NCBI RefSeq assembly: GCF_006345805.1
Contig: NC_042997.1
Location: 202,492,001-202,556,000, forward strand
DNA: 64,000 nt
Reading direction: 5' to 3'
Source: Octopus sinensis
Taxonomy: Eukaryota
Below the pieces are notes generated by a model. It ran no database searches. It was not told the origin of the DNA and saw only the letters and a list, made by a program, of their open reading frames with translations. Positions within the stretch are counted from its first letter, which is position 1. Every line of letters begins with the position of its first letter. This document shows, in pieces, positions 1 through 64,000 of this stretch. A program made the translations under genes and the position numbers.

Positions 1-1
1 C

Positions 2-139
2 ACACTGGAAACTGACTATGCCATTCCTGCGATTCCAGATCCTGATTATGAAGATTTCCCGCCACCGCCACCCCACCTTGAAGACCCCTACATGATGGTT
101 TCGACTCCAAAATTAGCTTCTTTTAGGTCCAAAGTATGA
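2..139 (+). CDS. Probable coding exon fragment of a gene entering from the left; proline-rich adaptor-like peptide
   Basis: Frame from base 2 reads TLETDYAIPAIPDPDYEDFPPPPPHLEDPYMMVSTPKLASFRSKV-stop (TGA 137-139). It is GC-richer than the flanks and has YxxP, PxxDY and DFPPPP motifs. It could instead end at a donor AAA|GTATGA at 133/134. No gene identity recognised. Confidence 0.45.
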   Translation, partial: TLETDYAIPAIPDPDYEDFPPPPPHLEDPYMMVSTPKLASFRSKV

Positions 140-339
140 TAACCTGTACATAGAAGCATCTCGTAAGATATTTCAGCTGGAACACTTTCATATCAAAACA
201 ATGTTAAGAAACCAAAGAGTTTCTTTCCTATAGCTCTACATATGGATAAACTGTCTGTAACACACTCACACACCCTTGAAAGTGTTGCATATGTATGTCT
301 CTTGGGATGTGTGTCCCTTTCTTTCCAACCCTATCTCTT

Positions 340-419
340 CTCTATCACATATACACACACACACATGTATATGTGTATGTGTATACTTTCTCATACATGC
401 TTTCAAGCATCTGTATGTG

Positions 420-469
<50 letters not shown>

Positions 470-775
470 TATACATATGATATTTATATATACACACACA
501 CATATATATATATACATATATGTATGTGTGCATGTATGTATATTTATATAATATATATATATATATATACATGTATAATATATGTATATACATGTATAAT
601 ATTTGTATATACATGTATATGTATATATATATACATGTATAATATATGAAAGTATATATATATATGCATTATATATATATATACATACATATACCTACAC
701 ATATATACATACATATATATATACATGTATATACATACACATATACATGCATTTATATATATATATATATATACT
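340..775. repeat. Compound (TA)n/(CA)n/(TACA)n microsatellite
   Basis: Directly visible; explains the Y/I/C/V-rich spurious ORFs at 242-806. Confidence 0.95.
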
Positions 776-3009
776 ACCTCTATCTCATGTATCTAGCTGT
801 ATATAAATAACCAACTTCTTTAAGTTTGCTCTCTGCTTCCAACTCTGACTTTAATTATTTCCATTTCCAATGTAAGTGGGTTAAACATTGCCCTAGTCTT
901 CTGATTTTTTTTGTTCAGTTGTCTATCTCCATGAGATGCTATACAAAAAAAAAAGAAAAAAAACCAAAAAGCAAAGTATCATTTCCTGTTGTCTCTCTCT
1001 GAACAAGTTGTGCAATAAACAAAACAGAGACAATATTCCATTTTCTTTAGAATTGATGTTAGGGTTCTAAAAGTTAAGGTGCTCATTAGTCTTTTCTCAA
1101 TACCTTATTAAATAAAGCCTCAAGTTATAGAGTGTAACAGGGGACTCATAATGTATACCATTACATGCATATAAGATAAATGAAATATTCTCTTGTTGAA
1201 ATCAGAATACACTGATGAGTGGGTTAGATAAAGCTCATCTTTTTTATCTACGGTGTATTTCAAATTTTTTTCTGATAATAAATTAAAAGAATGTCTAAAA
1301 GAAAACCAGAAGCATGTACACATGAGCAGGTAACAACAATCTAAATGGATAAATGAGCAGAAATAATTTAGTGGATATTCATGCATTGAAAATATTTTAA
1401 ATAACTGTAATATTTTTAATGCAAATTCATTTCAATACCACCCTTTACTTTGCTCAAATTCTCATTAAATAATTCTTAATTGTTATTAGTTGTTAACAAC
1501 TTGTGCATTTGGTATAAGAATACAATTCAAAAATATCACCTTAGAATGGGAGGCTTGTTGAAACTTTGTAATTCTTCAAAAAATATATATGCTGTTCTCT
1601 ATTCAGACATGATTTTTATTGATGTTTTTAAATGATAGTATTGAAATACTAAACTGTATCAATATTTGGTTGAATATCCACAATCACAAGCTATGGTATT
1701 GCCAATATGTTTTGTATTTGATAGAACAGCACTCGACAAAGTTTTAAACTCAAAAACAATAATAACCTATAATTTTATAATTAATACCTGCTGATCTCAT
1801 TTGTTAATGAACTACAATTAATTCTAACCAGAAATTTACAATGAATTATTGTATGTAATATTAGTTAAGATTATAAATTTTCCAAAAACTAATAATCTCA
1901 TCTTTAGAGTGTATATTTAGAATATTTATATCTACTCTACATTTAAACCAGTCTAATATCCGTATGTCATCAAATATCTTATTCCTGGTCAACATGTATT
2001 TGGTTTTTTCACCTTTTCTTCACAACGACACCCAACATTTTTTCGTTTTTTGATTTTTTTTTGTTTTTTTTTTTCTCTCTCAGTGTTAGTTATTTCAAAG
2101 GACCTGGTGTTGTATAAATCAGCCATGTAGAAAATTCATGGGGACTGAATTATCTGTCGATGATTTTATTATGATGAACATTGTTAGAACTCAAACTCTC
2201 AGAAGTAGAGTTGAACCCCCTCCCACCACCACCACCACCACCACCACCTTGAAAAGGAAGATTCCATCACATGGAATCTCCTGGCCCCTATACTTAACAG
2301 ATGGCTTCTAATTCTTGAGCTTCCTAAAACATTCCCTTCCACCACTCAATTATTTTATGCCATTCTTATTTTTATTATTATTATCCTCTGTATTCTACGA
2401 CAACATACACACTGAAGCTAACAAGGAAGCCTCTACATGATTGCTCAAACTGCTAGATATAGCAAACCTCCCTCAAATCACACCCTTTCATTTCAAAAAT
2501 AAAAAAGAAACAAAAAAAGAAGGATGCGTTAGATAGTCCTCTGTACACTTGAATATGATGGGATGGTCATGGCTATAATACTTTTGATTGTAGGTCTGCT
2601 CTATCAAGATTGACCTAGGGTTAAACATCATCAAACTTATATGCTTAACGAAATACCAGAAATTAAATTTTATTTTCAAAAAATATCTTCCCCTATATTA
2701 ATTGTTTCTATTATTTTATATTCATAATATAAGAGAGGACCAAGTTAGTAAGTTAATAATAATTATTATATTGCTAATTGTTAAATAAAAATGCAGGAAA
2801 AGCTTTATCTTTTGTTTTAATTAGGTAAAACCACAGAGTCAGCTATATGATAATTTATTCACAATTATAAGATTCTTAATTAACAACGCAAAAATAAAAA
2901 TAATATTCAGTGCAACTTTATAAACAATTTTTTTTTTTTGTTGTTTTTAAAACTTTGGCAAAGAACTGGTTATTTTAGCAAAACTTGTAGTTGACAGATA
3001 GGTAAGTAG

Positions 3010-3042
<33 letters not shown>

Positions 3043-3684
3043 TATTCATATATATATATATATATATACACACATACATATACATACACACATATACATG
3101 TACACATATACACACACACACACACAAGGTACACAGATGTTAAATGCTTGACAGAAATAGGCGATCCTTTAATCTGTTTCTAAATTAAGTTTTTTAATGC
3201 TTTGTTGGTACAAAAACTTTTTGGGCATTTCACAGAAAGCAAAACATATTCTAAAGCAAATTATGAAGAATTTGAATGGAATGTTCCAGAAATCATTTTT
3301 TTGGTAATCTTAGACTATGGAATGAACTTGTATATGTAGAAACACAAACACAAGTTGATAAAACAACAATAGTTGTATAATAAATACACACACCTCTGAC
3401 CCAAGTTCATGCTGAGACACAGGACCTATAAAAGGGAAAAGGTTCAACTGATAAGTCTGTTTTAGGGCCCAAATGGCCAAGCTGGAACCTGGAACTATAT
3501 GCTAGGCTTCACACTAAAATAGAAAAAACTAACAGTTTCCTTGGATTTCAGAGAACTCTTGGAGGTTCCTGCACACATACAGAATTTTCTTTTTATGCTT
3601 TTTAAAGAGACTAACAGCTTCCTTGAGTTTTGAGAGGGTCACAGTCTTGATCCATCTTGCCAAATTTCTCTTGTAGGCCTTGCG

Positions 3685-3718
<34 letters not shown>

Positions 3719-5224
3719 TAACTAAATTTCTCTAAATATATCTGAAAATTCAATCCAATGAATTTATTAAAAATCTATAGGTAATCAAAGTAAAACAAAA
3801 GAAAAATACATTGAAAAAATATATAAAACATCAATAACTTGAGTTGTACCTAAAGATTTTGAAATATGAAGATACTAAGTTCAACTATGAAGTTATTCCA
3901 TTAAAAAAACAATAGTTCATATAATTAATCGTGCTGATCTGTTGACATACAGAAGTTCTGTCAAGTCATTTATTGAATGTATATCAACCAGTTCTATGAA
4001 TAGTCAAATATATCATCTAGCATAAAAGCATAAATTTCACATCAGAACACATATTTTGTGCTCAACAGCTGTTTCATAAAGATAACGCCACTAGATGTAT
4101 GATTATATAATTATGAAACATAATTAATTTAATTAAATTTACTACAATGTTGGAGTTTAACTACCTGTTATTAATTAAATATATGTTTTAGTTAAATGTA
4201 GAAAATGCACAGACATACACCAAAGAAAAGGCACATTTTGATAGCAGCCGACAACATAGAGAGAAAACTGTCATAAAAGCATTTTTTTCTTAATTATTAA
4301 TTGCACTGATTGTCATGTAACATTTAATCAAAATTTAACTAATTAAGTTTATCAATAAACTGCTGAAAAGAAAGAAAAAGATTTTATCTTGAGTTTTTTT
4401 TTTTTTTATATATATATATAAGTCATTGTTATAACAATACAAACTGGGTATGGTAATAATTTGAGAAGACTATGAAAATAAATAACGGCTTGTTATATAA
4501 AAGCAAGCTAGAGGCTGCCCAGTTGTAACACCAACACCTGGTTCATGGGTGACTTTAGCGGTGGAGTTCACTCTGTTGCAAGCATTCTGGTCAGGTTTTC
4601 GGGTCTGATGATAACTCCCTTCACCTCCTCTTGTCCCTCCTACTACCAATCTCAGAAGAGGGAAACCCTTACATAAAAAGGGTCATAAGGCGTCCCCCCA
4701 CCTTCCACTTCCTCCTCTGACTGAGTCATTAAAAAAGAAAAACGAGAATCAAGTTTTCAGTTGATTACAAACATTTTTTTTATGACTTCTAATAATGATG
4801 ATGATAATAATAATAATGATGATGATGATGATGATGAAAGACATGTTGTACACAATATTAACAAATATTGTAAAACATACAAGTGATTGGAGATTATATA
4901 AAACTGAGAACTGGGCGAAAATCACAACAATGAGGACAAATTAATTCAATTTAAATAAAAGCAAAAACTAAATCTGTAAAACAAAGTCCTGTTTCCTTTG
5001 AGGTGTAATTTATAATTCTGTATATTTGCAGCCCATGTAATGTTTTTTTGTAATTTTTTTTAATGAATGTATTTATGTTTATTATTATTATTATTATTAT
5101 TATTTAACTCCTTCTAATATGAACCTGTCTCTCTATCTCTATACAAATATATATTCTATCTGTAATGTAAATGTGGTAAGTGTTAATGTACATGCATAAG
5201 TAAGTGCACACATATTAATGTATC

Positions 5225-5570
5225 CCTACATATATGTGTCCAACATGAAACTGTCTAAACATATAAGCATGTACATATATGTACATATACATACGTGTGT
5301 TTGTGTGTGTGTATATATATATACACACATATATATGCACAAACATGTATACATATGTGTATATACACATGGTTATATATATATATACATACATATGTGT
5401 ATATATATATATATGAATGCATGTATATGTGTGTGTATATATATATATGTATATATACATACATAAATTTATATAAATATGTGTATATATGTATTTATTT
5501 ATATGTATATATATGTGTATATATATGTGTATAAATGTGTATAAACACACATATATACACACACACATGT
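5225..5570. repeat. Compound (TA)n/(TG)n microsatellite
   Basis: Directly visible; source of spurious ORFs at 5215-5568. Confidence 0.95.
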
Positions 5571-7727
5571 ATATAAGCTTTCCTGTTGCACCGAATTATT
5601 TCAACACGTACTTTCAATATCACCGTTTGTAATTTAAAAAGAAAATTCAAGAAAATAAAATAAACACTGCTACAAATTGAACTCCCTGTATCTTAATGAA
5701 TGTGATTCCACAATTTTGTTCACCTATTCCTGCCGTCTACATTGACAAGATGTTCAATATCAAATACCTTTTTAATACATTATCCATCACAACTCTTTTG
5801 TCAACTAATATATTTTGATTTTCTGCAATGAGACCAAACTCTGTGTATGTACATGCGTGTGTGTGTGTGTTTGTGCGTGCATGAACATGTGTGAATCGGT
5901 AAGCTTGTGTATGAATGTGTGTATCTGTGAATCTGATACATTTATTAGCTGTCTCTTCAAAACACAGATAACTAAAAAGAACGGAGATAAATTAGCGAAG
6001 GAAATGTATTATTTGTTCCTTTTTGGAATCAATCAAATCTTGTGTGTGTATGTATGCACTCTAAACCAACACTATTACATTAAAAATAAAAAAGAAAAAA
6101 AAGCTGAATTCAAAGCAAACATGGATATTATTATTATTATTATTATTATTTGATCTTAAATTGACATTCAATCCCAGTATGTTATCCATTGATTAAACAC
6201 TTTTAAGCTTCAATATCAGAACATCTGATGACATTCAATGATAAACTAAAATGTCTTCAACATGTCAAGTTCTTCCCTATGGTTGGCAGGTTATTTTGGC
6301 AACTAAGCATTCATATTTATTGTTGTTATTATTATTATTATCATTATTATTATTATTCTGCCTAGGTCAACTTTACCTTTCATCCTTTCGGGGTTAAAAA
6401 AATAAAGTACCAGTCAAGTGCTGGGGTTGATGTATTCAACTAATTAATACCCACACCCCTAAAATTGCAGGCCTTGTGCCAAAATTTGAAACCATTATTA
6501 TTATTATTATTATTATTATGGAATGAAAGAGACAGAAAAAAAATTTAATGATTTCCTCTACAACACAGTAATTAAATAACAAAGCATTTTTTACTGGCAA
6601 ATGACACTTGTGGAATGGAGTGTTTACTTCTAAAATGAAACAGGACTTCCATTGCATCCGAAACAAAACCAAAAAAAAAATAAAATAACCTGAAATCAAA
6701 TCAGGTTTATCTTTGTATACACAAAAATAGTTATAAAATCCAGTTGGAAAATTTTCTCCATCTTCCCTTTACAAATTGACTTATAATTTACTAGACTAAT
6801 TTGTATGCCTGGTTAATGATTTCTTGTAATTAATTCATGTATTAGAAAAATAAATAAAAGAAAAAGAAAAAAAATTATTACAGCATATCATCAAACAGAC
6901 AAATTTATTGTTTTAACAAAACAATAAATACGAATTAATTGAACTGTAGTTCAATATCAGATGAATGAATTTACAAATAAATATTGATACACAAAAAAAA
7001 AGAGTAAAAAAAAAATGAAAAAGAAACAACATACAAAAATAAATACAAATCTTGCATTGATTTTTTTTGTGGGGGGAGGTATGTATGTAAAAACTTTTGT
7101 GTTTGGTTTTATTAATTTTTTTTTAATTGTTGTTGAAAATTTGACATTTTGTTGTTGTGTTGTTATTTTTCTCTCATTTTCTCTGGAATTTTTATTTTCA
7201 TCTTGTTTGAAATATCATTATTGAAAAGAATAAAGTTTGGGGGAAAAAAATACGAAAAAAAAAACAAAGATTTTCTAACATGTGTAAATTGAAAAAAAAA
7301 AGAATATTTGTTAACCATTTTCGGTGATCCTGAAAACATCCCCTTCAGTTGTTTTACACTGAATATCCCGTGGCTAAAGGTTGGTTTCGACAACTATTTC
7401 ATAACTACTTTATCGACAACAGTTTTATTGCTTTCAAATTCTATTCTTCCCATCATTGTTTTATTGTTTCTTTCTTTGGTTCATTGGCTTATAAATTCCC
7501 TTTTTTCCTTCATTAAAATTACCGTAAAGAATCTTGATACCAAAATAGTCCTTGTATATATTCAAACACATAACATATATACATGCAAAAATATACACAC
7601 ACACTTTGTAGGGGCTGTATTAGTGTGACCCTGGTACAGCCTTCTGGCTTGCCAGTCCTCAGTCAAACTGTCCAACCCATGCCAGCATGGAAAGTGGACG
7701 TTAAATGACGATGATACATACATATTA

Positions 7728-7759
<32 letters not shown>

Positions 7760-7833
7760 ATTAGGGAGTGTAACTCCAAACTTACAGGGAAAAATTCAGT
7801 TTAGTATTAAATCAAATTTCACAGTATAAATAC

Positions 7834-8002
7834 ATAAAATATAAATTAGAGATAAAATCACTATTATGCAACTCAGTGATAGACATAAACCAATACATAA
7901 ATAACCAATATAAAAAAAATTTATATATTGGTTATGTATTGGTTTATGTCTATCACTGTTTGAGTTGCATAATAGTGGTTTTATCTCTAATTCATATTTT
8001 AT
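7834..8002. repeat. Long inverted repeat (~75-80 bp arms, ~10 nt loop)
   Basis: Left ATAAAATATAAATTAGAGATAAAATCACTATTATGCAACTCA...CCAATATA pairs with the reverse complement on the right, with few mismatches and two small indels. Confidence 0.9.
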
Positions 8003-8094
8003 ATATATATATATATAATATATATATATATTATGGAGATGTACTTGCATAGCGAGTGACTTGATCTGAGATTATGTGCTGGAATGAAAACAAT

Positions 8095-8357
8095 TGCAGT
8101 GTGGAAGGTGTTTATAAGCCATTTAAGAAACACACAAAAACCGTTAGATTCACTTCAACATTTAAATTTAATTTGTCAAAATATTTTCGTCGCTTTGAAA
8201 CCGCGACCTGTTCACTGACAAAGCTTCGTGCTGTCAGTGAACAGGTCACAGTCTCAAAGCAATGAAAATATTTTGACAAATTAAATTTAAATGTTGAAGT
8301 GAATCTAATGGTTTTTGTGTGTTTCTTAAATGGCTTATAAACACCTTCCATGCTGCA
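8095..8357. repeat. Long inverted repeat / foldback element (~125 bp arms, 11 nt loop)
   Basis: TGCAGTGTGGAAGGTGTTTATAAGCC...TTCACTGACA / AAGCTTCGTGC / TGTCAGTGAA...CCTTCCATGCTGCA. Mirrored ORFs 8074-8265(+) and 8112-8351(-) confirm it. Confidence 0.92.
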
Positions 8358-8423
8358 AGTATTTCTTGTGTGTACAGTTAGATACTTCCGTTTATAATAT
8401 GTAATGTGTAAATGTAAGAAATG

Positions 8424-8525
8424 GTATGATTAACACAAGATGCAGTTTACATAGGATGCAAATAGTCAGTGGCGACACCTGTGTAAGCAACAAATGATAT
8501 AAACTGCATCTTGTGTTAATCATAC
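8424..8525. repeat. Perfect 26-bp inverted repeat with 50-nt spacer
   Basis: GTATGATTAACACAAGATGCAGTTTA (8424-8449) is the reverse complement of 8500-8525. Confidence 0.9.
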
Positions 8526-10513
8526 ACACACACACCACACATATATATATATATACATATATAGCATCCAGCCATTTGATAGCTTCCTATCAGAAATACA
8601 ATCAAGTCATTGTTTGAAAATAGATTGGACCACATAATGACTTTAACACCCTTTACTGCACGGTGACACCTGCAATACACAGTAACTGTAACCCCTATAC
8701 TTACAGCCCCTTTATTAGATTTGATCCCCTTCATTATAATGTGACTAAACTTTTTACTACATAGACATCCCTTTTTTTCTTTTTTACATTGACTTTAGCC
8801 TTACATAAGGACATTAACCCCTTTATTATAGCGATTTTAACCCCTTTACTACTACAATAATGAATCTTTCAATTATTTCCCAACTACAATAATGAATCTT
8901 TCAATTATTTCCCAACCAAAGGGCACATAATGCCTAACAGCTTGTTGGATGATCATGGTTGGAATCAATCGGCTCAATCAAGGTTGCACAACTATTCGTC
9001 TTTTACTTACCTTACTTTTAACTATTAATTGCTTCTGTTTCTCTCTCTCTCCATAATTTCATTTCAAACCATACTGCTAACATTTTACAAAGAATAATTG
9101 TAATTCCTTCCCTTCGGCTCTTCTTCCTGTTTTTTTTCTTTCTTTTCTCCTTTAAATGATTTTCCAGTCTTCGTGTTTTTATCACAACTTAGTGACAGTA
9201 ATATCAAAAGACCACTGTGGGTTCCAACTTCAGCATAAATAAACATCTTGTTTATATACACGTTTTTGAAAGATTTGTATCATTTTAATTTAAATTTTCT
9301 TCTTTCATTTTATTTTAAATTAAAAACAACAAAAATAAAAACCTTGAATGACGGTGGTGATCCAAACTATCTTGTCGTACACACAAGCACTGAGAAACAA
9401 TAACCGTAACGTTTGTCTTCTTCAGAACATCTCAACTATAAAACAATGAATAATAATAATAATAATAATAACCACCTAAGACTGACTGCTGACATCAGCC
9501 ATGTGATATCTTTACCGTGATAAGGGATATCAGTTCTCTTCACTTTATTTTTTTTCTACTTTTGCACTGCTTGACTCAGAGTATTCTTCCACAGGTGCAT
9601 CTCTCAACAATTCTTCATATTTGTTGCAGTTTTATTTATCCATCCATCAGTAACATTTATTTTTGAAATATGTTTAATGTTCCTCCCACCAACCATCCCA
9701 TTCCCCACCTCTTTTTTTTCTTTTTGTTCCCCCCAAACCAATTCCTTTATGTCCTTACTAGAATAAAAAACCCAAAATTCATTGCTGGACAGCTTCCACC
9801 AGCACTGCCATAGCTCTCCATCAGAAAAATATTTAAAAAGAATACAAAAGACAAACTAAAATGATTTACTTTCCTTTCACATGTCTGATGAAGGCGAGCC
9901 CAAAAGCCTGCCAAAGTTAAATTATTAAAATCACCCTCCCACTTTATTATCATTAATTATTATTAATATCATCACTTATTAATTATTCTTTTTATTTGTC
10001 TGACATGAAAGTAATCCTCTTCATGCAACCTTCTCTAATAGAAGGATATATTTTACAAATTCATTCTTGCTTTAAAATAATAAAGATAACATCTGTGACA
10101 TTCGAGTTGGTCTTTGTTATTGTTTATAATTCTCTTCACTCTTATTTTATACAAATGTAATAATTTTCTATAATTACAAAATTTCAATAGGGACTTAGAA
10201 ATCTTACTAAGTTAATTTTTTTGTAAAGCCTTTATATTTACATAAGCCAGAATCCAATTTGTTTTTAGCTCCTGGTAAACCTGCTGTATAGTGTATCTGG
10301 GACAAAACTGCATGTTTTTTTTTCCCCCCTCTCACCTCTTTATTCAAGACAGAATATGAATGCAATTTGGTTGCTGTTTCTAGCAGATTTGAGACACCAT
10401 GCAGAACCTCTACACTGCATAAAATTTCAATAGAATTTAACTTTGAAATCTTATTTCAAACTTCTAAATTGACTAAATTGAAAATGAATTCCAAAAAAAT
10501 TACAGAACCTTAA

Positions 10514-10717
10514 CCCTTTCGTTACTGTATTTATTTTGAGATGCTCTGTGTTTCTTTCAATTATTTTAAATATAACAAAGAATTTAGTAAAATAATTTAA
10601 TTATCATTAAGCTATTGTTAGGAACATAAATTGCAACTAAGGTTTGGTGGTATATTTTTATGAAAACAAGACATTCGTACAACAGAGCCGGTTTTGGCCG
10701 GGTTGGTAACAAAAGGG
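10514..10717. mobile_element. piggyBac-type MITE (TTAA target)
   Basis: TTAA|CCCTTTCGTTAC...GTAACAAAAGGG|TTAA. Same family at 10965-11149 and 22798-23012. Confidence 0.85.
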
Positions 10718-10964
10718 TTAAGAATATGATAACTCACTATGATAAGACTAGTTTGTTGCAACTATATACTTTCAGGTAAAATAGATACATACCCTAGGCA
10801 TGAATTTTGACAGTTTATTGAAGCTAAAAATAAGTACCACATTTACTGCCTGGTTTATATACAGAATGAGACAACTGGATACAGCTGTTCAGATGCTGAA
10901 AATAGGTATGGCTGGGAGAATAAGTGCCTTGTTGTCCTAAGATTCAATTTCAAAATTAGCTTAT

Positions 10965-11149
10965 CCCTTTTGTTACCATATTTATTTTGAGATGCTGTTT
11001 CTTTCAATTAATTTTAAATATAAAGAATTTAGAAAAATAACTTAGTCACAATCACTTAGCTTAATGATAAAACTAACGTTTGGAATATTTTAATTCAAAA
11101 CTTATGAAATGACTAGAGCTGGTTTCAACTTGGTTGGTAATCAAAAGGG
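10965..11149. mobile_element. piggyBac-type MITE with TTAT target duplication
   Basis: TTAT|CCCTTTTGTTACC...GTAATCAAAAGGG|TTAT. The paralogous empty site AAAATTAGC-TTAT-CAGTGTA is at 50886-50889. Confidence 0.85.
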
Positions 11150-14100
11150 TTATCAGTGTATGAATTAAAAAAAAAATCTCATACTCAATCTCACTGGGAT
11201 CTCCAGTCTGTTCAAGTATGAATATATTTTTCTAACCTTAGAATGACATTTCCTCAACATTTCTGATGTTAATCAGATTTGTTTAATCTTTAAATTTTTG
11301 TGTATTTTTACAATATAACCCTTTAGTTACATTTCTGATCAACACCGCTTTTGTCGTAATTAATTTTGAATGAAATTTTGACAGAATGTGTTTAAATCTC
11401 TTTATAAGAGAAAAATTTCTATCTTTGGTAGCTGGTTCATACTGATTGGTGTAAGTGTCGATTGCAAATCCTGACAGATATTACATACAAATGCATCACC
11501 AATCCACTTGATGTTACATCCACTTTCATAAATCCCCTTTGGCCTACTTTAAATGCTAATTAACTCCATCTTTCTACCCAGTTCATTCCATTTATCTCTG
11601 AAGCTGACATGGATATCGCTTTCTGCATGCACATTTTTTCTAGCTTCAACATGCTAGAAAATACAGCCAAATCTTCCCAAAACCTTTACACCTGAAACAG
11701 GTTTTTTTTTTTTTCAAAACTTTTTGTTACTTTCCATTTCCACTTTTGTACCACAAAACTTCAAGCAAACTACAATGCTCACACATACACAAAGTCTTTG
11801 ATGCAAAGAAAAAAAATAATTCAGAATGGTCATGACTGGAATTCTTTATCAAAAGTCTGCTCCATTATGATTGATGGTGGGGGGTGGGGGTTAGACAAGG
11901 TTTGGAAATTTAAAGTTTTGATTGAAGCTCATTCTTGCATCTGCCATGGATGATCCTGCAACAATAAATTCAGTGACAAATATAGCTTCCACTCTCCAAC
12001 TGTTGCCAGTCTTAAATACTATGATAAAGGAAAGCAATAAACAGAACTTCACTGAACAACCATTTACATCAAAGAATTCACATGTTCTAAGTAGACGTTT
12101 ACACTTAGAAATGATCAGGGGACATAACATTTTTCTTCAATGCTTACCATATTTCTCTAGTGCAGCTGTGCTGGGCACTGCATTGAAGGATTTTAGTCCA
12201 ACTAAGTAACCCGTTATTTTTTTCTTTCCAAGACTGGTACTTTACCAGTCATCTTTGCTAAGTTATAGAGAATGTAAACAAACCAACATCAAAATATGTA
12301 TATACAAAGCTTCCATCTATCCTATTCACTCACAAGGTATCAGTCAGCTTAGGAGCTGTAGAAGACCTAGCCAGACATGCTTGTGCCTGGAAAGATTTTT
12401 TCTTAATGCATTATATAGAATCTCTTGTAGACATGCTCTAAAGCCAGCTGAGTGATTAAGAAGTGCTATGTTTCAACTGGATATCTGGGATTTAGTCCCA
12501 CTACAGCTCCAGGACAAACTCTTCAGTGGATAAGGTAGACAGACTGGGAAGAAGCCTGTCAGATACATGGGAGCAAGTTCAGGTCTTATTTTGAAAGTTG
12601 CACAAACTGTTAACTAATGTCATCATTTAAACAATAATGTCTATTTACAATCAATAAAATCACATCTAAAAAAAAAAAAAAGTGTTGAGGGAGTTGGCAA
12701 CAACAGCAACCACTCCATCTATGGTTCAAATTCCACAAGCTGTATCCAACTATCCCAATGTGTTTTTTTTTTTCCCCCCATCAAGAGTACATTGTGCAAT
12801 ACCTTCCATTAATCCCATACTTAAATGGATTAATACAGGTTAGCAGATAGCTAGATTTGTTCCAAGCTTGTCACTACAGAAAGTGACACTTAGATGCCAA
12901 ACGATTACTTGAAAATCCAATAAGAATTTCTTCGTAACTATTGAAAGACCACCACCATTATTACTTAAAATTCAATGCAGAGCTAAAGATAAACCAAACT
13001 TGCAAGCATGAGCAATAACAAGATTTCAAGGGCAGTAACGGATGCAGATTTTTCCGTCCTCGCAACTGATGCAGTTGAAAATTCCATTTCCCTGATGCTT
13101 TGCTGTCAAATGTAGCTAATTGCTCTATCAATATTACAAAAGGTCACATCTTCCATCATAGCAGTTTTCTCAAACATGGCTACTTAGATCATTTAGCCTG
13201 TGCACATAAAATGAGATACCTGAAGAATGAAATAAATCACTTTATACCTGGTTCATAAATTACTTTCCTACCTCCTCCAAAGCATGCTAACCAAGGAGTT
13301 GTGACTACACCTACAGGAACCAGCTGAACCAATTTCATTTTTTCTTCTGGCCTATATCACAAGGCCACTGGCAATCATGTCAGGTCCAGCTATTTATGAT
13401 CAACTTTCACCACTCCCTAAAATTAATTTTTTCAACCATCATTCAGTATAATCCACTTATGCTTAATCTTTCAGAATATCATTCACAAAAACTGAAAATG
13501 CTTGCTTAGTCAGAGACTCTCAAACATTTCAAAAATATCTAGCTCATGAATACACATACCTGTGCATCTATGTAGTCTCACAATGTGGAGAATTATTACC
13601 TACTTCAGGCATGCTCAATTCCCAGATCATAGCTACAGGAACTAAGGTATCAGACAGCCAGTTAAGCTTGCCTGACAGTACAAGTTAAGCTAAGACTGGG
13701 AGACAACATAGCAAAATGGTAAAATTTCAGCACCCAAGCATGTTATTTTGCTCTGCAGTAGCTGCATCTATATGTATGATATATGAAGCACTAAATTTCA
13801 AAGGTCCAGGAATATTTTGCTACTTTTATGCAAAAAGACCACATTTTGTTTACAACAATATCAATGATAAATCTTGCATCACAAAATAAAACATTCCTTG
13901 TAAATTTCTAGCCTGATTCTTGAGAAACATTCATTACAAAGCTTTCAGAAAAAACATTTTTAACAAGGTAATTTTTTTTAAAGTTGACATGTCAGGTTAA
14001 ACTACAAATATGAAAAACTGATGGAGAATCCATTGATGTGACATTAGAACCATTTTTTCAGAACAGGGCACTTGTAAATGGAGGAAACAAATCGAAAAAA

Positions 14101-14491
14101 TTTGGAAATCCCAGTCAGCATCGAAGCTACACAAAAATCTTATGTACTGCATTGCTATCTCCTCTAAAAGACAAGCTTACTATAGAGGAGATTCTTGGCT
14201 ACCCCAGTAGGACAAGAAAGGAGAGGAAGAGAAAATGGAGTGAGTGAAACGGGGGAGGTAGATATGTCGGCATAAACTACAAATATGTGAGTGGAAGGAC
14301 CTGCAGCAGATGGTGATCACGGGCAGCTAGGAAAAGGGGTTGCAGTGTATTTTGACACAGGACAGATCATCTGAGAGAAAGTCAAGTGGTAATGGAATAT
14401 TCCTCTATGGATGGATGGCCACAAGCTCAAATCAGGTATATATTATATATATTAAAAAAAAAAAAAGGAAGGCAGGCATTTAAAAAAAAGT

Positions 14492-14497
14492 TTTATT
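14492..14497 (-). promoter_or_regulatory. Candidate polyadenylation signal AATAAA of eIF1 copy A
   Basis: TTTATT on + strand ~226 nt past the stop; conserved in copy B (54098-54103). Confidence 0.55.
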
Positions 14498-14723
14498 AAT
14501 TGCATACAAAAAAAGTAATAAAGCACTAAAAGACAGCCATTCCCAAATAATGGGATAAATTTACATAGGTATCATGGCCAGTGATTCAGCCGAATTCAGT
14601 GAAGATCTAATTTAAAAGAAAAAATTAGGATGGACAAATACATCAACGGCCAATAAATACATTGCTACCTGTTTTGAAGGTCCAAGTACATAGTAGCAAT
14701 AGGCGCTGGATCAGCAGAGGTAC

Positions 14724-16284
14724 TTAGAAACCATGTACCTAAAACGAAAGGAAACATCACAAGATAATTACAGGAAAGAATTTAAATGACATACATACAA
14801 ATGGTCTTCAATAAAAAATAGAGAAATAACCATAGTTACCTTTAACTGTTCATCTTTGGCAATCTTGCGACACTTCAGAAACTCCTTTATATTGGTTCTC
14901 TGATCTCCTTGCAACTGTATAACTTCCCCGTACTCAGGATGGTCCACTACAGTACCATTACAGGCGAATTCCTGTTAAAAAGCACAACTTCCGTTAACAA
15001 TACAGAAACACTTAAAAATTAATACAACAATCGACAAAAGAAATTACGTCATAAAAGCACAAGAAGAAAAAGACATTCGATGCCAACCAAACTTACTCTC
15101 TTGCAGGCCTTGACTATCTTTTTTAAGTCGAATTGCGTCGAGATTCCTTGCACAGTAGTTAGGGTTTTTCGCCCGTTTCTCTGTTGAATCCGAATATGAA
15201 TTATACTGTCTTGAACGCCAGCACAACCACCAACTTCATCGCTGGCAGTCTTCAGATCTGAAACGACCAAAAATTCCTCAACTCAAAGATTCCACTACAG
15301 CTGCCTGACTGCGCATGCGCCTGCCAGCCCACTTTAGACACAAATGGCAACAGTTTGCTTTGCACAATATATATATTACATTTTAAAACAAATTTGCAAT
15401 CAAGAAATAAACCAATAATGCATAATAAAATCTGTGCTATCCAGTGATCAGATGAACCACTGCAAAAAAAAAAAATGCAGCTGCAGAGAAGTGCTTGGAA
15501 CTGTGTCTATAGCCACTCCTCAAAGACAAAAGATGGCTAGTTAGATATACACTTAATATATATATATTTTTTTTTTTTGCAAAACTGGATTTTTGGGGTT
15601 AAAGGGAAAGAAGAAGGAAAGATGACCAAGAGCAGTTTTAATTTATATGCAACTGACATCACGAGTAAATAAAATTCCTTTACAAAAAATTGTTTTTCAT
15701 TTGTAGATTTCAAATAAAAGATATAATTTATCAAATTGGAAATTAGTCCCATTTTTTTTTTTACCTCATCAGTAGAAAAAGAGGATATTAAGTGTTAAGT
15801 GTAATATAATTCCTATTAGGTTCAAATAAAATTATGGTTAGGAAATGGAATATATTGCAAAAATGAAGAAATTTCTTCATTTTTGCAATATATTTTGCAA
15901 TATACTACATAGAGTAGTAGTGATTCTGTTTCTAAGACCAATATTGATTGCTCAGCTATAGACAATCCACAAAGGAGTGGATGCGAGATTGCAAATTGCA
16001 AATATTTAAAAATGCATAAGCACTGAAAGGTAATAACGAGTGGAAATTTGAACAAAAACGAGTAAAAGATAAATTTTGGATGAAAGATGAAAAAAGATGG
16101 CGGAGGAAGAGAGCAAAGTAGGCCATAAATAAATAAATCAATCTTGAAATCCATGAAGAAAAACGGTTCTTCATCATTGCATTTCGTAATATTCGATTCC
16201 AGAGGTCTAATTTATGGGAATGGTTAGGATTTTGAGTGAAAATATTCGATACTTACCTAAAGAAAGGCTCGGGATACAGGTCAT
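14724..16284 (-). CDS. EIF1: Eukaryotic translation initiation factor 1 (eIF1/SUI1), copy A, 111 aa, 4 exons
   Basis: Exons 16284-16257, 15257-15097, 14971-14840, 14738-14724 (28+161+132+15=336 nt), all GT-AG, phases 1/0/0. Protein MTCIPSLSLDLKTASDEVGGCAGVQDSIIHIRIQQRNGRKTLTTVQGISTQFDLKKIVKACKREFACNGTVVDHPEYGEVIQLQGDQRTNIKEFLKCRKIAKDEQLKVHGF carries the SUI1 signatures. Confidence 0.95.
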
Positions 16285-16299
16285 ACAGCAGGTAGTGTT

Positions 16300-16700
16300 T
16301 ATTCCACCAAATGGTATCAAACCCCGACAGTGAGGGGTGGCAAAGAGTTTTTTCTCGAGTTAAAAAGGAAAGCGAAGGCTAAATCGATACACACAAAGGG
16401 AAGACCTTGTGTGTATGTATCAACTTGTTGATGGGTTTTAAAAAACAGGAAGAATTCAAGAAGAGCGAGTAAGAAATGAAACACAGTTGGGTTGCAGAAA
16501 AAGCGAAATGAACTGCTCGTTGAGCAAGCAGGAAACAGAGTGGCTCGGAGATCAGAGAGGAATGGCTGAGAGTGACAAAGTAAGGGTCTTTTATTGCGAA
16601 TGGTGACGTTTCAACGAACTTCACATTTCGACCAATCAAAACAAAGTCTCACAAAATGTTCGAGAATAACGCAGATAGTTAGTAACCAAATTTTTTTTTT
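16300..16700 (-). promoter_or_regulatory. 5' UTR / core promoter region of eIF1 copy A
   Basis: CpG-enriched relative to background. CCAATCA box at 16632-16638 is conserved in copy B (58097-58103). TSS not determinable from sequence. Confidence 0.55.
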
Positions 16701-18229
16701 ACTTTACTGAATATTTATTTTTTTCGCTTCACTGAAATGTAATTTCGTTGAATTAAATCTTATTTTGAACGTAAAACTTTATTTTATTTTACTATTATTC
16801 AATTTTTCTCGTGACAATGCTATTTCTCACCTACTCAGGTGTCTTCTTTTGCCGTCTAAATTCTAAATATCTAATTTAGACAGTCCATGACAGACATATT
16901 ATTAGTATTAGTAAAATTATTTATGTAACGGTTTCACAGCTGAGCCAAAATTGCCATGATTAATAAGATAAATAACGTGTGTCTGCAAGTAGCAGTACAC
17001 AGAGGGAGTTCGAATAGAATTTTTATCGAATTTGTTGGTTATTGATGATATATTGAATAATTTATTTGCAAGCAATCACTATCCAAAATCTATTCACAGT
17101 TTTTTGTTGTTTTTTTTTTACCTTTCCACTCCTTTCACATGACTAATTGTACATATTTAATTTTCTTCATGATTGATGTCATGATTTCCAGGAAGAAAAA
17201 AAAAAGCTCCACCCTTAAATAATTAAAGCATGATAAAAGTAGGTATTTCTCAACCATAAAAATAATGATAGCGTAGGGAGCAATCTGTATTTCACTTTTG
17301 TTTTACATGAAAAATATAACTAGTTATGGCGAACCTCTTAAATCCAGTCATCTGCTCGTATTAAGTAAGTATATTGTTTTCTACTGAAATTGACTGGAGA
17401 ATAATTTACACAATATTGTAACTTTTTCTCAATCATTCGTGTTATATGTTTCTTCTCTGTAACTGACCAAAAATTAAAGTAATTCTAGCTTGTAGAAATA
17501 CACTATACACACTTTAAAATTGCGCATATGTACATGTCTTCACTTATCTCTGGCATTAAACTGCGGCCATGCTGGGGCACCGCCTTGGAAGATGTATGAG
17601 ATCGTTTCATTTTCCTGCATTGTTTTTATTTTTAAATACCCCCAGGATCATTTTATTAGAAATAATTTCTAATAATCGCTTAGTTCTAAATATAATCACA
17701 AACAAGATTTAAAATTATAATGATAATTACAATTATCTACATGCGTTACACACGAGAAAACTGTACAGTCAATATATTTATCAATTATTCTATTATCTCG
17801 ATATTATTTAGTTTTAATCGATCTCTTTAAAAGTCAATAAAAATGTATATTTTTTTCTGTTAGTCTGTCAACAAGAATTCAGTCGTATATTACATAATAA
17901 TTATAAAGATGACAACTCATGACAGATATTTAACATTTTTATCAATTGTAAATTATATAATTTAAAGTTAATTTCATTGTTTACTTTTCTTGTGTGCATT
18001 TGCATGACAGTTGTTTGACTCTTTGGAAAAAGAATTTTGTGAAGAATATCTAATTTGCAAAAGAATATTTAGTGGAACCGAAAAGCTGTAGGAGGTCTGT
18101 TGGAAGAAGAAAAGACGACATGGAACCAAGGAAGATGAGTAATGGCTACTGTACGCAGACCGACTGAGTGTGCTGAACATTTAGCTGATGAACATCTCAC
18201 CAAATAATAATCCCTTCTACTACAAGCAC

Positions 18230-18575
18230 AAGACCAGAAATTTTGGGGAAGGAAGCTAGTTGATTACATTAACCCCAGTTCTTGACTTGCTCCTCGACGG
18301 AATGGGAGATCCGAAGATGGACGAAATGCCGCTAAGCATTTTCCCCGACCTGTTAAGGATTCTACCAGCTTGCTACCTTAATGATAATAGTCCTTTCGAC
18401 TATAGGCGCAAAGCAAGGCATTTTGGGGAAGGAGGCTTGTTGATTACGTCGATTCCAGTATGTAACTGGTACTTATTTTACCGACCCCGAAAGGATGAAA
18501 GGCAGAGTCGACTTTGGCGTAATTTGAAGTTATGGCGGACAGAATGCCGCTAAGCATTTTGCCCAGCGTGCTACG
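18230..18575 (-). mobile_element. tRNA-type SINE family 2 fragments
   Basis: Reverse complement matches the 43410-43640 SINE (GGCAGAAACGTTAGCACGCCGGG...TTCAAATT...GACTTTGCCTTTCATCCTTTCGGGGTCGAT). Absent at the paralogous position in copy B. Confidence 0.75.
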
Positions 18576-19673
18576 GAGACTCTCGAATCTGTACAGAAAA
18601 CTGAATAACAAGCCCCTCATAGATTCAGGAAAGCAGTTCTAACAACATGATCGACTGACAGACCAACCAAATCTAAATTTCGGAGAAAGAAAAAGAACAT
18701 GTAAGGGTTAGGGAGAAAATAGGTGAAATTATCTTTGACTTACAAAAAAAAAGTATTTAAAACATATATTTCTGTATTAAAAGGTGAAATACAATTATAG
18801 GAGGCATGCAGAGACGGAAACCAACACCATTTTCACACACACCCCCCAAGAAGTGATAGTTTTGAGGAGGTGATTCAAAGAACCAAATCTACTGAACTTG
18901 CTCCTCTGTTTCATAATACATGTCTATTTTTAAGAATAATAGCTGGTGATTTGAAAGCAGGGTGTGAATAGGGAAGAGGAGATTTCTTTTGACTAGATTA
19001 CAGGTTCCATTTGTCATTTAAGATGGCTGTAATTGATTGTATTGACTAAGGAGTTTTTGTTGTTTTTTTTTACTTTGGAAGAATGAAAGTTGACTTGGCA
19101 ATGACAACAGTGAAATATTACTTTAAGATCATTTATGGGGTTGTTACACTGTCTCAATAGTTATTTTTGTGTTGTCTGGCACCATTACACTCAATTTGAT
19201 GAAGTGAGCATTGACAACATTTAATAAAGAAATAGGTGGTGAAAAAAAGCCCATTATTTATGCTAGTATGAGAGACAACTGAGTTTTGGCCTTATTGAAG
19301 CTCTTTAGCAAAGCATAAACATCGTACTTAGTGGAATAGAGTGATACAATAATCACTAAGTGTACACTTATAGGTCTAGAAGTATTCAGACAATGGGATA
19401 CTGCAATTCATTCATTTACTTTTACGTCTGTTTTTCCTAGCAAGCATGGCTTAGATAAGTATATTATTGGAGCATAGTTTCACAGCTGAATGCTTTCCTG
19501 TTGCTAACCCTTACCTGTTTCTCAAATAAAGGATATCTTATACCCCATGCTTTTGAAGATGCAAAGCCAGTATGGATGATTTGTTGATGGGAAATAATAG
19601 CAACATTACTGCTATTTTGGCAAATAGAAACAAACAAAAACATACATGCAAGCATATATATATATATATATAT

Positions 19674-21666
19674 ACAAATAACTACAGAGGTATCAAGCTG
19701 TTGGACCAGGTGATGAAGGTTACGGAGAGGGTCATAGCCCAACTAATTAGAGAGAGAGTTAGTTTAGATGAGATGCAGTTTGGGTTTGTGCCAGGGAAAA
19801 GTACTACTGATGCTATATTCCTGGTAAGGCAGCTGCAGGAGAAATACCTAGCCAAAGATAAGCCCCTGTACCTGGCTTTTGTTGACATGGAGAAAGCCTT
19901 CGACAGGGTCCCCCGATCCCTTATCTGGTGGGCAATGAGGAAACTAGGGATAGATGAATGGTTAGTGAGAGCTGTGCGGGCCATGTACAGGGACGCCGCT
20001 AGTAGGGTGAGGGTTGGAAATGTGTACAGTGAAGAATTCGGGTAGAGGTAGGAGTCCACCAAGGCTCAGTACTCAGCCCCCTCCTATTTATCATAGTCCT
20101 CCAGGCAATAACGGAGGAATTCAAGACAGGATGCCCTTGGGAGCTCCTCTATGCTGATGACCTTGCTCTAATTGCTGAGTCGCTATCAGAACTGGAGGAG
20201 AAGTTTCAGGTGTGGAAACAAGGATTAGAATCGAAGGGCCTCAGAGTCAATCTAGCTAAAACCAAAGTCGTAATCAGTAGGCAGGTAGATGGCCCTGCTC
20301 GATCTGTAGAAAAGGTGTAGGTAGAAACTCTATAAGATGCACCAAGTGTAAGCTATGGACACATAAGAGATGCAGCAATGTCAAAGGAAGGCTAACTAGG
20401 AAGATGGTTTTTGTATGTGGCAGATGCTCAGGAACAATAAACACTGAAAATGCTCTGAGACCAACTTCCGTCACTTTCCAGGGAGAAAAACTAGAAATAG
20501 TTGATAGTTTCCGTTACCTAGGTGACCAAGTCAGCAGCGGGGGCGGGTGTGCTGAAAGTGTAACTGCTAGAGTAAGAATAGCTTGGGCAAAGTTCAGAGA
20601 GCTCTTACCTCTGCTGGTGACAAAAGGCCTCTCGCACAGAGTGAAAGGCAGACTGTATGATGCGTGTGTACGAACAGCCATGCTACATGGCAGTGAAACA
20701 TGTGCCGTGACTGCTGAGGATATGCGTAAGCTCGCTAGAAATGAAGCCAGTATGCTCCGATGGATGTGTAATGCCGGTACTCACACTTGGCAGAGTGTAA
20801 GTACCTTGAGAGAAAAGCTGGACCTAAGAAGCATCAGTTGTGGTGTGCAAGAGAGACGTTTGCGCTGGTATGGTCATGTGGCGAGAATGGATGAAGATAG
20901 TTGTGTGAAAAAGTGCCACACCCTAGCGGTTGAGGGAACCTGTGGAAGAGGCAGACCCAGGAAAACCTGGGACGAGGTGGTGAAGCACGACCTTCGAACT
21001 TTAGGTCTCACTGAGGAAATGACTAGAGACCGAGACCTCTGGAAGTGTGCTGTGCGCGAGAAGACCCGGCAGGACAAGTGAGTCCATAACCCGTGGCCTT
21101 CTACATGGGATGGAGCCAGCCTACGTATGCATACCTTCCCTTCTTGGGACACAAAACTCTACTTGTGAAGACGTGATGAGGCAAGTGAGGATCAGAATCG
21201 AAATCGATCAATGGAAATTGTGGATGTGCTACCAGTGCCGGTGGCATGTCAAAACTGCTTGTGAAGACCCGTTGAGGCAAGTGACGATCAGAATCGAAAT
21301 CGATCAATGGAAATTGCAGATGTGTTACCAGTGCCGGTGGCATGTAAGAGAACTTACCGTTGCCAGCACCGCCCCGTTTCGTGTCCGTTGCCAGCCTCGC
21401 CTGGCCCTCGTGCCGGTGGCACATAAAAAGCACCATCCGTTCGTGGCCGTTTGCCAGCTCTGTCTGGCACCAGTGCGGGTGGCACGTAAAAAGCACCCAC
21501 TACACTCACGGAGTGGTTGGCGTTAGGAAGGGCATCCAGCCGTAGAAACACTGCCAGATTTGACTGGGCCTGATGAAGCCTTCTGGCTTCACAGACCCCA
21601 GTAGAACCGTCCAACCCATGCTAGCATGGAAAACGGACGCTAAACGATGATGATGATGATGATGAT
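19674..21666 (+). mobile_element. 5'-truncated RTE-clade LINE: RT and C-terminal ORF with frameshifts, plus structured 3' UTR ending in (GAT)n
   Basis: NYRGIKLL...QFGFVPGKSTTDAIF...FVDMEKAFDRVPR; HQGSVLSPLLF and LYADDLAL in the shifted frame; RYLG and RRLRWYGHV...GRGRPRKTW in ORF 20404-21081. Inserted in a TA microsatellite. Confidence 0.92.
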
Positions 21667-21691
21667 ATATATACATACATACACACATATA

Positions 21692-23233
21692 TGAGGGGGT
21701 ACCTGGGAAGGTTTTCTGTGGGACAAGCCCGTTATAGTTCAGCCTTCCACTACTAGAAGCCACTTGATGTGACCCTCAGGTATCAGTCTGCCAACTGGCA
21801 GCATCCAGTGAACTCATACTGCCACGTGGTGTATCTTTGTTTTGCAGTGCTTCTCCCCTGTTCGTCAATTTTTGCGATGGCTGAAATGAAGGAACAGTGT
21901 GCTTCCATGAAATTCTGTTTACTGCTGGGGAAAACAGCGGCTGAAACAGTTGTCATGCTTCAAACAGCTTACAAGGACACTGCCATGAGCAAAACATGAG
22001 TTTATGAGTGGTTTTCTTGCTTTAAGAATGGTCAGATGTCGCTTGAAGACCAACCTTGTTCAGGGTGTCTGTTGTCCTCCCAAATGAATGAAAACATCAC
22101 AAAAATTCATGAACTTATTCTGGAAGACTGTTCCCAAACAATTATTCTTTTACTTGTTTCAGTCATTTGACTATTCCTACACAATTGATAAACTTGTTGA
22201 TATGACTTGTATATTCTCAAGCTCCTGCCAACGAATTTTGAGTGAGAAATTGCGAATCAAAAGAGTTGCAGCAAAATATGTGCCTTGCTTGCTCATGGAA
22301 GATCGAAAGTAGTCATGATTAAATGCATGTCATTAACTGAAAGAACAGTTGGAAGTTGATCCAAATTATTTATCACTGGTGACAAACAATGGTGCTACGG
22401 CTACCACCTGGAAATGAAACAGCAATCAAGTCAGTGGAAGCATTCAATGTCACCACACCCCCAAAAGGTGTGTCAAGTGAAGTCCAATATCAAAACAATG
22501 CTGATTTGTTTCATTGATGCAAAAGGATATGTCCACACAGAATTTGTTCCTTCTAGTCAAACTGTTAACCAGACATTTTACTCGACAGTTCTGAAGTGTT
22601 TGTGAGACGAAAATGCCTTGACCTTTGACAAAGTGGAGAGTGGTGCTTTCATCACAATGAGCCACCTGCATACACTGCCTTGAATGTGAGACAGTTTTTG
22701 CCCAGAATGGCATGACCCCCACTTATCCACCCTCCCTATTCACCCATTCTTGCTCCTGCGACTTTCTTCTGTTCCCCTGAATGAAAAAGGTCCTTAACCC
22801 TTTCGTTACCGTATTTATTTTGAGATGCTCTGTGTTTCTTTCAATTACTTTAGATATAACAAAGAATTTAGTAAAATAACTTAGTTATCATTCAGCTACT
22901 GTTAGGAGCATAAATTGTGACTAAGGTTTGGTGGAAGATTTTAATTCAAAACTTATGAAAATAAGATATTTGTACTACAGAGCCAGTTTCAGCCGGGTTG
23001 GTAACGAAAGGGTTAAAGGAAAACATTTTGCGGACATAGAAGAGGTGATGAAAAAATGACGACGGCATTAAATGGCCACACGTTACAAAGTTTTGAACAG
23101 TGGAAAATGTTTCTGCACCAATGCATTGCTTCAAATGGAGAATATTTTGAAGGCATTGAACGTGTAAACATGTAAAACTGAGTAAATCAAAATTAATATT
23201 GCAAAATTCTGGTTTCTTTTGGGTATCCCCTTG
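21692..23233 (+). mobile_element. Decayed mariner transposon (irritans/Hsmar2-like) with nested MITE
   Basis: TA|TGAGGGGGTACC left end, GGTATCCCCTTG|TA right end. Broken ORF: EQCASMKFCLLLGKTAAETVVML, KRVAAKYVPCLL, ITGDKQWCYGY, KSNIKTMLICF, KKVLKGKHFAD. Confidence 0.85.
22798..23012. mobile_element. piggyBac-type MITE nested in mariner
   Basis: TTAA|CCCTTTCGTTACC...GGTAACGAAAGGG|TTAA. Removing it restores ATG AAA AAG GTC CTT AAA GGA AAA CAT TTT (MKKVLKGKHF). Confidence 0.9.
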
Positions 23234-23784
23234 TATATGTATGCCAGCCTCCACTGGCCCCTGTGCCGGTGGCATGTAAAAAACACCCACTACATTCACG
23301 GAGTGGTTGGCGTTAGGAAGGTCATCATTCCAGGGATGACAAGTTCAGCCACTGAGTCACAGAGAGTAAGGAACTCCATATCTAAGACTAATAACCATTT
23401 CATCCATAATCATTAGTTTCTCAAAATATATTTTGTTGGACCATCAAGTATGAATTAAACATTTATGGGATGAAAAAAGAAGCATGCAGTATAAGCAATA
23501 AAGTAATTGGCATTAGTAAGGATATCCAGTTGTAGATGCCAAAGCAGACACTTGGAGCATGTTACTGTTCTTGGACCCTTTGGAGTCTGTCAAACTATCC
23601 AACCCGTGTCAGCATGAAACATGGACATTAAATAATGATAATATAGTTATATAACAATAGTGAAATATATCAAGTACATTATTCATAGTGCAATCATTAT
23701 CTGGAATGCAATTCAGTATACTGGGAAGAGTGGATTGATATATACACTTATTACTTCAAAGTTGACTGTCTACTGGGCTCTTCA

Positions 23785-23820
<36 letters not shown>

Positions 23821-23821
<1 letters not shown>

Positions 23822-24176
23822 CTTTTACTTGTTTCAGTCATTTGATAGCGGCCATGCTGGAGCACCGCCTTTAGTCGAGCAAATCGACCCCGGGACTTAT
23901 TCTTTGTAAGCCCAGTACTTATTCTATCGGTCTCTTTTGCCGAACCGCTAAGTGACGGGGACGTAAACACACCAGCATCGGTTGTCAAGAAATGCTAGAG
24001 GGACAAACACAGACACACATACATATATATACGACAGGCTTCTTTCAGTTTCCGTCTACCAAATCCATTCACAAGGCATTGGTCGGCCCGGTTCTATAGC
24101 AGAAGACACTTGCCCAAGATGCCACACAGTGAGACTGAACCCGGAACCATGTGGTTGGTTAGCAAGCTACTTACTA
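23821..24176 (-). mobile_element. tRNA-derived SINE family 1
   Basis: Reverse complement of the 44632-45025 copy (B-box GGTTCAGTCC-like head, GACTAAAGGCGGTGCTCCAGCATGGCCGC tail). Confidence 0.85.
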
Positions 24177-27100
24177 CAAGCTTTAAGTTTCCATCTGAGC
24201 TTCCACTACTGGCAAGGATTGTAGAAGACACTGACTCAACTACCATGCAGTGGGGTTGTTGAACCTGAAACCATGTGCTTGCAAAGTGCACTGGCCAGGT
24301 TGTGCCTAATCAAGTACAATGCTCACCTCTAAGTATGGACAATTAAATTCCGGCAAAAATATCTATTGTTCATAATATAAATTCACTGTTGTTGTATAAA
24401 ATACACTGAAAAACGTCTTGTTATGTAAATGGAGCAAAAGGCACATTCAGAAGTGACCTTTGAACTTCACTTGGCCAGACCATAAAAGTGCACCTGTTCT
24501 AATGTGAAGAGTTTGGAAATCACACTATCAGATTTTGATAATGACAGTGAATTCCAGTTTATATTTAATTTCGCTGTTCAGTTTTTATAGTGATGTACTC
24601 AATTGTGTTATCAAAGAAGAACATATTTAAAATTTTTTTTCTATATTATTGAAGAGAGAAGCAGTCCCCATAACCCTTCACAGGGCCTTTCAGACTGGTG
24701 GAGTGAAGAAACATATCTTCTAACTGGAGACATGGCCTGAAGGTTTGCACTAGGGTCGGCTCCGAGTCAAGGCCATGGTGAGATTTGAAATCAGAATAAA
24801 TGTTGCAAGGAATTTACTCACATTCTTTGAGTTCCACAAATACAATATTTTGGATTACTACATTATTAACTCTAGAAAGGATGATGGGCAAAGTTGAAGT
24901 CAGAGCACAGAGAGCTGGAGGAAATACCATAAGCCATACAATCCAGTTTGCTACTTATTTATTATTAACTCTTTTTGTAACAACTCACTTGAGATCACCC
25001 CTGGTTCTATAATACAAATTTCATTTTAAAATTGATCTACAGTGAAACCTTCAATCAAATTCTTTTGTGTTCTATGCTCCAGGTTAATAATGACTTATTT
25101 TATTGTTTGTCATTATTTTCAACATTACCATATATACTAATGTATGTTGCAGCCCTAATTTAGTGTTAGTTCTTGGTACAAAATTTTTCTCTTCATACTT
25201 TTAGCTTTGTCTCATGTATATAAGTTGCACCTCAGTTTTTACTCTTAAATCAAGCCTGAAACTTATACACGAATACATATGGTAACTGAATCAAAAGCAG
25301 TGTATTTCAAAACATTCTTCAGGTGTCAGGCATTCAGGATCTGGCTTTCCTTTTTTTTTTTTTTTATTCATTTAAAAAAAGTTTTCCTGAACCAGAATTT
25401 TAGGAAGCTTAAGTGTAGCATTCAAGAAAGCATTTTAAACTACTTCATCTAATGTCGTAAAATTTCACAGGACCTGAATTATGTTGACACAGAACTCTCA
25501 CCCATTTAGTGGAGGACACATTTCTTTTTTTTTTTTCTTCCCCCCCCCCCATTTGTTTTCCTATTCATTTTTTTCTTGTTGCCTTCCAAGTTACTTGGCA
25601 ACCTCACTAGTGCCAGTGGCATGAACAAAAAAATCACCCAGTACACTTTGTTAACTGCTTGCTGTGAGGATGGTCGTCCAGCTGCAGAAAGCTTGCCAAA
25701 GTAGATATTGGAGCTCAACACAGCCCTACAGCTGGCCGGATCCTGTCAGACCATCCCAGTCCAAGCAGAAGGAAAATGGACATTAAATGATGATAATGAT
25801 GAACATGTAGGTCATATCTATTTATAGTACAAATTATTGTTTAGATAAAAATCAAACAAAATAATCGTTTCATTGTAATCATTGTCAATTTCATTTTCTG
25901 ATTGCTTCTTATCAAGAACAATGAACTAACTTCAGTATTTAGTCAGACAGTAATCAATACAATGTCTGATTTAGACAAACCATGCATGATGATTGTTATA
26001 ATATTGTGTGAACCAACAACATAATAATTAAGGTCTTTAATGCAAATGATCATCATTTAAACATCCATGTTCCAAGGCTTCCACACAGTTTCCATCTTCC
26101 AAATACACTCACAAGGCATTGTTTGATCCAGGGCTATAGTAGAAAACACTTGGCCAAGGTGCCACACAGTGAGATTGAACCCAAAGCCATGTGGTTGGAA
26201 GCAAGCTTCTTAACCACACCTGTGACAAATCACGGCCATATTGATCTTACTTATCCAAGAGTAATTAAGTTGACAGAATTTAAACAGAGGACAGTGAAAA
26301 TATATTAAACCATTCAGATGACTTTCTGTAGCCTTGTCCAGAAACTTGAGATTTTCTACATTCTGAAACAGACTGACACATTTCTTCACGTTTGATATTG
26401 CTGTTTGCTACTTATGGGGGACATAAACAAACTAGCACTGGTTATCAAAGGATTGGGTGTGGTGGGGTTGAACACATATTTATATATATACAACAGGCTT
26501 CCACACAGTTTCCATCAACCAAATCCATTCATAAAACTTTGATCGATTCAGGGCTATAGTAGAAGACACTTGACCAAGGTGCTGCACAGTAGGACTGAAC
26601 CAAAAACCAAGTGGTTGCAAAGCAGGCTTCTTAACCACACAGCCATGTCTGCACCCATGTCCACGTTGTTAAAGGAAAACCTATAAACTTCAATATATTC
26701 TGATATCAAGTCTTCAAAGTTATAAAACTGAACCACCTTTGTTTGGCTACCTGAGTCATTTTATCAGTTAAAGTGTAACAGATGCGTTCAGCCTTGTTGG
26801 GTTATTTTTCCTTGGTGAAAATGTGAATTGTTTCAGGTAAGACAATAAACTGCATCCACTAGACCTGTGCCACACAGGTATAGCAGTGTGAAGACATGAA
26901 CTGATGTCATGTGAACCAATTCCTCTGCTTCAAGGGTTAAGTACAGGAAAGTTAAAGTAGCAGAGTGGATTGTAAATAACCAAGCCAATTGCAATTTCAT
27001 AGAGCTGTATACTTATGTAGATAGGTATATTGATTTGTTCATGTGTATGTATATGTGAGCATTAGGGCATATCCATATTGATAAATACGTGAGTGCTTGT

Positions 27101-29454
27101 ACATGGTATATACACAGATATGCTAAGCTCAAACCTAATTTAGTGTCCTTATTAAAATAGCTTCATTCAAAAGAATCTTAAAATGATTAATTTTATTTAC
27201 ATGCAAGTATGTATTACAGCAGTGATGTGCAACCACATTTCTGCCATGGCTTGCAATATTTAAAAAAAACTTTTCATAGTCTATCCAATACCAACAAGAC
27301 GCTGACAAAAATCAATGTTTAGACATGGATTCAAACAACAATAATAGGAAACAAAGACAAAGCACCACTAGTCACATCTGAAAAGTAAAAATATCAAATG
27401 AAATAATATGATTGTGGAAAAACTTGTAATCAATATGCATCTAAACTTTTTTCTAAACATACATACAAGGGTCAGAGTAGCCCAATTCTAGGTTGCATGA
27501 CCTGTATGTCTATATCAGTGTTTCAGAGAATAACAATAGGTTGAAATTCAATTATTTCATAGTTTTATATGTTTGATAACGGTATTCAGTTTTCATTCCA
27601 ATCCAGCACAGTATAGAGATGCAGGCATGTATGATTCAAGGGATAATGTGTTTGAAATAGCCATTGTTAAGATGCACCTGGACAAAGCACACTACTCTGA
27701 TTGTCTGTCCAGCTGTTGGCTGGCCTCTCCTGGTGAAGAGGTTCAACAGCAGGAAGAGATTCCACTGCTAATACGACTGTCTTCAACAATAAGCATATTT
27801 ATAACTATGGATGCTACTATGCCATCCTGGTAGCATCCTTATCACCATTGTTCTACACTTGTTGTCTATACTGATATAGGATGAAGAGATATTCAACATC
27901 CGACTCGGAGTCTACATTTTCCACTTGGCTCCTATACCTTCTTGACCTTCCTAACACTAACCACTTTACAGAGTGTACTGGGCACTGCCCTCGTTCATTT
28001 TCTTTCAGTTTTATTCTCGCTCTATGGCTGGAGATTGGTCTACAATTAGAGTTTGTAGCAGCAGCTGGTCTTCCCTGAGTGTATCCTTGAATGGTTGGAT
28101 GGTCTGATATTATCATTAGGAGGTTATCTCATGTTTTTTGAATAGGCTGGTACAACAGAGTGCTTTTGAAGGTGATATATTTGGAAGCTGACACTATCCA
28201 CCAGTTCATGCATTAAAATCCTCTCTAACACTGAAATCTGGAACATGCCCCACTAGGATTTTCCATACATACGTCATGTCTTTGATAAGGCAAAAGGGAT
28301 GTCTCACCCACCCACCTAACAGAGCACACTGGGTGCATCTTATTGTGGCACCAGCCACAGGCATATAAAAATGGATATAAAAGAGAAAAGTGATAAGGTT
28401 CATCTAATGAGACAAATGATAAATTCCAAAGGAAGTAATTCAATGGGACAACTGTCCTGTTAAGCATAAACATTGCAAATTATTAAAATGCATTTCAAAC
28501 AAGAATATATAAGTGTAAATCAAAGCTTAATTAGGTTCCACGGTTCGATTAGAGATGAGTTTATTAACAAATAATAATAAATGTCAAAACTATCACATGT
28601 CTAGTATCATTTTCTTTCATTAGTTTCAGTTGTTCATCTGTGGCTTTACGGGGTTAGCGCCTTTGAGTATATCAACCCTAGTACATTGTCCAGGGTTGAT
28701 ATAGTCTATTAATCTCAAGAACATGAAGGGTAAGTTGGCTAGAAAGAAAAGGGACAAGGCCAAATACCATAAAGTGGTTGTGACACTCTACAACTAACTT
28801 TGCTATTCTCAGCCTTTGAATACAACTGATGGGTTTCCATGCAGTTTCCACCTACCAAATTTCACACTCAAGTCTTTGGTTATCAGAAGTTAAGAACACT
28901 TGGCCAAGGTATCTTGCAGTGGGACCCAAACACAGAAACACATCGTTGGGAAGCAAACATCTTAGGTGCACAACCTTTGAATTAATACAGGTACACCATT
29001 GATTTTCCAGAACTTGTGGGTCCAGTAACTCCTGTCATCTGGATTAATTACGAAGGGAACTTGAACCTCTTGTGCTTGCCAATCTACTTCAGTGCATGAC
29101 CATAAACGATGTTGTATGTACCAGGCATTTACATACATTATTTACACTGAATCTGTTAGTGGCAATGCCAAAACTGGAAAACACTCTACTTACTGAGCTT
29201 AAATTGATCCTTAGCTATAGCTGCTACAGGTGAGAGAACTGAGAGCATCAGTGGTAGTGTCATCACCATTCCATATTGATCCAAGATAAAGAAGAAGAGC
29301 CATTGCCAAAAAAATGGGCTGTGGTGTTTCTGTACATGGCATTAGTTCATCTTCTGGTTATGATACAATGAAGCAAAAGAATAAAGTATTAAAGTGACTA
29401 CAGATGGTCTGCAATTTACTGTACTTGAGACGACGCATCAAGTTAAGTGAAATC

Positions 29455-29665
29455 CTAGTCATGGCCGGTGCCGGTGATGTGAGTGGCACTTGTGCTGGTG
29501 ACATATCAGAGATACCCAGCACAGTTGATGGAGTGGTTGGCATTATGAACGGCATCCAACCGTAGAAACCAAGCCAAAACAGACAAGAGCCGTGTGCAGT
29601 TCTCTAGTCAAATCATCTTTCCCAAGCTAGCATGGAAAATGGACACTAAATGATGATGATGATGC
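29455..29665 (+). mobile_element. RTE 3' UTR-derived short copy with (GAT)n tail
   Basis: GGAGTGGTTGGCATTATGAACGGCATCCAACCGTAGAAAC...GCATGGAAAATGGACACTAAATGATGATGAT matches the 21500-21666 tail. Similar diverged copies at ~7625-7715, 23510-23640, 25600-25800, 30310-30480. Confidence 0.75.
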
Positions 29666-31659
29666 ACATGATGTCATCATCTTTTACATATGTTCACATG
29701 ATTGTCTCTTTCACTCTCCCTCTTTATGTCTTAATTATTTCTCATTCTTTCTAGCTTTTCCATAGACACCTTTGTCTACTTTCTCACTAATTTTCAGTCT
29801 TGAACACACACACACAATCTGATTGATGAATAATGATAAGCAGTAAACGAAAGAAAAGATAATGATACTATTCCAACAGTTCTCTACTTAGGTATTTTTT
29901 CAACTCACATTTTTAAACCAATGAATTAAAGCTGTGTGTTATTCATAGGAAACTAAATGCTACCCACTTTCTTCCCCCACCCTCACAAATATGTGGTTAT
30001 ATCCAAGACAACCTGATCTGAAGTCGGTTATATTTAATTATTCAAGACGATGTGTTACAAAGAGTTTGACCCATTGGCATTCAGATTACTCTGGCAAATG
30101 TAAGGCTTATTTATTCACATTGTTTACAATTAAATCTATGATGAAATTACTCTCATCCAACCAAACTCCTGGCTCCTCTATCCCTACTCACATTATTATT
30201 TATCTCTTTTAAATGTCAATAATCATGTAGTTCCTTTACAGAAAGAAATCTCTTCTGCTCTGGTCCTTTCTATCACACTTTAATCACCCCACTTCCACAT
30301 CAGGGTTTGTTGTTTTAGCATGCTACATGGCAACCTCAGTAGTGTTGGTGCCAAGAAAACAAACATACCCACTACACACTTGAAATAATTGGCATTAGGA
30401 TGGGCATCCGACTATAAAAACCATGCCAAAGCAGACACTGGAGCCCAATGTTGTCCTTGGGCCCATCAAATACTGTCTCCTCAGGCAAGTGCCTTCTTAA
30501 CCACTTAACTATGCCTGTACCTACCTTAAAAGCAAAAGTATTTTTCTAAACCTTTTACTTTTAGAAAAAGGAATTAAGAAGAACATTTATTAACTTTCTC
30601 AATCTAATTATGTTAGTCATGAGGGATTGTACAACTCGAGTCAATCGCCTCCTCCTACTACTACTACTACTACTACATAAGGTATTCGTATTTGAAAGCA
30701 CCAGTTCTTTTTACCTCTTTTTCCATTGAGAAAAGAGATACATATTTATACATAAGACAGGCTTTTAATTTACATTTACTAAAATTCACTTGTTAGCCGT
30801 GAGTCAACCTGAAGCTAAGATGGAAGACACTTGCCTGAGGAGCAGCATGGTAGAACTGAACCCTAAACCAAGTGGTTGTGAAGCGAACTTGTTGATTATG
30901 CATGTGATCCTTATTTAGAAAGCAAGCTTATGCTTTGGTTTGGTGTCGAGCATTTTCGCAAAAGTATTCAATCCTATAAGGGAGTGTTTAAGTCATGAAG
31001 GAGGAAGTGAGTAATACATTAATTTCAAGTTTAATTAGTCTCTACTTTTATTACATGATGGTAAAGGGTCAGGTGCAGTGGTAAGTATCCAAGTGTTTTT
31101 GATGAGCACTTCTGCAGAATGTGACTGTACTCAGTCGGCACTCTGAGTTTGGTGTTAATGTACTCTTTAATATTGTGATTTTCCACCAAACTTCATACGA
31201 GTTCTGTTGATTCATTTCTGTATTTTAGTAAGATATTCTGAAAAGAGCAAAACCAACTGAATCATGTTGATCGTTTATTGAAATATTAATTTTAACAAAG
31301 CCATTGTGTGTTGGATTACTTTGTTTTATTCATCCTTCTCTCTCTCTCTCATGCTTCGTCTCCCTTCTCCTGACTATCAGTTTTTTAATTGTTATATTGG
31401 ATTGTGTTTTACATAAAGGTCATGCTTTGTTTGAGTAGTGTTACTCTGCAAATATTTAAGCTCAACATTAAATATCAAACGAATAGGAGAGGGCTTAGGT
31501 CAAAATATGTATGACCTTCCTGCTATTCAAGAATGATTGATTGAGGGCAAAACTAGATAAATTTGACTTGATTAGGAAACATTGAAACAAAGTTTTTCAT
31601 GTTCATTGCTGCTGAAAATGTTCTTGTGTGATTTAAAGCCAAAGGAAAGTTAGAAATTC

Positions 31660-31990
31660 TACAGGGTGGCCCTGAAGTCACACAACTATTTAAGAAATTC
31701 TAAACAATTTTGCTAATATATTCTTTCTTTTATTTCAGGTATTAAAACATGAACCCTTGGGAATTTGTTATGGAGAAATATAGTACAGTCCAGTAGACTA
31801 AAATTGAGTAGGATTTTACTTTCGAAATGGACAGTCCATCATGCACATGCAAAGAGCTTCTTGCAGCGTTAACAGAGTAAGGAAGCTGCCCTCTAACTCT
31901 GTAATTATTCATGTAATTCATCATTTCTAAAAACAAGTCTCTGTGGGTGACTTGCCATGAGTTGGGGGGGGGGCAACATTCCATCCAATC
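31660..31990 (-). mobile_element. Highly decayed Tc1/mariner-like 3' end
   Basis: TA|CAGGGTGGCCCTGAAGTC TIR-like start. Minus-strand translation (PPNSWQVTHRDLFL) weakly resembles the WPPxSPDLTPxDFFLWG motif. Confidence 0.3.
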
Positions 31991-32299
31991 CCTGAGAAAC
32001 AGGAATTGCATTGAGCAAATAATTCACCAACATGCAACAGCATTCACTATATGTATATGTAGGTCTGTGTATGTGTGTACATGTGCAACAGAATTCTGTA
32101 GAATTTTCTCATACTAAATTATGTTCAAACAGTATTGGTCACTCTGTGGCTATGAAAGAAGATACCTGACGAAGGTGTTGCACAATGGAATTGAACTCAG
32201 AGCTAAGCGGTTACAAAGCAAACTTCTTAACTACACAACCCACAACTTTTGCTTTCTTTAAAAAAATGTAAAATTAGATTTTCTGTCCTCATCATATTT

Positions 32300-32618
32300 C
32301 GTTTTTGGATTTGGTTTGCAAGATTCTTTATATGAGTTCGTGTGTTGAAGCATATCCTGTTGTGTCTGGGGAGAGTCATTTTCTTTTTGTGCCTTATAAT
32401 ATAACTGGTAAAATTTCCACTTATTTTTATTTTCCTAAAATTTTCATTGCGTCTTGCAACCTTTTCAATAGTCTTGACTATTGAAAAGATTGCAAGACGC
32501 AACAAAAATTTTAGGAAAATAAAAATAAGAAAATAAGTGAATAAGTGGAAATTTTACCAGTGAATGTGTTACATTATAAGGCACAAAAAGAAAATGACTC
32601 TCCCCAGACACAATAGAA
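32300..32618. mobile_element. Palindromic insertion (arms 32360-32473 / 32476-32613) flanked by 16-bp direct repeats
   Basis: TGTCCTCATCATATTT at 32284-32299 and 32619-32634; ~110-bp inverted arms meeting at GTC-TT-GAC. Confidence 0.8.
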
Positions 32619-33349
32619 TGTCCTCATCATATTTTAACAAAACTCTATATTGTGTTTAGTAAAATGGTAGAACAGTAGAAACACAACTATCTTCCAGTAG
32701 TTAGTTCCATTCCTCAATATTCTTAGTTCAAATCCCTCAAGATCAGCCTTACTTTTAGTCTCTCTCTCTCTGGAGAGTTTTATAAAATATAAAACCATTC
32801 ATGTGCTAAAGTCAATACAATTCACTCGATTCCTGCTGTACAAATGCCTGGCTGTTTGCCAATGTAACCAATCAATATATTCTGTTTAATAAAGCAAATT
32901 TATTGTTTCCTACTGGAGAACATAGTTAGTGAGGCAATATGAGACTAGTAAAGACATACTGGAACAAACACTGTAAATGAAGAAAAGTCAACTTGATTCC
33001 ATCAAAAATATTTACTAAACAGAATGGTAAAAGATTATTTTTTATTGAAGTTACTTTTACCTATTTCCAAGATACCTCATACACACACACACAGTTTTGT
33101 AGTTAATATTCTAGAGTTAGTTTATATTTATGTCACAGACTATAGTACAAAAAAAAAGGTTATATTTTTACCTTGTTTTTCTTAATTTCAAGCAGCTTAG
33201 TGACTTTCTCCCTACCCCCCCTCTCTCTCTCTTAGAATTTCTTTTGGATTTTGAAATAAATACATCTAATCATCATCACTTCTACCATTATCATTTCAAC
33301 ATTTAGTTTTCCATGCAAGTTTCAAATGGAATTTGTTGAGGAAGATTTT

Positions 33350-33743
33350 TTGTGGTCGCTGGTTCCAGTGCTGCCTGACTGGCTCCTGTGCCGGTGGCAT
33401 ATAAAAAACTCCATTTGAGCCTGGCCAATGCCAGTGCTGCCCGACTGGCACCCATGCTGGTGGCATGTAAAAAGCACCATTCGAGCATGACCAATGCTAG
33501 TGCCGCCTGACAAGCACCCGTGCCGGTGCCACACAAAAAGTATCATTCGAGCGTGACTGATGCGAGTGGCACGTAAAAAGCACCCACTACACTCTTGGAG
33601 TGGTTGGTGTTAGGAAGGGCATCCAGCTGTAGAAACCTTGCCAAATCAGATTGGAACCAGGTGCAACCTCCCAGCTTGCCAGTCCTCAGTCAAACCATCC
33701 GACCGATGCCGACATGGAAGGCGGACATTAACTGATGATGATG
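33350..33743 (+). mobile_element. RTE 3' UTR-derived copy with ~4 tandem hairpin modules and (GAT)n tail
   Basis: Repeated CCAGTGCTGCCTGACTGGC..GTGCCGGTGGCA..TAAAAAGCACC units followed by the common tail. Confidence 0.85.
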
Positions 33744-34024
33744 ATTAGATCCATTCCTCTCAAGGTAATATGTCCTCTTGGTCAGGCATATTTTCATGGA
33801 AGATTAGAAACAAATGATTTGGCTTCCATACTGGTGATGCTCTCTTACAACTATCATGCAACGTCTAGTCATGAGTCACAAACACACATCCATATACGAT
33901 TGGCTGCTTTCAGTTTCCATCTACAACTGAAAGATGCCTTGTGAATGAGGATATGTTTGTGTCTGTTCATCTTGACATATTCTGCAAAAACATGTCTGTC
34001 CATGGGGTAATATTACCATACTTG

Positions 34025-34215
34025 GAAGGTGGCAAGCTGGCAGAAACAGCACGCCGGGTGAAATGCTTAGCAGTATTTCATCTGTATTTACATTCTGAGT
34101 TCAAATTCTGCTGAGGTCATCCTTTCAGGGTTGGTAAATTAAGTACCAGTTGCATACTGGGATCAATCTAATCGACTGGCCCCCTCCCCCAAAGTTTCAG
34201 GCCTAGAGAAGAAGA
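34025..34215 (+). mobile_element. SINE family 2 (diverged)
   Basis: GGCAAGCTGGCAGAAACAGCACGCCGGGTGAAATGCTTAGC...TTCAAATTCTGCTGAGGTC matches 43410-43640. Another fragment at ~6360-6495. Confidence 0.75.
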
Positions 34216-35178
34216 GAATATTACCATACTTGGAAGCAGATGAAAGTTGGTGTCAACAAGGATATCTGGCTGTAGAAAATCTGCCTCAGTAAACTCCATC
34301 TGACCCATGCAAGCATGTGATGATGACATGTTTATGTGTCTGCACACACACACATACACACCCAATTGTATATATGTTTATGAATAGCTGGTTTCCTGAG
34401 TTGCAATTCCATTTCAACCCTTCCATTGCAAGCAAAGATTATCTTCGAAAAAAAAAAAAACGGTTTCATTTTCCATCTGGTATCTACTACTGGATGCCCT
34501 TCCTAACACTGACCACTGAGTACATCTTATTGTGGACCCAGCATTAGAGAAGCTGCCATGTTCTCAACAATGGTCCTGGATAGATGTATAGTACCACCAC
34601 CACCACCACCAGTGGGGTTGTCATTTCTATTCCCATGATTTTATAATGTGTTCATTGACTCAATGTTTCATGACTGAGAAGGGAAAACAGACAGTGATAA
34701 TAAAAGAACTAGAATGAGTGGAATTAGGGAGCAGGAATGAGTAGAAACAGACTGATTGGGATGGAAGGATAGGAATGAGAGTGTAATGGATAGTAATAGG
34801 GGTAAGAGTGAGCACTAAGTGACCAAGTGAGGGGGGAGAAGTATTGATGGGCTAATAGTAGAGTATATGAGGTATGCAGGTTTGATGTGATCCCTTATAC
34901 ATGTGTCTTGGAATGTGTGAGAGAGCTAAGATGTTAAGGATAGCAGAAGGTGAGAGTTACATGTTGAAGAGATGAGAAGGTTTGACGGGTCCTCTAACAT
35001 TTCTAGTTACACTGCAAGCATGGTACTGTGGGGAGGAGAGATCTACTACCTTCTTTAGTCACACAAACAACATAGTACAGAGAGTGATGGAGATGAGCAG
35101 TGGAAGGTGAGTGATTGGGGATGTTAGATGAAGAAGCAGAAGATGTAGGCTTGACAGTCTACATACATATATGCATAC

Positions 35179-35567
35179 CAGGCACGTGCCATCAGTAATT
35201 ACTCGGTAGGCAGTTTATGTAGTAAAACACGCATAAAAATAAGCAAAACACAGGTGTGCAACTGAGTTTGAGGCAGAATTACTTCTGCCTTTATAGCACG
35301 TAAAGAAAACGTTGTTGTTGGAATGTACGCATCATGTGTACTACAGCAGTACTATGCATAGTTTTACTACTGAGACTGAATGGCAGGGGCAGATTATGCC
35401 TACCTAATCTACAAAAAAATAAAATATTTTGTATTTTATGCATAGTAACAAGAGTAACCTTTATAATTTTGCTGAATAAGGTGCATATTCTGCCATAAAA
35501 GGAAAATGTAACTATCGATCTTATTTTATTCAGGGTAGGCACTGCCTACCCAGGCGGCATGTCCCTG
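35179..35567. mobile_element. hAT-type MITE, 389 bp, 8-bp TSD ATGCATAC
   Basis: TSD at 35171-35178 and 35568-35575; CAGG...CCCTG termini; second copy at 51554-51949. Confidence 0.85.
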
Positions 35568-35590
35568 ATGCATACATATATTTCATCATC

Positions 35591-35770
35591 ATCATTTAAT
35601 GTCCATTTTCCATTCTGGCATCAGTTGGATGGTTTGACAGAGGCTGGTGAGCCAGAGGACTGTGCCATACTTCAATGTCTGCTTTAGCTTCGTTTTTGTG
35701 TCTGGATGCCCTTCTAAATGTCAACCACTTTACAGAGTGTACTGGGTGTGTTTTTTTATGTGGCTCCAGC
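35591..35770 (-). mobile_element. RTE 3' UTR-derived short copy
   Basis: CATCATCATTTAATGTCCATTTTCCAT...GGATGGTTTGAC is the reverse complement of the common tail. Confidence 0.7.
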
Positions 35771-36017
35771 ACTAGAGAGGTTACTAAGTAACTTACTAGG
35801 GAAGACACCCCAAATGAGATGGGGTGTAGTGTTGAAAAGAGGTGGCTTTGTGCCAGATGCGGAGAAGTTAGTTTGATAATGATGAAATTATTGCATATAC
35901 TGCTCAGGTGCACTATAACTCGTCAAAGGTGCCTGTACAGTACATAGAATTATGTACAAAAGTGAACAGTGTATGGAGTCATGATATACATGTGTGCATG
36001 CATATGGAGGCAGGATA

Positions 36018-36275
36018 TCAGGTGTAGTGTTGGTGAATTTCAGGAAGCATGGAGGTTTTAAAGGACGCAATGTCTCTGCAACTAACAGCTGATGCAGGTA
36101 GTTTGTTCCATGCTTCAAAAACTCTGAGTGTGAAAAAATGTTTCCTAAAGTCATGGGAGCTGTGCTGTTTTCTGACTTCATGGGCATACCCACGAGTGTT
36201 AGACACACGGAGCTCAAGGTGGTTGTTGGTGCGTTGGTTAATAAGTTTCATAAGGAGGACAGGAACAGGTGTCAT
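36018..36275 (-). mobile_element. CR1/L2-group LINE C-terminal fragment
   Basis: HDFRKHFFTLRVFEAWNKLP resembles the RKxFFSxRVVxxWNxLP C-terminal motif of CR1-group ORF2. Decayed sequence probably extends toward 36850. Confidence 0.6.
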
Positions 36276-38087
36276 GCTGTGGGGGAAATACGTGGTTCTT
36301 CCAGTCAGAAGATGGTGGTGAAGTCAGGGTGTACCTAAGAGTTACAGGAAGGTAAACTGAATATAAATGGTATGGGTGAGTAAGTTAGTTTGTAGAGGTG
36401 AGTGGAGGCTAGGATCTTTTGTGAATATCTGTTGGAGGTTATAGGAGTGGGTCAGGTAGATAATAGGTGAGTGTGATGCACAGAGCTTGGGGCAAAGTCA
36501 GAAGTAACGGGAAGGGAAGAAGGCCACTGGCAAAATGTGGGTTTGTACAGAGAAAGGATGGTGTTCAGTATAATAAGGAGGTAAGGGAAGATATGAGGGC
36601 ACATTTAGCTGGAAGTGGTCTCAATCACAGGAACTGAATGGACAGTCCTGTAATTAGAAGTGGGATGAACAGGTGGGTGTTAGGAAAATGTGTGAGGGAT
36701 GGGTGATAGGAAGATTGGTTGGAGTGAAGGAAGGTTTGTCTTGGTTATAGTGGGGCAGGGGCATCTCCGATTTTAGCACTTGATTCATCGTGCCTACATG
36801 AACTGGTGCTTTTCTCCTGCACTGCATATCGCCATTCAACACAGTCCTTTGCCGTCTCTGTGAGACAATTATTTCAGATTGGTTTTCTTCCTTCGGTCCA
36901 TACCTTTCTCAGTCTCCATATTCCACAGATTCTGTTCACTTTGAGCACGTTGTTCTTATTTATATAGACGTACTTCTCCGTACCCCCATCACATACCTGT
37001 CCCAAGACAGTTTTCTCTCATTTCCTTCAGATACAAACACGCTCTCAGATTTCTCCCCTCTCGCTGTTCTCCGTAGTTTATTTTTTCTGTCGTTTATTCC
37101 TAGTTTCAAGGGAACTAACTCTTTATCGACTCCGACAGTTTTTGTCTTGTCATAAGAGAAGCCGCTACGATTACGTCCCTTGTATCTGTAACACGCAATT
37201 ACGAGAACTACTGCTAACGTTCCTGAATATATTTTATGTATGGGAAAGAAGACGGACAACGATTTTAATCCAATGATGTTGACCATCATTTAGTAAAGTA
37301 GTCAATGCATTTTAGATGGGTGAAATCACGTGGTTCCAGGTTTTACCACACTGTGCAAGTGTCTTCTTTCATAGGACAGAGGCGCTAAATGTGGACGAAC
37401 AGTAATGAGCTCTGAAGTTGCCAGTATTTTGATCAAAATATTATTTTTAATTGTTATAGTAGGTTATATTTATCAATGTCACACACACACACACACACTC
37501 AGAGGTACATAAAACGCAGTGGAATGAAATTAAAACGACAAACAGTGGATGTGAAAGGGGAAGTACGAAAATATCGAGTAAGTAGCTTATCAACTGCTGG
37601 AGCAGCAGGTACTTTGATAAAAATAAACTGCAAATTATTGTCATTTCCAAACAAACAAACAAAAACACGGTGAATGGTGGCGAAAGTACACGCGTACGCA
37701 CGCACACTCGCGCGCGCGCGCATGCAAACACACAGACACGCAAACCATGTAAGTTCTGATGGCGTCAAATGTCAGACAACGAAAGGTAGAGAATAAAACT
37801 GTTATGACAGTTTATAACTTTTGTTTGTGTTGTTGTTTTTTCCCATTCTGTGTTCACTCATTTATTTCAATAAATTTGATAACTGTTTAATTTTTTTTTT
37901 AATTAAATGCATAGAAAAAAGAACACTGTTTAAAGGATATATTCACTTGATTCAGTGTACAAGCTGTTGACATTCAGATCGGAGGACATTCAACCCCAGT
38001 AGCAAAACATATTACTGGTCGTTGTACAAAAACATAGTTTCAAGCAGAAGTAAGAAAATACTTAGATATTTAATTTTACACACACAT

Positions 38088-38458
38088 AGGCGCAGGAGTG
38101 GCTGTGTGGTAAGTAGCTTGCTTACCAACCACATAGTTCCAGGTTCAGTCCCACTGCGTGTCACCTTGGGTAAGTTTCTTCTACTTTAGCCTCGGGCCGA
38201 CCAAAGCCTTGTGAGTGGATTTGGTAGACGGTAACCGAAAGAACCTCGTACATATATGTTTGTGTATCTCTTTTTGACCCCTACGGCCCTATCACTTGAC
38301 AACCGATGTTGGTGTGTTTACGTCCCCATAACTTGATTCAGCAAAAGAGACCAATAGAATAAGTACTAGGCTTACAAAGATTAAGTCCTGGGGTCGATTT
38401 ATTCGACTAAAGGCGGTGCTCTAGCATGGCCACAGTCAAATGACAAACAAATAAAAGA
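38088..38458 (+). mobile_element. tRNA-derived SINE family 1
   Basis: GGCGCAGGAGTGGCTGTGTGGTAAG (A box)...CCAGGTTCAGTCCC (B box); same body as 44632-45025. Confidence 0.88.
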
Positions 38459-39075
38459 GTATATATATAATGCGAACGATAATATTTTCAACGAAGCTGT
38501 TACAAGCATATCTAATTAGGATAAAGCAATGCGGAATCAGCACTTGAAAAGAGAAGGGGATTGGCCAGAGGAAGACAGAGAAAATGAAGATCTAATTTCA
38601 GTGAAAAACAATTAGAAGCTTAGCAAAAAGCTGGTCGTGGGAAAAAAAGAGCTCAAGCCAGACGCGAAAATGAAAATGAAGAGTAGGCAATTGATAGGAA
38701 AGATACTTAGGAGGTAGAGGAAACAGGAATACTGAAATTGTGAAGATGAAAATCGGGACAACAGCAGGAGGTAACATAATGCCGAAAGACTGAGAGCCAC
38801 TTGACATGAAGAACATGCTACAGAAAAAGTTTAGAATTCAACATACAATGAGGGAAACACTGAACAACATTATTGTAGAGATATGAATTTTCTGTGTCAG
38901 TTTTGCGTGGCCAAACATTTTCTATCTGAATGACCTTCTGACTGCTACTTCAATAATTGTAGCCATAAAGGAAAATTGCTCTCTTCTATTCAAAGAGAAT
39001 TTTCAGAGTGCTTGACATCCCTGGCAGATCCCAATAATCATCATTATCGTAATTTCAAAGAAAATATCTGGTTAT

Positions 39076-39465
39076 GTGGAGGCGCAATGGCCCAGTGGTT
39101 AGGGCAGCGGACTCGCGGTCATAGGATCGCAGTTTCGATTCCCAGACCGGGCGTTGTGAGTGTTTATTGAGCGAAAACACCTAAAAGCTCCACGAGGCTC
39201 CGGCAGGGGATGGTGGTGATCCCTGCTGTACTCTTTCACCACAACTTTCTCTCACTCTTACTTCCTATTTCTGTTGTACCTGTATTTCAAAGGGCCGGCC
39301 TTGTCACTCTCTGTGTCATGCTGAATATCCCCGAGAACTACGTTGAGGTTACACGTGTCTGTGGAGTGCTCAACCACTTACACGTTAATTTCACAAGCAG
39401 GCTGTTCCGCTGATTCGGATCAACCGGAACCCTCATCGTCGTAACCGACGGAGTGCTAAAAGAAG
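39076..39465 (+). mobile_element. tRNA-derived SINE family 3 with 10-bp TSD
   Basis: Head GGCGCAATGGCCCAGTGGTTAGGGCAGCGGACTCGCGGTCATAGGATCGCAGTTTCGATTCCC; TSD ATCTGGTTAT at 39066-39075 and 39466-39475; CpG-rich, so apparently young. Confidence 0.85.
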
Positions 39466-39628
39466 ATCTGGTTATATAACTCGGCTTTGTCCTTTGCATT
39501 CATGGATGCACATTTGACAGAATCTCCTGGAAGAGGCCTATATTGCTTCAGAGTTCATGGAGAAGTGTACCACAGAACATCACTTATGCATCCTGCTTGA
39601 TGGTCAACAAAATCAGTTTACTCAACTA

Positions 39629-40868
39629 TTAGGTTGTCTGGAAAGTTCTGAGCATTTTTTAATATGCAAAACGGGATATAAATAATTGACCTTTTTTTAA
39701 TAAATTCTATTCAAGGAAATAATTTCCATTATTATTAATGACCTTTGCCCATCTATCGGGCAATTTAAATATTCAACCAGTATAAAATTTGGTTTTGAAG
39801 AAAAAAAGTTATTTAGATGCATTTTAACTTGTTAAATGTTTTTCCTTGCAATGAGTTCTGTAGAGACAAAAGCAAGTGGTAGTTGTATGGTACAATATTA
39901 GGAGAATATGGTGGATGGGGTAAAAGATACCAGCCAAGTTCATGTAACTTTGTTTGGGTAGCCAAAGACACATGTGGGTGGGGAATTGTCTTGTAGGAAC
40001 ACTACCCCTTTCCTGTTGGCAATCTCTAGCCTCAATTCTTTGATTTTTGGTTCAAATTAGCCAACTGACAACAGTACTCATCAGAATTAATGATTTTGTG
40101 GGAGAAGCTCATAATAAATAATGCCTTTATAATCCAACCAAACACAAAGCATAGCTTTTTTGGAATGGATATTCATCTTTGGTTGCAGTTTTAGGGGATC
40201 CTTACACAAACTACAGGATTTTTTCACGCTACATTTTCATGCACAATCCATTTTTCATCTCCAATCACTAGTTGTTTCAAAAAAGCCATGCTTTAATTCC
40301 ATTTCAAAAGCATATCACAAACAGAATACCGATCCAAGAAATTTTTTTCTGGGAGTTTGTGAGGGACACATACACTATAGTGAGAAATGTATCCTAGCTT
40401 CAATATGTGTTCATGAGCCTTATTTTTAGAAACTTCCAACTCCTCTGCAAGTTCTCCAGTCATGATATTTGAGTTTTCTTCAATTTTTACCTTCAAAACA
40501 TCCAATTTTGAAGGACTTCCACTGCAACTGTCATCTTCCAAGCTAAACTCTCCAGCTTTAAATTTTGCAGACCATCTTTGAACAGTTGATTCACCTACAG
40601 CATCATCATCACCACAAACTTCAGAAATGTTTTTGCGAGTCTTTGCAGCATTTTCTCCTTTTTTAAAAAAGAAAAATATTACAATGCAAATATGAAATTT
40701 TTGGTTATCCATTTCAAATGTCAATAAAGGTAAATCTATTTTTAGTCAGGAATAAAGAAGAGATGCACTACTACTTCAAGAAACACCAAACTTTCAACTG
40801 TGTTACATTTCAGGTGTGTTCAATGAAGATTTAGCTTAAAAACACTCAGAACTTTCCAGACAACCTAA
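39629..40868 (-). mobile_element. Full-length (1240 bp) decayed mariner, cecropia/mellifera-like
   Basis: TA|TTAGGTTGTCTGGAAAGTTCTGAG...CTCAGAACTTTCCAGACAACCTAA|TA. ORF 40293-40724 is the HTH region (KGENAAKT...STVQRWSAKFKAGEFSLEDD..G.PS); IGDEKWIVHEN lies downstream. Confidence 0.92.
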
Positions 40869-41368
40869 TATATCTAATTGATGTTGCAGAAGCTCATAAT
40901 GGCAATATTGGACACAATTATATGTAAAAATCAACATCTATGCAGTTACCTTTAAAATTAAAGAAGTTGAAACTGAAGAAGAACATGTATGCCAAGAAGG
41001 AAGGCCTATGCCTATAGTAAATATAGCTTTTAACAGAGACAGAAAGGAGGAGAAGATATAGCTTACCAACTGTGGATGAAATTTCTATGGTTTTTAGAAA
41101 TTCAAATTGAGAGCCTCCATTCAATTGAGATTTTCAACATTTTTAGTCCAAATTTGGACCCAGTAACATATATTTTGTTTTTCCCTTTCATTGAACCAGG
41201 ATCACAACTACAGATAGTAGGAAATGTGCACTGAATATTTGTTGCCAAATAAGGCTTCATTCACAGCTGTTAGAGATAATAAGTTCAATCCAGTTCTTCC
41301 AGAAATAGGCAGTAGACTCATAAAAAAAGTAAACATTTGATGCCAATAAACCAATAAGGTATAATAAA

Positions 41369-42544
41369 ATCATAGAGGTTGTCAGGGTATGCGATAGAGT
41401 GCTTAAGCTCAGACTAGTCCTGCAGAATAGTATAGCTACAATTATCTCTGCCTACCCCCCACAAGCGGGCCTACCAAACGATCAGAAGGACCACTTTTAT
41501 GACACCCTTCTACAAGCTACCTCAAAGACAAGGTGGCAATGACCTCATCTTCGCAGCTGGAGATTTTAATGGGCATGCCGAACAGCAATCTGGTATCTTC
41601 CATGGTGTTCACAGGGGCCATGGAATTGGTTCCCGAAACAAAGAGGGAACTAGGCTACTGGAGTTCTGTGATGCATGCAACCTATCAATCTACAACACTA
41701 ACTTCAAGAAGCCAGACAGCCACCTGATAAACTATCGATCAGGTGACTCTGCTAGCCAGATTGACTTCATCCTCACCAGACAGCGGTATGCAAGGTTGCT
41801 TTTAAATACAAAGACTCTCCCTGGTGAAGAATGTAGCCCCCAGCATAGACTAGTCATTAGTGACTTTAGACTTGATGCCAAGAAGCAGACCAATCCAGAA
41901 AAGAAGGATTTGGAAGGTAAAGAACCCTTCATATGGTCTGAGATTTAGGGACATCCTCATTGAGAAATTTAATGAGAGGGAGGAGGAACTACAGACTTCA
42001 GACATAGAGGGCAACTGGAATTTCATACGGGACAGCTTACTGAGTGTCACAGACCAAATCTGCAGCTGGTGCAAAGTCCCTTCCAGACCTAGAGTAATGT
42101 GGTGGTGAAATAATATGGTAGCCAAAGAGCAAAGAAACAGGTCTAGAAGAGTGGGGTAGCAGGGAACTGTAACAGATAGCCATAAGGGAGGCTGGGCAAC
42201 AGGTATACATAGCCAAGGAAGAAGCAGGAAAGAAGAAGTTTACCAATGTTCAGCAACATAAGGGCCAAAGAACTGAGGTATTTCAGATTGCTAGACAGTG
42301 TGTGAGAGAAAATTGTGATGTCATAGGAGAGAAATGTGTCCGCATGGATGATGGTGCACTTGCTTTTAATGATTTGGAAAAGAAAGAGTTTTGGAGAATC
42401 ACTGCCAAGATGCTTAAAATATCTGGTGGTGTGGGTTATAGCCTAATCACCTGTATTGTAAACCAGGTAGTTCACGAAGTGGTCATACCCAATGACTGGC
42501 ATAGCAGCACCATAGTCAACTGCTACAAAGTTAAAGGTGACTCT
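41369..42544 (+). mobile_element. Decayed RTE LINE fragment: AP endonuclease plus linker, ending just before RT
   Basis: IISAYPPQ, AGDFNGH, RLLEFCDACNL, SQIDFILTR, and IPNDWHSSTIVNCYKVKGD at the 3' end; multiple stops and deletions. Confidence 0.85.
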
Positions 42545-42967
42545 AAAACCACATAAAATGTTCATATGCTGGTATCTCTTAGATACCTTAAATTATAATT
42601 ATATATATATATACATATGTATATATATGTATACATACATATAGAATTCGTCATACTAATTCGTTTTTTGTGCTAGGCCACTGGTAATAATAATTTATTA
42701 TTACCCTATTTTATTATATATACATACATATATATATATGTATATATATATATATTACATTGCTTATTAACAGATGAAGGTGAAGGTTGGAGACAGAAAG
42801 CACTTCAAGATGTAGAAAATCTGCTCTGAAAATTTTATCTGATCCATGTAAGTTTAGAAAATTGAATGTTAAAATGATAATGATGATAATGGTGTGCAGC
42901 AACATCATGTTCAACCACTTCAAATTTTTTTAGATTTCTTTGATATTGCCATTATTAATCCATGCCT

Positions 42968-44005
42968 TAAAGCAGTGAGCTGGCAGAATTGCTAGTGTGC
43001 CGAGCACAATGCTTAGCAGTATTTTACCCATTGCTACGTTCTGAGTTCAAATGTCACAGAGGTCAACTTTACCTTTCATGGTCGATAAAATAAGTACCAG
43101 TTCAACACTGGGGTCAATGTAATCAACTCATTCCCTCCCCCAAAATTGCTACCCTTGTGGCAAAATTTGAAACCATTATTAATCCATGTTTCGATACTTC
43201 ACATTTTTTTTTTTTGTTGTATGTTACATATTTAAAGGGCTTAAGGAGAATGTTCTCCTAAGCACCCTAAATGTGTTCCCCTTCACATCTTTCAGTAAGG
43301 CATTGTAATATCAAACTCCCACACAAAGTTATATTTCAAGTTAGCTGTTGATGTTTCAATTAATTTAGCAAAAACTTCCACCTTTCTTACATAATATTTT
43401 ATGTTTGCAAGGCAGTGAACTGGCAGAAACGTTAGCACGCCGGGCAAAATGCGCAGCTGTATTTCGTCTGCCATTACGTTCTAAGTTCAAATTCCACCGA
43501 GGTCGACTTTGCCTTTCATTCTTTCGGGGTCGATAAATTAAATACCAGTTACGCACTGGGTCGATGTAATCGACTTAATCCGTTTGTCTGTTCTTGTTTG
43601 TCCCCTCTGTGTTTAGCCCCTTGTGGGTAGTAAAGAAATAGAAGTAGGTATTTCGCCTGTCTTTACATTCTGAGTTCAAATTCCGCCGAGGTCGACTTTG
43701 CCTTTCATCCTTTCAGGGTCAATAAATGAAGTACAAATTTCGGGCCTTGTGCCTAGAGTATAAAAAAATATTTTGGTAACTCCAAGGTAGCAATCTGGCA
43801 GAAACGTCAGCACACTGAACGAAATGCTTAGCAGTATTTCATCTGTCTTTATGTTCTGAGTTCAAATTCCTCCGAATTTGACTTTGCCTTTCATCCTTTC
43901 AGGGTCGATAAATGAAGTACCAGTTGTGTACTGTGGTCAATCTAATCAGCTGGCCTCCTCCCCCAAAACTGCCGGCCTTGTGCCTAGAGTAGAAAATATT
44001 TTATA
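42968..44005 (+). mobile_element. Cluster of ~4 head-to-tail SINE family 2 copies
   Basis: Repeated GCAGTGA(A/G)CTGGCAGAA...TTCTGAGTTCAAATT...GACTTTGCCTTTCATCCTTTCAGGGTC at ~42970, 43410, 43645 (partial) and 43790. Confidence 0.85.
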
Positions 44006-44631
44006 TTTGCTTTTTCTAATGTATGAATCATTGTTGATAAATCTCAGTTTTCCCAGGGTATCTTCTTACTCTTGTGACATGCTGGCCTCACTAAAAAGAG
44101 TTTTATAAGAGTAGGTCGTTAATTTAAAAAGTATAATGGAACAGAGTATGAGGGGAGAACAATTATTTACTATATTATAAACAGTGATATAACTGTTATA
44201 ATTCTAATCAATTTTTCTACAAGCCAACTGAAGGGACTTTTATGTGGTCACTCAAACTGCAAGAAATAGCAGCCAAATTTCTATGTTCTGTCTTTTTAGA
44301 AATGAAGTTTATTTGGGTTATAGAAATATTATAACTAAAAATAAGATGGGATGGTCATTGCCAGATTGCCTTTTACCACAAGTTTACTCAGTCTGAGAGC
44401 TAGACAACAAACTGTATAAAATATGATTAAGTAGAATAAGTTCTGGAGTCAATTTGTTCAACTAAAGGTGGTGCTCCAGCATGGCCACAGTCAAATGACT
44501 GAAACAAATAAAAGAAAGCAGAATTATATATATACATGTGCTTGTGTGTTTATATGTGTATATGTATATATATATATATATGTCTGTATGTATACATGTG
44601 TGTTTATGTATATATGTATGTATATGTATAT

Positions 44632-45025
44632 AGGCGCAGGAGTGGCTGTGTGGTAAGTAGCTTGCTAACCAACCACATGGTTGCGGGTTCAGTCCCACTG
44701 CGTGGCATCTTGGGCAAGTGTCTTCTGCTATAGCCCCGGGCCGACCAATGCCTTGTGAGTGGATTTGGTAGACGGAAACTGAAAGAAGCCTGTCGTATAT
44801 ATATATATATATATATTAATGTGTGTGTTTGTGTTTCTGTGTTTGTCCCCCTAGCATTGCTTGACAACCGATGCTGGTGTGTCTACGTCCCCGCCACTTA
44901 GCGGTTCGGCAAAAGAGACCGATAGAATAAGTACTGGGCTTACAAAGAATAAGTTCCGGGGTCGATTTGATCGACTAAAGGCGGTGCTCCAGCATGGCCG
45001 CAGTCAAATGACTGAAACAAGTAAA
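44632..45025 (+). mobile_element. tRNA-derived SINE family 1 (near full length)
   Basis: A/B-box head, internal (TA)n/(TG)n, conserved 3' body. A 3' fragment precedes it at ~44410-44520. Confidence 0.9.
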
Positions 45026-45699
45026 TGAGAAATGAGAAATAAATGAGATATGTGTGTGTATGTATGTCCATATATATGTGGATATGTATATGCATGTGTG
45101 TATAAATGTACACACACATATATTCACATGTATTTAAGCACATGGATATAGACCTGACATTTGGTGATAAAGGAAAGGAACAGAGAGTAACTCATTGAAA
45201 ATGTTTCAGTTTTATCCAACCGTTACCAAAAATTAGGTTAACAGCCTCAGAAAAGGTTTCCCATTAGCAAAAATTGTTTTTTTCTTTTTTAATGGTTATG
45301 TTTAAATGGCAGTTTGCAGAAAAGAAATCCAGTTGAGAAAATGTCAAATACTACAACTAACAGTAGCATTAAATGTGTGGTTACTCAGCCAACCAAAAAT
45401 AGCAGCCAAATGTCCCACAGTCTAGAAGAAAATAAAAGCATGTATGATAATGTAGTTTTAGTTATATTCTGTGAAAGTATAGTCGTCATATAAAGACTAT
45501 TGTTTGTTAGGATGTTGGCCTCAAAATTGTAAACACAGTTTTTGATTCCTGGACTGATTGCACATTGAGACCTTAGGCAAGGTACTTTACATAGTTTTCT
45601 TTACTAGTCCAGTCAGTTATACATATATGTATGTACATTATATATATGTGTGTGTGTGTGAGAGCATGATCATTACATAGCGTCGCCTTACTGGAACAT

Positions 45700-45981
45700 G
45701 TGAAAAAAAACATTTGAGTGAGGTCGTTGCCAGTACCAGTGGACTGGCTCCTGCGCAGGTGGTATGTAAAAACACCATTTGAGTGTAGCTGTTGCCAGTA
45801 CTGCCTGACTAGCCCTCATGCCAGTGGCATGTAAAGGCACCCACTACACTCAGACTGGTTGGCTGTAGGAACTCTGCCAGATCAGATTGAAGCCTGGTGC
45901 AGCCATCTGATTTGCCAGTCCTCAGTCAAATCGTCCAACCCATGCTAGCATGGAAAGCGGATGTTAAACGATGATGATGAT
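45700..45981 (+). mobile_element. RTE 3' UTR-derived copy with tandem hairpin modules
   Basis: GCCAGTACTGCCTGACTAGC..GCCAGTGGCATGTAAAGGCACC units, then GTCCAACCCATGCTAGCATGGAAAGCGGATGTTAAACGATGATGATGAT. Confidence 0.85.
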
Positions 45982-46832
45982 GTATGTATATAAATCACAC
46001 CCCTAATTTAGTGTTAAACCTTGTTATGAAATCTTTTTCCCTTCATAGTTTAAGCCTTGCCCCATATATAAGTTTTACCTCAGTTTTCTCAGTTACATCC
46101 AGGATAAAATAGTGCATCTTACACATATATAAATACAGTAATTCATCAGCCACAGAATGGCATCTTATAGGCTATTAGAACAAAAATATGCCGCAAATCT
46201 AAGATGCGGTCAACAATGCTTGATGGTTATACAGAAGCAATGATAAATTATGTCTGCAGTAAAATTGCAATACATGCTATAAAACTTTTGATTCTAAGAT
46301 CTGCATACTAACAGGGCCAGCATTATGTCTGAGGGTGCTAAAACCTTCGTATGGCTGTGTGGTTAAGAAACTTGCTTTGCAATCACATGGTATCAGGTTC
46401 AGCCCACTTCACAACATCCTGGGCAAGTGTCTTCTACTATAGCCTATGGCCAAACAATGACTAAGTAAATGAATTTGATAAATGGAAACTGTGTGGAAGC
46501 CCATGTGTGTGTGTTTATTCATTTATCACATACCCACCACCACCACTTGACTAATAGTGTTGGTTTGTTTACATGCTTGTAACATAACAATTCACCAAAA
46601 GAGACCCATGGAATAAACACTAGACTTGAAAATAAGTGCTAGGGTCAATTTGTTTGACTAAAACTCTTCAAGGCAATGCTCCAGCATGGACACAATTCAA
46701 TGACCGAAGCAAATAAGACGCCAGCACAGCACAATATGGGTTGACGATGAGTTACACAGCATCACTTTTATGTAAACCAGCCAAGTACTCATTCTCTTCA
46801 CTCCATGTTGTATAGGTGTAATTGTAGGTTAC

Positions 46833-47223
46833 TGGCTGTGCGATAAGTAGCTTGCTAACCAACCACATGGTTCCCGGTTCAGTCCCACTGCGTGGCATCT
46901 TGGGCAAGTGTCTTCTGCTATAGCCCTGGGCTGACCAATGCCTTGTGAGTAGATTTGGTAGACGGAAACTGAAAGAAACCTGTCGTATATATGTATATAT
47001 ATATAGTGTGTGTTTGTGTGTCTGTGTTTGTCCCCCTAGCATTGCTTGACAACCGATGCTGGTGTGTTTACATCCCCGTCACTTAGCGGGTCGGCAAAAG
47101 AGACCGATAGAATAAGTACTGGGCTTACAAAGAATAAGTCCCGGGGTTGATTTGCTCGACTAAAGGCGGTGCTCCAGCATGGCCGCTGTCAAGTGACTGA
47201 AACAAGTAAAAGAGTAAAGAGTA
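46833..47223 (+). mobile_element. tRNA-derived SINE family 1
   Basis: Highly similar to 44632-45025. An older diverged copy is at ~46345-46715. Confidence 0.9.
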
Positions 47224-49775
47224 CACACACAATTTCTCTATAGCCGTATCGTTGTGGCAGGCTGTATTGCTGCTCTATAGCACACTCCAACTACTGTAGA
47301 TAAATTTTGCTAATATGATAAGACACACAAAAGAACCTTATGCACATGTGTGTGTGTGTGCTTAATTTCTTTTGATATCAGAGTTGTTGAACAAGTATGA
47401 GCATTGGTTGTAAGTTTTCAACAGACCAATCACTGTTCCACTGTATTTGGAATGCAGGACAAAGAACCTTGGCTTCTCACTGATGTTTACATCTCTCGTC
47501 TGTATACACCAACAGTTTTATATACAGTAATACCTCACTTTATGAGGACCCGCTTTACGAGTTTTTATGAAGGTTCTCCAGGAATGAATTAACTCGTATA
47601 TAGAAGTATCTACTGTACACATTTATATACACACATTCCCCCCCCCACCACTAAACCTTCAACATCATGGACATGTATATTCATTTTCTTTCATGCCATA
47701 ACTGTTCCACATGTTAATTTTCCATATCCACACATTTCTTTAATCACTCCATATCAGAGTTTCATGAATTTATCATCAAAATCTTTGTTTCAATTTCAAG
47801 ACCTTATTTATTGCTCCTCTTCTGTTTGGTTTATTTTGGGGTCTTTTTTCCCTTTATTCTTCTTTTTGATGCGATTCTCTTGACTCTCTCTCTCTCTCTC
47901 GCTTCTATTTAAGTGACAGAGACCTGGATCATATGTGTTCTGTCTCATGGTTACTAAAAACTGTTAGGGTTGTCAACTCTCCATTTATCATAATGCTGTA
48001 TTTCAGATGCACACAGCAAAGACCTTGACAGATGCCTCCAGAAGAGGACCAATACCATGAAGCTATTCATGATAAACATTCCCTACCTCAATAAGTATGA
48101 CTAACTCCATCAGAATGCTACAAGAGCTAAGACACACACACACTCATGCTTTCACTTTTATTTTTATCAAAACAGGCTGTTGTCCTGGATACAGATCATA
48201 AAAGCAAACCATAAATCTTGTACACAAAATGAAATATTAAAGAATATGCAGTTATTTAGCTGTAAACTGTTTGCTTTTTTCTGTCAAAATCTGGGAAGTA
48301 AAATAAACTCCAGTGATGTAGTGAATATTATTATTAGAAAATCCATTGCCTAAAACTGTTTATAACAGATTATGGCAGTTAAACATAAAATATTAGTTAC
48401 AGAATAGTTTCCAACTAATAGATTGAAAATGATACAAGAACAAAACTGTTGTGAGATTGAATGTGTCAGTTTGACTCAATGAGATAATAATGTCACCTGA
48501 TTATGGGTAGTGGTAAGTTTGGCTGGTTAACAGCCTGTAGAGATTAAATAATATCCTCATACAGGACTTAGTGCTAAATTTGTTGGCAAACTACTTCCCA
48601 AGTTTCTGTTTGCTTGTAACATTGCCATCTTTTATAAAAAAGAGAGTGTAAAGAATTAGTTTTATTTTTTACGTTAACTTAGAGACTAAATAATTGTCAA
48701 AATATTTTGCTTGTTTTGATAACAATTGTTATTAGTTACTCTGAGAAAGAGGAACTATACTGCTGGTTTTCACAGCATTTCACAGTGAAGTTTATGGAGA
48801 TGATATTGAGTTTGAAGCTGTACAGATGTGAAAACAATGGTCACAGTAAAGATTGGGGAAGATGTTTAGTGTGACATGAGAGTGAAACAGTGATTTATTT
48901 TAGCCAGTGTGGGTGGAGCCCTGCTAGCAGACAAACATGAATAGAAAGTGGACAGGGAGGCAAATTAAGAGGAGCAGGGGCCATTGTAATAGGAGCAGAT
49001 GAGACAAAATAACACAGTATGTCAGTAAATGGATATAGTGTGATGATAAAGGCTTGTTTATCAGATGGATGATCATGGTTGTATGCAGATTACATATGAT
49101 GGCTATGCTATCATAGATGTGTTGTTTAGCCTTAGGTCAACCCTGATTAATCAGACCTAAGATAAAAAAGTCTTCCAGCTATAACTATCCATTTTGTTTT
49201 CAGGATCAGTGTACCTAGTACTACACTACTGATTTTGTTGCCCCATTTTCTTGAATGTGAAATAAAGTGTCTTGTTCAAGGACAAAACACTCTCCCCAAT
49301 CCTGGAACCAAACTCACAAACTTATTTTCGTGAGACCAATGCATGCTGTGTATTCTCCATTTGTCTCTTTTACTTCTACTACAGCGGTCTCTGCTTGTCT
49401 GAACTTGCCAACTGTATGATACCCACCAGATGTAACTACTTGAAATAGGAAATGTATCTGCAACTAAACGAGAGTCAGAAACTAGTCTGATCTGAAGTAG
49501 TTTCTCTGCTGAAAATGTAACTTGTTGATTCTTACAGATGTGTGCTTGGCACGAAAGGTTATCGAATATTAGGAAGATTAGAGAGAATATAGATTTCAAT
49601 TTGTATAGTTCATGAATAGAGAAGGTAGGAGTAATATTGTTTCTTTGATGTGTAATGACTGGGTGAGGCAAGGGGGTTGCTTAGTGCTGTTGTAGAAAAA
49701 AACTAGTAGAAGTTATTACATATCAACACTGTTTATGAGTGAGAGGATAAAGAGGAGCTAACAGTGGAATATGTA

Positions 49776-49991
49776 CAAGGGGATGCTGAAAAGTTGCTGG
49801 CTTTAAGGATAGCACAAAAAGCCTGGTTGGAGGCCCAACCTTTAGAGTCCTTTTACAGAGTTAGAAAAACTGAGGGTTTGTTGCAATAAGAATGTGAATC
49901 TGTAAGGCAAATATGCTGGATAAAATCATAATTAACTGATACTCCTGTATTTTCTGTTACCCAAAGCCAGAAACTTTTCAGCACCAACTTG
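49776..49991. mobile_element. Mariner-derived MITE, 216 bp
   Basis: TA|CAAGGGGATGCTGAAAAGTT...AACTTTTCAGCACCAACTTG|TA; homologous to 61801-62016 in inverted orientation. Confidence 0.75.
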
Positions 49992-50479
49992 TAGTTCATC
50001 ATCTGACATCCATTGTCCATGCTGGCACGGGTTGGACGGTTTGACCAGACCCGTCTGATTTGGCATGGCTGGATGCTCTTCCTAACGCCACCGGGCACGT
50101 GCCAGTTGCCAAACACCAGTATCTGCCACAACTCCGATTGCACTTGGCTTGATGGGTCTTCTACTTAAGCATGGCATATTGCCAAAAGGTCTGTCATTTG
50201 TCATTGCCTCCGTGAGGTTCAATGCTCAAAAGGTGCTTTTTAAATGCCACGACTACAATTTCACTTGGCTTGACAGGTCTTCTCAAGCACAGCATATCGC
50301 CAAAGGTCTTGGTCACTCGCCATTGCTTCCATGGTGATTGTTAATGGTCAGAGGAAAGAACATTAGATTATCTTAAACTGTTGTACGTTGCAAACATATA
50401 CTGCTGTGTGGTTAAATTATTATTCACTTAACCTCTCCTGATTCATCTCAGCTCCATCCTGCACTTTAGAGATGCAACA

Positions 50480-50665
50480 CTTCCCTCAATATGTGCTGTT
50501 CCAAGTATTGCTACCAACTGAAAACTTCCTATAAAGTTTGTTATTTGCAACTTTTGATGCCAGAATATTACTTTCTTTGAGATGGTCCCGCGTGTACCAA
50601 TCACAATAGGTACCACACTCACTTTTGAGGTTTTGGTACCTCCCAACTTTTTTGTCTGGTCTTCA
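50480..50665 (-). mobile_element. Decayed C-terminus of an RLE-type non-LTR retrotransposon (R4/Dong-like)
   Basis: VVPIVIGTRGTI...FQLVAILGTAHI resembles the VxPxVxGALG...QxxAxLGTAxIxR C-terminal motif. Confidence 0.45.
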
Positions 50666-51553
50666 CAACAGCTGAGCCCAAATTTCTCAGGCCTGTTCAT
50701 GCAATTTACTAGGAAAACCATTTAGTTGAAACTTACTTATTCCAACAATATGCAAATATCCCACTCTCTGTTGGCCTAAATATACATTTATGTAACCTGG
50801 GTGTGAATTGTGATGACCACAAATGTTGATGGTGCCACTGAAGGAAAATAAATGTCTTGCTGTTAGAAAGAATTTAAAAATTAGCTTATCAGTGTACGAA
50901 TAAAAAAAAAAAAAAGAGTATCTCATACTCAGATATCCAATCTATTTAAAGATGAATATCATCATCATCGCTTAACGGGTTTTCTACTGAAGCATGGCAT
51001 ATTGCCAAAAGGTCTGTCATGGGTTGGATGATTTGACTGAGGGCTGGCGAAGCAGATGGCTGCACCAGGCTCCAATCTTGATCTGGCAGAATATATTTTT
51101 TCTAACCTTAGAATGACATTTCCTCTACATTTCTGATGTTCAGGGTTTTTTTTTTTGCCTGAATCTTTTACAATTTAATCCTTGTTATATTTCTGCTGAA
51201 CTACACTGCATTTTGAAAATAATGAAAAATTTACTAAAATAAGTCATTATTAAGCTGGTGTTTGAAACAAATTAACATGAAATTTTGACAGATGTTTCAG
51301 CTTAGATCTCTTTACAAGAGAAAATTTCAATGATAGCAGGTTCATATCAAAAGGTTTCACTGCAAATCCTGACAAGCATTATCGGAATATCATCAATTCT
51401 CTGTATAGTTACTTTTACATGCATCACTAATCCACTTCATGTTATATGCAAAGTTTAATAAATACCCTTCGGCCTACTACTTTAAATTCCCTAAACTTTA
51501 CCTCATTCTTTGGCAATTTCTCACCCAACTATCATCATCCAGTTAAATTCACT

Positions 51554-51949
51554 CTGGCACATGTCGTCAGTAATTACTCAGGGTAGGCAGTTGGTGATGT
51601 TTATATGGTAAAACACGCAAAAAAAAACAAGCGCACAACTGAGTTGGAGGCAGAATTACTTCTGCCTTTATACTGCTTATTATAGAAAACGTTGTTGTAG
51701 GAATGTACACAGCACGTGTACTACAGCAGTACTATGCGTAGTTTTAATACTGAGATTGAAAGGCAGGGGGCAAATTATGCCTACCTAATCGACAAAAAAA
51801 TAAGATATTTTGCATTTTATGCATAGTAATCAGAGTAACCTTCATAATTTTATTGAATTAGGTGCATATTCTGCCCTAAAAGGAAAATGTAACTATTGAT
51901 CTGTTTTATTCAGTGTAGGTACCCAACCTACCCAGGCAGCATGTCTCTG
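51554..51949. mobile_element. hAT-type MITE, 8-bp TSD AATTCACT
   Basis: TSD at 51546-51553 and 51950-51957; same family as 35179-35567. Confidence 0.85.
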
Positions 51950-52623
51950 AATTCACTTGTACCCAATCTTTCAGAATATCCTTCACAAACATTCGCAGAG
52001 AAAGCTTGCCTCCCTTCTCCCTAGCCTTCACTCAAAACTAACAAGTTACTATTTCCTGAGGCTCTGAAACATTTCAAAAAAATCTACTTTATGAATACAC
52101 TTATACTTGTGTCTATGTACAGTCTCACCATGTGGGGAATGATTTCCTACTCTTTCCTTCATATCAGGCAAGCCCAATTCACAGATCATAGCTATGGGAA
52201 CTAAGTCATCAGCATACGTGAATTCCCATAGACAACCAGTTATGTTTGCTTTTCATTATGCATGTTGAAATCACAAACAATGCTGCACAGCTGGGTTGAC
52301 AGTACAATGAGATAGGTTAAGAATGGGGAAAACGATAATAAAATGGAGAAATTGCAAAAGTCGAGGAATGCTTGTTTTTGAAAAGAAAGAATAACATTTT
52401 TAACAAGTGATCACTTAGGGTGACACGAGAACAGCTTTCTTCTCAGTTTCAAATAACAAACATGGGCAAGAGTAGGGAAAAGTGAGGAAACAATAAGAAA
52501 AAATCCCTGCTGGCATTAACCACCCCCCATATGCGCTGCATTATCTCCCTCTAATAATAACGTAAGCTCATCCCAATACCAAATTGCAAGACACCCTTCC
52601 TGTTTACCTTCTAAATGATTTAA

Positions 52624-53812
52624 ACCTGGCCGAAACATTTTTTGGTTCATAAGACCAACCCAGCCAGGAGTACCCTTTGTTATTTCACTTTGTAAATTGA
52701 GTTATAGTATTGCTTGACGTGATATCTGATACTTGTTAGTACATTAGAGATATCTGATACTCATTAGTTCATTTGTGAAAATACACGATTTCACTTTGTA
52801 AATAGTTGAGCTATAGTATCTGACATTGCTTGATATGATACCTGAACTCAGTGAATTTTGGGAGATTTTTTTCCACATTGATTTATTTTTCAACTTTGAA
52901 AATAGATAAGAGTTTCATGCTATCAAGCAGTGATTCTGAATTTAAAGGTTTTGCAACAGAAAATATGGAGATATTGAGAAAAAGAATGAATAAGGTACAA
53001 AAGCACGTGGTGTATGAGAATGAATAGGATATTTCTGTATCTGAAACCAAAAGCAGTGAATCTGGAGAAACTGAAAGCGGTGATAGCAACAGTAAAGACA
53101 ATTTTACATCAGAATGAAGTAAAAACTTTTAAAATGTTTTTATTAGCAATTTTTCTGAGATGAGGTCTATCCAACAGTCTTTCTTAGGAAGCGAAGGCAT
53201 TAGACTTTTATTTTTTTCAGTATGCCTGTTTGAAGCAAGCACTATGGAAACAAACAGTATATGCCAGGAAAGTCCACGAAATGGGGGATCAAAGTTTAGA
53301 AAATTTGTGAAGCAAATACTGGGTACTGCTGTGGATTTAGTTTTTATACAGGGAAAATAACGTTAGTCAGCATGGCCTAGGGTACGATGTGGTCTGGAAT
53401 TAATCACTTCCATACCATAACCAGAGCTGTATATTATTTTTTGACAGATTTTTTTTTTAGTTCGGTCAAACTTGCGGTGGATTCCAGTATGGAACACCTG
53501 TGATGTGCACAATTCTTCTATATCAAAATTTTATCGCATACCCAATTGAATATTAGCTGATGATTCATTTTCTATGGTGATGTTGAAACAAAATTTTAAT
53601 ATTTTAAATTTTTGCTCAGTTTACCTGTAATTAGAGTCACTTTGAGACAAAAGTTATGCAATAGAATTGATTAAGAACCCTTTAATCATGTTCCAAATAT
53701 CACATTAATATGTTGATAAGTAAGAAAGTTATACTTGTTTAATGAAACTAGCTGAATTAATAATTATTTTAGAATTTAATTGAAACTCATGAGGGGTGTA
53801 TTTTGGTCAGGG
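52624..53812 (+). mobile_element. Decayed piggyBac-like non-autonomous element
   Basis: TTAA|ACCTGGCCGAAA...TTTTGGTCAGGG|TTAA imperfect TIRs; remnant acidic SSDSEFKGF...SSESGETESGDS stretch resembling piggyBac transposase N-termini. Confidence 0.45.
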
Positions 53813-54330
53813 TTAAAGGCAAACATTTTACCAAATTTTCCAGCATTTTAAAAATCGTTACAAAAGCAATTGATCTCAACAGAAATGTGGTAAAAGAATT
53901 GAGGACTATTTTACCAGTGAAAGTTTTGACTTCAATATTGTAGAAGTGTTTCGACACAACAGATCATGTGTGTGGGAGAAGTGGGCACAGTCGTAAAAGA
54001 CATGCCTGTATGGATGGATGGTCGCGATTTTACTGAGCTCACATCAGGTATATGTAATATATAAAAAAAAAGGAAGGCAAGCATTTAAAAATTTTTTTTT
54101 ATTAATTGCATACAAAAAATGTAATAAAGCACTAAAAGACAGCCATTCCCATATAATGGGATAAAATTTGCATAGGTATCATGGACAGTGATTCAGCTGA
54201 ATTCAGTGAAGATCTAATTTAAAAGAAAAAATTAGGATGGACAAATACATCAACGGCCAATAAATACATTGCTACCTGTTTTGAAGGTCCAAGTACATAG
54301 TAGCAATAGGCGCTGGATCAGCAAAGGTAC

Positions 54331-57300
54331 TTAGAAACCATGTACCTAAAACGAAAGGAAACATCACAAGATAATTACAGGAAAGAATTTAAATGACATA
54401 CATACAAATGGTCTTCAATAAAAAATAGAGAAATAACCATAGTTACCTTCAACTGGTCATCTTTGGCAATGTTGTGATTCTTCAGAAAATCCTTTATGTT
54501 GATTCTCTGATCTCCTTGCAACTGTATAACTTCCCCGTACTCAGGATGGTCCACTACAGTACCATTACAGGCGAATTCCTGTTAAAAGCACAACTTCCGT
54601 TAACAATACAGAAACACTTATCAAAATTAATACAACAATTGACAAAAGAAATTACGTCATAAGGGACAAGACACTTGATGCCAACCAAACTTACTTTCTT
54701 GCAGGCCTTGACTATCTTTTTTAAGTCAAATTGCGTCGAGATTCCTTGCACAGTAGTTAGGGTTTTTCGCCCGTTTCTCTGTTGAATCCGAATATGAATT
54801 ATACTGTCTTGAGCGCCAGAACCACCACCAACATCGTCGCTGGCAGGCTTCAGATCTGAAACAATAAAAAATTCCTTAAATCAGATTTCAGTAACAGCTA
54901 CCTGACTGCGCACGCACCTGTCAGCCTACTCTAATTAGACACAAATGACAACAGTTTGCTTTACATTCACTTTAAAATGTAAGTTTTCAATCAGAAATAA
55001 ACCAAAAATGCAGGGTGTCCACAAATTACCTTTACAATTTGAAAAATTTAGAAAAAAATGAAAGTTCTTGTGCAAAACTTTGTGAATTGTGGATGGTGGT
55101 AAACTTAACTGTCTACTTGCAGTACGAATAGACTTAGTTGGAGTACGATGAAATGCTGCTCGAATTCGCTCAACATCTTCTACAGATGTTCTTGGTCGAC
55201 CAGCCCCTGATCTGTGTAGTACGCTCCCTGTTTCCATAAACTTTTTATACCAGGCACGGATGCTTACACGACTCGGTGGTTCATTCCCATACATTGCCCG
55301 GTACTTCCGCTGGACCTGAGTGTCTGATTTGGTCTCTATGAACCAAGATACACATTGTGCTTTCTCTTGTGGTGTTGTCATTTTCATTAAAAGTCAGGGA
55401 TAATAATATACACCTTCAAAGACAAATGAAAGCGATCCAATTATTAAAACAAAGTACATCAATTAACACTTTCATAATATTTAACATGTAATGAAGTTGA
55501 TTGATAGATCTCAACTTTACTAGATACAAGATAATTTATGGACACGCTGCATAAAATAAAATTTTCTATACTACTTACTGACTAGATAAATAACTGAGAA
55601 TGTACATTATTTATAAAGTCTAATCCAATATCGTCACTCTTAGACAAAGGTGCCTAAGAACAGTAAAAGCTATAAAAATAAGGATGATGGGTAGTTAGAT
55701 GTAGACTTAAATATATAAGTATGCCACATATATAAAAGTTCTGACCGTATTTAAAGGCTCAATTAAACAATACGAAAAAAAATTTGGTTTATTTAATTGC
55801 CAAGTCTTCCCTGTGACCTCATTTCACCTGTCAATGAGCTATTTAATAACACGTTTATAAGATTCTTTAGGTTTAGAAGTGAAAAGGGAAATTGACTCAT
55901 TTTCGACTTCAAGTCTTAATCCACTCAAATGATTTTAACTTCTAAAGAGGTATTAATCTGTAGGTGCGGGATCCAGTGAATATGGTGGGAGATGCATAAT
56001 TTTCTATGAGCTCTTAGGTCTTTTCTGTAGGGCGAGGTCAAGTGTTATCATGATGAAGCATGACTCCTTTTCTGTCTGCTAATGATGGATGCTTTTGTTG
56101 CAAAGCTACTTTCAAGCGTGTTAGCAGTATACATCGGCTGTTCTTCTTGTTAGATTATCGTTTGAAAGCCATGATTAATTATTTCACGCATATCCCACCA
56201 GACACCCAGGAAAACCTTCCTTGGAAGCAGATCACTTCAGGGCTGTTGAACTGGATCTTCACCACCACTGTGCCACTGACGTTTTTGCTTTACATTATGG
56301 TAAAGTATCCACTTTTCTTTTTCAGTAATGACTTTTCAAAAAAGGCATTTGCCACTCACGAGATCCATTTTCTAACCTTTGACACTTTTACAAAGCCTTT
56401 TCAATTAACGGTGAATGGTGGTATGGCTCACGTTGAAGTCTGTGCTTAGTTCCTGAACTGTAACAATCAGATATGTTTCCAACAGTAGGTTCCAACGCAT
56501 CAAGATCCAACCCTCTTGGGCGCCCTTTCTTGGTTCATTCTGAAGGCTGTAGTCCAGGTTTCTGTATCATGAAAAACATCTGCTGCACGTTATTTGAATC
56601 ACTACGCCATCACCATAAGTGTTTGGGAATGATTTTGCTGCTACACTTGCATTATTATTGCCTGTCTTTCGTTTTCACCCGCAGAAACGTCAAACTCGGG
56701 CATATGGGATCATATGATTGTTCGTGAATTTCCGTAATTTTTTAATTTACTATTCGCGCTCCGTTTTCAGGTCAATGTATTTGTAGTCAGTCACATGCAC
56801 ACATACAAATGTATTTTTGTATGTACATGTATATACACACACACACCAATATGATAGAGTCTGACATATCAAGACATTTCTGGGGTAGAAAACGGAAGAT
56901 GGCTGCATTATTCCCTTTTTGAAATTCATAAAGCGACGATTAAGTGCTTTACTCCGAGTGAACATGGGACCAATATAAGTTCGATTATGGTAAAATTGAC
57001 AAAATCGGCAAAATTTTTCGATATGGAAATTGATATAATTTCGCCGTATTTCAAATAGAGTCGAAAATCCTTATAATTTACCAAATCGAAAAGCAGTCAA
57101 TTTGTTCTCATCGGTTAAAAAAAATAATATAAAAAGGTTATAAATGTAATGTGATTTATATTATTACATATAACAGTCGGAGTTTAATATAGGGAAGGCG
57201 GTTAGACACATAGGGGAATATTGTAAAAGTGAGTAAAGTAAAATGAGGAAATACCGATTATGGTGAATAGTACATTTAATCACTAAATAGAACAATATTG

Positions 57301-57831
57301 AATATATGCTGATAACAACCAACTAATGGATTTCAGACTAGAAATATTTAAAAATGCAGAGGCACTGAAAAGAAGGAATAAAGAGGCAAAAATAAGGAAT
57401 AAAACGAGGAAGTGAAATGGGTTTTTGGCGGAAGTTGTGACCGGTTTTTCATGGCGTGATCCAGAAGTTAGGAAATTTTTGAAAACTTTTCTTTTCATAA
57501 TCGTATGAAATCCCGTGTGGAGAACACAAATTCGCTAATTTTTTTCTGAAAATACTAAACATGATCGAAAGTTGTGAGAAGTTATAAACTAATTTCGCCG
57601 GATTAAAAAAAAGAATTTTTTTTTTTTTTGTTGAAGATGAAAAAACATGGCGAAGAAAGCAAAGAAAAGCCATGAAGAAATGAATCATCGCGAAATCCAT
57701 GAAGAAAACGGTTCTTCATTTTTATATTTCGTAATATTTGATTTTAGCGGCCTATTTTTATAGGAATGGTTAGGATTTTTAAGTGAAAATATTCGCTACT
57801 TACCTAAAGAAAGGCTCGGGATACTGGTCAT
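54331..57831 (-). CDS. EIF1: Eukaryotic translation initiation factor 1 (eIF1/SUI1), copy B, 111 aa, 4 exons
   Basis: Exons 57831-57804, 54855-54695, 54578-54447, 54345-54331, all GT-AG, same sizes as copy A. Protein MTSIPSLSLDLKPASDDVGGGSGAQDSIIHIRIQQRNGRKTLTTVQGISTQFDLKKIVKACKKEFACNGTVVDHPEYGEVIQLQGDQRINIKDFLKNHNIAKDDQLKVHGF. Confidence 0.95.
55011..55549 (-). mobile_element. Internally deleted Tc1/mariner-superfamily element (DUF4817-type HTH) in eIF1-B intron 1
   Basis: TIRs CAGGGTGTCCACAAATTACCTT and (rc) CAGCGTGTCCATAAATTATCTT. ORF from 55387: MTTPQEKAQCVSWFIETKS...SIRAWYKKFMETGSVL..GAGRPRTS...KSIRTASRQL..P.STIHKVLHK; catalytic domain deleted. Confidence 0.9.
55850..56760 (-). mobile_element. 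Decayed mariner transposase remnant in eIF1-B intron 1
   Basis: Minus-strand pieces EPRKGRPR, ITEKEKWILYHNVKQKRQW, PRKVFLGVWWDM, VMLHHDN, PPYSLDPAPTD-YLFRS; ends not resolved. Confidence 0.8.
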
Positions 57832-58132
57832 ACAGCAGGTAGTGTTATTCCACCAAGAGATATCAAACCCCGACGGTGAGGGGTGGAAAAGAGTTTTTTC
57901 TGGAGTTAAAAACGGGAACGAAGACGAACCGATACACACAGAGGAAGACCTTGTGTGTATGTATCAACTTGTTGATGGGTTTTGAGAAGAAAAACAGAAG
58001 AATTCAAAAGAAAAAATAGAGTTGGGGGGAAAAACTGAAAATTAAGTTAAGAAGATAAGAAACAAACAAGCGCGAAGACCAGACTTAACATTTCAGCCAA
58101 TCAGAACCAAGTCTCACTAAAAGTTCGAGAAT

Positions 58133-58753
58133 AACGCAGAGAGTTTAGTAACCAATCCTTTTTTTTTTAATTAACTATATTTATTTTTTCATCTCACCGA
58201 AATGTAATTTCAACGAATTAAATTTTATTTTGAACATGAAATTTTATATTATTTTTGCTATTATTAATTTTTCTCATAACAAAGCTTAACGCAGAGAGTT
58301 TAGTAACCAATCCTTTTTTTTTTTTATTAACTATATTTATTTTTTTCATCTCACCGAAATGTAATTTCAATGAATTAAATTTTATTTTGAACATGAAATT
58401 TTATTTTATTTTTGCTATTATTAATTTTTCTCATAACAAAGCTTAACGCAGAGAGTTTAGTAACAAATCCTTTTTTTTTTAATTAACTATATTTATTTTT
58501 TCATCTCACCGAAATGTAATTTCAACGAATTAAATTTTATTTTGAACATGAAATTTTATATTATTTTTGCTATTATTAATTTTTCTCATAACAAAGCTTA
58601 ACGCAGAGAGTTTAGTAACAAATCCTTTTTTTTTAATTAACTATATTTATTTTTTTCATCTCACCGAAATGTAATTTCAATAAATTAAATTTTATTTTGA
58701 ACATGAAATTTTATATTATTTTTGCTATAATTAATTTTTCTCATAACAAAGCT
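58133..58753. repeat. Tandem array of four ~155-bp units upstream of eIF1-B
   Basis: Units start 58133, 58288, 58445, 58600 (AACGCAGAGAGTTTAGTAAC...CTCATAACAAAGCT). A single homologous unit is at ~16668-16812 in copy A. Confidence 0.95.
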
Positions 58754-61700
58754 ATTTACCACATGTGCTGGTCTATTCTTTTTTTTTTCTGTCTAAACTA
58801 TAAACGTCCTGTTTTAAAAAATACATGACAGACATATTAGTATTAGTAAAATTATCATTTACTTATTTACGTAACGGTTTCACAGCTGAGCCAAAATTGC
58901 CATGATTAATAGATAAATAACGTGTGTCTGTATGTACAAGTGACAATACATAGAAGTTCCTATGAAAGTTATTCGTATTCATTGCTTGTTGATCTATTGA
59001 TAATTTGCAAGCAATCATTATCCAAAATGTATCGACACTTTTTTTTTTCTCCTTCCCACTCCTTTCACATGATTAATTGTACATATTTAATATTCTTCGT
59101 TATTGTAGTTTTATCAAATGTGTTATAAATGATTACCAAAAAGAAAAAAAATGCCCCGCCTTGAATTTATTAAAGCATGATAAAATTAGACATTTCGACC
59201 ATAAAAATATTAGTGTAGGGAGCGATCCGTATTTCACTTGTGTTTTACATACAAAAAAAATAAAAGAAGAAATTAGTTATGGCGAACCTCTTAAATCCAG
59301 TCAGCAACTCGTATTAAGTAAGTATATTGTTTTCTACTGAAATTGGCTCCATTTCATTCGAGAATAATTTACTCAATATTATAACTTTTCAAAATCACTC
59401 GTGTTATATGTTTGTTTGTAAGTGACTAAAAAAATCGAAATAATCTAGCTTAAAGAACACAAATGTATAGTATATATATATGTATGTATATACATATATA
59501 TACTATACACACACACACACACACACACACACAATGTTGCGTATATATATATATACATGTGTGTACTCGTTTCAATCATTAGAATGCGGCCACGCTGGGG
59601 CCCCGCCTTCAAAGACAAGATTCTTTTATTTTTCTGTAAAGATATTTACATTTCAATATTTTTAATTTCCTCGAGATCAATTTATAAATAATATCGAATG
59701 ATCGTGTGATATTAATACAAACAAAATTTAAAACAAATGATAATGGTAATAATTGCAATTATCTACAAAAAAAAAACTGTACAGTCAATAATTTTGACAA
59801 TTATTCTATTATCTCGATATTATTTAGTTGTTTTGATTGATTTCTTTAGAAATCAATGAAGATGTTTTTTTTCTCTGTTAGCGAAATGTCTGTTGTAATT
59901 CAGACATATATCAGAATGTTTAAATAATTCTAAGGATGAAACTCATCGTATAAATATTTAACATTTTTACGAATTGTAAATAATGTACTTCAAAATTAAT
60001 TTCATTGTTTATTTCTCTTGGGTGTTTTTGCTTTACAGTTGTTTGATTTAATCGATAAAAAAATTTTGAGAAGGGTACCTAATTTGCAGGAAAAAAAAAG
60101 AAGAGAATAGTGAAATCAAGGAGCTCTAAGTGGTCAGTTGGTGGAAGAGAAGACGATGCAAAACCTAGAAGGAAATGGGAGAGAAATGAGAGTAATGGCT
60201 ACTGTATGTGAACTGACTGAGTGTACTGGTTGGTGTAACTAAGTGAACACTTTGTTGACGAAAATCTCACCAGTGAAACGATAATAATGAGCAGGTGATG
60301 CTCATGTAATGTGTACAGAAAACTGAGTAACAAGCCCTCCATCGATTCAGGACAGCTGTTCAAACATGCTTTCTAAATGGTCGACTGACAGACGAGCCAA
60401 ATTTAAATCTCGGAGAAAGAAAAAGAATATGTATGGGTTAGGGAGAAAATAAGGTGAAATTATCTTTGACTTTTAAAAAAAGTATTTGAAACATATATTT
60501 GTGTATCAAAAGGTGGAATACAATTATAGGAGGCATGCAGAAACGGAAACCAACACCATTTTCAATTTTTTTCCCCCAAGAGGTGATAGTTTTGAGGAGG
60601 TGATTCAAAGAACCAAATGTACTGAGCTTGCTCCTCTGTTTCATAATACATGTCTATTATTAAGAATAATAGCTGGTGATTTGAAAGGAGATGTGAATAA
60701 GGAAGAGGAGATTTCTTTTCATTAGATTACAGGTTCCATTTGCCATTTAAGATGGCTGTAATTGATTGTATTGACTAAGGAGTTTTTGTTGTTTTTTTTA
60801 CTTTGGAAGAATGAAAGTTGACTTGGCAATGACAACAGTGAAATATTACTTTAAGATCATTTATGGGGTTGTTATACTGTCTCAATAGTTATTTTTGTGT
60901 TGACTGGCACCATTATACCTAAGTTAAGTTTCTTTTTAAGTAATGGTGTTGTTAGTTTTTGTAAAAGGATCATTTACTTTCAAGATCTGTCAGCAAATAC
61001 AGAAAAAAATAACATTCAAGATGTTAAAAATATATTTTCCAAAACCTCTGACTCTTCACGCAAAATGTCGTTTTTCAGAAAGGAGTAACTGTCGATAGCA
61101 AAGTGAAGATAGAAGGCATACGTGTAAAGACAACAGGGAGGTCAATAGTCATTTCAAGTTAATGAGAATACATTTTTGAAATTAGTTATGTTCATTTTCA
61201 AAGATTTTTCTCTTTATAAATTCTTGGTTGATATTATTTTTTTACCTATACTACGAAGTAATATTTATTTAACTGTTTCAGTTCAGATTAACATTGCTTC
61301 AAGTTTATTTAATCAACCTTGCCTTACTTATCTATGAAATATGTGAAAAATGAAAACATATTCTTCCAGATTGAGTTTGCTAATAATTCAGCACCCTTAA
61401 TGCTCAAAATTTTTTCAGGTGTTTATCAACCCCTTGGATAGCCACATAGACCCCTAGGAATCACTACTAATCACTTTGCTGGTTCCTGATCTAGTGACAT
61501 GTGTAAGTGGACCATCTCAATAAGGCTTCAGATTTCTTTGAAATTGTTATTAGAAACAAGAGAAATTGTGGTACCATCATTGTCATTTTAACATTCACTT
61601 TTCCATGTTTACATAGGTCAGACAGATTTTCAATGGCCAAATACCTCTCTTGTTTGGAAGAATGGTAATATTTCCCCATTGCAGGGCATGTTTCCAAAGA

Positions 61701-61800
61701 ATGTTGGAAACAAAGGACACAGCTTGTATGACAGTAATAATGCTTTCCAGCTGTTCTGTGATGTCAAAACAATGAGACAGAAACACATGTGTATGTATTA

Positions 61801-62016
61801 CAAGGGGTTGCTGAAAGGTTCCTGGTTTTGGGTAAAAGAAAATACAGAAGGATCAATTAATTATGATCGTATTCAATATATTTCTTTCAGATCCACACAC
61901 TTATTGCAGCGGTCCGCCAGTCTTTCTAAGCCCTGTAAAAGAAATCGGAAGGTTGGACCTCTAAACCAGGTCTTTCGTGATACCCTTAAAACTAGGAACT
62001 TTTCAGTACCCCCTCA
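61801..62016. mobile_element. Mariner-derived MITE, 216 bp
   Basis: TA|CAAGGGGTTGCTGAAAGGTTCC...GGAACTTTTCAGTACCCCCTCA; inverted homolog of 49776-49991. Confidence 0.75.
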
Positions 62017-63154
62017 TCTATATACACACACACACACACGCAAACTGTCTTTGGTTTCCATTTGTCAATTCCACTCACAAGGCTTCAGTTATCTTAGGTC
62101 TGTAGAAAAAGATAATTGCCCCAAGTGGTACTGAACCCAAAGCCACATGGTTGGGATGTGAACTTCTTAAGCACTCAACCATGCCTACACCTTTTTCCTG
62201 GAAACTAGAACTTTAAATAAAATTCAGTTAATTATCCAAAATTTTTAATTAGAGGATAAAAACATAAATTTTGCTTATTTATTCTTTTGTAAAGTTATGT
62301 TTGAAAAATATATAGTTTAAAGACTGTTCATTGATTATATCTATTTCATATTTTTTTTTAATTACAACAGGCTGTCAAATTTTTTTGTCATCAACCCACT
62401 CCCATTTAATCTATTAATAACAAGTATAGATGGAAAATTAGATTAGTTATATATTATCTAAAACTAAAATAAAAACACAAATATGACATTACTTCTAAAT
62501 GTTTCCCTTTCTCAGTCTTTTTATATCTGTTATGTCATTCTATACAAAGCTCTGATGAAATATGCTCCACCACAATCTTTCTCTGTCTCTCTTTCACTAT
62601 AAACTTATCTCTCTCTCTGTCAGTATCAACCTTTCTCTCTTTCAGTAACTTTTCTCTCTTTTCATCTCTCTCTCTCTCCCCCTGATTGCTCCTTATTCAC
62701 TCCTCTTGCACTAGCTATCACGTTTTAGTTTTTCAACCCACTGACTTTTTGTTAGAATGTCCTCATTATGTTCTCTCTCTTCCCGTCTCTACTCACATGG
62801 AAACATCCCAGCACATAAAATCGCTATTTTACTAACAGTTCAAGCAGCGATGGAATAAATGTTATGTGATGGGGCAGAAGAGAACTCTAAATTTCTGTCA
62901 GAACACTTTATCATAGGTGTGAATTAGAGTTGAAGGATAAACTAAGGAATAAATTGGGATTAACAAAAGGAGAAAGAGACAGGTAACAAGAAGTGTAAAG
63001 ATGAGATATTTAAAGAAGCTTAATATGTTTGGAAAGTTAAGTTAGGTTATTCTAAGACAACCAACATAAAGTACAGTAGTTTAATGTTAACGTATTTAAC
63101 ATAGTGAGCATCAAGAGTATTGAATAAAAATGAAATGGGCAGTAAAGGAAAAAT

Positions 63155-63603
63155 CCCAGTCATTGCCAGTGCTGCCTGACTGGCTCCTTTGCTGGTGACA
63201 CTTGAAAAGCACCATTCAAGCGTGGTCGTTGCCAGTGCTGCCTGACTGGCTCCCGTGCCGGTGGCACTTGAAAAGCCATTTGATCGTGCCAGTGGTTTAT
63301 GAAAATTACCATTTGAGCATGGTAGTTGCCAGTGCCGCTTGACTAGTTCCCATGCCAGTAGTACGTAAAGAGCACCATTAAGCATGGTCGATGCCAGTAC
63401 CACCTGACTGGTCCTTGTGCTGGTGGCACATAAAAAACACCCACTACACTCTCGGAGTGGTTGGCATTAGGAGGGGCATCCAGCTGTAAAAACCTTGCCA
63501 GACCAGATTGAAGCCTGGTACAGCCTTCTGGCTTGCCAGTCTTCAGTCAAACCATCAAACCCATGCTAGCATGGAAAGCAGACGTTAAACGATGATGATG
63601 ATT
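63155..63603 (+). mobile_element. RTE 3' UTR-derived copy with ~5 tandem hairpin modules and (GAT)n tail
   Basis: Repeated GCCAGTGCTGCCTGACTGGC...GTGCCGGTGGCAC units; absent from the paralogous site (~19250) in copy A. Confidence 0.88.
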
Positions 63604-64000
63604 ATGCAAGTATGAGAGACAACTCTGAGTTTTGGCCTTGTCGGAGCTCTTTAGCAAAGCATAAACGCCATACTTGGTGCAGTAGAGTGTAGAAGTATTC
63701 AGACAATGGGTTACTGCAATTCATTCATTTACTTTTATGCCTGTTTTTCCTAGCTAGCATGGCTTAGATGAATATATTATTGGGGCATAATTTCACATCT
63801 GAAGGCCTTCCTGTTACTAACACTTACCTGTTTCTCAAATAAAAGATATCTTATTCCACACACCTTTGAAGGAGCCAAACCAGCTCAGATGATCTGTTGG
63901 TGGAAAATAACAGAAACGTCACTGCTTGTAGCTTAGTGATTTTTGGCAAATGGAAACAAACAGCAACACACACAAGCATACACATATACATACATCCATA

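Follow-up and report, generated by a model that had tools for sequence, protein, structure and literature searches.

A lineage-specific and asymmetrically evolving pair of eIF1 genes in Octopus

The initiation factor eIF1 sets the strictness with which the ribosome selects start codons, and the dose of eIF1 controls the usage of uORFs and non-AUG codons genome-wide. Natural pairs of eIF1 paralogs with a proven specialisation are, to our knowledge, rare, eIF1.2 from Toxoplasma being the clear example. Tandem duplicates under concerted evolution can hold coding patches that resist conversion; a literature search found no earlier description of such patches in eIF1, nor any of eIF1 paralogs in Octopus. 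Among the closest described systems, the vertebrate genes EIF1 and EIF1B both use a poor-context AUG, through which eIF1 regulates its own synthesis (PMC8892498), and a lineage-specific duplication in Toxoplasma gondii has given eIF1.1 and eIF1.2, one of which is specialised (PMC11116398). In yeast, as summarised in the latter report, the replacement of ISQLG by ASQAA lowers the affinity of eIF1 for the 40S subunit and increases non-AUG initiation (PMC11116398).

The window analysed here, a stretch of 64,000 nucleotides from Octopus sinensis, contains two eIF1/SUI1 genes, designated copies A and B. They form a lineage-specific Octopus pair which is real and functional, and which evolves asymmetrically. 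The reading we prefer, with a probability of roughly 55%, is that of a segmental eIF1 duplication in Octopus, both copies of which are functional and asymmetric, with two protein forms selected against conversion and differing in stringency and promoters.

Two intact eIF1 genes and their origin

A tblastn scan of the window, completed by manual splicing, places both genes on the minus strand, copy A at 16284-14724 and copy B at 57831-54331. Each gene comprises four exons separated by GT/AG introns and encodes 111 amino acids:

16257..16284, minus strand, copy A exon 1: ATG, codons 1-9 plus 1 nt
15097..15257, minus strand, copy A exon 2: codons 10-63, i.e., remainder of the N-terminal tail, beta1 and beta2 with the RNGRK loop, helix alpha1 to R63
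14840..14971, minus strand, copy A exon 3: codons 64-107, i.e., beta3 and beta4 with the HPEYG loop, helix alpha2
14724..14738, minus strand, copy A exon 4: VHGF plus the TAA stop
57804..57831, minus strand, copy B exon 1: carries C3S; start context poor, as in A
54695..54855, minus strand, copy B exon 2
54447..54578, minus strand, copy B exon 3
54331..54345, minus strand, copy B exon 4 plus the TAA stop

That A and B are real and intact eIF1 genes is confirmed. Both match the SUI1 family of Pfam (PF01253) well above the gathering cut-off of 25.5, with 96.5 bits for A and 99 bits for B, and the closest solved chains are those of human eIF1 (4kzx and 2if1, E=1e-38). The AlphaFold2 model predicts a beta-beta-alpha-beta-beta-alpha-beta fold (E29-36, E40-46, H54-65, E69-74, E78-84, H88-97, E106-108) preceded by a disordered tail (residues 1-25, pLDDT <50). 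The RNGRK and HPEYG loops and the C-terminal KVHGF are the same in both copies and occupy invariant columns of 37 homologues. The best 120 named matches all contain a SUI1 domain and are nearly all annotated as eIF1/SUI1, and both copies display the traits that set cytoplasmic eIF1 apart from the SUI1-domain proteins DENR, MCT-1 and eIF2D, namely a single domain of 111 amino acids, eIF1 proteins as best matches and a poor-context start. The FDPF/DPF motif of the N-terminal tail is absent from Octopus A and B, from Argonauta and from a Logan cephalopod transcript; carried by 90 of 100 aligned metazoan eIF1 sequences, DPF is typical of the family without defining it, so that its absence leaves the membership of both proteins standing. 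A hidden canonical Octopus eIF1 bearing FDPF was also considered; since none occurs among the best 120 matches, A and B are apparently the sole eIF1 genes of Octopus.

Both copies occur in O. sinensis, O. vulgaris and O. bimaculoides, with an identical A protein and an orthologue of B in each, and a single copy was found in Argonauta. They lie in the same orientation, 39.6 kb apart, in a duplicated unit of at least ~5.3 kb, and in each of the three species intron 1 is short in A (1.0 kb) and longer in B (2.9 kb). Most non-cephalopod matches are 62-82% identical to A, and outside the octopods none of the matches listed comes as near to A as B does. Being nearest to each other among all eIF1 sequences, A and B result from a duplication independent of the vertebrate EIF1/EIF1B pair; the possibility that either copy is the orthologue of vertebrate eIF1B was discarded, their proteins being 88% identical and their introns and UTRs common to both. 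A proposal that synteny with Argonauta on both sides identifies A as the parental copy lost its upstream half, the match at 19742-20769 being a LINE reverse-transcriptase fragment. The correspondence between A and Argonauta that survives consists of promoter homology and downstream collinearity, the latter being a weak parental sign because the downstream copy in any tandem pair would show it. Both copies are already annotated genes; in the protein collection they are represented by genome annotations, with zero Logan transcriptome contigs.

The coding sequences of A and B differ by 18 bases in 17 of the 111 codons, 14 of the changes being nonsynonymous and four synonymous (D16, F52, N90 and L106). 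From A to B, the 13 residue differences are C3S, T13P, E17D, C21G, A22S, V24A, R63K, T89I, E93D, C97N, R98H, K99N and E104D. The coordinates and counts of the initial annotation are reproduced exactly, as is its approximate equality of pN and pS (0.053 and 0.056, dN/dS=0.95, Nei-Gojobori); the identity of the RNGRK (36-40) and HPEYG (74-78) loops is equally verified, and the three cysteines found in A only are residues 3, 21 and 97, A reading KCRK where B reads KNHN. Transversions make up half of the changes (kappa 1.5), which leaves a "hard-wiring" of A/G differences by RNA editing unsupported.

The ratio had also been called unusual for eIF1, and this judgement depends on the background assumed. 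A 14:4 split is very improbable for an omega of 0.05-0.1 (p<=1e-5) and improbable for one of 0.21 (p=0.003), but the background omega of octopod eIF1, estimated against Argonauta, is ~0.4, under which 14 nonsynonymous changes out of 18 have roughly p=0.1 by a rough binomial estimate. The pairwise ratio by itself is thus unremarkable for the octopod lineage.

Concerted evolution and the persistence of amino-acid differences

Part of the gene undergoes concerted evolution by gene conversion. In intron 2, copies A and B of O. bimaculoides (A_bim and B_bim) differ at 2 of 119 positions, against 9-11 differences between species, and sites that group the sequences by species are present in the 5'UTR and in introns 2-3. 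Paralog-fixed sites number 26/310 in the flanks of intron 1 versus 0/~276 in introns 2-3 and synonymous sites taken together (p=4e-8). Block-wise alignments were used for these comparisons, a whole-gene MAFFT alignment of the six sequences being unreliable across intron 1, where the 1-kb sequence of A and the 2.9-kb sequence of B are non-homologous.

The coding sites that distinguish the paralogs in the three species (8 fixed and 3 multi-state) are nonsynonymous in 11 cases out of 11, and fixed differences between the paralogs affect 10 of 250 nonsynonymous but none of ~276 silent sites of the homogenised tract (Fisher p=5e-4). Two patches of divergence stand out:

15215..15249, minus strand, divergence patch 1: N-terminal tail, codons 13-24, with 6 of the 18 differences
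14843..14895, minus strand, divergence patch 2: helix alpha2 and the next loop, codons 89-106, with 9 differences in 53 nt (7 nonsynonymous, 2 synonymous)

Patch 1 adjoins the old divergence of intron 1, and patch 2 is flanked by intron 3, which shows 0 differences in 101 nt. Since the amino-acid differences persist in three species despite conversion, we infer that selection keeps two protein forms. The initial annotation had named an omega well below 1, once gene conversion is accounted for, as the result that would speak against it; allowing for conversion instead strengthens the excess of amino-acid over silent differences.

In its own right, the locus neatly illustrates, on a small scale, how amino-acid differences can persist within a tract homogenised by gene conversion.

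Evidence for positive selection on the post-duplication branches is suggestive. Codon models with branch classes beat a single omega (p=5.5e-4), the stem omega reaching its upper bound, and for both post-duplication stems taken jointly omega=1 is rejected with or without L006 (2dlnL=5.3, p=0.02), a test confounded by gene conversion. Taken singly, under the same confounding, the stems give p=0.14 for A and p=0.08 for B in the likelihood-ratio test of omega>1, and a simple count gives (1-0.227)^11 = 0.058. The positive selection put forward initially, as an alternative to subfunctionalisation, stands at suggestive for the joint stems and falls short for each single one: positive selection is unproven, and a functional divergence of A and B is plausible.

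Copy B is the fast-evolving member of the pair, still under constraint, and copy A has been static since O. sinensis and O. bimaculoides split. Between these two species A differs by one nucleotide, a synonymous change, and B by 14 sense-codon changes (8 nonsynonymous, 6 synonymous) and one change in the stop codon, 15 in all. The ratio of coding changes, A:B = 1:14, contrasts with 15:25 in the flanks of intron 1 (p=0.04), and A has no nonsynonymous change where the neutral rate predicts 12.6 (p=3e-6). Copy A had been described as the more derived of the two, which holds for R63, E93, E104, C21 and C97. The promoter of A, however, is the ancestral one and A has remained static, B evolves faster, and C3, ancestral in octopods, was lost in B. 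The choice of DDQLK as the usual form is weak, position 104 being occupied 49 times by E and 38 times by D in the metazoan sample.

With respect to their location, 12 of the 13 differences fall in the most variable columns of 99 metazoan eIF1 sequences (entropy 2.13 versus 0.80 bits, p=2.6e-5), a placement that relaxed drift would equally give, and several are conservative (K/R, D/E). The exception is column 63, which is K in 98 of the 99 homologues and R in A. The picture of changes arranged around an invariant fidelity core is correct in that the decoding loops are spared; for the most part it reflects the ordinary constraint pattern of eIF1. Residues 97-99, which vary, lie inside the equivalent of yeast ISQLG93-97 (Octopus K96-I100, by a manual alignment anchored on the conserved F94), so that the fidelity-relevant surface is not invariant. 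Within the paralogs, these residues read CRK in A and NHN, NHK or GHK in B.

The most serious competitor of a maintained pair is a redundant duplicate under relaxed constraint, B being functional but dispensable, the differences neutral, the mosaic left by conversion a matter of chance, and no specialisation having occurred. We regard it as possible though not probable. It accommodates the concentration of differences at variable positions, the octopod background omega of ~0.4, and the 8:6 ratio of the B crown, whose omega of 0.35-0.40 is distinct neither from 1 (p=0.10, likelihood-ratio test) nor from that of the A crown (p=0.21). The alpha2 patch (47-53 nt) is as dense in fixed differences (~10%) as the anciently diverged intron 1 and may have escaped conversion by chance, and knockouts show human eIF1 and eIF1B to be redundant to a large extent (PMC5570006). 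Such a relaxed redundancy agrees poorly with the lack of silent differences beside ten nonsynonymous ones in the homogenised tract, with the absence of amino-acid changes in A, since the species split, at tolerant positions where ~4 would be expected (a rough estimate from ~92 tolerant nonsynonymous sites and 4.8% divergence), with R63 of A in a nearly invariant column, and with a stem omega>1 that is nominally significant. Moreover, the unconverted patches are exonic, and both adjoining short introns have been converted. If the differences were neutral, the pair would be an ordinary lineage-specific duplicate.

Promoters, transcription units and the status of copy B

The regions surrounding the coding sequences contain the following elements:

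16285..16637, minus strand, copy A 5'UTR and proximal promoter: CCAAT box at 16637-16624, hairpin CCCCUCACUGUCGGGG at 16337-16322
16557..16618, minus strand, 62-nt core-promoter piece of A, with GAAACGTCA, AATAAAAGA and CAGCCATTCC: present in A and Argonauta
14491..14723, minus strand, copy A 3'UTR to the AATAAA-type signal: signal at 14503-14491, predicted stem-loop at 14702-14660
57832..58102, minus strand, copy B 5'UTR and truncated promoter: CCAAT box retained at 58102-58089, 62-nt piece absent
54097..54330, minus strand, copy B 3'UTR: stem-loop of A at 54309-54267, poly(A) signal at 54109-54097
58132..58753, unstranded, 155-bp tandem unit in 4 copies, upstream of B

The start context CUGCUGU-AUG-A is poor (-3 U, +4 A) and the same in 7/7 octopod genes. 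Promoter homology with Argonauta extends over ~388 nt in copy A and only 168 nt in copy B, the 62-nt piece being deleted from B in all three Octopus species. The 155-bp unit repeated upstream of B occurs as a single copy upstream of A, at 16667-16821. A scan of the whole window against Rfam gave zero families at threshold, leaving the conserved UTR elements without a counterpart among known RNA families. The first ~100 nt of the copy A 3'UTR are identical in Argonauta, which indicates constraint, and the 3'UTR was dropped as a neutral yardstick for this reason.

An improbable alternative makes the locus a single transcription unit, in which exon 1 of B is spliced either to B exons 2-4 or to A exons 2-4, 42.5 kb downstream, as alternative 3' cassettes. 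The protein P0001 combines B exon 1 (with S3) and A exons 2-4, and is annotated as XP_036364247, "isoform X2", in O. sinensis and as CAI9716644 in O. vulgaris, where the annotation draws one gene from B through A; the S3 exon 1 occurs only at B within the window, and the splice phases are compatible. However, A is equipped with a conserved promoter and an exon 1 of its own, a product of A alone is annotated, the support for the single unit comes from annotation, and read-through chimeras are common low-level products of tandem duplicates.

It is still less probable that B is a decaying or unexpressed pseudogene, owing its high N:S to lost constraint. The missing 62 nt of conserved core promoter, a coding sequence that evolves ~15 times faster than that of A, and a B-crown omega not formally different from 1 would fit such a decay. 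Nevertheless, the introns are kept, the open reading frame and every GT/AG splice site are intact in the three species, and residues 25-58 and 64-88 are unchanged, with K59R and A60T in O. bimaculoides as nearby exceptions. Changes are significantly below the neutral expectation, both at nonsynonymous sites (8 versus 21 expected, p=0.001) and in the 3'UTR across species (6 versus 19.6 expected, p=3e-4); B also retains the poor-context AUG and the 5'UTR hairpin, and both RefSeq and ENA list it as a protein-coding gene whose exon 1 is used by annotated isoforms. Constraint on coding sequence and 3'UTR in three species thus speaks against the decay that had been envisaged as a threat to the initial proposal, a processed or decaying pseudogene was rejected, and a maintained pair of protein forms is favoured. 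An assembly artefact, with alleles or haplotigs misplaced in tandem, is hardly credible: apart from the ~98% identity of the 3' halves nothing specific suggests it, and order, orientation and diagnostic differences, together with the unequal lengths of intron 1 and the promoter deletion of B, recur in three independent assemblies from three species.

A possible division of labour and its known counterparts

The history that goes with the maintained pair of protein forms, which we prefer, runs as follows. Copy A retained the ancestral promoter, acquired G21C, K63R, N89T, D93E, a cysteine at residue 97 and D104E, and then froze. In copy B, 62 nt of the ancestral core promoter disappeared, and changes continue at tolerant surface positions, the core of the fold, the splice sites, the poor-context AUG and the elements of the 3'UTR remaining conserved. 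Repeated gene conversion between the copies has homogenised the gene from exon 2 through the 3'UTR, some ten diagnostic amino-acid differences surviving in three species. The two forms, sharing their decoding loops, differ in the disordered N-terminal tail, at the C-terminal end of alpha1 (K63R), and in alpha2 with the ISQLG-equivalent segment, and may have different affinities for the 40S subunit or for partners, and hence a different set-point of start-codon stringency. They would probably be expressed from different promoters and, in view of the weak AUG context of both copies, on which eIF1 autoregulation depends in other eukaryotes, A and B may cross-regulate. The expression of B, a biochemical difference and an adaptive value are presumed here from sequence.

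A more elaborate version, which we offer tentatively and consider rather unlikely as a whole, would combine two stringency set-points selected against conversion with different promoters and a partial read-through unit joining exon 1 of B to exons 2-4 of A, the A:B ratio tuning leaky scanning and the use of non-AUG codons and uORFs according to tissue or stage. The Octopus pair represents a compact natural experiment on 13 residues located outside the decoding loops and including the end segment of alpha2.

Among the known counterparts, the vertebrate EIF1/EIF1B pair similarly provides two full-length eIF1 per genome with ~90% identity (92% in human, PMC5570006; 88% in Octopus), a poor-context autoregulation AUG in both copies (PMC8892498) and a suspected functional overlap. 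Unlike it, the Octopus pair is arranged in tandem on a single chromosome and still undergoes gene conversion, and it associates a frozen copy with a fast one, one of the promoters being truncated. In this respect, it resembles the tandem duplicates under concerted evolution, in which silent sites are homogenised and a few replacement differences persist.

The yeast sui1-93-97 alleles are likewise altered where helix alpha2 ends, at a distance from both loops, with effects on 40S affinity and stringency that are summarised elsewhere (PMC11116398); they are engineered loss-of-function alleles, whereas those of Octopus arose naturally and are conserved inside each paralog. The eIF1.1/eIF1.2 paralogs from Toxoplasma gondii are far more divergent, are not reported to be tandem or converting, and benefit from genetic and biochemical proof, the Octopus pair being known from sequence alone. 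Both pairs nevertheless derive from a lineage-specific duplication, and Toxoplasma F97, which alters the handling of near-cognate codons (PMC11116398), is located in helix alpha2 beside ISQLG, the segment in which Octopus residues 97-99 lie.

Structure and distribution of the two eIF1 genes

Two eIF1 loci, copy A and copy B, both on the minus strand, were detected in the window by tblastn with eIF1, and their exons were spliced by hand:

16284-16257, 15257-15097, 14971-14840, 14738-14724, minus strand: exons 1-4 of copy A
57831-57804, 54855-54695, 54578-54447, 54345-54331, minus strand: exons 1-4 of copy B

Each gene consists of four exons separated by canonical GT/AG introns and encodes a 111-residue protein ending in KVHGF, with a Pfam SUI1 score far above the threshold and human eIF1 as the best solved-structure match. 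In the AlphaFold2 model of A, a disordered tail (residues 1-25) precedes a beta-beta-alpha1-beta-beta-alpha2-beta fold. Self-comparison of the window delimits a duplicated homology of 70% to 91% identity (about 14347-19671 versus 53946-63995). Transposon-derived ORFs occupy much of the spacer and of intron 1 of B. Those listed below, named by translation alone, comprise reverse-transcriptase fragments of LINEs, a fragment resembling an AP endonuclease and two ORFs that are helix-turn-helix or transposase-like, one of which lies in intron 1 of B. The spacer also carries a dispersed repeat, probably a SINE-like element.

19572-21081 and 41499-41948, plus strand: transposon-derived ORFs
40293-40724 and 54935-55387, minus strand: transposon-derived ORFs
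23821-24178, 38086-38459, 44643-45036 and 46833-47221, both orientations: dispersed repeat of about 380 bp, copies 80-93% alike

Coding sequences were rebuilt from O. bimaculoides (L001 for A, L002 for B), O. vulgaris (L005, both copies), Argonauta hians (L003) and a cephalopod transcript (L006). The A protein is identical in O. sinensis, O. vulgaris and O. bimaculoides, and the B protein of the window is identical to O. sinensis XP_029637913, which makes O. sinensis the most likely source of the window. One eIF1 gene was found in Argonauta, and the top 120 hits contained no Octopus eIF1 besides A and B. Since the order and orientation of the copies, as well as the length of intron 1 (about 1.0 kb in A, about 2.9 kb in B), are common to the three Octopus genomes, the pair is neither an assembly artefact nor specific to one species. 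The flank downstream of A (2-11974, minus strand) is collinear with the Argonauta flank over several blocks of 68-95% identity; the latter contains a large cadherin gene, and L003 20499-21200 matches window positions 2-365. Another Argonauta match (L003 2524-3574) was rejected as synteny because it corresponds to the reverse-transcriptase fragment of the window.

Protein divergence and homogenisation of the copies

The initial annotation had counted 14 nonsynonymous and 4 synonymous changes between A and B, and codon comparison reproduces exactly these 18 base differences and the 13 listed residue differences, with a dN/dS of 0.95 (Nei-Gojobori). Placed on the AlphaFold2 model, six of the 13 (residues 3-24) belong to the disordered tail, K63R marks the end of alpha1, alpha2 holds three (residues 89, 93, 97), two come directly past it (98, 99) and one lies in the alpha2-beta5 loop (104). 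The N-tail and alpha1 basic residues of eIF1 help to contact eIF2-beta, eIF3c, eIF5 and rRNA. In yeast, eIF3c has been placed near eIF1 residues 50-56 (PMC8599844). The start-codon stringency loops RNGRK (loop 1) and HPEYG (loop 2) are, as claimed, the same in both copies, but the fidelity core, previously described as invariant, is not wholly so, since an alignment anchored on the conserved F94 equates Octopus K96-I100, which differs between A and B, with yeast ISQLG93-97. Changing ISQLG to ASQAA lowers the affinity of eIF1 for the 40S subunit, accelerates eIF1 release and increases non-AUG initiation, and F97L in alpha2 of Toxoplasma eIF1.2 changes the handling of near-cognate codons (PMC11116398).

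At codon 97 (14873-14871 in A, 54480-54478 in B) the residue changes from lineage to lineage: A has C; B has N in O. sinensis and O. vulgaris and G in O. bimaculoides; Argonauta has S. Every Octopus codon lies one step away from an inferred AGT, and this is the most changeable single site of the protein here. The DPF of the N-tail motif FDPF (codons 8-13 of A and B) is absent from cephalopod eIF1 (Octopus A and B, Argonauta and L006); it occurs in 90 of 100 aligned metazoan eIF1 sequences and is also missing from two gastropod sequences.

Four-taxon site patterns differ along the genes. The reliably aligned intron 1 flanks (310 nt) contain 21 paralog-fixed and 5 multi-state sites, whereas introns 2-3 (201 nt) show neither kind of site and three species-grouping sites; in intron 2, the O. 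bimaculoides copies differ at 2 of 119 sites, versus 9-11 between species. Introns 2-3 taken together with synonymous sites yield 0 paralog-fixed sites of about 276, versus 26/310 for the intron 1 flanks (p=4e-8), and from this and the species grouping it follows that homogenisation has extended from exon 2 to the 3'UTR. These patterns argue strongly for gene conversion between A and B. Intron 1 and the promoter have escaped homogenisation. The 5'UTR of the O. bimaculoides B copy resembles A over its last ~130 nt.

Persistence of the differences, possible drift and unequal constraint

Within the homogenised tract, nonsynonymous differences persist at 10 of 250 sites versus 0 of 276 silent ones (Fisher p=5e-4). 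The coding sequence comprises eight paralog-fixed sites (codons 3, 17, 21, 22, 24, 63, 93, 98) and three multi-state sites (codons 89, 97, 104), all nonsynonymous, and the four synonymous differences of the window pair are all lineage-specific.

Pure drift could be invoked for such differences. Twelve of the 13 map to the columns that vary most among 99 metazoan eIF1s (mean entropy 2.13 versus 0.80 bits, p=2.6e-5), the only one at a near-invariant column being R63 of A (K in 98/99), and omega between Octopus and Argonauta eIF1 is already about 0.4. In the alpha2 patch (14895-14843), 9 differences fall within 53 nt, a density close to that of the old intron 1 divergence, and the patch could be a remnant left unconverted by chance. 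However, A has remained unchanged at these tolerant positions since the species diverged, and the two short introns adjoining the divergence patches have both been converted. Evidence for selection preserving the A/B protein differences is moderate.

In a purpose-written GY94/F3x4 branch model, omega was 0.21 in the background, at its upper bound in the two post-duplication stems, 0 in the A crown and 0.40 in the B crown, a better description than a single omega (p=5.5e-4). For classical positive selection, initially proposed as possible, the evidence is only suggestive: fixing the stem omega at 1 costs 2dlnL=5.3 (p=0.02, unchanged without L006), but neither stem is significant singly (p=0.14 and 0.08) and a simple count gives (1-0.227)^11 = 0.058.

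Between O. sinensis and O. bimaculoides, the coding sequence of A differs by 1 nt (0 N, 1 S) and that of B by 14 nt (8 N, 6 S) plus the stop codon (15/336). With the noncoding intron 1 flanks of the same species as neutral yardstick (~4.8% for A, ~8% for B), replacement changes number 0 versus 12.6 expected in A (p=3e-6) and 8 versus 21 in B (p=0.001), and the 3'UTR of B shows 6 changes versus 19.6 (p=3e-4). B is therefore constrained, though far less than A, and is not a pseudogene. Polarisation by hand from the codon table, using Argonauta and L006 as outgroups, identifies C21, R63, T89, E93, C97 and E104 as derived in A, and S3, D17 and A24 in B, followed by P13, I89, N97 and N99 in the O. 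sinensis/O. vulgaris lineage and R59, T60, G97 and E104 in O. bimaculoides. The view of A as the more derived copy is right for C21, R63, E93, C97 and E104, but both copies are derived; every change in A is old, and B continues to change.

Regulatory regions and standing of the pair

Promoter homology to Argonauta extends over 388 nt in A and only 168 nt in B. A 62-nt piece of the A promoter (16618-16557), containing GAAACGTCA, AATAAAAGA and CAGCCATTCC, is absent from B in all three Octopus species. Upstream of B lies a 155-bp tandem array (58132-58753; four copies in the window, 96% alike); O. vulgaris has 7.6 copies and O. bimaculoides lacks the array. Its unit occurs once upstream of A (16667-16821). 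Taken together, these features make a divergent transcriptional control of A and B likely. A chimeric protein joining exon 1 of B (S3) to exons 2-4 of A (P0001; 57831 to 15257, minus strand) is annotated by RefSeq and ENA in O. sinensis and O. vulgaris and, at the level of annotation only, implies read-through transcription and splicing across the 42.5-kb spacer.

The start context CUGCUGU-AUG-A, in which -3 is a pyrimidine, occurs in 7/7 octopod genes and fits the autoregulation through a poor start context that is conserved for eIF1 (PMC8892498). All seven genes, Argonauta included, also keep a small GC hairpin, CCCCUCAC(U/C)GUCGGGG (16337-16322 and 57883-57868, minus strand), ~40-55 nt before the weak AUG, and this hairpin may modulate how scanning reaches that start codon. 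Octopus A, Octopus B and Argonauta share one and the same sequence over the initial ~100 nt of the 3'UTR (14723-14620 and 54330-54227, minus strand; L003 11201-11300), an identity rejected as a conversion signal because its extension to Argonauta denotes constraint. A predicted stem-loop, CUAUUGCUAC...GUAGCAAUG (14702-14660 and 54309-54267), recurs in the unrelated cephalopod transcript L006 (~773-860); the conserved element has no Rfam match, and the stem-loop shows no covariation because its sequence is invariant.

Judged from sequence comparison, A and B are a real, functional eIF1 pair of the Octopus lineage; the observation of the initial annotation is confirmed and its interpretation partly supported. 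Both genes are already annotated, and a literature search for the pair found no discussion of Octopus eIF1 paralogs. Among known systems, the Octopus pair comes closest to vertebrate eIF1/eIF1B (PMC5570006) and Toxoplasma eIF1.1/1.2 (PMC11116398); it stems from an independent duplication.

Follow-up and report, generated by a model that had tools for sequence, protein, structure and literature searches.

A constrained transposase-derived HTH frame in intron 1 of an Octopus eIF1 gene and its possible splicing to the eIF1 exons

Octopus appears to have co-opted a transposon fragment lying in the first intron of eIF1-B, with an HTH reading frame kept intact in two lineages over 34 My or more and with protein-level constraint that halts at a donor-like splice site. 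The combined signals make a real exaptation of this element probable. The sole downstream exons available to it encode eIF1, the factor that sets start-codon stringency, and a spliced HTH::eIF1-B fusion is, from the genomic arrangement, a plausible if tentative reading.

Results

A deletion derivative of a Tc1/mariner-type transposon occupies intron 1 of eIF1-B

The window, by which we mean the whole stretch of 64,000 nucleotides analysed, lies on Octopus sinensis chromosome 1, and its minus strand carries two tandem eIF1 paralogs (A and B). Paralog B is a gene of four coding exons (Table 1), assigned to the SUI1 family by its domain (Pfam PF01253, E=1.8e-28) and its conserved gene structure; the encoded SUI1 sequence is 100% identical to isoform X4 of O. 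sinensis eIF1, and the coding part of exon 1 is identical to that of O. bimaculoides at 28/28 positions. The canonical junction 57804^54855 reads CTTTCTTTAG^ATCTGAAGCC, with the native exon 1 ending in ...TTA G.

Table 1 Features of the eIF1-B locus and of the intronic element (window coordinates; a slash marks an exon boundary or the deletion breakpoint).
Feature	Position	Strand	Details
eIF1-B exon 1, coding part	57804..57831	-	ATG 57831; MTSIPSLSL + G; donor TAG/GTAAGT
eIF1-B intron 1	54856..57803	-	2948 nt; hosts HTH element and decayed mariner
Tc1/mariner-type element (DUF4817 family), internally deleted, sense	55011..55549	-	539 bp; ends CAGCGTGTCCATAAATTATC... and ...GGTAATTTGTGGACACCCTG
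Acceptor-like AG (ttttattttatgcag/CG)	55547..55548	-	T-rich flank + 5' TIR; identical in all three species
5' TIR and transposon leader	55388..55549	-	upstream ATGs 55487, 55475, 55459; in-frame TGA 55396
119-codon HTH ORF	55031..55387	-	complete bipartite HTH: helices 6-53, 69-108, GRPR linker; then 11-aa junction-derived tail
Internal deletion junction	55061..55066	-	directly after last DNA-binding-domain helix (...VLHKN/F); at ~55063
Donor-like AAG/GTAATT	55028..55033	-	exon end 55030, GT 55029-55028; phase 1; identical in three species
Putative fusion-transcript intron	54856..55029	-	174 nt; as read-through frame evolves neutrally
eIF1-B exon 2	54695..54855	-	phase 1 start; acceptor ttattgtttcag/AT
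eIF1-B exon 3	54447..54578	-	
eIF1-B exon 4, coding part	54331..54345	-	VHGF + TAA

The termini of the element, when compared with family ends, match the consensus TIRs (CAGGGTGTCCATAAATTATC... and ...GGTAATTTATGGACACCCTG), and these, together with the N-terminal bipartite HTH, place it among Tc1/mariner-type elements that encode a 345-aa transposase of DUF4817-HTH and DDE_3 domains. Its flanks read TG (55551-55550) and CA (55010-55009) in O. sinensis, TG...CA also in O. vulgaris, and TG...TA in O. bimaculoides and in a fragment on chr7, which is compatible with a decayed TA target-site duplication. The chr7 copy measures 133 bp and begins at the putative donor GT; the idea that it is a lariat-derived insert was set aside as pure speculation. 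Paralog A lacks the element, and its joined flanks align across the site; the empty site reads TATGCATT, which differs from an excision footprint of the canonical TAC(A/T)GTA type.

Some 750 bp have been deleted from within the element, removing the entire DDE domain, and homology to the transposase stops at residue 110 of 345. Judged from what is left, this copy is a deletion derivative that lacks the catalytic domain and is non-autonomous.

The HTH frame is open, old and predicted to fold completely

The first-pass annotation had described a sense-oriented intronic element with an HTH frame that is open, unlike the stop-ridden mariners elsewhere. This description holds: the minus-strand frame that starts at ATG 55387 runs open for 150 aa to a stop at 54935, its first 119 codons ending at 55031 and its upstream limit being the in-frame TGA, while the mariner remnant that shares the intron is full of stops and frameshifts. 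By homology with the 345-aa transposases, to which the frame is 74–77% identical, the second ATG (55381) corresponds to the canonical start codon. The context of this AUG (aaaATGa, A at -3) is indeed stronger than that of eIF1 itself (tgtATGa, T at -3), as had been proposed.

The HTH scores above the curated cut-off for Pfam DUF4817 (PF16087, E=1.5e-9), and an AF2 model of the frame shows two three-helix bundles, for which Foldseek returns the DNA-binding domains (DBDs) of SETMAR and Mos1 as best matches. The SETMAR domain (7S03) is the best match in both sequence and fold, at an identity of only ~18%. In the predicted model, the DBD is structurally complete.

O. vulgaris and O. bimaculoides both carry the orthologous insertion (split ~34 My), and the HTH ORF, start codons, donor and acceptor are intact in all three Octopus species. 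The first-pass annotation had counted it against the fusion if the open frame simply reflected a recent insertion, with close matches among other genomic copies and no counterpart in sister species. We found the opposite, so that the proposal withstands this sequence-level check, with presence in two sister species and closest genomic copies that are ~79% identical and all decayed; every same-family copy examined carries stops or indels. By these comparisons the insertion is old, postdating the A/B tandem duplication and predating the split of O. bimaculoides from O. sinensis and O. vulgaris ~34 My ago. The eIF1 gene of Argonauta hians, which spans 1.2 kb and contains no HTH, fits an insertion later than the A/B duplication but adds no power. 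The element differs from the family consensus by 8.0%, versus 11–26% for other copies, with ~13 nonsynonymous and ~13 synonymous differences; dN/dS against the consensus was rejected as evidence of post-insertion selection, since these differences may predate the insertion and reflect evolution of an active master lineage.

Purifying selection on the HTH frame ends at the donor-like site

When orthologous insertions are compared, as the first-pass annotation had envisaged, a pairwise codon model for O. sinensis and O. bimaculoides gives the HTH frame an omega of 0.22 (LRT p=0.017; only 11–12 substitutions). By NG86, there are five nonsynonymous and six synonymous changes (pN 0.018, pS 0.076), so that synonymous divergence matches the neutral rate of 7.3% (16-kb average). 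Substitutions number 11 against 26 expected (P=0.0007) and indels 0 against ~5 expected (P=0.006); among 313 windows along the alignment, only those overlapping the HTH ORF are without indels. The frame has the lowest divergence over the ~16 kb aligned, with the element's 5' non-coding portion at least as conserved. GC content or sequence complexity was discarded as the cause, because GC-matched windows show 5–13% divergence and 1–12 indels.

The constraint has a sharp downstream limit. In the 31-aa read-through tail, omega is 1.05 (5N:2S), and divergence climbs to 6–10% right past the donor, reaching a local maximum in the 150 bp after 55030. On this evidence, protein-level constraint on the HTH frame stops at the proposed donor. 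Orthology in at least two species and purifying selection on the transposase part, both marks of a host-transposase fusion gene, are seen here with three Octopus species.

These patterns bear on whether the element could be a neutral fossil, in which chance or a locally low mutation rate has kept the ORF intact with little divergence, and the match of donor and frame is a coincidence. The stretch 54000–56200 does diverge less (5.2%) than the 16-kb average, and against this local rate the deficit of substitutions shrinks to 11 versus 18.5 expected (P=0.044); the N:S test has 11 changes to draw on (P ~0.02–0.045), and expression of the frame has no annotation support. In addition, the O. sinensis genome holds thousands of DUF4817-type HTH remnants, of which a few others are also open, and this locus was ascertained through its open ORF. 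Against such an account, omega is low while synonymous sites run at the neutral rate, the absence of indels extends to both lineages and is unique among the windows, the ORF is intact in O. bimaculoides independently of how the locus was ascertained, and divergence returns abruptly to neutral levels past 55030, whereas the mariner in the same intron has decayed, with 8–10% divergence and 3–4 indels. The signals are partly independent, and a conservative joint probability comes to ~1e-4. We therefore regard a neutral origin of the pattern as unlikely.

Conservation might instead reflect a function at the level of RNA or DNA, such as an intronic enhancer, an alternative promoter or a 517-nt cassette ('poison') exon (55546-55030) that would tune eIF1-B output by truncating the eIF1 frame after MTSIPSLSLACP. 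The 5' TIR and leader, themselves a candidate promoter/5'UTR, differ from those of O. bimaculoides by 3 substitutions and a single 2-bp indel over 164 bp (1.9% divergence), and the element is bracketed by a good acceptor and a donor that are both conserved. Use of the two sites would create the junction 57804^55546, reading CTTTCTTTAG^CGTGTCCATAAA, and with the cassette included the eIF1 frame would terminate after 12 codons. However, 8 of the 12 ORF substitutions fall at third positions and synonymous sites are neutral, which argues for coding rather than sequence constraint, and the cassette exon appears in no annotation. An Rfam scan of intron 1 for structured RNA returned nothing above threshold. 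We regard a function at the RNA or DNA level as quite improbable.

A TIR-borne donor could join the HTH frame to the eIF1 exons

The earlier proposal that a phase-1 donor-like site, AAG/GTAATT, lies in the 3' TIR was confirmed on re-examination. This motif belongs to the family 3' TIR consensus, so it was inherited and is not a new mutation, and it resembles in quality the natural donor of eIF1-B exon 3 (AAG/GTAACT). The remaining geometry of the proposal was also reproduced, namely an exon 2 that starts in phase 1 at 54855, a 174-nt intron and a frame of 119+102 = 221 aa. Joined in silico, the HTH and SUI1 parts lie on the same strand in a single frame free of stops, likewise in O. bimaculoides and O. 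vulgaris; exon 2 enters the HTH frame in phase 1, where G+AT gives Asp, just as it does after native exon 1. The predicted junction 55030^54855 reads TCAAATTGTAAAG^ATCTGAAGCC. A peptide DLKPASDDVGGGSGAQDSIIHIR with a tryptic N-terminus needs K before D (...SNCK/D), a position at which the canonical protein has ...SLSL.

The fusion model starts from a non-autonomous Tc1/mariner-type (DUF4817) derivative that entered intron 1 of eIF1-B in sense orientation, its catalytic domain lost and its paired-like HTH DBD whole, and from a frame that purifying selection on the protein has held since then. In this model the HTH ORF would most likely be expressed as an alternative first coding exon, with transcription beginning in, or splicing into, the conserved 5' end of the transposon and translation beginning at the transposase AUG (55381/55387). 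The donor already present in the 3' TIR would splice to the exon 2 acceptor, yielding a 219/221-aa product in which the transposase DBD, followed by a short disordered linker, would replace the 9-residue native N-terminus of the eIF1-B SUI1 fold.

Several considerations weigh against this model. The frame match alone has a prior of one in three, and the donor simply comes with the family TIR. The leader carries three upstream AUGs, and a DBD on a ribosome-bound fidelity factor has no evident function. Searching 5.8 billion proteins with the 221-aa query, we found nothing that joins both domains, the two best matches (P0121 and P0122) being tandem-SUI1 mis-annotations. The fusion is annotated in none of three Octopus annotations (two from RefSeq and an Iso-Seq-informed one for O. 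vulgaris); annotated products of the eIF1-B gene reach at most 111 aa in O. bimaculoides and O. vulgaris, which is also the length of every O. sinensis RefSeq isoform found. Octopus eIF1 clusters have no Logan members, and the single Logan RNA contig recovered, from another cephalopod (L034), is an eIF1 transcript that retains intron 1, without the HTH. A chimera in which a fast-evolving eIF1 paralog has its N-terminal tail replaced by a domesticated mariner-type DBD, by way of a TIR-borne donor, is on balance possible rather than probable.

The same selection evidence and the completeness of the domain would equally suit an unfused protein, a DBD-only polypeptide of ~150 aa (stop 54935, with an unconstrained tail) made from an intron-nested transcript and acting as a regulator or repressor on family TIRs or as a new DNA-binding factor. 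Truncated transposases that retain the DBD are known regulators, as in the KP repressor of the P element, and like these the Octopus element has lost its catalytic domain through an internal deletion that left the DNA-binding N-terminus. KP-type regulators, however, act on active family elements, whereas the family copies examined here, which such a polypeptide might regulate, are all dead while the frame is still constrained. The 150-aa ORF is absent from the protein collection by exact look-up, and its absence would be accounted for by its being a single-exon, repeat-like intronic ORF, the type that annotation pipelines overlook. Against a free-standing product stand the neutrality of the 31-aa tail and a conserved donor placed exactly at the constraint boundary. 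Moreover, direct reading of 55029-54856 revealed no polyadenylation signal (AATAAA or ATTAAA), and therefore any transcript using the HTH ORF must run into the eIF1-B exons; a DBD-only mRNA would thus enter these exons with its stop far upstream of the later junctions. We consider such a polypeptide an unlikely product of the locus.

Discussion

In vertebrates, new transcription factors are known to have arisen by transposase capture. Captures outside vertebrates, gene 5' ends supplied by transposons and partners beyond chromatin biology are scarcely documented. If real, the HTH::eIF1-B fusion would give cephalopods their first described host-transposase fusion, and no earlier one would have a translation-initiation fidelity factor as its partner; it would also exemplify N-terminal capture (promoter, AUG and DBD) rather than C-terminal capture. 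A SUI1 fold would then be tied to a module that binds DNA sequence-specifically and has thousands of relic binding sites in the genome, and this in a lineage known for genomes rich in transposons and for unusual RNA biology. Should the fusion prove not to be real, the locus would still provide a clean example of a conserved DBD-only transposase relic.

Transposon-borne splice sites combined with dN/dS<1 are a documented route to host-transposase fusion genes, for example KRABINER (Cosby et al., 10.1101/2020.05.07.082677). The Octopus locus shares with those fusions a sense-oriented intronic DNA transposon, a splice site that the transposon consensus already contains, a retained DBD, dN/dS<1 at p<0.05 for the transposase-derived part and a persisting unfused host isoform. 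In those cases, however, the host exons lie upstream and the transposon gives the acceptor and the C-terminal part, whereas at eIF1-B the transposon would give the promoter or leader, the AUG, the N-terminal domain and the TIR-borne donor of the predicted transcript. The partner also differs, being a translation factor rather than a chromatin or transcription domain, and the host is a cephalopod rather than a tetrapod.

As in SETMAR (SET + Hsmar1), a mariner-type bipartite HTH is under selection, there in a chimeric host gene and here in a predicted chimera. SETMAR keeps the whole transposase at its C-terminus, in contrast to the eIF1-B element, which keeps the DBD only and at the N-terminal side. 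A further parallel is isoform X2 of Myxine glutinosa (hagfish) TXNDC17 (P0161), a RefSeq predicted model with an HTH N-terminus from the same transposon family (65% identity). Its HTH breaks off a few residues past the same last helix (VLHxRLRLY) and is followed by host exons; the host partner is a different one, and its donor is located within the transposase ORF, not in the TIR.

An intact reading frame for a transposase DNA-binding domain in the first intron of eIF1-B

The window lies at 202.49–202.56 Mb of chromosome 1 in the 2.72-Gb O. sinensis genome and carries two eIF1 paralogs in tandem, both on the minus strand. The protein of paralog A (P0223; gene 14837–16284) is identical across three Octopus species, whereas in that of paralog B (P0001, P0222; gene 54331–57831) 7 residues separate O. 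sinensis from O. bimaculoides, and the omega of 0.50 for the eIF1-B CDS is not significantly below 1 (p = 0.23, pairwise GY94-type model). eIF1 is normally highly conserved, and paralog B is a rapidly evolving duplicate of it. Because B, not A, varies between species, the transposon copy described here resides in the faster-evolving duplicate, in which the gain of an exon is less likely to do harm.

Window positions of the eIF1 exons and of the intronic transposon copy
Feature	Position	Strand	Remarks
Paralog A exon 1	ATG 16284	minus	
Paralog A exon 2	from 15258	minus	
Paralog B exon 1, coding part	57831–57804	minus	MTSIPSLSL + G; donor TAG|GTAAGT
Paralog B intron 1	57803–54856	minus	
Transposon copy in eIF1-B	55549–55011	minus	
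Paralog B exon 2	54855–54695	minus	
Paralog B exon 3	54578–54447	minus	
Paralog B exon 4	54345–54331	minus	

The first-pass annotation had described an open frame starting at 55387, a donor at 55030 and a 174-nt intron leading to the phase-1 exon 2, together giving 221 aa; all of this could be reproduced from the sequence with small refinements. The minus-strand ORF (ATG 55387 to stop 54935, 150 codons) is closed on its upstream side by the in-frame stop TGA 55396. Codon 119 ends at 55031 and is followed by G 55030 and GT, forming AAG|GTAATT, a site comparable with eIF1-B's own exon 3 donor, AAG|GTAACT. Exon 2 begins in phase 1, and G+AT remakes the Asp codon formed by the native exon 1. Excising 55029–54856 in silico yields a 221-aa frame ending ...VHGF, in which Pfam detects a DUF4817 HTH in the N-terminal part (E = 1.5e-9, above the curated cut-off; HTH_32 and HTH_48 weaker) and SUI1 in the C-terminal part (E = 1.8e-28). 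The eIF1 half matches 'eukaryotic translation initiation factor 1 isoform X4 [Octopus sinensis]' at 100% identity.

Among other O. sinensis copies, full-length elements measure ~1.2–1.3 kb, with ends TA|CAGGGTGTCCATAAATTATC... and ...ATTGTAAAGGTAATTTATGGACACCCTG|TA. Full-length relatives encode 345-aa transposases with DUF4817 and DDE_3, start at the second Met of the ORF (MTTPQEK...) and share 74–77% identity with it over residues 1–110. The eIF1-B copy lacks ~750 bp at ~55063, directly past the last helix of the DNA-binding domain, and has therefore lost the whole DDE domain; the last 11 of the 119 residues (FHFFLNFSNCK) derive from the deletion junction and subterminal 3' sequence. Since AAG|GTAATT belongs to the family 3' TIR consensus, the donor-like site was present on arrival. 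An AlphaFold2 model (26 sequences, mean pLDDT 70.7) predicts two three-helix bundles (6–53 and 69–108) separated by a GRPR-containing linker, with a disordered tail. The best fold matches of the modelled domain are the DNA-binding domains of SETMAR (7S03) and Mos1 (3HOT, 5HOO), and SETMAR is the only PDB sequence match.

Several other features of the locus were observed. O. sinensis RefSeq 'isoform X2' and O. vulgaris CAI9716644 (P0003) combine B exon 1 (57804–57831, MTS...) with A exons 2–4 (15258–14837); annotation thus treats the two neighbouring paralogs as a single transcription unit joined by read-through splicing across ~40 kb. A 130-aa product ranging from the B ATG to beyond the locus end is also annotated in O. 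vulgaris. A 155-bp tandem array (58132–58753, 4.0 copies, 96% match) lies ~300 bp upstream of the eIF1-B start codon; it apparently has about twice as many units in the O. vulgaris ortholog (~8473–9701 of that locus, L032), and paralog A has ~1.3 units. Rfam matches resembling mir-297 and mir-466 at 56774–56847, on both strands, score 33 bits against a gathering score of 90 and are most likely due to chance.

Age and orthology of the insertion

A frame may be open merely because its insertion is young, with near-identical copies and no counterpart in sister species, as the first-pass annotation had cautioned; this insertion is not of that kind. The closest genomic copies reach ~79% DNA identity and at most 71% at the protein level, and 12 of 12 aligned same-family copies lie 11–26% from their consensus, with stops and/or indels. 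The O. vulgaris and O. bimaculoides loci, reached via their eIF1-B proteins, are collinear with the window over >20 kb and have the element in the same place (99.7% and 95.8% identity, respectively, over 761 bp). Paralog A is without the element: B's flanks, once joined, align with A straight across the site, and A/B homology (87.8%) breaks off at the element's 3' end. Absent from A and common to three Octopus species, the element therefore inserted after the A/B duplication and before the split of bimaculoides from vulgaris–sinensis, dated at ~34 My (sinensis/vulgaris, 2.5 My; 10.1101/2023.05.16.540928). No HTH was found in the Argonauta hians eIF1 gene.

A 133-bp copy of intron 1 positions 54897–55029 is present on chromosome 7 (chr7:29165795–29165927; locus L017, 1463–1595) at 95.5% identity. 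Its start coincides exactly with 55029, the G of the putative donor's GT; it takes in the final 19 bp of the 3' TIR of the element and ends 42 nt short of the exon 2 acceptor; it is old, because four of its sites hold the O. bimaculoides or O. vulgaris state.

Constraint on the reading frame

For a neutral estimate, O. sinensis and O. bimaculoides were compared over 14.4 kb of aligned non-coding sequence, which gave a substitution level of 7.3% and an indel frequency of 1.4 events per 100 bp. The 357-nt ORF carries 11 substitutions, against 26.2 expected after composition adjustment (P = 0.0007) or 18.5 at the local rate of 5.2% (P = 0.044), and no indels against ~5 expected (P = 0.006). When ~16 kb were scanned in sliding windows, the element was, together with the eIF1-B 3' UTR, the least diverged stretch. 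Of 313 windows, only those overlapping the ORF were free of indels; GC-matched windows showed 5–13% divergence and 1–12 indels. A mariner-type (Transposase_1-like) remnant sharing the intron and orientation (~55900–56560, minus strand) served as an internal neutral control; it contains many stops and frameshifts, with 8–10% divergence from O. bimaculoides and 3–4 indels.

Codon tests, which rest on about a dozen substitutions, divide the 11 ORF changes into 5 nonsynonymous and 6 synonymous (pN 0.018, pS 0.076; Fisher one-sided p = 0.018) and give an omega of 0.22 (LRT p = 0.017, pairwise GY94-type model). O. vulgaris adds one difference, which is synonymous, and third positions take 8 of the 12 changes. 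Constraint stops at the TIR donor: the read-through tail (55030–54938; omega 1.05) drifts neutrally to the stop at 54935, and 50-bp bins hold 0–3 differences within the element and 3, 4 and 5 directly past 55030.

That the ORF drew attention because it is open in O. sinensis would suit a neutral fossil; with this ascertainment allowed for, intactness in O. bimaculoides, the lowered rate and the skewed N:S ratio together render pure neutrality improbable (joint order 1e-4), and we regard a neutral fossil as unlikely. From these alignments, the element likely has some selected function, and we lean, with less assurance, towards one exerted at the protein level. The non-coding 5' TIR and leader (55549–55388) are also highly conserved, with 3 substitutions and one 2-bp indel, consistent with an RNA- or DNA-level role as enhancer, promoter or poison cassette exon; the codon pattern points to a coding role, and we consider this explanation quite improbable.

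Proposed expression as an HTH–SUI1 chimera

For a coding frame to be under selection, it must be transcribed and must terminate somewhere. Reading the sequence between the ORF and exon 2 revealed no AATAAA or ATTAAA, and the next acceptor after the donor is that of eIF1-B exon 2, 174 nt on and in frame. Together with the donor quality and the end of constraint at that site, this makes an HTH–SUI1 chimera the simplest product, and we tentatively suggest that it may be made. The transcript could start within the conserved transposon leader, and the predicted chimera would comprise 219 aa counted from the canonical AUG at 55381. Alternatively, entry could occur through an acceptor-like ttttattttatgcag|CG at the 5' TIR, in which case the weak-context eIF1 AUG would open only a 12-codon uORF (MTSIPSLSLACP).

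Several observations weigh against the fusion. The longest product at eIF1-B in the O. bimaculoides and Iso-Seq-informed O. vulgaris annotations is 111 aa, with no fusion, and every O. sinensis RefSeq isoform found has this length. Because RefSeq annotates supported chimeras (P0161, below), this absence is moderate evidence against strong, broad expression; it does not speak against restricted expression. In a protein database search, the 221-aa query matched no protein spanning both halves, and no copy of the 150-aa ORF was found there either. Three upstream AUGs in the leader also count against the fusion, and linking a DNA-binding domain to a fold that binds the 40S subunit has no evident biochemical rationale. 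Selection does not extend to the ORF's stop, and we judge a stand-alone protein consisting of the DNA-binding domain unlikely. The HTH–eIF1 fusion put forward in the first-pass annotation is partly supported, in that age, orthology and constraint came out in its favour.

Domesticated transposase DNA-binding domains and host–transposase fusions are already known, and the eIF1-B element is a new candidate member, found in a cephalopod, for which the comparative case for exaptation is good. In described transposase capture, splice sites pre-exist in the transposon and the captured domain shows dN/dS < 1 (10.1101/2020.05.07.082677), a general mechanism that the eIF1-B case matches. If the fusion is true, its topology, an N-terminal capture through a TIR-borne donor, would be unusual, and eIF1 would be an unprecedented partner. 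Myxine glutinosa TXNDC17 isoform X2 (P0161, a RefSeq model) has as its N-terminus an HTH of this element's family (65% identical) joined to host thioredoxin-domain exons, and is a possible independent case of N-terminal DNA-binding-domain capture.

An eIF1-like protein labelled Bacillus amyloliquefaciens (P0002) and a DUF4817 transposase labelled Salmonella enterica (P0127), both on contigs of ~0.5–1.5 kb, almost certainly represent animal sequence that has contaminated bacterial assemblies.
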